From Prochlorococcus sp. MIT 0801 (lineage in GTDB: Bacteria > Cyanobacteriota > Cyanobacteriia > PCC-6307 > Cyanobiaceae), in contig NZ_CP007754.1 in NCBI RefSeq assembly GCF_000757865.1, positions 1,140,001 through 1,172,000 on the forward strand: a stretch of DNA of 32,000 nucleotides, written 5' to 3'. This document shows, piece after piece, positions 1 to 32,000 of the stretch. The position numbers were made by a program, and so were the translations under genes. The stretch's first letter is position 1, and every line of letters begins with the position of its first letter. The notes beneath the pieces were generated by a model. The model was not told the origin of the DNA. It worked only from the letters and a program-made list of their open reading frames with translations, and did no database searches.

Positions 1-399
1 TCCTTCACTAATTTCAGGCAAATTTTCTTCGATTACTTCAGGTAAAGATGGTTCAATAACTATCCCGAGAGGATTATCACCACTGTCTTCTAGAATTGAG
101 GGCTCATCTAATAGTGACTTGTCTTCTTGATCAATCAGTAATTCTGATTCTTTTAAAAGATTATTATCTTCGCTCGCTATTCTTTCACTATTATCCTTTA
201 TTAGTAATTTCGAAAGATCAACAACGTTTATGATTACCGACTTCTGACCTTCATACATATCTTGTATCAAATTAATTATTTCCCCAGATTTTGTGGGTTG
301 GGCAATAAATGCAAAACAAATCCAGCCAGCCAGAATAATTGAGATTAAGACAATAGAAATAAAAGCAGAATACATCGCTCTTATTATTGTTTTGATCAT
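1..399 (-). CDS. partial CDS (N-terminal 133 aa; continues past window start): N-terminal TM anchor plus acidic low-complexity tail, unknown function
   Basis: Minus-strand frame is open from ATG 399 (alternative in-frame ATG 375) to base 1: MIKTIIRAMYSAFISIVLISIILAGWICFAF...EDSGDNPLGIVIEPSLPEV. Absent from the ORF track because it runs off the edge. Confidence 0.45.
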   Translation of the reverse strand, partial: MIKTIIRAMYSAFISIVLISIILAGWICFAFIAQPTKSGEIINLIQDMYEGQKSVIINVVDLSKLLIKDNSERIASEDNNLLKESELLIDQEDKSLLDEPSILEDSGDNPLGIVIEPSLPEVIEENLPEISEG

Positions 400-557
400 T
401 CGGTAAATTTAGATATTGTTAAATCTAGGCACATCATTTGATACTTAAAACGGCCTCTTCACACCCTGTAAAGGCGTATAAATACTTTGGGGTTTACTCT
501 CTAGTTTTTGAGTCATGATTAGAGTAGAAATGTAAAGAGTAATTAAGGAGTTTAATT

Positions 558-725
558 ATGTCTTTTAATCCATTCAAACCTCTAATTCACAACATCCAAG
601 CAATATTCATCAGTAATATTCAAACTGAAAAGCAACGAAAGGACGATGAACAGGAATGTTTACAGTTTGGGATTTGTGCTGTTCAAGCCCATTCACCTAG
701 ACCAGAGGAGTTGTATTTTGGATAA
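558..725 (+). CDS. small Cys-motif peptide, family member P1 (55 aa)
   Basis: AAGGAG lies 7 nt upstream of the ATG. MSFNPFKPLIHNI...DDEQECLQFGICAVQAHSPRPEELYFG. N-terminal and EC-x-QFGIC motifs are shared with 1135-1323, 16189-16356 and 23580-23759. Confidence 0.65.
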   Translation: MSFNPFKPLIHNIQAIFISNIQTEKQRKDDEQECLQFGICAVQAHSPRPEELYFG

Positions 726-739
726 AAATAAATCCAACA

Positions 740-880
740 TCATGCCACTTCAGGAATATTTTCAATAAATTCATCTAATTCATGAAATTTTCGTTCTAAA
801 TAAATGATCTTTTTGGTTTCAGTCATTTCATCAGAATAAAATTTTACTGGCAAATGAGAAAGCAGGGTATCACCGCTCAT
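740..880 (-). CDS. hypothetical 46-aa acidic protein
   Basis: Hand translation: MSGDTLLSHLPVKFYSDEMTETKKIIYLERKFHELDEFIENIPEVA. Convergent with P1. No clear SD. Confidence 0.3.
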   Translation of the reverse strand: MSGDTLLSHLPVKFYSDEMTETKKIIYLERKFHELDEFIENIPEVA

Positions 881-1134
881 CAATCAATTTCAACTAAATT
901 TTAAATCTATTAAACCTAATAATCTAAAAAAGCCAATCCCTACAGCTATTAAAATGTTGTATACCTAATTTGAAATCTTCAAATAATTTCAAGAAAAACA
1001 AGTTGCTAAAATTTAAAAATCTTGATAGAAAAAACTATTGATTATTGAAACAGAATAAATACTTAAGTGTTTATTCTCTAGGTATCATTCACCCAATAGG
1101 AGTAGAAATAAAACGTGGATCTTCGAGCGTGTTT

Positions 1135-1323
1135 ATGTCCTACGGAAATCGATTTGCTCAATTGACTACAGAGGCTGCTGAAAATGCTGCTCGTCTTGTT
1201 CTTAGTCAACTATCTGAAAGACTCAGCTTTTCAAAACATCCATCAAATAACGATGAAGAAATGGAGTGTTTGCAATTTGGTATCTGTTCTTATCAAGTTC
1301 AACCACAAAGAGTAAATTTCTAG
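1135..1323 (+). CDS. small Cys-motif peptide, family member P2 (62 aa)
   Basis: First ATG of track ORF 1045-1323 (the track start is TTG). MSYGNRFAQL...DEEMECLQFGICSYQVQPQRVNF. The 5' leader shares blocks AAATACTTAAGTG, GGAGTAGAAAT and TGGATCTTC with the leader of P3. Confidence 0.65.
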   Translation: MSYGNRFAQLTTEAAENAARLVLSQLSERLSFSKHPSNNDEEMECLQFGICSYQVQPQRVNF

Positions 1324-1333
1324 AGGTCATCAA

Positions 1334-1411
1334 ATGAAATACACTGAACTACTTTTAATATTTTCATCATTGTCATTGACGTTTTTAGGTTTCTCTTTTC
1401 TCGCTATTTAA
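1334..1411 (+). CDS. 25-aa hydrophobic micro-peptide H1, coupled to P2
   Basis: GAGG overlaps the P2 stop and the ATG is 10 nt after the stop. MKYTELLLIFSSLSLTFLGFSFLAI. Versus H3 (16107-16178) there are 11 synonymous and 2 non-synonymous codon differences. Confidence 0.7.
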   Translation: MKYTELLLIFSSLSLTFLGFSFLAI

Positions 1412-1471
1412 CAAAGAAGAAACCTTATAAAATATTAGACTGACAATTCTATCGCTGAATAGATTAGTAAG

Positions 1472-1804
1472 TCATTGATTATCAGAGTCCTCCAAAAGAT
1501 CAGAATATTCTGAAGACTTTGCTATCGGCAACTCGGACGCGCTATTTGTTGATCTCACCAACAAAGCCGTTAATTCTGCTGTCCTTTTATTATTAGCAAC
1601 ATTGTTACCGTGAGCTGAAACTGCTGCTCCAGCCACAAGGGCAGAGATTGGCTTCCACCAAGGTAAAGACTTTAAGTCATTCTTTTGAATTTCAGCCAAG
1701 AAGAAACCTAAACCAAACAAAACACCAAATACAGCTCCTGACCAATGGCATATTTCGGCGGAAATAGATGTGCTTTTTTCGGCAGCAATAATTTGATCTT
1801 CCAT
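1472..1804 (-). CDS. hypothetical membrane protein (110 aa, about 2 TM)
   Basis: Track ORF. Hydrophobic segments WSGAVFGVLFGLGFFLA and ISALVAGAAVSA, with an acidic C-terminus. Confidence 0.55.
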   Translation of the reverse strand: MEDQIIAAEKSTSISAEICHWSGAVFGVLFGLGFFLAEIQKNDLKSLPWWKPISALVAGAAVSAHGNNVANNKRTAELTALLVRSTNSASELPIAKSSEYSDLLEDSDNQ

Positions 1805-1925
1805 CAGGTAAAATCGAAAGCTAAGATTGTGATTACTTATTCAATATAAAAGCACTTTTTAAATCTAATGAACATAAGTAATTAATCCGATAAAAGTCAG
1901 CCGTGTAAAAAAGGATGAATAATAT

Positions 1926-2006
1926 CTAATAAAAAACAAGCAAAGATATTCCTAAAAAAGAAAAAGACAATGAGAAAAAAATCAAAAGTAATTCAGTTGT
2001 TTTCAT
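1926..2006 (-). CDS. 26-aa hydrophobic micro-peptide H2
   Basis: TAATG stop/start overlap with 2006-2107. MKTTELLLIFFSLSFSFLGISLLVFY, a paralog of H1/H3. Confidence 0.6.
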   Translation of the reverse strand: MKTTELLLIFFSLSFSFLGISLLVFY

Positions 2007-2107
2007 TACCACTCAGAATCTTCTAAAAAATTTGAATATTGTTCGTAGTTGAAGAAAATATCCTCTTCTAATACTTCTTCTAATGAGACCCTATTGAAGT
2101 AAGTCAT
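2006..2107 (-). CDS. 33-aa acidic peptide, truncated/divergent relative of the P family
   Basis: MTYFNRVSLEEVLEEDIFFNYEQYSNFLEDSEW. The N-terminus resembles P2 (MSYGNRF). It sits upstream of H2, as P2 and P3 sit upstream of H1 and H3. Confidence 0.45.
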   Translation of the reverse strand: MTYFNRVSLEEVLEEDIFFNYEQYSNFLEDSEW

Positions 2108-2331
2108 TGCTAAATGTTTAATTTTTTATTATGTGGTACTTCAAACAAAAGTGTGCGGGAGTGATATTCGGTTTACATGGTTCGGTTTGATTTATTCATT
2201 GCTATACATTTTTACCTTCAGCCAGACCAAGAGATAGCTTTAATGAAGCTAATTAGCTTATCAACATGATTAGTGATCAGCTAACATTTTTTTATTAAAA
2301 ATGAGTAGTAATGATTTTTTCTTAGTAGTTA

Positions 2332-2631
2332 ATGCAAACTTATTTAATTCATTGGCAATTTCCTGATCAAGAAGCACATATGAAAGGGGCTGACGTCTTT
2401 GCTCAATATGTTGAAAGTGGTTGCGAATCAGACAAGTTTGAAGGTTTTGAGGTCATAAACAGAGTCGTAAATCCTGAAGGAGCTAGTGGATGGGCGATTG
2501 TCAAAGCATCAGATCACAAAGCAGTTTGGAAATGGTGCCAGCCTTGGTGTAAAGGATTTGGGAATGATGTTGAGGTCATTCCTGTTCTTACTGATAGTGA
2601 ATATCTTGCTGTTCATAAAGAGTTGGATTAG
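2332..2631 (+). CDS. small soluble protein, DUF3303-like (99 aa)
   Basis: Track ORF. The overall pattern (MxxYLIHW..., W..W, ...VEVIPVLTD near the C-terminus) resembles DUF3303 proteins as I remember them. Followed by hairpin 2654-2669. Confidence 0.6.
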   Translation: MQTYLIHWQFPDQEAHMKGADVFAQYVESGCESDKFEGFEVINRVVNPEGASGWAIVKASDHKAVWKWCQPWCKGFGNDVEVIPVLTDSEYLAVHKELD

Positions 2632-2653
2632 CAATCAAAGTCTTAAAAGTTAG

Positions 2654-2669
2654 AGGGGTCTGAACCCCT
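2654..2669 (+). terminator. hairpin AGGGGT-CTGA-ACCCCT downstream of 2332-2631
   Basis: Perfect 6-bp GC-rich stem 23 nt after the stop. The T-tract is weak. Confidence 0.35.
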
Positions 2670-2743
2670 TGATAATTTGCACTGGAAGCAAAAAATTAAA
2701 AGATATTTCTCTCAAAAGTAATTATTAATGAACACAGAAAGGC

Positions 2744-2914
2744 TTAACTCAGATGAAACACCTTATCGCTAAGTACAAAAATCAAAAGACCTATGGAACT
2801 CATTGCAAGTAGAATCCCACCAAAAACAAGAGTATTGTTTTTTTCAGGTTGTTGTTCAAGAACTTTTTGAACATTTTTGGTATTTGTTTTTTTTGCCTTC
2901 TTTTTCTTACTCAT
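2744..2914 (-). CDS. 56-aa Lys-rich, C-terminally anchored membrane peptide
   Basis: Hand translation: MSKKKKAKKTNTKNVQKVLEQQPEKNNTLVFGGILLAMSSIGLLIFVLSDKVFHLS. Confidence 0.45.
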   Translation of the reverse strand: MSKKKKAKKTNTKNVQKVLEQQPEKNNTLVFGGILLAMSSIGLLIFVLSDKVFHLS

Positions 2915-3035
2915 CAGCTTTAGAGTTATTTATTTGATGAACTGAAACTATATATAGACACAACTTTTCATAGCACCCACCATTTCTTCTAATACCAATA
3001 TTATTTGAGAATTAATGGTTTTAGAAAAATACACT

Positions 3036-3590
3036 TCATTTGCCAACAATTTTGACTTGCCCCATTTTTAAACCAGTAATTTCATATAAATCCTTTTTAA
3101 GCTTTTTGGAAGTTTTCCTTTTAAGCATTCTAAAATTCTGAGCAACGGTACTCCCTTCAGAATTCTGACCAATGACTGAAAATAAGAAATTTTTACCTTT
3201 TCCTACTTGAGATCCTAGACGACCTCCTCCATAAACACCTCCAAGGAGAGCTGGTATACATAAAATTCCTGCACTTGCACCACATACTGCAATGCCCACA
3301 AATGCTCCTGTATAGGTCCCGCCAGCGGCACCAGCAACACCGAGGAGAAGATTATCTTCTTGTCGGACCGAGTACCACTGCGAAATATTATCTTTAGGGA
3401 TAAAATCGGTTGGTCCTAAAAACCCCTCCTCTGAAAGAGTTATTTGACAATTAGAAACCTCAATACTTGAGTCGTCATTACTTGAAGTGGATTGGTCAAT
3501 ATCACATAAGGCATTATATACTTCTGCCTTTGTAGCAACTGGAGACAATAATCCTACGATTAGCAGAGGTGAGATTAACAGTTTAACCAT
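3036..3590 (-). CDS. exported protein with signal peptide and glycine-zipper-like hydrophobic region (184 aa)
   Basis: Track ORF. MVKLLISPLLIVGLLSPVATKA signal peptide, Gly-rich LLLGVAGAAGGTYTGAFVGIAVCGASAGILCIPALLGGVYGGG, basic C-terminus. Confidence 0.65.
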   Translation of the reverse strand: MVKLLISPLLIVGLLSPVATKAEVYNALCDIDQSTSSNDDSSIEVSNCQITLSEEGFLGPTDFIPKDNISQWYSVRQEDNLLLGVAGAAGGTYTGAFVGIAVCGASAGILCIPALLGGVYGGGRLGSQVGKGKNFLFSVIGQNSEGSTVAQNFRMLKRKTSKKLKKDLYEITGLKMGQVKIVGK

Positions 3591-4254
3591 TTAGTACGTG
3601 AGTCGAAGTCACGATATTTTTTAGTTACTTTTTGATATTACCCAACGGATTTAATTCGAGCACCAAAACTTATTAAACTATCAAAGTAGTGTTTTCCTAC
3701 CCCCACTAGTTAATTAGAGGATTTATAACTACACATAATTAAGAGTTGTCATTAAGTTTTACTCCTTTCCTTACACAAGGAAAGATATTGTTTAACTCAA
3801 ATGCTTTCGAAAAACTCAAAAACTTTGTCTTACATACACTCAAATTTTCAATGTTTAAAATCTTTCGTACAAAATGGTTTAGATCCGCACCTGTTCTTGC
3901 AACACTATGGCTTTCAAGCACTGCAGTCATCCTTATTGGTTTAAATAGCTATTTACCTGACTATTTATTTATGCCCATGAGTTGACGTAGTATTTGAACC
4001 TGAATAAATAATTACACAATTAAAATTAACTTACGATTCACAAGGATATGGTGGTCAAAGTTTTTAGCAAGTTTATTGGAGTAATTGGGACTTTTCCAAT
4101 ACCTTGCTGCGGATTCTCAAAAACACTGACATATGTCAGTGACTGTTGTGACGTAGTTATTAATGATTCCAATCTCTATCAATAACTTTTGCTAAGCCGA
4201 TATTTAAAATTTAATAACTTCATATAAATTTTGGGTGACTAACAAAAACTAAAG

Positions 4255-4425
4255 ATGCAAATCACACCTCTAGCATTGGCTTTCTCAGAGTGGGGAATTG
4301 GTAGGTTCCCACTAGATTTAATTGTTTTCCTGTCTATAGTACTGATTTTTGCTTTGCCAGCAGGTATTAATCGAAAAAAGATTTTTGTTGAAGGTGATGC
4401 ATTTACAACTAGGTTGAAAAACTAG
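4255..4425 (+). CDS. hypothetical 56-aa membrane peptide
   Basis: Hand translation: MQITPLALAFSEWGIGRFPLDLIVFLSIVLIFALPAGINRKKIFVEGDAFTTRLKN. Weak SD. Confidence 0.3.
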   Translation: MQITPLALAFSEWGIGRFPLDLIVFLSIVLIFALPAGINRKKIFVEGDAFTTRLKN

Positions 4426-4488
4426 AAAGAAAATGATAATTGACCTTAAAAACCAGTAAGAAATATCAAAAATATAGATAGTTGTCAT

Positions 4489-4563
4489 TTAAGAGAGAAA
4501 ACCAACAGGAAAAAGCAGCAAGACAGAAATCGTAAAGCGATCAGATTCACTTGTTTGGCTCAT
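4489..4563 (-). pseudogene. 24-aa remnant related to tail-anchored peptides 9596-9760 / 18090-18254
   Basis: MSQTSESDRFTISVLLLFPVGFLS compared with ...GKFVRFTIAALLFVPVGFLAYMTTI. Confidence 0.25.
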
Positions 4564-4779
4564 AGACGATGTCATTTTTAACTAATTAAGTTGGTTGAAC
4601 AATTATGGTTAAAATGATTTCCATCTAGTTAGCCTGCCATAACAACTTAAAGGCAACATTCCTCTCAACATTGCTTGGGCGAGGTAGTGGCCTACCTAGA
4701 CATACATTCCACAAATTAAGATTTTGACTATCCTAAAAGGGTGTGTCGAACAACTCGGCCGGATTATTGATGATTGTCT

Positions 4780-4866
4780 TTATTGACCATGACAAATACA
4801 TTTACCCCCCTTCCAAGCAGAGCATTTCTTCTTTTTGCATTTCTTCTTTTTCTTCTTATCTCCCAT
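4780..4866 (-). CDS. candidate 28-aa Lys/Cys-rich peptide
   Basis: MGDKKKKKKCKKKKCSAWKGGKCICHGQ. No SD. Overlaps the implausible track ORF 4835-5053. Confidence 0.2.
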   Translation of the reverse strand: MGDKKKKKKCKKKKCSAWKGGKCICHGQ

Positions 4867-5594
4867 AAGAGTTGAAATTTATTCTTTGATTTTAATAGAT
4901 GGTAATTTGTCTTCTTGGGATTCCAACTTTATCAGAAATAGGCAAAACACTTTAATAAATAAGTTGAATTCAATTTTTATTGGTTGTAATACTCAACCAA
5001 TAAAAAATCAAAAAACAGTCACCTCAACAACCACAAAAATAGACTATGTCTAATTTCTAGACATGTTTTTTGGATGATGTTTTGGCAATTCCTCCTTTTT
5101 TAATTGTCCTAAGAGGCAACATATGATCTGTTCTCCTTTTATCTCCGCCTTTAATATGGAAAAGTTTAATAGCCTTCAGCCAAGGCGACTTATTTCAAAT
5201 TTTTCAAATCTTAATTCAAAAAATTCCAGAATGAAATCTGTCATTTTGTCTCACATACCATATAAACAAGAAGATGAGATAAAAAGTAACTGGCTAGATA
5301 AATAGTTCCAATGATTGGTGTTACGAGATAAAAAGTTCATTCTGTTACATTAAATACAATCAATTTTGATCCTTGGATACATCCTTCTATCTATCGACTT
5401 GATGATTATGACCAAAAAACTAACCTATAGGTACGCATTCACATTATTGAGAATGAAGAATGCTGAAGGCAGAAATGAATATATGGATTTAGCAAAAGAA
5501 GCCAATCTCATATGGCATCAAATAGTTTGCCAAAAATCTAAAAACACACCTCGAATTAACTGCAGAGCATAGTTAATTTATAAACATTCTTTAA

Positions 5595-5936
5595 TCAAGC
5601 GAAAGCAGGATTTTTCTCAAAAAATTTATTATTTGAATTTTCAATCAACTGAAGAAATTGATTTTTTACGAACGATCCAAGGCCAAGATCAATAAGGATG
5701 TGCAAAACAAGAGAAATGCAAAAAACTGCATAAAAAATTAAATGACAAATGAAAATATTTACAAAATCATTTTTTGCCTTTTCTTCATTTGCTTCCGTTT
5801 CGTTCAAAATTGATGGAACAAAATCTCCGAATGAATTTACTCTTGCTGATTCAACCGATCCAAATGGCATTAATTCCTGATCTTTTACTCTTAGAGCAGC
5901 AGTAGCAGTCATAACGGCAACCTTAACTAAAACCAC
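5595..5936 (-). CDS. hypothetical membrane protein
   Basis: Track ORF. One clear hydrophobic stretch, FICHLIFYAVFCISLVLHILI. Start uncertain. Confidence 0.35.
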   Translation of the reverse strand: MVLVKVAVMTATAALRVKDQELMPFGSVESARVNSFGDFVPSILNETEANEEKAKNDFVNIFICHLIFYAVFCISLVLHILIDLGLGSFVKNQFLQLIENSNNKFFEKNPAFA

Positions 5937-6170
5937 CCTACTTTCTTATTAATAAATTAGGCTTATAACTTGATTATTTCGTTTTAAATCTTGTTCAAAT
6001 AAGCCATTGTTTCCCGTTTTTTCTCCATCCTCATTGGAATTTTTTGAACATCAAATCTTTTTTAATTTTAGAAATCTTTTCTTCAAGAAAGCTGTGATGG
6101 AACAAAAATCGAAAAGTTTGTTTCAATTAAATCGAATGAGAGAAAAAATTCAACCCGTTGTATTAGCTCA

Positions 6171-6192
6171 AAAAAAAAGGGGCTAATGCCCC
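6171..6192 (-). terminator. intrinsic terminator for 6223-6420
   Basis: GGGGC-ATTA-GCCCC on the minus strand followed by U8 (plus-strand A8 at 6171-6178). Confidence 0.7.
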
Positions 6193-6222
6193 CTAGAGAA
6201 ATCAGCTTTTAATTTCAAAAAT

Positions 6223-6420
6223 CTACTTTGTAAAAAGAGAACTCTTTACTCCAGCTTGTTCCCACTTTTTAATTGTTGGTCTTAGGAATGACATGGGTAG
6301 AGCTGTCAAAATTGCAAATGAAACAACAAGGATTAAGTCAGTAGTGAAATGATTTATCCCAAGATCTGTTCCAGCAAGCCAGAGCCATGGGAATGCAGAA
6401 GCAAATAAATTAGTTAGCAT
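6223..6420 (-). CDS. small membrane protein (65 aa, 2 TM)
   Basis: Track ORF with a terminator 30 nt downstream. Confidence 0.5.
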   Translation of the reverse strand: MLTNLFASAFPWLWLAGTDLGINHFTTDLILVVSFAILTALPMSFLRPTIKKWEQAGVKSSLFTK

Positions 6421-6523
6421 AAATTCTCATCGATTAATCCGAAGCATATAAGGCCATTCTATTAATTTTATTCATTACTTAGTAAAAATTATCACAACCT
6501 CTTCTCATCGCAAGGAATGTATT

Positions 6524-6673
6524 TACTTGAACCAGAACACAATGGGAATAAATTGTCGATAATTGCACCTGCACAGATGCCATAGATGACTCAAATCATG
6601 GCAACACGGCCGTCATATTTTGAGCTTTGTCTGAATTGAATATAGAGGACAATTCAGTAATTGTTTCTTTCAT
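6524..6673 (-). pseudogene. degenerate hli-like relic
   Basis: Minus strand reads MKETITELSSIFNSDKAQ, then a frame shift to KYDGRVAMI, an in-frame TGA where Gly is expected, then VIYGICAGAIIDNLFP. This resembles the NGRxAMxG + TM core of hli genes but is disrupted. Confidence 0.3.
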
Positions 6674-7165
6674 TAGTTAAGCAATTAAATAAAGATTAAC
6701 AACCAATTATTTGAATTAAATTACGAGACTTATATTGATAAGGTTAGTATTAGTTCTTACAGCTATACACAAATAAATAGCTACTTTATAATTGCTTGCC
6801 TTCATACCACCATAAAGTAGACGATTTGAACTCTGCCTTAGATCAAAAAAAGTTTTTGAAGAATCAATAAAATATGATTTGGTTTTGTTGTGATTTTTTA
6901 ATTGAAATCAAGGCTAAGTCATAAGAAGATAAACCAACCTCATTTTCAAAAGAGTTGAGATTTACTATTTCTTTGGTTAGTAATAACTGCTTTTGCAATA
7001 TTCATTCAAATCACCTTAATATTTTTACTAAAAGCTTGATCTACATCTTCTAATAGATATGAAAAAACTTTAAAGAAATTTTCGTTAAAAGTAAAGATAG
7101 CTTTAGTAGCTAATAAATCTAATCTAAAAATCAGTATTTCTTGCTTAAACAGAATAGTTGTTCAT

Positions 7166-7456
7166 CTAGAATGATTCATCAGTAACCTCTTTCGTTTTTA
7201 TAATTTTCCTCTTTGTTTTTTTAAGCTTATAACCAAACTCAATGAGTTGATGATATGTCAATTTAGCTTGCAAAGCGCTTAAAGAGAGACGTTTTTCATC
7301 ATCTTTCTGAAGATAAAAATTTCCTCTATTATTGTTATTTGTCTCGATGGTAATAATCTCTTTTCCTTTCTTAAGAATCCAAGGCTCTTTTAAATAATTA
7401 TCTTCCCCCTCTTTCAGCTCCCATGGAACTGATGCTGACTTTTTCTTTAATGGCAT
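7166..7456 (-). CDS. hypothetical basic protein (96 aa)
   Basis: Track ORF. No family recognised. Confidence 0.5.
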   Translation of the reverse strand: MPLKKKSASVPWELKEGEDNYLKEPWILKKGKEIITIETNNNNRGNFYLQKDDEKRLSLSALQAKLTYHQLIEFGYKLKKTKRKIIKTKEVTDESF

Positions 7457-7995
7457 TTTAAAAAATTAAACCCCATATTATTTATTTTACACTCTAATCA
7501 TGAGATAATCCAGTCAACTCTAATAATACTCAAAGTTATTGTGATAATAACAAGTATCTAATCCTTTCAAAATTAGAACTTTTATCAGCATTTATGTTGT
7601 CTTACCTAGACCAATCTTTTGATTGGAAGCAATTAATTGAGGTTCAAGTGGATTACCCCTATTCTCATATTTATTTTATAGATTTGAAATTAACAAATTT
7701 CATCACAACTGATAAACAATCATAAACAACTCGAGATGACCAAAAAAAATCACATAATTCCTAAAATCGAAAAAACATCAAACACACTCTTGAAACCTTC
7801 AAGACAGATTAGACAAGAGTCGGTTTAACTCCTAATAGAGATTGAAGGGGACTCCTGCATAACACCCTCTCACTTCTCGATACAACTATTTTAGAATTAT
7901 TTTGAATGCACAGCGAGCATAACAGCGAGTGATATTTCTCTCGGGGACCTTACAAGAAAAAAGCTTCTGTAAATAATGTAGATCAAGAGATAAGG

Positions 7996-8136
7996 ATGGA
8001 TGAACTTAAGCTCAAGTATGTGCAACTTATGAGAGATGCTCATTTGTCCCTAGGAGATGAAGATGCGAATAGTTTTGACAAAAAGTCAATTGATATATGG
8101 GACAAACCAAGGAATCCAAAAGTATTAGATCTGTAA
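7996..8136 (+). CDS. hypothetical 46-aa protein
   Basis: AAGGA immediately upstream of the ATG. MDELKLKYVQLMRDAHLSLGDEDANSFDKKSIDIWDKPRNPKVLDL. Confidence 0.35.
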   Translation: MDELKLKYVQLMRDAHLSLGDEDANSFDKKSIDIWDKPRNPKVLDL

Positions 8137-8217
8137 ACTATTTTAAAATATATAGTTAAAATCACCAATAATCACAGCCAATCTGATGTATCGAAAAAAA
8201 AGTGGCATGATGAGTTC

Positions 8218-8499
8218 ATGAACCGTTTAGATGATCTAAGAACTTTGCTTAATAGCTTCTTCAATAGAGCAAAACCTGAAGGAAGAGAGATGAAAAGAGT
8301 CTTTCAATGGAGAAGGTATTTGGAGTGGAAACATTTAACATCTGAAGAAAGGCTATCGGCCAAAAGATTTTTATTAATCCCAGTATTTGCTTATCTAATA
8401 ATTGAGATCTTTAATCAGAATTTTTCTCTTATTGTTCTATTTCTTATTGGTTATTTGATTTATAAGAAATTTGAAAGAGGGAATATTGTAAAAAAATAA
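8218..8499 (+). CDS. hypothetical membrane protein (93 aa)
   Basis: Track ORF. TM FLLIPVFAYLIIEIFNQNFSLIVLFLIGYLI. Terminator follows. Confidence 0.5.
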   Translation: MNRLDDLRTLLNSFFNRAKPEGREMKRVFQWRRYLEWKHLTSEERLSAKRFLLIPVFAYLIIEIFNQNFSLIVLFLIGYLIYKKFERGNIVKK

Positions 8500-8521
8500 A
8501 TCAACCTAATGAAATCAAAAA

Positions 8522-8551
8522 GACCTCTTCTGTAATGACAGAGAAGAGGTC
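8522..8551. terminator. bidirectional intrinsic terminator
   Basis: 10-bp stem GACCTCTTCT/AGAAGAGGTC flanked by an A-run and a T-run. Lies between convergent 8218-8499 and the hli array. Confidence 0.8.
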
Positions 8552-8579
8552 CTTTTTGATTAGATCTTAAGAATCAGAA

Positions 8580-8705
8580 TTAAACTATTCCTGGAATGAT
8601 CCAGCCTGTTATTCCGTAGTTAATCACAGCTGCAAAGAAGCCCATCATCGCAAGGCGGCCATTCATTTGCTCGGCTGTTTTCCAGTAGTTAGTTTCTTTG
8701 TTCAT
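8580..8705 (-). CDS. hli: high-light-inducible protein (41 aa)
   Basis: MNKETNYWKTAEQMNGRLAMMGFFAAVINYGITGWIIPGIV. NGRxAMxGF motif plus a single TM. The track ORF over-extends the 5' end. Confidence 0.9.
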   Translation of the reverse strand: MNKETNYWKTAEQMNGRLAMMGFFAAVINYGITGWIIPGIV

Positions 8706-8851
8706 TACACAACACCTGGAATGATTTGACCTGTTGTTAGATATGCACCGATGAGTGCCCAGCATCCAACAAATGCTGCGTAACCATTGAGTCTTTCAGC
8801 AATTACTTTGCCTTCTTCTACTCTTGGAGTTTCAGTCGTTTGTTTTTTCAT
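8705..8851 (-). CDS. hli: high-light-inducible protein (48 aa)
   Basis: MKKQTTETPRVEEGKVIAERLNGYAAFVGCWALIGAYLTTGQIIPGVV. TAATG overlaps on both sides. Confidence 0.9.
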   Translation of the reverse strand: MKKQTTETPRVEEGKVIAERLNGYAAFVGCWALIGAYLTTGQIIPGVV

Positions 8852-8970
8852 TAAACAACACCTGGGATAAGTTGACCGGTTGTTAGGTAGATACCTGTTA
8901 GTAGAACGAATGCCATCATGGCTGGTCTGCCGATGCTTCTTTCTAGGATTGTTTTGTTAGATGGTTGCAT
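8851..8970 (-). CDS. hli: high-light-inducible protein (39 aa)
   Basis: MQPSNKTILERSIGRPAMMAFVLLTGIYLTTGQLIPGVV. Confidence 0.85.
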   Translation of the reverse strand: MQPSNKTILERSIGRPAMMAFVLLTGIYLTTGQLIPGVV

Positions 8971-8990
8971 TGTTATTAGTAGTTATTGGT

Positions 8991-9197
8991 TTAGAAAATT
9001 CCAGGAATGATTTGACCTGTTGTGAAGTATGAAACCAAAAGACTGACCATTCCGATCATTGCCCAACGGCCATTTGTCTTTTCTGCTTCTTCTGGATAGC
9101 TGGTGTAGTCCTCTACAAGCTGTGGCTGTGTTTCACGGCCAAAGATGTTTTGCTTGCCGTACTCAGTGATTACCTGAGAAGAAGATGAACTTGTCAT
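8991..9197 (-). CDS. hli: high-light-inducible protein, long N-terminus (68 aa)
   Basis: MTSSSSSQVITEYGKQ...AEKTNGRWAMIGMVSLLVSYFTTGQIIPGIF. The start was chosen at the ATG homologous to the start of 18654-18761; the track start at 9227 adds 10 aa. Confidence 0.85.
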   Translation of the reverse strand: MTSSSSSQVITEYGKQNIFGRETQPQLVEDYTSYPEEAEKTNGRWAMIGMVSLLVSYFTTGQIIPGIF

Positions 9198-9252
9198 TAC
9201 TGAAATTGCGTTGATGTGAATGAACATAAAGTATTAACTTTGTTGATCAAAG

Positions 9253-9266
9253 ATACGGTCGGGTAC
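9253..9266 (-). promoter_or_regulatory. NtcA-like site GTA-N8-TAT upstream of hli array
   Basis: Minus strand reads GTACCCGACCGTAT, 56-69 nt upstream of the first hli ATG. Conserved at 18586-18599. Confidence 0.3.
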
Positions 9267-9478
9267 GGCTTCTTCTCATCCTTAATAGCTCTAAACCTCA
9301 AACACTAAATACAACAACTAATTAGAGAGATATTTATCCAATGATTAGATCTATTGATGACTCTAATAAGTATAAATAGCCCGAACTGGTTAGCACTACT
9401 TCAACCGTCCTACTCGTATTGAGGGCTTCTTTTATATTTAAATCATCTTTTTATACCAACCAGATCAAACTTTGAGTC

Positions 9479-9589
9479 ATGCTTGCAATCAACAAAACTA
9501 CTGCTGCAAAACTAATCGTTCTCTGGAATCTTCCTGCACTACTTCTATTAATTGGTGCTTATGAAGTTGGTTCTACCGTATTTGCTTAA
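9479..9589 (+). CDS. 36-aa single-TM micro-peptide
   Basis: MLAINKTTAAKLIVLWNLPALLLLIGAYEVGSTVFA. Paralogs at 18261-18371, 14601-14711 and 20945-21055. Confidence 0.55.
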   Translation: MLAINKTTAAKLIVLWNLPALLLLIGAYEVGSTVFA

Positions 9590-9595
9590 CTTACA

Positions 9596-9760
9596 ATGAC
9601 ATCATCTGATAACAGTCCAAAGAATTGGTCCGAGTGGAACAACACAAAGCATTTCACTGATTATTCAAGAGATTCAGGAACAGGCAAATTTGTTCGCTTT
9701 ACCATTGCTGCCTTACTCTTCGTTCCAGTTGGATTCCTCGCTTACATGACTACTATCTAG
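9596..9760 (+). CDS. 54-aa tail-anchored peptide
   Basis: MTSSDNSPKNWSEWNNTKHFTDYSRDSGTGKFVRFTIAALLFVPVGFLAYMTTI. Duplicate at 18090-18254. Confidence 0.55.
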   Translation: MTSSDNSPKNWSEWNNTKHFTDYSRDSGTGKFVRFTIAALLFVPVGFLAYMTTI

Positions 9761-9908
9761 GTTATTAGTTAGCTCACCTAGATCAATTGATTTATATTAT
9801 TGGGACTAGTTTTTTATTCGAATTCACATTATTTGCACTAGTCGTAACAGATAAGGATTTAATTACTATTTAAAAGAAAACGTTCATAAACTGTTTAAAT
9901 CTCTTTGT

Positions 9909-10250
9909 TTAGGCGGTTCCCCATTGACAAGAGAGTTCACATTCAGTCAAATTTGTTTGTTCAAGACGACTTAATATCCTAGCCATGTCTACAGAGGAGA
10001 GACTTCCATCAGTATTCCATTTGAGAGTAGTTTTACGCTGAAATGGAATGTTGTCCTTCGATTGTCCAGAAGGAAGAAATTTGATAGTGTTGTTTTCGAT
10101 AAAATCTAAAAACGATTTAGCACTGTGTAGGTCCCCAGTGTAAGTGCATTGATTTGCAGAACAAGCTCTAAAGATTCGTCCCGACAATCCATCCAAGCAA
10201 TGAATTGATCCACCATTAACAGTTACATGGAATGGCTTTCTAAGTGACAT
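9909..10250 (-). CDS. Cys-rich hypothetical protein (113 aa), paralog of 21791-22138
   Basis: Track ORF. Roughly 70% identical by eye to the 115-aa copy, and the upstream non-coding region is also similar. Confidence 0.75.
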   Translation of the reverse strand: MSLRKPFHVTVNGGSIHCLDGLSGRIFRACSANQCTYTGDLHSAKSFLDFIENNTIKFLPSGQSKDNIPFQRKTTLKWNTDGSLSSVDMARILSRLEQTNLTECELSCQWGTA

Positions 10251-10497
10251 AGCTAATACTCCATTCCTAGAATGACAAGCATTTTTGTATCAACCATTAC
10301 AAAAAAACAATAAGTCTTAATGCTCAATCAGTCATTCCAGTCAATATCACCAAATTCCTAGTCAGTTCTGTATGAACTTATTTGCTCTAAATATTTAACC
10401 GTTAAATATTTATTTTTGCAGTTCTGTGCTGAAAAAGTTTCGAAGCTTTTGATCACACTCGGTCAACAAACTGCAAGAGACCATTCAATCTATCCAT

Positions 10498-10680
10498 TTA
10501 TTTGTAGTAATTCACAAGATCAACAATAAGAACAGCTAAAAGAACACCTCCAAGAATAAAGGGCAAAAAAGGATATTTGGCTGAGAGATTGCTTATAAAA
10601 CCAGCTTTCTTTTCCTTTTGCTTTATCTTCTTTTCTCTAGGAGGTAATCCCAAAACTTTTCTTCTTTTGGCTTCTCCCAT
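10498..10680 (-). CDS. MGEAKRR-type Lys-rich tail-anchored peptide (60 aa)
   Basis: Internal ATG of the track ORF gives MGEAKRRKVLGLPPREKKIKQKEKK...LPFILGGVLLAVLIVDLVNYYK. Paralog at 16572-16772. Confidence 0.6.
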   Translation of the reverse strand: MGEAKRRKVLGLPPREKKIKQKEKKAGFISNLSAKYPFLPFILGGVLLAVLIVDLVNYYK

Positions 10681-11114
10681 ATTTAGTAAAAAAAGGTCTG
10701 ATGCTTCAAGATAATTCAACTGTCAAACTAAGCATAAAAACAATAAGAAACTCTACTTTTATTAACAAGAGACATGAATTGAATAGGCGTTGAACAGTGC
10801 AAGATATGTCTCTTCTGTAATTTAGGCTTCGCAAGCTCAGGACACTTATCACCTACAAAAGATGATATCCAAACCTATCGGTTAGCAGATATAAATCTCT
10901 ATCTATTTATCTATTGATAAACTTTTTCTTCTCCCTATAAAAAAGGCAAAGAAACAAACCTTCGAATACAGAAGTAAGGACTAAAAACAATTATATGTAT
11001 AAATGGTGAATCAGACTAAACCGATATAAGGACTAAGTTGAAAATCTTATCTATTCCTGAATTTCATCTATAACTGTTATTTTAAACGATTTTGTTATTT
11101 TCCTTCCTAAGGTT

Positions 11115-11537
11115 TTAATAATCTATTTTTGATTGCCTATTCCTTTTTAATTCACCTCTTTTCTTCTTTGACTCAATTCTCCTCCTCTGTGATGAGCGAG
11201 TAGGGATTGTCTCCCTTCTTTTCTTTGGAGGTGGCTTTAAAAGCTCTCGTAAGGTTGAAGTAAGTCTAATTAAAGCTAATTGTCTATTTTGATATTGTGT
11301 TCTTTTATCTTGAACAGCTATGCAAATACAACCATTAGAAAGCTTGACTTCATCCTGAATTGAGATTCTATATTTCTGGTATGGAGTTAAAGTTTTTGAT
11401 TCAGATACGTTAAATACAATTTCAGCTCGACTGTCTGTCTTATTTACGTTCTGTCCACCAGCTCCTGATGATCTAGAGAATCTCCACTTTATTTCATTAC
11501 CTGGTATTTCAAGCTTAGTATTAATCCTAAGATTCAT
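11115..11537 (-). CDS. arfB: ArfB (YaeJ/ICT1-like) peptidyl-tRNA hydrolase, alternative ribosome-rescue factor B
   Basis: GGQ motif SSGAGGQNVNK about 25 residues from the N-terminus. 140 aa with a strongly basic C-terminal tail (KKRRETIPTRSSQRRRIESKKKRGELKRNRQ), typical of ArfB. Confidence 0.85.
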   Translation of the reverse strand: MNLRINTKLEIPGNEIKWRFSRSSGAGGQNVNKTDSRAEIVFNVSESKTLTPYQKYRISIQDEVKLSNGCICIAVQDKRTQYQNRQLALIRLTSTLRELLKPPPKKRRETIPTRSSQRRRIESKKKRGELKRNRQSKIDY

Positions 11538-11546
11538 TTGTCTACT

Positions 11547-12035
11547 TTATCCAGCCAATCGAAGTGAGCTCATTTCTAATGGATTAGGCTTTTTGGGTTC
11601 TTTAATCTCATTCGGAGAAAAGAACATTAATGACTGAGCATTGCTTACCTCTCGACATTTTTTATTAGGGCCACAAACAAATAAATATGTATCCACATCA
11701 ACACTTGCATCTGGAAGCTTTATACAAGTAGCGCCGAAGTTCTTTTCAAGCAATACCCACATTTTCTTTTTATCTATACATTCTTGGAAGAGGTCATTAG
11801 GATTATTTTCACTAATAACACCTCTCACATTTAAAACAAAATAACGATTAATAAAAATTTCTTTTGCCTTAATTTCAGACTCTTTGCTAAGTATTCGTGC
11901 CATATAATGGCAATCATCCAAAACATATTCCTGACTATCTAATTTAGATAGTATCCATCCAATATCTTTCGCACTTAACCCTTTTTCAATAAGAAAAAAT
12001 TCGAAGGCTCGTTTATCAGTAGGACCTCTCCCCAT
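11547..12035 (-). CDS. hypothetical protein (162 aa), possible N-terminal HTH
   Basis: Track ORF. Stop is 9 nt before the arfB start. The N-terminus KRAFEFFLIEKGLSAKDIGWILSKL looks HTH-like. No family recognised. Confidence 0.65.
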   Translation of the reverse strand: MGRGPTDKRAFEFFLIEKGLSAKDIGWILSKLDSQEYVLDDCHYMARILSKESEIKAKEIFINRYFVLNVRGVISENNPNDLFQECIDKKKMWVLLEKNFGATCIKLPDASVDVDTYLFVCGPNKKCREVSNAQSLMFFSPNEIKEPKKPNPLEMSSLRLAG

Positions 12036-12162
12036 TTAAAAGGTTCCAACAAATTATTATTTATTATGACACATAGAACTAATTTGGTTCAATAAATATC
12101 ACCCTCAAAACGTTGACAACCGAATTAGTGCTTTAAATATAGAAACGATTCATTAAACTTTT

Positions 12163-13086
12163 CTAGTTACAAATTGATATTTCTGCTATTCCATATTGCA
12201 TTTGCCAATGCCCCATACTCCAATCCCCTGGGTTTTGTGTTAGGTCATTCAACCCCCCACTATCTACTAAAGAGAAATAATCTTCACTTCCATTATTATC
12301 ACTAGATTGAACAGGTATATTAACCTCCGATCCATCTGCCCATTTTAAATCACCTTCATTATCAGCATCAGTCAGGCCAACCCAATATGCTGTAGCACCA
12401 GCTGTATTATTTTCAGGATGTACCCATTTTATATTTTGAACAATCCACTCACTTTCTTCCAAGTCATTTAAGGTTACTAAATGGCCATTAAGTTTTTGAG
12501 CGTTAGACTCAGATTCTTCCCAAGTTGGTCCTTCAACAACAGCATAAGCAGAGCAACCACGTTCAAGATATGAGCCTTCTACCACAAACTCTTCTGACTC
12601 AATTCTCGCTTGTAGTTCATTCCCTTGTCTTGTTTGACATATAAACCCTAGGCAATCTGTTAAGTTTGTCCCTGTCTGACCTTTAAAGCTATACGTTAAT
12701 TCACTACTATTAGTCGCCAATATAAAAGTAGGCAATATATTTGTATCGGTAGGTATTGCACTAATTAATCCTGTTCCTGATGCTCCACCACAACTATTAG
12801 ATCCATCTGATTGGATTTGATAAGAATTTAAATTGCTTGGAGTAAATGTACCTACGTTACCTGTATCAGATTTATTAATTTCACATTCAGTATGAATTTG
12901 TTTTATGGCTGCCAATGCAGCAGTCGCTTGAGCTTTTCTCTGGAAGCAGCTAAACGTGGGAATTGCAATCGCAGACAGGACTGCAAGCACTGACACAACA
13001 ACTACAAGTTCAATTAAAGAAAAACCTTCCTCACCTTGCTTACTCAAGAGCTTCCTGAAGAGTTTTAGCTTTAAACTTTGCTCCAT
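12163..13086 (-). CDS. type IV pilin-like protein with C-terminal C-type lectin domain (307 aa)
   Basis: Prepilin motif G/FSLIELVVVVSVLAVLSAIAIP after a 21-aa leader. The C-terminal 130 aa show CTLD hallmarks: TWEESESNAQKLNGHLVTLNDLEESEWI, YWVGLTDADNEGDLKWADGSEV, flanking Cys. Confidence 0.75.
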   Translation of the reverse strand: MEQSLKLKLFRKLLSKQGEEGFSLIELVVVVSVLAVLSAIAIPTFSCFQRKAQATAALAAIKQIHTECEINKSDTGNVGTFTPSNLNSYQIQSDGSNSCGGASGTGLISAIPTDTNILPTFILATNSSELTYSFKGQTGTNLTDCLGFICQTRQGNELQARIESEEFVVEGSYLERGCSAYAVVEGPTWEESESNAQKLNGHLVTLNDLEESEWIVQNIKWVHPENNTAGATAYWVGLTDADNEGDLKWADGSEVNIPVQSSDNNGSEDYFSLVDSGGLNDLTQNPGDWSMGHWQMQYGIAEISICN

Positions 13087-13248
13087 CTAGTCAATCTAGA
13101 TTGAATTTACATAAATGTCTTTAAATATTGAGTAGCCCTGCTGTTAATTCCAATAATGCTTTTTGTCTGGACATTAGAAACTAAACGGACAAGGATCAAT
13201 AGATTTCGCTCTTAAGGGTGGAGTTGGAAAAAGATCGCAGAAATATAT

Positions 13249-13290
13249 GTGGTTAGTCCTACCACTGTTAGTCGGTGATGATTGGCTTCA
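13249..13290 (+). repeat. GC-box repeat, core copy
   Basis: GTGGTTAGTCCTACCACTGTTAGTCGGTGATGATTGGCTTCA, related to cores at 14223, 14865, 15225, 20757(-) and 21320(-). Confidence 0.5.
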
Positions 13291-13354
13291 TTTCTCTTGA
13301 CATTTAATATGAATTTCTTATTCTTTTTCTATAGTTTTTGATGATTTTTAAAAG

Positions 13355-13573
13355 ATGACTTTTGCGACGGCATATAGCTATAGCGACAGACAAATTTTTG
13401 ATCTTAAGACTTTAATAGAAGGAATCAGATTTATTATTGTTAATTCTATTTTGGCCTTTATTTTTTTATTTCTTACTGTTGAAGAACTTGAATGGGCAAC
13501 ATTCTCATATAGAGAAAAAATTACAGATAAGGTTATTGACAAAACATCATGGAATATCAAAACATTAATTTAA
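13355..13573 (+). CDS. hypothetical membrane protein (72 aa)
   Basis: Track ORF with TM FIIVNSILAFIFLFLTV. The antisense ORF 13378-13560 is judged a shadow. Confidence 0.35.
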   Translation: MTFATAYSYSDRQIFDLKTLIEGIRFIIVNSILAFIFLFLTVEELEWATFSYREKITDKVIDKTSWNIKTLI

Positions 13574-13636
13574 TTCTGCTCTAAATTCTTTTCTAATCAA
13601 AGTGATCTAAAAATCAAATCAGTATAAATTACTGTT

Positions 13637-13784
13637 TTATCTTGCATTTTTTGCGGGAGGCATCTAAACCTCCCTAAAGCCTGAGCCAGTAATCAAAGTG
13701 TAGGCAAAGACCCTGGGAAAGGTTCAATTGAAAATGGTGCTATCACCCAAGTATTACTACAGTTGGGTTAATTAATAACTAATA
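13637..13784 (+). promoter_or_regulatory. conserved structured 5' leader of the DUF2905 operon
   Basis: TATAAAT at 13623-13629. Hairpins GGGAGG-N8-CCTCCC (13655-13674) and ACCCAA-N12-TTGGGT (13745-13768). Duplicated at 23915-24077. Confidence 0.45.
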
Positions 13785-13988
13785 ATGCAAAGGATACTAA
13801 TTACACTTGGACTTGTAATCGCTTCGATTGGTGTTCTATATCCTTACTTAAAACAAATAGGCTTGGGAAGATTACCTGGGGACGTCATTCTTAGAGGTCA
13901 GAATTCAACATTTTATTTCCCAGTAGTCAGCTGTATTGCCATTAGTCTGCTACTGACAGTCATTTTTAACTTATTCCGATCGTCATAA
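13785..13988 (+). CDS. DUF2905-family small membrane protein (67 aa)
   Basis: MQRILITLGLVIASIGVLYPYLKQIGLGRLPGDVILRGQNSTFYFPVVSCIAISLLLTVIFNLFRSS. The LGRLPGD...FYFP pattern is typical of DUF2905. Confidence 0.85.
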   Translation: MQRILITLGLVIASIGVLYPYLKQIGLGRLPGDVILRGQNSTFYFPVVSCIAISLLLTVIFNLFRSS

Positions 13989-14158
13989 TGAGTTTCGCTG
14001 ATAACTGGGCAAGGATATTTGTTGTAATTATGTTTCTTACGTTTGGAGAAACTCAGATCATTGGAGATATCATTCCAAATCTGATTGCTTTAAACTTGTT
14101 TCTTGGAGCGATTGGATATTTTGCTTTAACTGGGAAAATGGCTGAGATGTTTGGCTAA
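13988..14158 (+). CDS. IIPNL-family membrane peptide, truncated allele (56 aa)
   Basis: TAATG overlap. MSFADNWARIFVVIMFLTFGETQIIGDIIPNLIALNLFLGAIGYFALTGKMAEMFG. TAA sits where copy B (24281-24577) has TGG. Confidence 0.65.
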   Translation: MSFADNWARIFVVIMFLTFGETQIIGDIIPNLIALNLFLGAIGYFALTGKMAEMFG

Positions 14159-14255
14159 AAAAACAAGAAATAACATATATAGAAATTACGGCTGGAGTTA
14201 AAAATTGTGGGATTTATGGAGTGAGTCCAACTACTGCTAGGCGTTGGTCTATTGA

Positions 14256-14354
14256 TTAGTAACGAGCGTAAAGATCAAACAGAATCCCACCAATAAACTC
14301 ACCTAGTCCGAACCATGACTTTTTCTTTGGTTGTGCTTGAGTAGATATGGTCAT
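14256..14354 (-). CDS. 32-aa micro-ORF (last of a four-gene micro-operon)
   Basis: TAATG overlap with 14354-14461. MTISTQAQPKKKSWFGLGEFIGGILFDLYARY. Confidence 0.4.
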   Translation of the reverse strand: MTISTQAQPKKKSWFGLGEFIGGILFDLYARY

Positions 14355-14461
14355 TACAAACACTGGCGAAGTCTTTTAACAAGAATTGTTGAAAAGCCAA
14401 TGAACAAACCAGCAGGTATAGCCAAGCTTGCAATGATGATGATTACGTTTACTCCGTGCAT
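14354..14461 (-). CDS. 35-aa single-TM micro-peptide
   Basis: MHGVNVIIIIASLAIPAGLFIGFSTILVKRLRQCL. Starts 5 nt after the stop of 14467-14592. Confidence 0.45.
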   Translation of the reverse strand: MHGVNVIIIIASLAIPAGLFIGFSTILVKRLRQCL

Positions 14462-14466
14462 AAGTT

Positions 14467-14592
14467 TTAAGCGTTGGCTTTGCTAAGACGTAGTTTTAAA
14501 TAAAAGTTGTTTATTGGATCTTTAATAGAAAGAATTTTTCCGTAGAAATCTTCGCAATGTTGAATTAACGGCTTAAAAGGATTCATGTCCAT
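14467..14592 (-). CDS. 41-aa peptide P6, N-terminally related to the Cys-motif family
   Basis: MDMNPFKPLIQHCEDFYGKILSIKDPINNFYLKLRLSKANA. NPFKPLI matches P1. Lacks the C-terminal ECxxFGxC. Confidence 0.4.
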   Translation of the reverse strand: MDMNPFKPLIQHCEDFYGKILSIKDPINNFYLKLRLSKANA

Positions 14593-14600
14593 TTTTAGTC

Positions 14601-14711
14601 CTAAACGATTACTGAAGTAGCAACATCAAATGAACCTGATGCAAGGATTAGAGCAGGTATGCAAAAAAGAGCAAGGAACTTAGCTGCTGAAGAATTATTG
14701 ATTGAAGTCAT
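14601..14711 (-). CDS. 36-aa single-TM micro-peptide
   Basis: MTSINNSSAAKFLALFCIPALILASGSFDVATSVIV. Near-identical paralog at 20945-21055. Confidence 0.55.
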   Translation of the reverse strand: MTSINNSSAAKFLALFCIPALILASGSFDVATSVIV

Positions 14712-14776
14712 GGCAAGTAAAGATTAAAAAAATTTCAGCGAAACTCAGACGTAAGTCACTGATGAATTAAATATAA

Positions 14777-14937
14777 AAAGTATCACGTTACTAATGACGT
14801 ACGGTTGGGGTAGGGCTAACCGTGGGATAAATTTTTCTTATGTATCATGCTTCTCTTTTTGAACGGATTTAACTTTTAGGCGGTGTTCTATGACTTGAAG
14901 GCTAAACACAAAAAAACCTCTTCTGAGGGAGGGTTTT
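14777..14937 (+). repeat. GC-box repeat, full-length copy (~160 nt) ending in a bidirectional hairpin
   Basis: Matches the reverse complement of 20722-20880 over its whole length: GTTACTAATGACGT.CGGTTGG.GTAGGGCTAACCGTGG...TAGGCGGTG.TCTATG.CTT...CCTC-loop-GAGG. Confidence 0.8.
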
Positions 14938-15191
14938 CAAGCTTTAATAGTTACTCAAAGCGCCTAATCAATATCTTGAGGAGACTGGTCATGCTGGGTA
15001 TGTAGGAAATGCAAGGCTTAACCTAAGTTTTTGTTTACCAAAAAAAGTGCAGACCTAATGAACTTTTTGTGATTTGCGAGCAAAGGAACAGGATTTCAGC
15101 GACTGTCCCCTTCTCTGACTAGAGCTAAAGCATCAATTCGATACTCGCTCTTGCGTTAGATAAACATAAAAAGAACTTCTCCACTAGTGCT

Positions 15192-15275
15192 GTTCGGTTT
15201 AGGTAGGGCTTTCCAGTCTTTTTTACTATCTTCTGTTAGGCGGTGGTCTATGGCTTGAAGACTAGGCAAGAGAAA
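15192..15275 (+). repeat. GC-box repeat, shortened copy
   Basis: GTTCGGTTTAGGTAGGGCT...TTAGGCGGTGGTCTATGGCTTGAAGACTAGGCAAGAGAAAA. Confidence 0.7.
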
Positions 15276-15284
15276 ATAGTGTTC

Positions 15285-15707
15285 CTAATTGTTAGCTAAA
15301 AATTCAATATATTTTTTTAATGTATAGCCATGACAATCGCAAGGGTATTTAGCTTGTAGACATACAGCATCATCTTGACCTCTAAATCTTCGACAATTAC
15401 AAACAAGATCAATATCTGTTCTAGATTTAAACTCTCTCACTCGTGCTTCAAACCACTTTTTTGCACTCTTAGGCATTTGTCGATCTTCATGCCATTGCTG
15501 CCAAACTAAATTATCGAATAGTTTTATTCCCTCTTCCCTTACAACTCCATCGATTCTGTCGAAGGGGTTTCTTACAGGGCATTTGGGTTCATTTATAAAG
15601 AATCTCTTTGGAGACTTTGGACCATGGATCCATGAACGCTTCTCCATGGAGCCAAACACCTCTATTTGATCAAAATATTTCTTTGGATGGACTTCAGGTT
15701 CAGTCAT
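15285..15707 (-). CDS. hypothetical Cys-rich protein, possibly DUF4326-like (140 aa)
   Basis: Track ORF. NPF...REEGIKLF...LVCNC...CDCHGYTLKKYI loosely resembles the GNPF/CxC/CH pattern of DUF4326. Family assignment is tentative. Confidence 0.65.
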   Translation of the reverse strand: MTEPEVHPKKYFDQIEVFGSMEKRSWIHGPKSPKRFFINEPKCPVRNPFDRIDGVVREEGIKLFDNLVWQQWHEDRQMPKSAKKWFEARVREFKSRTDIDLVCNCRRFRGQDDAVCLQAKYPCDCHGYTLKKYIEFLANN

Positions 15708-15727
15708 ATGAAGTAGGGCTTTCCTAT

Positions 15728-15967
15728 CTATTCTTTCTTTTTCTTGCTGTAATCACGCTTGGTATCAACCTTGTTGCCTCGCAAATCAAGAGTACCTAAA
15801 TACATTTCCTCACCCAGTAAATCGTTTAGTTGCTCTTCCGTCATTGGTTCAAGAGCAGGTGCTTCAGCTATTTCCTCTTGGGGTATTAGCTCATCATCTT
15901 CCGCTTGAACTGAAAGAGGGCAGAAAAACAAAAGAAGACCAAGAACAAAAGAGAAAAGTTTTTTCAT
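15728..15967 (-). CDS. small secreted acidic protein (79 aa)
   Basis: Signal peptide MKKLFSFVLGLLLFFCPLSVQA. AAGGAA SD. Stop is 21 nt upstream of 15707. Confidence 0.65.
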   Translation of the reverse strand: MKKLFSFVLGLLLFFCPLSVQAEDDELIPQEEIAEAPALEPMTEEQLNDLLGEEMYLGTLDLRGNKVDTKRDYSKKKKE

Positions 15968-16050
15968 TTCCTTGAATCGGCTGATTTTCTATTAAAGGAC
16001 AAAACCTTTCTATTTTTTTATTGCTGCTGTTGTTGTTGTATTTGCTCGTA

Positions 16051-16075
16051 AAAAAAATGGGGGCCAATGCCCCCC
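16051..16075 (-). terminator. intrinsic terminator of the P3-H3 bicistron
   Basis: GGGGGC-ATTG-GCCCCC on the minus strand followed by a U-run (plus-strand A7 at 16051-16057). Confidence 0.75.
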
Positions 16076-16106
16076 AAATAAATCGACTGTCAACCAAGCT
16101 TTTAGT

Positions 16107-16178
16107 CTATAAGAATGAAAAGCCTAAGAACGTCATAGACAATGATGAGAAAATCAAAAGCAGTTCAGTAAATTTCAT
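16107..16178 (-). CDS. 23-aa hydrophobic micro-peptide H3, coupled to P3
   Basis: AGGAGG overlaps the P3 stop codon, with 6 nt to the ATG. MKFTELLLIFSSLSMTFLGFSFL. Confidence 0.7.
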   Translation of the reverse strand: MKFTELLLIFSSLSMTFLGFSFL

Positions 16179-16188
16179 TTAAAACCTC

Positions 16189-16356
16189 CTAAAGGACTAC
16201 TCTTCTAGGCCGTGGGAAGGATTCAGGCCTAGAGCAAAAACCATACGTTAGGCACTCCAACTCTTTATCGTCCCTGATCTTCCACAAATAAGGTGAATCG
16301 AACATTTCAACCATAATATTTTTAAGCATATGGTTGAAGGGGTTTCCGCAGGTCAT
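16189..16356 (-). CDS. small Cys-motif peptide, family member P3 (55 aa)
   Basis: AGGAGG lies 7 nt upstream of the internal ATG of the track ORF. MTCGNPFNHMLKNIMVEMFDSPYLWKIRDDKELECLTYGFCSRPESFPRPRRVVL. Confidence 0.7.
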   Translation of the reverse strand: MTCGNPFNHMLKNIMVEMFDSPYLWKIRDDKELECLTYGFCSRPESFPRPRRVVL

Positions 16357-16471
16357 AACTAAACCTCCTGAAGATCCATAATTCATTTCTACTCCCGAAG
16401 CTATTAAAAATCTATATGGAGACCACTTAAGTATTTACTATTGTCGTTTCTGATTGCTATCGAAGTTAAAA

Positions 16472-16483
16472 GGGGGGGGGGGG
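16472..16483. repeat. G12 homopolymer
   Basis: Twelve consecutive G in an AT-rich intergenic region between divergent P3 (16356) and 16572-16772. Confidence 0.95.
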
Positions 16484-16571
16484 AACTCAGTACAGCCCTT
16501 AAAAAAGAATGATCTATTAAAATCACAGTAAGAAAAAGCACCTTTTATTATCTTGCTTTTACTAGATCAGA

Positions 16572-16772
16572 ATGGGAGAAGCAAAAAGAAGAAGAGAACT
16601 TGGTTTACCTCCAAAAGCCAAAAAAGAAAAGAAAACAAGAACTAACGATAGTCAGTTCTCATGGTCACAATTTTCGATTAACAAATTAAAGAGTCAATAC
16701 CCGGCTGCACCCTTTGTAACCACTGCTTTATTTTTATTAGTTTTACAGTGGGGTTTCTCGCTCAATAGCTGA
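16572..16772 (+). CDS. MGEAKRR-type Lys-rich tail-anchored peptide (66 aa)
   Basis: Track ORF. MGEAKRRRELGLPPKAKKEKK...APFVTTALFLLVLQWGF. Confidence 0.6.
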   Translation: MGEAKRRRELGLPPKAKKEKKTRTNDSQFSWSQFSINKLKSQYPAAPFVTTALFLLVLQWGFSLNS

Positions 16773-16780
16773 TCAGATAA

Positions 16781-16927
16781 ATGGAGTTCTTTGATGAGTT
16801 CGAAATTATTGGTGGGATTATTCCAAACTTGGTTGGATTAGCATTTTTTTGTGGGGTGATTATTTATTTCGATCAAACCAGAAAAGCAAAAGTCAGGCGA
16901 GGTGAGAAAGTACCTCATCATCAATAA
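16781..16927 (+). CDS. IIPNL-family membrane peptide, divergent (48 aa)
   Basis: MEFFDEFEIIGGIIPNLVGLAFFCGVIIYFDQTRKAKVRRGEKVPHHQ. Starts 9 nt after the previous stop. Confidence 0.45.
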   Translation: MEFFDEFEIIGGIIPNLVGLAFFCGVIIYFDQTRKAKVRRGEKVPHHQ

Positions 16928-16938
16928 AAATAATTCTT

Positions 16939-17043
16939 TTAGCTAAAGCTCAAATTTTTGGTGGGATCGTTCCCAACCTGATTGCTTTTGGTTTGTTCCT
17001 TGGAGCGATTGGATACTTTGCTTCAACTGGGGAAATGGCTTAA
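16939..17043 (+). pseudogene. 5'-truncated IIPNL-family fragment
   Basis: LAKAQIFGGIVPNLIAFGLFLGAIGYFASTGEMA* matches the middle of 24281-24577. No start codon in frame. Confidence 0.5.
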
Positions 17044-17377
17044 ATGTTCTGCTGGGTCAGGAAATAAAAGCCACAATCACTAAGTAGCGATACTCAAAAG
17101 GGAGCACTGCGGTACCTTTGACGTCTTCCCATTAAAAAACCGAGTTCATAATTAAAGAATTATTAGAAGTTTTGCGAATATTGTGCAATCAAAAGCTTTA
17201 TTGTTACTTTTTTCTTTTTATAACCACACAGCTTTATTTACTTATTTAGATTTTATAATTAGCAAGTAATCAATATTCAATTGGATGTATAAAATAGGTA
17301 TTTATATAAAGTAGTGAAGTGCAAATAAGACGAACATTGGTGCTAAATAGTTGTAAGTTCTATGCATGAGGTGAGAT

Positions 17378-17530
17378 ATGTCTTCTAGTTCTTCTGTTAA
17401 TAGTCAAAGCATAGAAGAAAGAGATGCAATTGAGTTGTACTTCGCCTGTGTGACAGCTTGCTCACTTGATGATGAGGGGGTTGAATGTACAACAAGATGT
17501 GTTGAGGTTCATCTCAAGAATGAGAATTAG
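17378..17530 (+). CDS. 50-aa twin CX3C peptide
   Basis: GAGGTGAG SD. MSSSSSVNSQSIEERDAIELYFACVTACSLDDEGVECTTRCVEVHLKNEN. Confidence 0.45.
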   Translation: MSSSSSVNSQSIEERDAIELYFACVTACSLDDEGVECTTRCVEVHLKNEN

Positions 17531-17620
17531 TAATGGTTATAAAAAATATTTCTTGCATGCTTAGCTTGTTGTAGGTATTTACTTTTAAATTGATTATGCA
17601 AATCAATGAATTCTTATGAT

Positions 17621-17797
17621 CTAATCAATCGGCTTAGCCTTGCCAAGTTGCAGGACCTCATTTTTGCAATCGATAGAATTAAATGGATCTTGGTAAAAAG
17701 ATACTATTCCCTCTTTCTCGAAAGGAAATGAATTGAAATTACTAGTTATTGGCTTTGCTTTTTCTTGTGCATGTTTTAACGGTTTTCCGCAAGACAT
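17621..17797 (-). CDS. Cys-motif family member P4 (58 aa), C-terminal Cys pair lost
   Basis: MSCGKPLKHAQEKAKP...DCKNEVLQLGKAKPID. EVLQLGKA aligns to ECLQFGIC. Confidence 0.45.
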   Translation of the reverse strand: MSCGKPLKHAQEKAKPITSNFNSFPFEKEGIVSFYQDPFNSIDCKNEVLQLGKAKPID

Positions 17798-18089
17798 AAA
17801 TAATCCTACTTATGAATATTGTTTTTACTCCTATCTTAATAAAAAACATATAGGGATTAATACGTGATTAGGTTTGCTTATTTTATTTTTATTCTTCTTA
17901 AATTTGTTTGATGTTAAATATTTATTTTCTATATAGTTTTTCAAGTTGACTCCTTTCTTCTTGCAGATTAAAATTGTATTTCTTTAACTCGTTGCTCTTA
18001 ATTGTAATTGGAATAAGCAACCAAAGTTGTAGGCCTATAAAAAGCATCCCAAATAGTATTAGATTAATATTTTCCGGCTGAATTTTTTC

Positions 18090-18254
18090 TTAGATAGTAG
18101 TCATGTAAGCAAGAAAGCCAACTGGAACGAAGAGTAAGGCAGCAATGGTAAAGCGAACAAATTTGCCTGTACCTGAATCTCTTGAATAATCAGTGAAATG
18201 CTTTGTGTTGTTCCACTCGGACCAATTCTTTGGGCTGTTATCAGATGATGTCAT
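18090..18254 (-). CDS. 54-aa tail-anchored peptide (duplicate of 9596-9760)
   Basis: Same reading frame, with TAA stop instead of TAG. Confidence 0.55.
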   Translation of the reverse strand: MTSSDNSPKNWSEWNNTKHFTDYSRDSGTGKFVRFTIAALLFVPVGFLAYMTTI

Positions 18255-18260
18255 TGTTAG

Positions 18261-18371
18261 TTAAGCAAATACGGTAGTACCAACTTCATAAGCACCAGCT
18301 AATAAAAAAAGCGCAGGAAGATTCCAGAGAACAATTAGTTTTGCAGCTGTAGATTTGTTGAGTGCAAGCAT
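18261..18371 (-). CDS. 36-aa single-TM micro-peptide (duplicate of 9479-9589)
   Basis: MLALNKSTAAKLIVLWNLPALFLLAGAYEVGTTVFA. Confidence 0.55.
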   Translation of the reverse strand: MLALNKSTAAKLIVLWNLPALFLLAGAYEVGTTVFA

Positions 18372-18585
18372 GACTAAAAGTTTGGATCTAGTTGGTTTAT
18401 AAATATTTGACAAATATGAATAGAGGCTCTCAATTGCAGTAGGACTGTTGAAGTAGGGCTAACCAGTTCGGGCTATTTATACTTATAAGGGTTATCAATA
18501 GATCTAATCATTGGATCAAGATCTCTCTAATTAGTTTCTGTCATTAGGGTTTTAGACATATTTCTATGAAGTATTAGAAGAAGCC

Positions 18586-18599
18586 GTACCTGACCGTAT
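18586..18599 (+). promoter_or_regulatory. NtcA-like site GTA-N8-TAT upstream of hli array
   Basis: GTACCTGACCGTAT, 55-68 nt upstream of ATG 18654. Confidence 0.3.
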
Positions 18600-18653
18600 C
18601 TTTGATCAACAAAGTTAATACTTTATGTTTATGGCAACAACGCAATTCAAGTA

Positions 18654-18761
18654 ATGACTCCAGAAGCAGAAAAGTTTAACGGTTGGGCAGCAATGCTTGG
18701 CTTCGTAGCAGCCTTCGGTGCATATGCAACAACAGGTCAAATCATTCCTGGAATTTTTTAA
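18654..18761 (+). CDS. hli: high-light-inducible protein (35 aa)
   Basis: MTPEAEKFNGWAAMLGFVAAFGAYATTGQIIPGIF. Confidence 0.85.
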   Translation: MTPEAEKFNGWAAMLGFVAAFGAYATTGQIIPGIF

Positions 18762-18781
18762 ACCAATAACTACTAATAACA

Positions 18782-18901
18782 ATGCAACCATCTAACAAAA
18801 CAATCCTAGAAAGAAGCATCGGCAGACCAGCCATGATGGCATTCGTTCTACTAACAGGTGTTTACCTAACAACCGGTCAACTTATCCCAGGTGTTGTTTA
18901 A
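18782..18901 (+). CDS. hli: high-light-inducible protein (39 aa)
   Basis: MQPSNKTILERSIGRPAMMAFVLLTGVYLTTGQLIPGVV. Confidence 0.85.
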   Translation: MQPSNKTILERSIGRPAMMAFVLLTGVYLTTGQLIPGVV

Positions 18902-19050
18902 TGACTACTGAAAACAACAACAACAGCAGAAATATCGATCCTGAAAAGGTAACTGCTGAAAGACTTAACGGTTATGCAGCTTTGTTTGGATGCATTGCTT
19001 TGGTTGGTGCTTATGCAACAACAGGTCAAATTATTCCAGGTTTCGTTTAA
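18901..19050 (+). CDS. hli: high-light-inducible protein (49 aa)
   Basis: MTTENNNNSRNIDPEKVTAERLNGYAALFGCIALVGAYATTGQIIPGFV. TAATG overlaps. No counterpart in the left array. Confidence 0.9.
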   Translation: MTTENNNNSRNIDPEKVTAERLNGYAALFGCIALVGAYATTGQIIPGFV

Positions 19051-19196
19051 TGAAAAATCAAACCACTGAAACACCAAGAGTAGAAGAAGGCAAAGTGTTT
19101 GCTGAACGACTCAATGGTCTAGCTGCCTCTGTTGGATGCTTAGCCCTTATTGGCGCATACCTAACAACAGGTCAAATCATTCCAGGTTTTGTTTAA
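19050..19196 (+). CDS. hli: high-light-inducible protein (48 aa)
   Basis: MKNQTTETPRVEEGKVFAERLNGLAASVGCLALIGAYLTTGQIIPGFV. Confidence 0.9.
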   Translation: MKNQTTETPRVEEGKVFAERLNGLAASVGCLALIGAYLTTGQIIPGFV

Positions 19197-19321
19197 TGAA
19201 CAAAGAAACTAACTACTGGAAAACAGCCGAGCAAATGAATGGCCGCCTTGCGATGATGGGCTTCTTTGCTGCTGTGATTAACTACGGATTAACAGGCTGG
19301 ATCATTCCAGGAATCGTATAG
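19196..19321 (+). CDS. hli: high-light-inducible protein (41 aa)
   Basis: MNKETNYWKTAEQMNGRLAMMGFFAAVINYGLTGWIIPGIV. Confidence 0.9.
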   Translation: MNKETNYWKTAEQMNGRLAMMGFFAAVINYGLTGWIIPGIV

Positions 19322-19347
19322 TACTAGCTTTTAAATCAAATTAAAAA

Positions 19348-19379
19348 AGGTCTCTTCTCTGTCATTACGGAAGAGGCCT
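19348..19379 (+). terminator. intrinsic terminator of the right hli array
   Basis: 10-bp stem AGGTCTCTTC/GAAGAGGCCT (one G-U pair) followed by T6. Confidence 0.8.
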
Positions 19380-19603
19380 TTTTTAGTGCTTTATAGACTA
19401 TGAGTAACTAAAACTGGAGATATTCAGCTTTGAAAACACTTGTTCTAAAAATGTATTAATTGGCAAAACTACAGAATAGTCATATAAAAGGACTGACCTG
19501 AATCACCCCTAGTTGTTTAGATGAGTAATTGGCTGTCAAATAATATTACTTTCTTTCAAAGGGTTGAACTTATCTTGGATTTTAAATTTGCTCTTAGATT
19601 TTT

Positions 19604-20131
19604 CTAAAGTTTACTTAGAGCTTTTTTCTTAGATTTAATTGGATCGAGCTTAATCCTTTTAATCTGATCTTTTTCCCAAACCCAGTAAACAGGATTTTTC
19701 TTTTGAGCTTCTTGCAGATCTTTTCTGTCTCTTAAACTAACTGGTATAAATTCATTTTCAGGATTAAATTTTTCATCTCTTACGGCTTGGTTTAGAACAA
19801 TACTTCCTTCTTTATTAGAGATTGATCGATGATATGTTCCGGCAGTAATTTGAAGTGCGCCCATGGCACGATTTAAATAAATAATGTGATGAGGTTCATC
19901 CCATTCAGGATTGATCAAAGTAAAAACACGACTACCTTCAATGACTAAATTGTGATCAATTTGATGTCGATGTACGTAATACTGTTCAAAATCTCCATCA
20001 TCTGGTGGTGAAATTGCATTGCCGTGATGAATGACGACATCAGAGCCATTACATCCTTTTACTCCTGCATCGAAGAAAGATACTTGAGGTGTCTCACGGA
20101 AAACGTGAGTAGGAACAAAATTTAAACGCAT
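19604..20131 (-). CDS. cupin-fold (RmlC-like) hypothetical protein (175 aa)
   Basis: AAAGGAGG lies 7 nt before the internal ATG (MRLNFVPTHVF...). YYVHRHQIDHNLVIEG...LQITAGTYHRS resembles cupin/epimerase-like motifs. Family assignment is tentative. Confidence 0.65.
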   Translation of the reverse strand: MRLNFVPTHVFRETPQVSFFDAGVKGCNGSDVVIHHGNAISPPDDGDFEQYYVHRHQIDHNLVIEGSRVFTLINPEWDEPHHIIYLNRAMGALQITAGTYHRSISNKEGSIVLNQAVRDEKFNPENEFIPVSLRDRKDLQEAQKKNPVYWVWEKDQIKRIKLDPIKSKKKALSKL

Positions 20132-20355
20132 TTCAAATCCTCCTTTACTGTTGTGTTCAGAGAAGATTGAGGCTATTTGCACCTCTTATGATTATTCTTT
20201 CTAATCCTGCAAAGATCGCAGTTATCTTTTTTGGGGATAGTGAAGGGGGTGAATAGTCTCATAAGACCTCCTCTTGCTACACCTTTGGTCTAATCCTTCT
20301 GTTTACTTATTGGGAGTAGGAGAACACTACAAAAAGTTTAATAAAAAGTTAATTT

Positions 20356-20550
20356 CTAAGTGATCCTTCTATTAATTCTTTTTTTAAGAGCTTTAAATTG
20401 AACATCGAATCTTAATTGCTTTATGTGATCTAGTTTTTCTGCCTTATCTACTGGCATTCTCCTAGCCGCCTCAACCATTGCGAAAGCATATTTATGCGTA
20501 GCTTTTGGAAAAGAACCCATAGTCGAAGTACGGATATATAAACCACTCAA
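20356..20550 (-). CDS. small basic hypothetical protein
   Basis: Track ORF. Start uncertain (alternative MGSFPKATHKYAF...). Confidence 0.45.
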   Translation of the reverse strand: MSGLYIRTSTMGSFPKATHKYAFAMVEAARRMPVDKAEKLDHIKQLRFDVQFKALKKRINRRIT

Positions 20551-20721
20551 GCGAAAACGATAATCGTTTGTAAATGAATAAAATTACTCAAATAGTTCAT
20601 CCGGTTACAAAAGTGACGGTGTAATACGCTCACGTAATAAAAAGAAAAAAGGTTAGAATCAACTCATCAAGTTAAGACTTAGCTCTGCTAGCAACTGCTA
20701 GCTCAGGTTAAGAAATAGAGA

Positions 20722-20880
20722 GCCTCCCCTAAAAAGGAGGTTTTCTTTTGCCTAGTCGTTTAAGCCATAGACCACACCCTGAAAGTTAAATCTGTTCAAA
20801 AAGAGATGCATGATACATAAGAAAAATTTATTCCACGGTTAGCCCTACTCCAACCGAACGTCATTAGTAACTGGATACTT
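20722..20880 (-). repeat. GC-box repeat, full-length copy (inverted relative to 14777-14937)
   Basis: Hairpin CCTCC-N8-GGAGG followed by TTTTCTTTT on the plus strand, then the core and the GGTTAGCCCTACTCCAACCGAACGTCATTAGTAAC block. Confidence 0.8.
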
Positions 20881-20944
20881 TTTATATTTTTCACACAGTG
20901 ATTCAGAACTGAGTTTCACTGTAAATTTTTAATCTCTACTTGCC

Positions 20945-21055
20945 ATGACTTCAATCAATAATTCTTCAGCAGTTAAGTTCCTAGCTCTTTTTTGCATCCC
21001 TGCGCTACTACTTGCATCAGGCTCGTTTGATGTTGCTTCTTCCGTAATCGTTTAA
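20945..21055 (+). CDS. 36-aa single-TM micro-peptide
   Basis: MTSINNSSAVKFLALFCIPALLLASGSFDVASSVIV. Confidence 0.55.
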   Translation: MTSINNSSAVKFLALFCIPALLLASGSFDVASSVIV

Positions 21056-21063
21056 TTAGAACA

Positions 21064-21198
21064 ATGCCTTCAAAATTCTCACCTGATTTTTACGAATCTA
21101 TCCTTGAAGCTTCAGACAAAGGAGAGCTTTGGGGAATAGAAAATAGTGATTTAACCCCGCTAGAAATTCAGTTGCTTCTTTCTCATGACTTCAGCTGA
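21064..21198 (+). CDS. 44-aa acidic micro-ORF
   Basis: MPSKFSPDFYESILEASDKGELWGIENSDLTPLEIQLLLSHDFS. Confidence 0.35.
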   Translation: MPSKFSPDFYESILEASDKGELWGIENSDLTPLEIQLLLSHDFS

Positions 21199-21316
21199 TA
21201 AAACAGCATTTGATAAAGCAGCATTCGAAAAGAAGGCTTTTAAGTTTGTTCCATATCTCATTTTGGGAAAAGTTATTTTTGCCGCTTGGTTTATTTCCTA
21301 CTTGGTAAAACTCTAA
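21185..21316 (+). CDS. 43-aa tail-anchored peptide
   Basis: MTSADKTAFDKAAFEKKAFKFVPYLILGKVIFAAWFISYLVKL. 14-nt overlap with the previous ORF. Confidence 0.4.
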   Translation: MTSADKTAFDKAAFEKKAFKFVPYLILGKVIFAAWFISYLVKL

Positions 21317-21319
21317 TTT

Positions 21320-21354
21320 TTAAGCCATTGACCACCGCCTCACAGTTGTAGGAC
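21320..21354 (-). repeat. GC-box repeat, core copy
   Basis: Reverse complement reads GTCCTACAACTGTGAGGCGGTGGTCAATGGCTTAA. Confidence 0.5.
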
Positions 21355-21564
21355 TTATCCATAAATTCCAGCAATCTTGTTCCAGGTCCACTCATAACTT
21401 CTATATCTGTTAATTCTTGTTTTCTTAGTATCTAATGCCCAGATAAATAGCATTAGTGGAAACATAAGCACAGCACAAAGCCATGCCATTACGCATGTAA
21501 AAACAGCAAGAAGATGACACGATATTTTTTTCAGATTTTTAACGAGCTTCTGGGAAATCTTCAT
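21355..21564 (-). CDS. 69-aa membrane protein
   Basis: AAAGGAGG lies 4 nt before the internal ATG of the track ORF. MKISQKLVKNLKKISCHLLAVFTCVMAWLCAVLMFPLMLFIWAL... Confidence 0.55.
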   Translation of the reverse strand: MKISQKLVKNLKKISCHLLAVFTCVMAWLCAVLMFPLMLFIWALDTKKTRINRYRSYEWTWNKIAGIYG

Positions 21565-21709
21565 AACGCCTCCTTTGCAGGCTTGTTTCAACGGTATGAA
21601 AGATGCATCGCAAGCCATCATCGCCTATTGAACATGCGGTGTAAATTCGAGCTATCGCCTCTTTGCCTACGACAATAAAACGTGTAGGGAAGGGGTCTCT
21701 GACGGACAT
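21539..21709 (-). CDS. 56-aa hypothetical protein overlapping the next gene start
   Basis: GGAGGTG lies 6 nt before the ATG. MSVRDPFPTRFIVVGKEAIARIYTACSIGDDGLRCIFHTVETSLQRRRYEDFPEAR. Locally GC-rich. Confidence 0.4.
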   Translation of the reverse strand: MSVRDPFPTRFIVVGKEAIARIYTACSIGDDGLRCIFHTVETSLQRRRYEDFPEAR

Positions 21710-21790
21710 AACTTGCACCTCCGTGATGATGACTAGAAGTTACAACTAAAATTCTTTTAGTTGATTAATTGATAAAGAAAGGCTAATTAC

Positions 21791-22138
21791 CTACAAACTC
21801 GAAGTTCCCCATTCGCAAGAAAGATCACATTCGGTCAAATTTGTTTTTTCAAGACGATTCAATATTCTTGCCATATCAATAGAAGATAGACTTCCGTCTT
21901 CATTCCATTTAAGAGTTGTTTTACGTTGAGACGGGATCTTTTCGTTCTTTTTTCTAGAAGGAAGAAATTTATTAGTTTTGTTTTCGATAAAGTCTAAAAA
22001 CGATTTTGCACCGTGAAGATTACCTGTATAAGTGCATTGATTCAAAGAACAAGCTCTAAAAATTCTTCCAGACAAGCCCTCTAAACAAAGAATTGATCCA
22101 CCCTGAGGTGTTATGTGGAGTGGTTTTCTAAGGGGCAT
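21791..22138 (-). CDS. Cys-rich hypothetical protein (115 aa), paralog of 9909-10250
   Basis: Track ORF: MPLRKPLHITPQGGSILCLEGLSGRIFRACSLNQCTYTG... Confidence 0.75.
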   Translation of the reverse strand: MPLRKPLHITPQGGSILCLEGLSGRIFRACSLNQCTYTGNLHGAKSFLDFIENKTNKFLPSRKKNEKIPSQRKTTLKWNEDGSLSSIDMARILNRLEKTNLTECDLSCEWGTSSL

Positions 22139-22354
22139 CGCAAATGCTCCATTTCTAAAGGGATGTTATTTTTGTATCAACGGCTACAGAATATCAATGA
22201 GTCTTAATGCCTAAAAATCAAGGCTCTTTAACCTCGTCTCATCCTGAATCCCTTTTATATCAGTTTATTAGGGCTTAATAATGAATCAATCATTGATCTG
22301 CAGACTTTTCAATCGTTAAGGGGCCGTTCAGAGCAATCACACAAAGAAAGCAAT

Positions 22355-22380
22355 AAAAAAAAAGGGAGCTTATTGCCCCC
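22355..22380 (-). terminator. intrinsic terminator of 22411-22701
   Basis: Minus strand GGGGGC-AATAA-GCUCCC followed by U9. Confidence 0.7.
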
Positions 22381-22410
22381 TCATGATCGTCTCTCATCCG
22401 CTGACCATAT

Positions 22411-22701
22411 TTACGAAGCAGTGACTTTCTCTTTCTCCTTCTTCGCTGGAGCAAGAGCTTTGATCTCTTCTTGTAGTTCATGCTCTCGATCATCAAGAAC
22501 CTTGACTCGAGATTGATAACTTTCCTCGAGTCTCTTACGAGAAGCCTCGATATTTGCGAGTTCTTCTTCTCTTTGAGTTCTCTTGATTTCTTCTAGCTCA
22601 CTATCAGAGACAACATAAACTGTTCTCATTGGAGAGAAGAAAGAATCAGCGAATACAGCATCAAATAAAGAGGAATACATTACATTCATTTCAAAGGACA
22701 T
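22411..22701 (-). CDS. coiled-coil hypothetical protein (96 aa)
   Basis: Track ORF with a charged heptad-like C-terminal half. The overlapping ORF 22290-22496 is rejected. Confidence 0.6.
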   Translation of the reverse strand: MSFEMNVMYSSLFDAVFADSFFSPMRTVYVVSDSELEEIKRTQREEELANIEASRKRLEESYQSRVKVLDDREHELQEEIKALAPAKKEKEKVTAS

Positions 22702-22879
22702 ATCTACTTTGACTCGACTACTTGGAATTTAAAATGTTGCAAACCGAAGAATTTGATACGGCCTCTACGACCAAGATCGGTTGATACTACTAGCTGGTTG
22801 GGTATACCGATAAATTACAGATAAGTCTTATACAAAACTCTTTACTATTAATTAGTGCAAAATGGAGTTAGCAATTGAA

Positions 22880-23458
22880 TTAGATTTGGTTATTGGGGAA
22901 TAATTCTTTATTTGACTCAGGAGGGTAACCTTGTGGATTCATTGGCTGTAGATCCCGTGGAAAACCATACTTAAAAAATTCTCTTATGTTTAATTGATTC
23001 AAAGCTTCTCGTTCAGTAATAACAAATGTATCTCGAATCAAGTTCACCTCAATTTTTTTTCTTTTACCTTTTTCGTTAGTTCTACCAATGACTAATTTAA
23101 TTGGCTTATCTTTAGGACCTTTGATTAATTTAATTGCCTCCTTTAAACCCATTCCTTTCGTAGACTTTCCATCTATCTTTAGGATTACATCACCAGATTC
23201 CATATCGGCATCACTGGCAGGAGAGCTATTAATAACTGATTGAATTGTTAATTCTGCTGTATCACTATTCAGAAAAAGCGTTATACCAATACCAGTTATT
23301 TCTCTTTTGATACTTGGAGTTTTCCCCCGGTTAGTCATTACGCAACCTGAGTAATCTCTAGCTTCTAGGCAACGTTTGTGAATCTCTTCTGAGACTTCAG
23401 CCTTTACAGTGAGCGGCAATACAAAAGCAGAAATAAAAGGAAGTAGTAAGTGTTTCAT
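22880..23458 (-). CDS. exported PDZ-domain protein (192 aa)
   Basis: Signal peptide MKHLLLPFISAFVLPLTVKA. PDZ-like core GIGITL...SPASDADMESGDVILKIDGKSTKGMGLKEAIKLIKG...IKLVIGR. Confidence 0.75.
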   Translation of the reverse strand: MKHLLLPFISAFVLPLTVKAEVSEEIHKRCLEARDYSGCVMTNRGKTPSIKREITGIGITLFLNSDTAELTIQSVINSSPASDADMESGDVILKIDGKSTKGMGLKEAIKLIKGPKDKPIKLVIGRTNEKGKRKKIEVNLIRDTFVITEREALNQLNIREFFKYGFPRDLQPMNPQGYPPESNKELFPNNQI

Positions 23459-23579
23459 TCTTGGATGTTCCCTACACTAAATTTAAACAATATGCGCTAT
23501 CAATTTCTAATATATGCCGTCCACTTGATTTATAGCTACTCCTATTTTTAAAGGCTCTTTGAAATTTAAATATAACTAG

Positions 23580-23759
23580 TTAAAAATGAAAATACGGAAT
23601 ATCTTTTAGACGAGGAGGATTAGAGGAGCAAATACCAAATTGCATGCACTCAATCACATCATCATCATATTTAGGTTTGGAAGTGGAAAACAACTCATGG
23701 TTCAGAAAAGATCCTTTGACATTCTTTAGTAGATGATTAAATGGATTTCCACAAGACAT
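23580..23759 (-). CDS. small Cys-motif peptide, family member P5 (59 aa)
   Basis: AGGAGG lies 7 nt before the ATG. MSCGNPFNHLLKNVKGSFLNHELFSTSKPKYDDDVIECMQFGICSSNPPRLKDIPYFHF. Confidence 0.7.
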   Translation of the reverse strand: MSCGNPFNHLLKNVKGSFLNHELFSTSKPKYDDDVIECMQFGICSSNPPRLKDIPYFHF

Positions 23760-23781
23760 AATAAGTCCTCCTAAAAATGTT

Positions 23782-23861
23782 GGGGAGGCATTCCATCCAA
23801 TATGACTTTGAATGCCTTCCCCTCTACTATCAGAACCGAGTCTTAAAATAAAAGTTCTGAT
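23782..23861 (-). promoter_or_regulatory. two-hairpin leader upstream of P5
   Basis: 12-bp stem GGGGAAGGCATTC/GAATGCCTCCCC (23782-23822) followed on the minus strand by AACATTTTT and then the SD. 8-bp stem ATCAGAAC/GTTCTGAT (23829-23861). Confidence 0.4.
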
Positions 23862-23914
23862 AATTCTTTTCTAATCAAAGTGATCTAAAAATCAAATCAG
23901 TATAAATTACTGTT

Positions 23915-24077
23915 TTATCTTGCATTTTTTGCGGGAGGCATCTAAACCTCCCTAAAGCCTGAGCCAGTACTCAAAGTGTAGGCAGAGACCCTAGGAAAGG
24001 TTTAATTGAAAACGTAATAATTGAAAATGTTGCTATCACCCAAGTATTACTACAGTTGGGTTAATTAATAACTAATA
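23915..24077 (+). promoter_or_regulatory. conserved structured 5' leader of the DUF2905 operon (copy B)
   Basis: Same hairpin GGGAGG-N8-CCTCCC at 23933-23952. Confidence 0.45.
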
Positions 24078-24281
24078 ATGCAAAGGATACTAATTACACT
24101 TGGACTTGTAATCGCTTCGATTGGTGTTCTATATCCTTACTTAAAACAAATAGGCTTGGGAAGATTACCTGGGGACATCATTCTTAGAGGTCAGAATTCA
24201 ACATTTTATTTCCCAGTGGTCAGCTGTATTGCCATTAGTCTGCTACTTACAGTCATTTTTAACTTATTCCGATCGTCATAA
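24078..24281 (+). CDS. DUF2905-family small membrane protein (67 aa)
   Basis: One aa different from 13785-13988. Confidence 0.85.
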   Translation: MQRILITLGLVIASIGVLYPYLKQIGLGRLPGDIILRGQNSTFYFPVVSCIAISLLLTVIFNLFRSS

Positions 24282-24577
24282 TGAGTTTCGCTGATAACTG
24301 GGTAAGAATATTTGTTGTGATTATGTTTCTTACGTTTGGAGAAGCTCAGATCATTGTAGATATCGTTCCCAATCTGATTGTTTTTGGTTTGTTTCTTGGA
24401 GCGATTGGATACTTTGCTTCAACCGGAAAAATGGCTGAAATGTTCGGCTGGAAAAACAAGAAAGGTGATCGCTCTAGATTATGGACTAAACCAGAAAACA
24501 ACTCAGACCAACTCAGCAAACCAAATCCAGTGAGTTCCCCTAAAAGCCAGTCAGTGCAGTCTCTTATGAATTTTTAA
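24281..24577 (+). CDS. IIPNL-family membrane protein, full-length allele (98 aa)
   Basis: TAATG overlap. MSFADNWVRIFVVIMFLTFGEAQIIVDIVPNLIVFGLFLGAIGYFASTGKMAEMFGWKNKK... Confidence 0.7.
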   Translation: MSFADNWVRIFVVIMFLTFGEAQIIVDIVPNLIVFGLFLGAIGYFASTGKMAEMFGWKNKKGDRSRLWTKPENNSDQLSKPNPVSSPKSQSVQSLMNF

Positions 24578-24652
24578 CTCACTAACTCACTAATAATTTA
24601 TAAAAGGTTAATTAATATAATATTGACTACATAAGTAAGTTATAGGAATTTA

Positions 24653-24692
24653 CTGAGTTGCTGAGTTGCTGAGTTACTGAGTTGCTGAGTTT
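24653..24692 (+). repeat. tandem octamer repeat, 5 x CTGAGTT[GAT]
   Basis: ctgagttg ctgagttg ctgagtta ctgagttg ctgagttt. The imperfect inverted partner AACTCACTAACTCACTAA is at 24576-24593. Confidence 0.9.
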
Positions 24693-24833
24693 CATTGGGT
24701 CCTTCTTGGGTTGAGATTCATGGGTAATTTCGGATCGCAAAATTCTCCTAGGCTTATCAAATAAAAAGTATGGACAGTTAATGGTTTTAAACAGCTTTTT
24801 TAAGTTATAAGAGTAGTTAGCACAAGCTTTTGA

Positions 24834-24852
24834 AGAAGTTGTAACAACTTCT
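24834..24852. promoter_or_regulatory. perfect 19-nt palindrome upstream of the HTH gene (candidate operator)
   Basis: AGAAGTTGT-A-ACAACTTCT, 27 nt before ATG 24879. Confidence 0.4.
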
Positions 24853-24878
24853 CTCTATTTGTCTACAAGTTACAAACC

Positions 24879-25112
24879 ATGCCGTATTGCACCTATAGCG
24901 AAACCGCACGAATCCTTGGTTATTCTTCTAGGTCAACCCTCTATAAAGTGCGCAAAGATGGTTGGTTAAAGCCTTATGAAGTCAGTATTGAAGGGAGAAA
25001 ATATCTTGATTTGCACCCAAGAAATCACAAACCATTAGATCAATATCTCAAAGGAATCTTGCAATGGAGGCCAAGTAACCCAATTAGAAAGATGAACTAT
25101 ATGGACGTGTAA
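24879..25112 (+). CDS. small HTH DNA-binding protein, excisionase/MerR-like (77 aa)
   Basis: YSETARILGYSSRSTLYKVRKDGWLKPYEV resembles the HTH_17/Xis-type motif. Flanked by 13-bp direct repeats TTGTCTACAAGTT (24859-24871 and 25118-25130). Confidence 0.65.
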   Translation: MPYCTYSETARILGYSSRSTLYKVRKDGWLKPYEVSIEGRKYLDLHPRNHKPLDQYLKGILQWRPSNPIRKMNYMDV

Positions 25113-25240
25113 GTCAATTGTCTACAAGTTTGAGAGGTTGACGCTAAACAACAAGTGCCGCTAAAAATGGGAATACAGCTTTTACTTGATTCATGAGCTT
25201 TTTCTAGTCATTTTATTTTAATTAAAAAATATTAACTATA

Positions 25241-25471
25241 TCAATTCACACTCTGGTGAAAACAAGCCACACTAGCAGCAATTTCTATCATTTTCTTTGG
25301 GACTTTTAATGGCAGTTCTTCCATTGAAATTGAATGCCAATCAAGACACAATTCTCTTGCTAATTTTTCAGCATATACGGTCTTTGATTTAGATTCTATT
25401 ACTTCTATCGAACTCTTACTTACGCCACTAATCAAAACTAAAAGAGGTATAGTAACAAATAGAATTTTCAT
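25241..25471 (-). CDS. small secreted protein (76 aa)
   Basis: Signal peptide MKILFVTIPLLVLISGVSKS. Confidence 0.5.
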   Translation of the reverse strand: MKILFVTIPLLVLISGVSKSSIEVIESKSKTVYAEKLARELCLDWHSISMEELPLKVPKKMIEIAASVACFHQSVN

Positions 25472-25776
25472 ATATTATTCGTAAATTAATAAAATTTTCA
25501 ATCCAGAAACATATGATCTGTAGTGTTACTTTCTTTCATGTCAGAGGTAGCATTAATGAGACTTAAAGAAATATTTAATAAAAGTAAAAGTGCTAAGCCT
25601 AAGCTGATTAAATATATTGACTTTATTGATAATTCTTCAGTAATTAACATAACAAAAATTAATCACATAAAAATATTAGCCGATGTCATCTGTTGTATGT
25701 TTATGAAGAGTTTAAGAAACGGTTATTATCTTTTATTAATTCATGTGAATACTTAATATTCACATTATTGATTCTT

Positions 25777-25806
25777 CTTAAACTATTCTTAAATAAAATT
25801 TAAAGT
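25777..25806 (+). promoter_or_regulatory. Pho-box-like repeats upstream of the ptrA-like gene
   Basis: CTTAAACT-att-CTTAAATA-aaa-TTTAAAGT. Three 8-mers at exact 11-bp phasing, about 65 nt before the start codon. Confidence 0.4.
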
Positions 25807-25871
25807 AAATTAAATAAATCCTTTAATTGTCACATTCAAACGGATGCTAGGTTTGGAAAAATTTTTATAAG

Positions 25872-26507
25872 TTGATGACTTCATCTTATCAGGAATCCTT
25901 ATCCAAAGAAAGTCAATTATTTATAAAAGTTTTAGAAAATATGTATCATGCGAGTCATATAGTTAATATTCCTTCAGGAGAAAAAGTATCATTAAGCAAA
26001 AGTTATATTTGGTTAGTTGTAAGAGGTGTTATAAAAATACAAACGTTAAATCTAGATGGAGAAATATCAATACTAGGTTTAGTCAGTAGTGATAATGTTT
26101 TTGGCGAAACATTATCCACATCCAATCCATACGAAGCTTATGCAATGGGCAACTGTGATCTTTTACCAATTTCTTTGATTGAAATTGAACAAAACCCAAC
26201 ATTATCTATATCCATCTTTAATGCACTCAGGAAAACTTATCAGCAAACAGAAATGCTTTTATCCATCAAGTCAATCAGACGAATGGAAGACCGAATTAAG
26301 TCCTTGTTTATATTTTTAGCTGAGAGATATGGACGAGAATGTAAAGATGGAATTGTTATAGATATTCGCCTTACACATCAAGAAATAGCTAATTTATTAT
26401 CAACAACTAGAGTTACAGTTACAAGAATAATGAGTGATTTGAAAGAATCAAAATGGTTAATACTTGAAAGAAGCAAATACGTACTAACACAGCGATCAAC
26501 TATATAA
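25872..26507 (+). CDS. ptrA: Crp/Fnr-family transcriptional regulator, PtrA-like
   Basis: cNMP-binding-like N-terminal domain plus C-terminal HTH THQEIANLLSTTRVTVTRIMSDL. Lies next to phoBR, as expected for the phosphate-stress regulator PtrA of marine picocyanobacteria. Confidence 0.7.
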   Translation: MMTSSYQESLSKESQLFIKVLENMYHASHIVNIPSGEKVSLSKSYIWLVVRGVIKIQTLNLDGEISILGLVSSDNVFGETLSTSNPYEAYAMGNCDLLPISLIEIEQNPTLSISIFNALRKTYQQTEMLLSIKSIRRMEDRIKSLFIFLAERYGRECKDGIVIDIRLTHQEIANLLSTTRVTVTRIMSDLKESKWLILERSKYVLTQRSTI

Positions 26508-26585
26508 GTATTCTTTTCAAGATCAGCTCGCTTCATTCAATTTCCTTATAAATCAACTATACTTGATATAATCAAGGATATTAGT

Positions 26586-27335
26586 TTGATACCTGTGATC
26601 AGTCCTGTCTCTGACAAGCTATCCAAGGCTAAAAAAAGGCTTCTTATTGTTGAAGACGATAAAAGTATTCGTGAAACACTCCGTGAAGCTCTTGTTGCAG
26701 AAGGTTATGCAGTCGAAGTTTGTAAGACTGGTGATGAAGCTCAGACAAGAATTTTTTCTCAGTTCGACACAAGCCAAAATCTTGATTTAGTTGTTTTAGA
26801 CTTGATGTTACCCAACCTGAATGGGATTGAGCTTTGTAGAAGAGTCCGAAAAAACAATATAAAAACACCAATTCTTATTGTCAGTGCAAAAGACAGCGAA
26901 TCAGACCGTGTATTGGGTTTAGAAGTTGGAGCCGACGATTATTTGATAAAGCCATTTGGCTTAAATGAATTAATTGCTAGGTGTCGTGCAATTTTAAGAA
27001 GGTCTGAAACTAATCATGATCAAACTCAAGATTCTTCCCAAGTCCTTAGCTTTAAAAATATTTCCTTATATAAACAGGAATACCGAGTCACTAAAAACAA
27101 TAAGGAAATAAATCTTGCCCCAAAGGAATACAAAATCATGGAGTTGTTTCTGCAGAATCCTAAGCGGGTGTGGAGTCGTGATCAACTTTTAGAACGAATT
27201 TGGGGGATTGATTATGTGGGAGATTCTAAAACTGTAGATGTACACATTAGGTGGATTAGAGAAAAGATAGAGGAAGATGCATCGGCTCCAAGCTATATAA
27301 AAACCGTTAGAGGTTTTGGCTACAAATTTGGGTAA
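26586..27335 (+). CDS. phoB: OmpR-family response regulator PhoB
   Basis: Receiver domain (LLIVEDD, DLVVLDLMLP, SAKD..., KPF) plus winged-helix output (VDVHIRWIREKI, TVRGFGYKF). The track start is TTG; a GTG 9 nt later is an alternative. Confidence 0.9.
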   Translation: MIPVISPVSDKLSKAKKRLLIVEDDKSIRETLREALVAEGYAVEVCKTGDEAQTRIFSQFDTSQNLDLVVLDLMLPNLNGIELCRRVRKNNIKTPILIVSAKDSESDRVLGLEVGADDYLIKPFGLNELIARCRAILRRSETNHDQTQDSSQVLSFKNISLYKQEYRVTKNNKEINLAPKEYKIMELFLQNPKRVWSRDQLLERIWGIDYVGDSKTVDVHIRWIREKIEEDASAPSYIKTVRGFGYKFG

Positions 27336-27344
27336 TGGCGAATT

Positions 27345-28478
27345 ATGTTAAAAAAAACATTTAAAAAACTATTTAGATTAATAAAAAAGATTCTAAGTAT
27401 TAGAAGAGTTGGAAGGACCACAAAGAATTTTTTAAAATGGTTTAATCGTCAACAAGAAGTTGATGTCACTCAACTTTTAAATTGGGTAGATGATATTAAT
27501 CAGGGTTGGATTATTATTACGTCTAAGAACAAAATCATGTATATCAATAAGCAAGCTAAGAAATTATTGTCTATTAAAAAGGATTCAAAAATATTAGGGA
27601 AATCCCTCTATAAACTCAAAATCTCAGACGAGATAAAAAGAGAAATTCAAAAGCTTAATAGCTCAAAGACATTTAAAAGTATTTCTTATTTCTTTAATGA
27701 AAAAGAGCTTGAGATTTCTATAATGCCAAGCTCAAAATCCACTACGCTAATACTTTTAACTAATAAAAGATCTCTAGAATATCAGCGTCAATTACAAGAG
27801 AGAATGTTAGGTGATGCCGCTCATGAATTGAAAACCCCATTAACTGCACTCATGTTACTTGGTGATAGATTGGATAATTTGGTTAAGAAAAAGGATAGGC
27901 CTTTAATAAAGAGATTAAGAAAAGAAATTTTAAGACTTAAGTTGATGGTGAATGATTTATTGGAGTTGTCGAGATTAGTCAATGCATCTTCAGTTGAGGA
28001 TGAATTTACAAAAAAAATTAATATGGAAGAAATTATACTCAGTTCATGGAATACCCTTAAGCCGCTGGCAGATAAGAAAAAATTAAATTTAGTTAATACA
28101 TCGAAAACTAATTCTTTAATAGAGGGTAATTCTGAGAAATTATATAGGGTTGTTTTTAATTTGCTTGATAATGCAATTAGATATTCCCCTGATTCAGCTA
28201 ACATCAATACTCAAATTTATGAAGATGATAAACATCTAATTTTAAGTATCAAAGATGAAGGGCCAGGGTTAAGTAAAGATGATCTGAAAAATATGTTTCA
28301 ACGTTTTTATAGAGGTGATCCATCTAGGTATAAAAACAAACGTATAGGTAGTGGTTTAGGTCTCTCAATAGCTCAACAAATAGTTGTTAATCACAAAGGG
28401 GCTATTGAAGCTTCTAATGATACTAATGGTGGTACTTTGATGAAAATCAAATTACCTCTACAAAAACAGATTGTTTAG
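27345..28478 (+). CDS. phoR: sensor histidine kinase PhoR
   Basis: H-box HELKTPLTAL, N-box LLDNAIRYS, G-boxes DEGPGL and GSGLGLSIA. 9 nt after the phoB stop. No obvious N-terminal TM segment. Confidence 0.9.
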   Translation: MLKKTFKKLFRLIKKILSIRRVGRTTKNFLKWFNRQQEVDVTQLLNWVDDINQGWIIITSKNKIMYINKQAKKLLSIKKDSKILGKSLYKLKISDEIKREIQKLNSSKTFKSISYFFNEKELEISIMPSSKSTTLILLTNKRSLEYQRQLQERMLGDAAHELKTPLTALMLLGDRLDNLVKKKDRPLIKRLRKEILRLKLMVNDLLELSRLVNASSVEDEFTKKINMEEIILSSWNTLKPLADKKKLNLVNTSKTNSLIEGNSEKLYRVVFNLLDNAIRYSPDSANINTQIYEDDKHLILSIKDEGPGLSKDDLKNMFQRFYRGDPSRYKNKRIGSGLGLSIAQQIVVNHKGAIEASNDTNGGTLMKIKLPLQKQIV

Positions 28479-28819
28479 TAAATATCTGGACAGTTTTTTC
28501 TTGCTATAAGTCTTTTCAAGTCTCGAACAGCATCACCAGTTAATAGATAACTACCATCATTTTCTTCGTACCAATAAGTTTGTCTTTTACCAATTGCAGA
28601 CCAGAATCTATCTGGGAGTGATGGCATATAAAAATCAACAAAGGCTGAAACACCGTATTCATTTTCAGACCTCATATCATCACATGCCTTATTCATTTCT
28701 TCTACATTATGTATGTAGTATCTTGCTGCTTGCCAAAAGTATTTATCCTCTGCTTTTGATGTTTCTAGCAAGCAAAAAAATAGATAACTAAAAATAGCTA
28801 AAAGATATTTTCTCTTCAT
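28475..28819 (-). CDS. secreted hypothetical protein (114 aa) inside the Pho cluster
   Basis: Signal peptide MKRKYLLAIFSYLFFCLLETSKA. Its 3' end overlaps the phoR stop by 4 nt (convergent). Confidence 0.6.
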   Translation of the reverse strand: MKRKYLLAIFSYLFFCLLETSKAEDKYFWQAARYYIHNVEEMNKACDDMRSENEYGVSAFVDFYMPSLPDRFWSAIGKRQTYWYEENDGSYLLTGDAVRDLKRLIARKNCPDIY

Positions 28820-28847
28820 GAATTTAAATACATCGAATTTAATGGAT

Positions 28848-28883
28848 AAAAAAAAAAGGGTACAACATCTATATGCTGTACCC
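28848..28883 (-). terminator. intrinsic terminator of the phosphatase gene
   Basis: Stem GGGTACA/TGTACCC (28858-28883) followed on the minus strand by U10. Confidence 0.7.
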
Positions 28884-28902
28884 TCTCTCTTAGTTGATTG
28901 AT

Positions 28903-31185
28903 TTAAAGCTTTCCTATATTTAGGAATAAGGTTTCTCCAGTTGATTTTTTTGAAGTTCCATCATTGTCAGTTGATATGTAAGCGGTACCATCTTTCTTGA
29001 TAGCTAGGCCTTCAACTTTTTCAAGAATAAATCCACCTGTTGAAGTTAGATCTGATCTCAAATCCTTAACGAACTCTTTCTTAACCAATGGATATAGAAT
29101 TGGTGTAGAAGTATCATTCGAAATTGGATCAGGATTGATATCAGAAACTTTGATACGGAAAATAGACTTTAATTTAGCCTTTGCACCGTAATTGCTATCT
29201 CTTTCAATTGCATAAAGGTATCCGTCATGATGAGTCAATTCGGAAATTCCTACGCCACCTTTTCTACCTTGCTTTTCGAATACATAGTTAACAGCTCCCC
29301 ATTCTTTGCTTTCTAAGTTGTAAGTAACAATTTTTGTTGTATTAAATGGATCATCCGCCCATGGCTTTTGTTGTGCCATGTAAAGAGTATCTCCAACTTT
29401 TGCTATCCCTTCAAAGCCAGCTTTCGTTTGATATTGAATAAGGGAATAGGGTACATCTATTTTTTCAAGAATTTCACCATCTGAGCTGATGTGATAAACA
29501 GCAGCTGGAGCTTGTTCTATCCCTGGACCACCTTTCTCTTTGAATCCTTCTGTGGAAACATAAAAACCACCTTTACCATCAAGTGTAATTCCCTCCATAT
29601 CCATAAATGGAGCAGTCTTTCCTTTTAACTTGATGTCTATTGCAGTATCAAGTATGGCAGGGCTGTAATTCGTATCGATCACATAAATTCTTGGCTGTGA
29701 CGAAAATGTGCTGTCGTTAACGGCATAAATCTTTCCATCGCCTCCATCAACCATTCCGCTAATCGATCCCCAACTAACAAAGTCATATCCACCTTCATTA
29801 GTGATGTGTGGATAAATTGCATCTGCCTTTTGGAGCTCGTAAGTCATTACATGTGAAGCCAAGCCAGGTTCTTTCTTGTTGTAATCTTTTTCGTTAGAAG
29901 ATGCGATTAAACCACGTTTAGGAATTGCGACAAATCCTTCTGGTCCAATACCAGATGGTAATAGTTGAAGGAGTGTTGGCTGACTTAAATCTGATACATC
30001 ATATACAGCTACAACTCCAGCTCTTTCAGCTCCTACAAACATATAAGGAGTACCTTTGATTTTCGCATAAGTCACTGATTCAGGTTCTACTCCTTTCTTT
30101 CCAGCACGATCGTCTTGAAAATGACCAATTTGTGCAATAGCTCTTTCTAGTCTGTTTCCATCTTCATAAACAACAGAACCATCTTTATTCCAAATCGTCC
30201 AAGATCTAGAACCTCCTCTTTTTGCCTGACCTTCTTTCTTTAACTTGTAATCTCCCTCATTAGCTGTCGCAAAATGATCGTTATCAATCCAAGTTAGTCC
30301 GTCTGGTTCACGTCTAACGTTTTTTAGCTTTTTCTTGAATGTATGTGCTCCATCTTTTTTAGTATCCATTCCTGCCATTTGACTTACTAGACCTGCTGAA
30401 AAATGGGAGATAACTTCACCTTTTTTATTTAGTACCACCAAGTGATTATTTTCTTGCAGTGAAACAACTGTTTCACCTTTTTTATTAATCGTTAGAAATT
30501 CTGGTTCAGGATCACTTGGTGCTATTTCAGAAAGACCAGAGACATCTGCGAAGAACATTGAATCACAATCAAGATCTCCTCCTTTTAGCTTTACAAAAGC
30601 TACATTACCTGCAGGCATTTGTGGAATCACACCATCATTAAATTCTTCATCTCTTTCATTCTCAATCGCAACTGCGATAAATTTTCCGCTTGGGGCAATT
30701 GCGACACTATCAGGTTGACCACCAACGTTGCATTCTTTTGACTTAATACCTGTTTTTAGATCGTATGAAGTTATTGATCCTGATGGATTTGTATAGCTTT
30801 CAGATGTATTAATACCTACAAAGATTTTACCTTTACGCTCCATAACTGATGTTGGTTCTGCGTCTAACTCGATAATCCCTTCAGCTTTAGGATCTGATGG
30901 ATCGGTAATATCTATTATTCCTACAACACCAAGATCACTATCAGTGTAGATAAGTGTTTTTCCATCCTTAGTTGCTGTGATGGTCTCTGCAGATGTTTTA
31001 GTTGTGGACTTTACACCAGATGGAAGATTCCTATTGATAGCGAAAGAAGAAACTCTATTGAAATTCTTATTTGAAGCATCCCGCCAACCTGCAATACTTG
31101 CTGTGCTAGAGGAGGCTAAGAGAGCTAGCACTGCTGAGCCACATGCTAGTACAACCCTTTTTTTCATTGAGTAAAAATCAGACAT
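28903..31185 (-). CDS. phoA: exported beta-propeller / phytase-like atypical alkaline phosphatase (Prochlorococcus PhoA-type), 760 aa
   Basis: Signal peptide MKKRVVLACGSAVLALLASSSTASIA. Repeated propeller-like blades with PEG/EPE/GFEGIA/VEGLAI motifs. Sits between phoR and a porin, with a Pho box upstream. Alternative start at ATG 31167. Confidence 0.7.
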   Translation of the reverse strand: MSDFYSMKKRVVLACGSAVLALLASSSTASIAGWRDASNKNFNRVSSFAINRNLPSGVKSTTKTSAETITATKDGKTLIYTDSDLGVVGIIDITDPSDPKAEGIIELDAEPTSVMERKGKIFVGINTSESYTNPSGSITSYDLKTGIKSKECNVGGQPDSVAIAPSGKFIAVAIENERDEEFNDGVIPQMPAGNVAFVKLKGGDLDCDSMFFADVSGLSEIAPSDPEPEFLTINKKGETVVSLQENNHLVVLNKKGEVISHFSAGLVSQMAGMDTKKDGAHTFKKKLKNVRREPDGLTWIDNDHFATANEGDYKLKKEGQAKRGGSRSWTIWNKDGSVVYEDGNRLERAIAQIGHFQDDRAGKKGVEPESVTYAKIKGTPYMFVGAERAGVVAVYDVSDLSQPTLLQLLPSGIGPEGFVAIPKRGLIASSNEKDYNKKEPGLASHVMTYELQKADAIYPHITNEGGYDFVSWGSISGMVDGGDGKIYAVNDSTFSSQPRIYVIDTNYSPAILDTAIDIKLKGKTAPFMDMEGITLDGKGGFYVSTEGFKEKGGPGIEQAPAAVYHISSDGEILEKIDVPYSLIQYQTKAGFEGIAKVGDTLYMAQQKPWADDPFNTTKIVTYNLESKEWGAVNYVFEKQGRKGGVGISELTHHDGYLYAIERDSNYGAKAKLKSIFRIKVSDINPDPISNDTSTPILYPLVKKEFVKDLRSDLTSTGGFILEKVEGLAIKKDGTAYISTDNDGTSKKSTGETLFLNIGKL

Positions 31186-31225
31186 CTAATTATTAGCTGA
31201 CTGAAGTTAAGAGAAAAACTTTTTC

Positions 31226-31266
31226 AATTAAAAATTTGATTAGCAACAAGTTAAGAGGCGTTTAAC
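31226..31266 (-). promoter_or_regulatory. Pho box upstream of the phosphatase gene
   Basis: Minus strand reads GTTAAACG-cct-CTTAACTT-gtt-GCTAATCA-aat-TTTTAATT. Four 8-mers at exact 11-bp phasing. Confidence 0.55.
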
Positions 31267-31282
31267 AACTATGTATAAAAAA

Positions 31283-31303
31283 AGGCCCCTAATGTAGGGG
31301 CCT
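31283..31303. terminator. bidirectional terminator after the porin gene
   Basis: 9-bp stem AGGCCCCTA/TAGGGGCCT flanked by A7 and T5. Confidence 0.8.
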
Positions 31304-31327
31304 TTTTGAAAAGTTTAAGTAAGAAGT

Positions 31328-32000
31328 TTAGAACTTGTACTTAACGTTAACAGCTGCGCCAGATAGATCTTCTCCACCGACACCAGCATCTTCTGATGTC
31401 CAGATCATTGGAGTGATCTTGACGCCATCAGCAATCTTGTAGTCATACCAAGCTTCGTATGTAAGCTTCTCATCAGTTCCCTTTTGAGTTCCTACGCCTA
31501 CGCCAAGTGTACCTGGACCTGCATCAGCTTCTACACCAACAACCCAGTTTTCATCTTCTTCACCTGTTTCAGGATCCATTGAATCAAAATAAGCACTTAC
31601 GGTAACAGGGATTGATTCTGGCTGGAAATAGCCACCAATACCGTATGCAGTGTATGTATCACTGCTATCACTATATGTAAATGTTCCACCAAAACCATCT
31701 CCATCAAAACCAAGCTGAGCAGTTACATAGTCTTCAGTATTGTCACCAAAGATTCCCTTACTTGCATCATCACCATCAGCAGCTGTCATGTTAAGAGAAG
31801 CATTCCAGCCATTATCTCCTGCATAAGCGATAGTTGCACCTGTTCCACCTTCACCGGCAAGAGCATAGTATCCATCAACTGCCAATAGAACTGGCTCACC
31901 ATAGATAGATGTAGTACCAGCAAGACCTTGATCTCCATCCATCTTTGGTCCGACGCTTATTGTTAAATCTTCCGCAAGAGGGAATTGGTAATAAAGATCA
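31328..32000 (-). CDS. outer-membrane porin (Som-like), partial: N-terminus beyond window end
   Basis: Gly/Asp/Thr/Tyr-rich alternating beta-strand pattern with a C-terminal ...VNVKYKF. The frame stays open from 31942 to base 32000, so the track start is not the real start. Confidence 0.8.
   Translation of the reverse strand, partial: DLYYQFPLAEDLTISVGPKMDGDQGLAGTTSIYGEPVLLAVDGYYALAGEGGTGATIAYAGDNGWNASLNMTAADGDDASKGIFGDNTEDYVTAQLGFDGDGFGGTFTYSDSSDTYTAYGIGGYFQPESIPVTVSAYFDSMDPETGEEDENWVVGVEADAGPGTLGVGVGTQKGTDEKLTYEAWYDYKIADGVKITPMIWTSEDAGVGGEDLSGAAVNVKYKF

Follow-up and report, generated by a model that had tools for sequence, protein, structure and literature searches.

Pilin-like proteins with one stem and different heads suggest that pili of Prochlorococcus sp. 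MIT 0801 may grip specific targets

Pili have only recently been tied to flotation, escape from grazers and encounter with phages in marine picocyanobacteria, and studies have dealt with the plain major pilin alone. Within a 32,000-nucleotide stretch of the MIT 0801 genome (hereafter the window) lies a gene whose product appears to join a type IV pilin to a C-type-lectin-like domain (CTLD). This locus raises the question of whether the protein is a pilus subunit and, if so, what its unusual head might bind.

The gene is an intact open reading frame that fills its interval in the ORF list exactly and lies on the minus strand, which the sequence-only reading of this DNA had not given (Table 1). 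Its product is 100% identical to WP_052041182.1 (307 aa, Prochlorococcus sp. MIT 0801, clade LLI), which RefSeq names 'lectin-like protein'. This agrees with the organism guessed from the sequence alone. The GenBank entry AIQ97520.1 is the same gene, likewise 100% identical, with the start called 13 codons short; an in-frame stop codon sits two codons upstream of the ATG, and the long leader start M-E-x-S-L-K-L-K-L is kept in the homologs P0009, P0015, P0034, P0035 and P0081. We rejected the staphylococcal-nuclease-like name of AIQ97520.1, as a Pfam search returned no SNase match at E <= 1. An unrelated SNase gene was seen about 5 kb from a member of the pilin family in another genome, and the name is therefore probably an annotation transfer error. 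Promoter and terminator scans gave background levels only.

Table 1. Features of the modular-pilin gene, in positions of the window.
Feature	Position	Strand	Residues	Basis
Complete modular-pilin gene, stop codon included	12163..13086	-	307 aa	ORF list, RefSeq record length
Leader peptide MEQSLKLKLFRKLLSKQGEEG, ends at Gly-1	13024..13086	-	aa 1-21	N_methyl and TIGR02532 matches at aa 20-42
Pilin module (scaffold)	12637..13023	-	aa 22-150	AF2 secondary structure, PDB sequence search, family conservation
Linker; recombination/divergence breakpoint of scaffold and head at its start	12577..12636	-	aa 151-170	Identity drop, pLDDT, entropy
C-type-lectin-like head, closed by C178 and C306, family tail GIAEISICN	12166..12576	-	aa 171-307	Pfam, AF2, Foldseek
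CTLD long-loop region	12193..12426	-	aa 221-298	Highest column entropy, 101-sequence alignment
Candidate Ca2+/ligand site	12244..12309	-	aa 260-281	HMMER alignment to SRCL/CL-P1 (2ox9)

A pilin module joined to a lectin-like head

A class III signal with a prepilin motif had been claimed for the N-terminus, and the profile searches bore this out. The peptide GEEG/FSLIELVVVVSVLAVLSAIAIP is present at aa 18-43, the stretch KQGEEG21/F22SLIE26LVVVV carries the Gly-1, Phe+1 and Glu+5 (E26) of a class III signal peptide, and both Pfam N_methyl (PF07963; 25.6 bits, cutoff 21.2) and NCBIfam TIGR02532 (24.6 bits, cutoff 16.3) scored above their cutoffs. Cleavage by PilD is predicted between G21 and F22, and the 21-aa leader is similar to the 25-aa leader of the cognate MIT 0801 PilA1. 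Beyond the leader, the AF2 model showed the lollipop fold of type IV pilins: a long N-terminal alpha1 helix (aa 24-75) packed on an antiparallel beta-sheet (aa 89-139), closed by C145-x4-C150. The pLDDT was 75-94 over this module and 85-93 for the strands, with a mean of 82.9 for the full protein and its pilin plus CTLD topology. A PDB sequence search matched the N-termini of geopilin, PilA and PpdD. The module is the best-conserved region of the family, with C68 and C150 invariant. What had been described as a Ser/Thr/Gly/Asn-rich middle is part of it: instead of a low-complexity spacer, this stretch is the globular beta-sheet of the pilin. The linker that follows had the lowest confidence and conservation (pLDDT 71 at aa 151-160; high column entropy). 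The earlier suggestion of a pseudopilin found no support: among the type II secretion models, GspG (TIGR01710) reached 27.6 bits (cutoff 88.85) and GspH (TIGR01708) 17.5 bits (cutoff 80), with matches confined to the N-terminus.

The C-type lectin signatures expected in the last ~130 aa, with their flanking cysteines, were also found. Pfam Lectin_C matched aa 188-279 (42.5 bits, cutoff 22.6, E 1.2e-10), the peptides TWEESESNAQKLNGHLVTLNDLEESEWI (aa 188-215) and YWVGLTDADNEGDLKWADGSEV (aa 234-255) are present, and C178 and C306 flank the head as its sole cysteines. The modelled topology was beta-beta-alpha-beta-alpha-beta-beta-beta-beta, and Foldseek against the PDB returned the CD23, mincle, MGL and SRCL CRDs (E 5e-8 to 8e-7, per-target TM-score 0.70-0.79), the best named value being that for CD23 (2h2r, E 4.7e-08). 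HMM matches and predicted structure together support the proposed pilin-CTLD fusion, and the order of pilin module, linker and Lectin_C head is that of a modular pilin sensu Raynaud et al. 2021.

While the head has a CTLD fold, it lacks the motif and the disulfides of a Ca2+-dependent carbohydrate-recognition domain. In the HMMER alignment, Q260, D263, E268, D269, N280 and D281 fall at positions of the QPD...E...WND motif, with S261-S262-D263 over QPD, E268 kept and L279-N280-D281 over WND, and the canonical EPN/QPD...WND motif itself is absent from the head. Both canonical CTLD disulfides (C1-C4 and C2-C3) are missing as well: the EDC position reads EDY and the Cys after WND is absent. Among CTLDs altered in this way, many recognise proteins or other ligands. 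We can thus only infer glycan binding by this head, because the canonical Ca2+/sugar motif and disulfides are absent. The candidate-site residues and a GDWSMGHWQM insertion were kept in 8/8 members of this protein's head type, the residues strictly so at 65-84% overall identity, and the canonical EPN plus WND pair occurred in only 2 of 121 family members (P0013 and P0116). The long-loop region is presumed to be the ligand-binding face.

Pilus machinery, genomic setting and family

The sequence-only reading had called for a check of the genome for prepilin peptidase and assembly genes, and these are in place. PilD of MIT 0801 is P0160 (AIQ97340.1), with Peptidase_A24 and A24_N domains, and pilD adjoins pilA1 on an identical contig; PilB, PilC, PilQ and PilA1 are listed for the strain, the first three a few gene numbers from pilA1/pilD, and the strain is listed as piliated (PMC7994388, Supplementary Data 1). 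The short major pilin PilA1 shares 47% identity with the window protein along 103 aa; in the mature alpha1-N, FSLIELVVVV(S/A)VLAVLSAIAIP, 22/23 residues agree. Judged by accession order, about 180 genes separate the modular-pilin gene from pilA1 and the pil cluster, and the 32,000 nt of the window contain no pil genes. A competence pilus was rejected, since ComEA/ComEC are not listed for MIT 0801 (PMC7994388).

The surrounding DNA is a repeat-rich flexible region whose duplicated flanks bear other cargo elsewhere. Apart from the modular pilin, the only window ORFs of at least 300 aa code for a histidine kinase and a phytase-like protein. Diversification of the DGR type was rejected because the window holds no candidate reverse transcriptase ORF, and a phage origin because tblastn against 50,697 phage records gave no match; BFVD matches were CTLDs of eukaryotic viruses only, and PHROG matches were limited to the pilin N-terminus.

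The gene had been taken as a singleton; it is in fact one of four paralogs in MIT 0801 (AIQ97406, AIQ97520, which is the window gene, and the adjacent pair AIQ97601/AIQ97602) with a common scaffold and different heads. P0001, P0009 and P0032 are proteins of this strain. In this closed genome, the paralog P0009 is 95-100% identical to the window protein over aa 21-140 and only 10-50% thereafter, with the drop from 100% to 35% falling in aa 141-160. The 100% identical 5' ends seen in the single-cell assembly AG-436-O09 may in part come from a repeat that was collapsed and then placed at the ends of several contigs, and the closed MIT 0801 genome therefore bears the weight of the scaffold-identity argument. 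From protein identity, we infer that scaffolds are homogenised within a genome by gene conversion.

Across the family, for which 338 homologs were found in metagenomes and single-cell genomes, many of them full length, scaffold and head similarity were almost uncoupled (Spearman rho 0.13). In 38 pairs the scaffolds were at least 85% identical and the heads below 45% or unalignable; 37 pairs showed the reverse, with scaffolds below 65% and heads at 65% or more (up to 93%). These comparisons argue for almost independent evolution of scaffold and head. At least five head clusters were recognised, plus singletons, and for most head types other than that of the window protein the Pfam match was limited to the first half of the CTLD. 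The same scaffold also carries non-CTLD heads, namely an F5/8-type-C-like head (27.0 bits, cutoff 28.2), a Cys/Pro-rich head and an unknown 'GSDSGLSCRE...CDGR' type, for which the AF2 model (P0035, 4-sequence alignment) reached a pLDDT of 40, too low to assign a fold. Family genes occur in tandem in AG-676-M04 and lie 2-10 kb from T2SSE/T2SSF genes on two other contigs. A scan of genome contigs other than those of MIT 0801, run with scaffold-specific patterns and thus silent on pilin-CTLD fusions with other scaffolds, found the scaffold in three Prochlorococcus single-cell genomes only.

Proposed function and alternatives

We think it somewhat probable that the window gene encodes a PilD-processed modular minor pilin that equips the PilA1 pilus with a ligand-binding head. 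PilD would cut the precursor at the predicted site and methylate the new N-terminus, and the hydrophobic, conserved alpha1-N would then let the protein join the PilA1 filament, in which it would be a minor subunit of low abundance. By analogy with what has been proposed for other bulky modular pilins, the subunit would probably sit at the pilus tip, which would place the head micrometres from the cell, where its variable long-loop face may bind a ligand outside the cell. Seawater is rich in Ca2+. Given this and the five acidic or amide residues at the canonical site, the ligand would most likely be a carbohydrate bound with Ca2+. Homogenisation of the scaffold within a genome, combined with exchange of heads, would yield a small repertoire of binding specificities per cell; the scaffold would be kept uniform because it has to suit a single filament and a single machine.

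The most substantial challenge to this minor-pilin reading concerns the head. Rather than binding sugars, it could offer a protein-binding or decoy surface that has diversified because phages or grazers recognise pili, with heads swapped for evasion or for recognition of specific partner cells; we regard this as unlikely though well short of negligible. Variable CTLD folds serve elsewhere as diversifiable binding scaffolds, as in DGR target proteins, and a decoy would fit the missing sugar motif and disulfides, the rarity of EPN plus WND in the family, the concentration of variability in the long loops and the exchange of heads among scaffolds. It would also fit the report that marine picocyanobacteria with pili encounter phages more (bioRxiv 10.1101/2025.09.20.677514). 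Against it, the six candidate-site residues do not vary within the head type, which favours a fixed binding site over drift; the scaffold also bears another head, one that resembles a galactose-binding F5/8 type C domain, and the reverse transcriptase of a DGR is missing from the window. Rather doubtful, in our view, is that the lectin pilin is a major or abundant shaft subunit, either building its own lectin-coated filament or decorating the whole PilA1 filament. Its leader and alpha1 are as PilA1-like as a co-polymerising subunit needs, the four paralogs come with no obvious classical minor-pilin set among the sequences examined, and in the AF2 model the linker could place the head outside the shaft, a possibility discussed in PMC8179133. 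A 135-residue head on each subunit would, however, be hard to pack, the gene is distant from the machinery genes, pilD has the gene of the short PilA1 as its neighbour, and in related strains the detected subunit is PilA1 (PMC7994388).

Other readings would take the protein out of the external pilus altogether. The class III signal might serve only PilD processing and membrane anchoring or release, giving a surface or periplasmic lectin of an archaeal bindosome-like or pseudopilin-like kind. Non-pilus proteins with pilin-like signals exist (PMC3047682), and the gene does lie outside the pil cluster; we nevertheless consider this improbable, as a whole globular pilin module is present and most conserved, well beyond the signal alone, its alpha1-N agrees with that of PilA1, the GspG and GspH scores stay far under their cutoffs, and family genes lie near T2SSE/T2SSF genes in other genomes. 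Least probable, to a degree that makes it very hard to credit, is a decaying or non-functional island gene born of a chance fusion during island turnover. Although the flexible region with its recargoed flanks, and the complete lack of pili in the other cultured LLI strains (PMC7994388), would suit decay, the ORF is intact, hundreds of homologs exist with many at full length, cysteines and core residues are invariant, and orthologous heads are kept at up to 84-93% across divergent scaffolds.

Returning to the minor-pilin reading, the presence of four subunits alike in stem and unlike in head suggests that the pili of this free-floating ocean cyanobacterium may grip specific targets. More tentatively, and with the balance of probability against it, Prochlorococcus may possess a polymorphic 'one stem, many heads' adhesin system, in which gene conversion would keep the scaffolds of each genome identical while genomic islands shuffle a pool of heads between scaffolds and cells; that pool may include several subtypes of CTLD along with a discoidin-like domain and two or more unknown modules. 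Each cell would then have its own small set of ligand specificities. In this organism, which is considered strictly free-living, such a system could divide niches by particle, polysaccharide or partner cell, or alternatively fuel an arms race between the cells and pilus-binding phages and grazers. If a pilus subunit does have a specific binding head, these cells can attach selectively to polysaccharide particles, other cells, vesicles or predators, with a bearing on carbon export, on associations between Prochlorococcus and heterotrophs and on the debate over particle-attached lifestyles. The family also offers clonable heads and a natural experiment on how type IV pili gain new functions.

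Comparison with known systems

The architecture itself is already catalogued, both in the RefSeq name and in a 2021 list of modular pilins, and no member has been studied. In that list, Dataset S1 of PMC8179133, three proteins carry the combination IPR012902-IPR001304 (N-terminal methylation motif plus C-type lectin-like), which is identical to that of the window protein and is entered without description, organism context, paralogs or function. Our literature search returned nothing on a Prochlorococcus pilin with a C-type lectin, nor on MIT0801 pili, and the papers that name both Prochlorococcus and C-type lectin are unrelated.

Closest in organism and machinery are the PilA1/'PilE' pili of marine picocyanobacteria, for which functions of PilA1 in drag/flotation and in grazing escape have been shown and a lectin head is not mentioned (PMC7994388). 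The 'PilE' column of that work holds the paralog Pro_MIT0801_1509 and an MIT9201 homolog, with BLAST E values of 3e-06 and 0.017. We rejected PilE orthology, as only 48 alpha1 residues align with PilE of Synechococcus CC9311, at 27% identity, and the gene is far from pilA1.

The head resembles animal CTLDs (CD23, mincle, MGL, SRCL/CL-P1, langerin) in fold, in a WIGL-type core (YWVGLTD), in the alpha1/alpha2 helices and in four to five of the Ca2+-site-2 positions, which hold acidic or amide residues. It differs from them in lacking the EPN/QPD cis-proline and the C1-C4 and C2-C3 bonds, in having LND for WND, in its single N-to-C Cys pair and in the insertion, which follows the WND position. 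Its closest relatives, at up to 54% identity, are RTX-repeat secreted multi-CTLD proteins (Lectin_C + HemolysinCabind + Peptidase_M10_C), with which it has in common the signature RG-S-Y-V-GP-W-AE-NA-LGG-L-IN, and we therefore take the head to be an extracellular module. These relatives are not pilins: the pilin motif was found in one of the 150 best representatives, and their export would be by type I secretion, with no filament.

In overall design the nearest counterparts are the modular pilins PilB (vWA module) and PilC (concanavalin-A-like lectin module, binds glycans) of S. sanguinis (PMC8179133, PMC9934059). Unlike these, the MIT 0801 head is C-type-lectin-like, neither ConA-like nor vWA, and is known here from sequence and model; the planktonic cyanobacterial host is diderm, so that the subunit must cross the PilQ secretin; and several paralogs combine one scaffold with exchanged heads, which is not described in S. 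sanguinis. Like PilB and PilC, the window protein couples a small pilin module, by way of a short linker, to a bulky binding domain that can be recognised on its own, and the mechanism that we propose for it would likewise involve entry into the filament via alpha1, display at the tip and a lectin module for glycans.

Gene, modules and predicted fold

The gene at 12163..13086 (-) is an intact ORF of 307 codons with an in-frame stop codon 2 codons 5' of the ATG, and its product matched, at 100% identity, a protein encoded in the closed 1,929,203-bp genome of Prochlorococcus sp. MIT 0801, which belongs to low-light clade I (LLI). In GenBank (AIQ97520.1) the product is called 'nuclease (SNase-like) protein' and its start lies 13 codons too far into the gene; RefSeq (WP_052041182.1, 307 aa, 'lectin-like protein') corrects both name and start. 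Because the longer leader was kept in homologs, we take the ATG at 13086 to be the true start. A Pfam search detected no SNase domain in the window protein, leading us to reject the nuclease name, which is wrong both here and for the paralog AIQ97602.1 that also carries it. The name may have been transferred from a true SNase gene in GCA_003283665.1 (contig L002:15613-16011), which lies about 5 kb away from a gene of the family.

The fusion of a type IV pilin stem to a C-type-lectin-like domain (CTLD) head, proposed by the sequence-only reading, was borne out: N_methyl (Pfam; 25.6 bits, cutoff 21.2, aa 20-42) and Lectin_C (Pfam; 42.5 bits, cutoff 22.6, aa 188-279) both scored above cutoff, as did the NCBIfam prepilin cleavage/methylation domain. 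NCBIfam pilin and pseudopilin equivalog models matched the N-terminus only, with scores far below their cutoffs. PDB sequence searches matched aa 15-90 to the pilin N-termini of geopilin, PilA and PpdD, and aa 167-289 to animal C-type lectin domains. The AlphaFold2 model, built from a 101-sequence family alignment, had a mean pLDDT of 82.9, and Foldseek matched its C-terminal domain to the carbohydrate-recognition domains of CD23, mincle, MGL, Endo180 and SRCL (E 5e-8 to 8e-7; TM-score per target 0.70-0.79). The same model places a structured pilin head-group, not a spacer, where the earlier reading had seen a Ser/Thr/Gly/Asn-rich middle.

Features of the window protein, its neighborhood and alternative heads on the same stem
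Feature	Location	Strand	Basis or remark
Leader helix	window protein, N-terminus		AlphaFold2 model
alpha1	window protein, aa 24-75		AlphaFold2 model
Five-stranded sheet	window protein, aa 89-139		AlphaFold2 model
Two short helices	window protein, around C145 and C150		AlphaFold2 model
Linker	window protein, aa 151-170		AlphaFold2 model, lower confidence
beta-beta-alpha-beta-alpha-beta-beta-beta-beta domain	window protein, aa 174-304		AlphaFold2 model
RF-1-domain protein (ArfB-like peptidyl-tRNA hydrolase), 140 aa	11115-11537	-	GGQ motif
162-aa ORF	11547-12035	-	no family match
First direct repeat pair	9916-10323, 21804-22210		
Second direct repeat pair	13565-14158, 23843-24451		
Tandem arrays, period ~140 nt	8500-9760, 18090-19400		large inverted repeat
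Regulatory and secreted-protein genes	25872-31942		
F5/8-type-C (discoidin-like) head	contig L006		Pfam 27.0 bits, just under cutoff 28.2
Short Cys/Pro-rich head	protein P0106, contig L007		
'GSDSGLSCRE...CDGR' head	proteins P0035, P0039, P0064, P0109; contigs L008, L009:6933-7889		no assigned fold

One stem, many heads

A search for homologs yielded 338 proteins, of which most came from marine metagenomes and single-cell genomes. MIT 0801 carries four family genes: AIQ97406 (P0009), AIQ97520 (the window gene) and the adjacent AIQ97601 (Pro_MIT0801_1509 of PMC7994388) and AIQ97602 (P0032). P0009 and the window protein were 95-100% identical over aa 21-140 and 10-50% over aa 141-300, and were alike again at the C-terminal end (G-I/L-A-E-x-x-I-C-N); for the metagenomic P0002, identity to the window protein per 20-residue window was 50-95% in the stem and 75-100% in the head. 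Among 84 full-length members, 38 pairs combined stem identity of at least 85% with heads below 45% or unalignable, 37 pairs combined stems below 65% with heads of 65-93%, and stem and head identity were almost uncorrelated (Spearman rho 0.13). The heads sorted into five or more large clusters, with singletons besides. Most were CTLDs, with the Pfam match confined to the conserved first half and variability in the family alignment peaking in the long-loop region (aa 221-298). This stem is also found with three heads that are not CTLDs: the F5/8-type-C, Cys/Pro-rich and 'GSDSGLSCRE...CDGR' types of the table. The stem-head break came, in all variants, just past the conserved D/E-C-L-x-x-x-C with which the pilin module closes; in the AlphaFold2 model this is the exact module boundary. 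Identical stems within one genome suggest concerted evolution, with fit to the filament as the constraint.

Two Prochlorococcus single-cell genomes gave a similar picture. AG-436-O09 held four genes with (near-)identical 5' parts of ~390-430 nt and unrelated 3' parts; three of its contigs (L005, L007, L008) start at one and the same base within the conserved 5' part of the pilin scaffold, and the identical 5' ends may partly reflect a collapsed repeat copied by the assembler. A scaffold present in several copies disrupts short-read assembly, so draft genomes and MAGs probably show fewer family genes than the cells carry. AG-676-M04 had three family genes in tandem. Its contig L009 bears four long pilin genes within 11 kb (601-1386, 5920-6870, 6933-7889 and 10004-10975): three have the family scaffold (two CTLD heads, one unassigned head), and the fourth encodes a 261-aa pilin whose middle is rich in Gly and Asn and whose C-terminal part differs. 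In AG-422-K10 (Prochlorococcus), a long pilin ORF comes immediately after a short pilin (L023:8945 and L023:10043); it runs ~367 aa from its GFSLIE motif and has a different scaffold (31% identity to query aa 7-99). Other Prochlorococcus clades may have long modular pilins built on other scaffolds.

The architecture and machinery are confirmed, but the head lacks the canonical sugar motif: aligned to SRCL, it has SSD (S261-S262-D263) at the QPD position, E268-D269-Y270 at the EDC position and LND (L279-N280-D281) at the WND position, and it lacks the cis-proline at the canonical site. Neither canonical CTLD disulfide is present; the only cysteines, C178 and C306, would tie the two ends of the head together. 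Q260, D263, E268, D269, N280 and D281 were invariant in all eight proteins with this head type (65-84% identical overall), as was a unique GDWSMGHWQM insertion, which argues for a conserved putative binding site at the canonical position. The textbook EPN...WND was kept in only 2 of 121 family members, and WND in 26. Because the canonical sugar motif and disulfides are absent and EPN...WND is rare in the family, we class the head under the CTLD fold and regard it as no more than partly a lectin in the narrow sense; Ca2+-dependent sugar binding would be its most likely function.

With the head alone as HMMER query against 1.84 billion cluster representatives, 2074 matches were found at E<=1e-3 and 383 at E<=1e-10, and only one of the 150 best contained a pilin motif. 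The best matches had 2-4 tandem CTLDs together with RTX Ca2+-binding repeats, serralysin-type C-terminal secretion domains, DUF5648 or dockerin. Because these closest relatives are extracellular, non-pilin bacterial proteins, the head belongs to a widespread bacterial extracellular CTLD subfamily and has been grafted onto a pilin. Many such proteins (representatives P0241-P0390) share the start motif (I/V)RGNS(L/I)YT(I/V)VDGP(S/T)W and are apparently an abundant class of secreted bacterial multi-lectins without a name in the databases used. Phage records and viral structure and phage-family searches gave no phage link for the window protein.

Pilus machinery and surroundings of the gene

For MIT 0801, Supplementary Data 1 of PMC7994388 lists PilA1 (Pro_MIT0801_1246, given as 173 aa), PilC (_1242), PilB (_1244) and PilQ (_1235) and has no ComEA/ComEC entry; the other cultured LLI strains NATL1A, NATL2A and PAC1 have none of these entries. 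PilD is not among the entries. Using as query a PilD gene that adjoins a short pilin gene on contig L013 of a Prochlorococcus single-cell genome, we found PilD in MIT 0801 as P0160 (AIQ97340.1, 'A24 family peptidase', Peptidase_A24 and A24_N), and a contig with an identical PilD has the order pilD, lipoprotein-like gene, pilA1. A prepilin peptidase (PilD) and assembly genes (PilB, PilC, PilQ), without which the earlier reading would have called a functional pilus implausible, are therefore present in this genome, as is PilA1. By accession order the pil cluster lies ~180 genes from the window gene, and the 32,000-nt window contains no other pilin or pil gene. The window protein was 47% identical to PilA1 over the first 103 residues and identical at 22 of 23 residues of the mature alpha1-N, a likeness that would be expected of subunits with a common filament core and peptidase.

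Immediately downstream of the pilin gene, and likewise on the minus strand, lie the 162-aa ORF and the ArfB-like gene. Two direct repeat pairs (81-98% identical) bracket different cargo: a ~3.2-kb interval with a 73-aa ORF, the ArfB-like gene, the 162-aa ORF and the lectin-pilin, and a ~1.6-kb interval with a 96-aa ORF and a PDZ-domain protein. The arrangement suggests duplication of a single island 'slot' whose copies then took up different cargo. The lectin-pilin also lies between the arms of the inverted repeat (86-95% complementary), whose arrays are probably high-light-inducible (hli) gene arrays because their small proteins have a chlorophyll a/b-binding-like motif (Pfam 21.5 bits, cutoff 22.3). 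Farther along, a Crp-family regulator, an OmpR-type response regulator, a histidine kinase, a 760-aa secreted phytase-like/choice-of-anchor-I protein and the end of a porin-like ORF form a set that resembles a phosphate-acquisition island (phoB/phoR-like).

Proposed display on the filament and known systems

Beyond the sequence features, predicted fold, machinery genes and family pattern, we infer processing, incorporation, location and ligand, and display on a pilus is the best-supported account. The precursor would be inserted in the inner membrane, PilD would cut after G21 and methylate F22, and the conserved alpha1-N would dock the subunit in the PilA1 filament made by PilB, PilC and PilQ. 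The bulky head would then be exposed, most probably at the tip by analogy with S. sanguinis PilB and PilC, for which tip display of a bulky module has been argued (PMC8179133), and its variable long-loop face would bind an extracellular ligand. Four paralogs would confer four specificities per cell on one filament type.

Given the altered sugar motif, a head that binds a non-glycan ligand or serves as a decoy deserves some weight, but we consider it unlikely. A role as shaft or major subunit, which the close match to PilA1 in alpha1-N would allow, seems somewhat less probable, the head being bulky. That the protein is a surface lectin outside any pilus, as the position of its gene away from the pil cluster might suggest, is improbable beside the pilin stem and the match to PilA1 in alpha1-N, and decay of the gene, with its intact ORF and invariant residues, is very improbable.

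The pilus-display account has precedents. The modular pilin class was defined in 2021, glycan binding has been demonstrated for lectin modules carried on pilins, and N_methyl plus C-type lectin-like is an architecture with 3 proteins in the 2021 dataset (PMC8179133). PMC7994388 labeled the MIT 0801 paralog Pro_MIT0801_1509 and the HLII homolog Pro_MIT9201_0077 'PilE' on weak BLAST scores, and its main text leaves the lectin head unmentioned; because only 48 residues of alpha1 align to Synechococcus PilE, the label does not denote orthology. Our literature search found no paper joining Prochlorococcus pilins to C-type lectins. For the question of what a 'free-living' ocean phototroph grips with its pili, the window gene offers a concrete lead that can be tested. 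Together, modular pilins, the known architecture and the RefSeq 'lectin-like' name mean that the pilin-lectin combination is already a known kind, and the part that may be new is the head-swapping multigene family.
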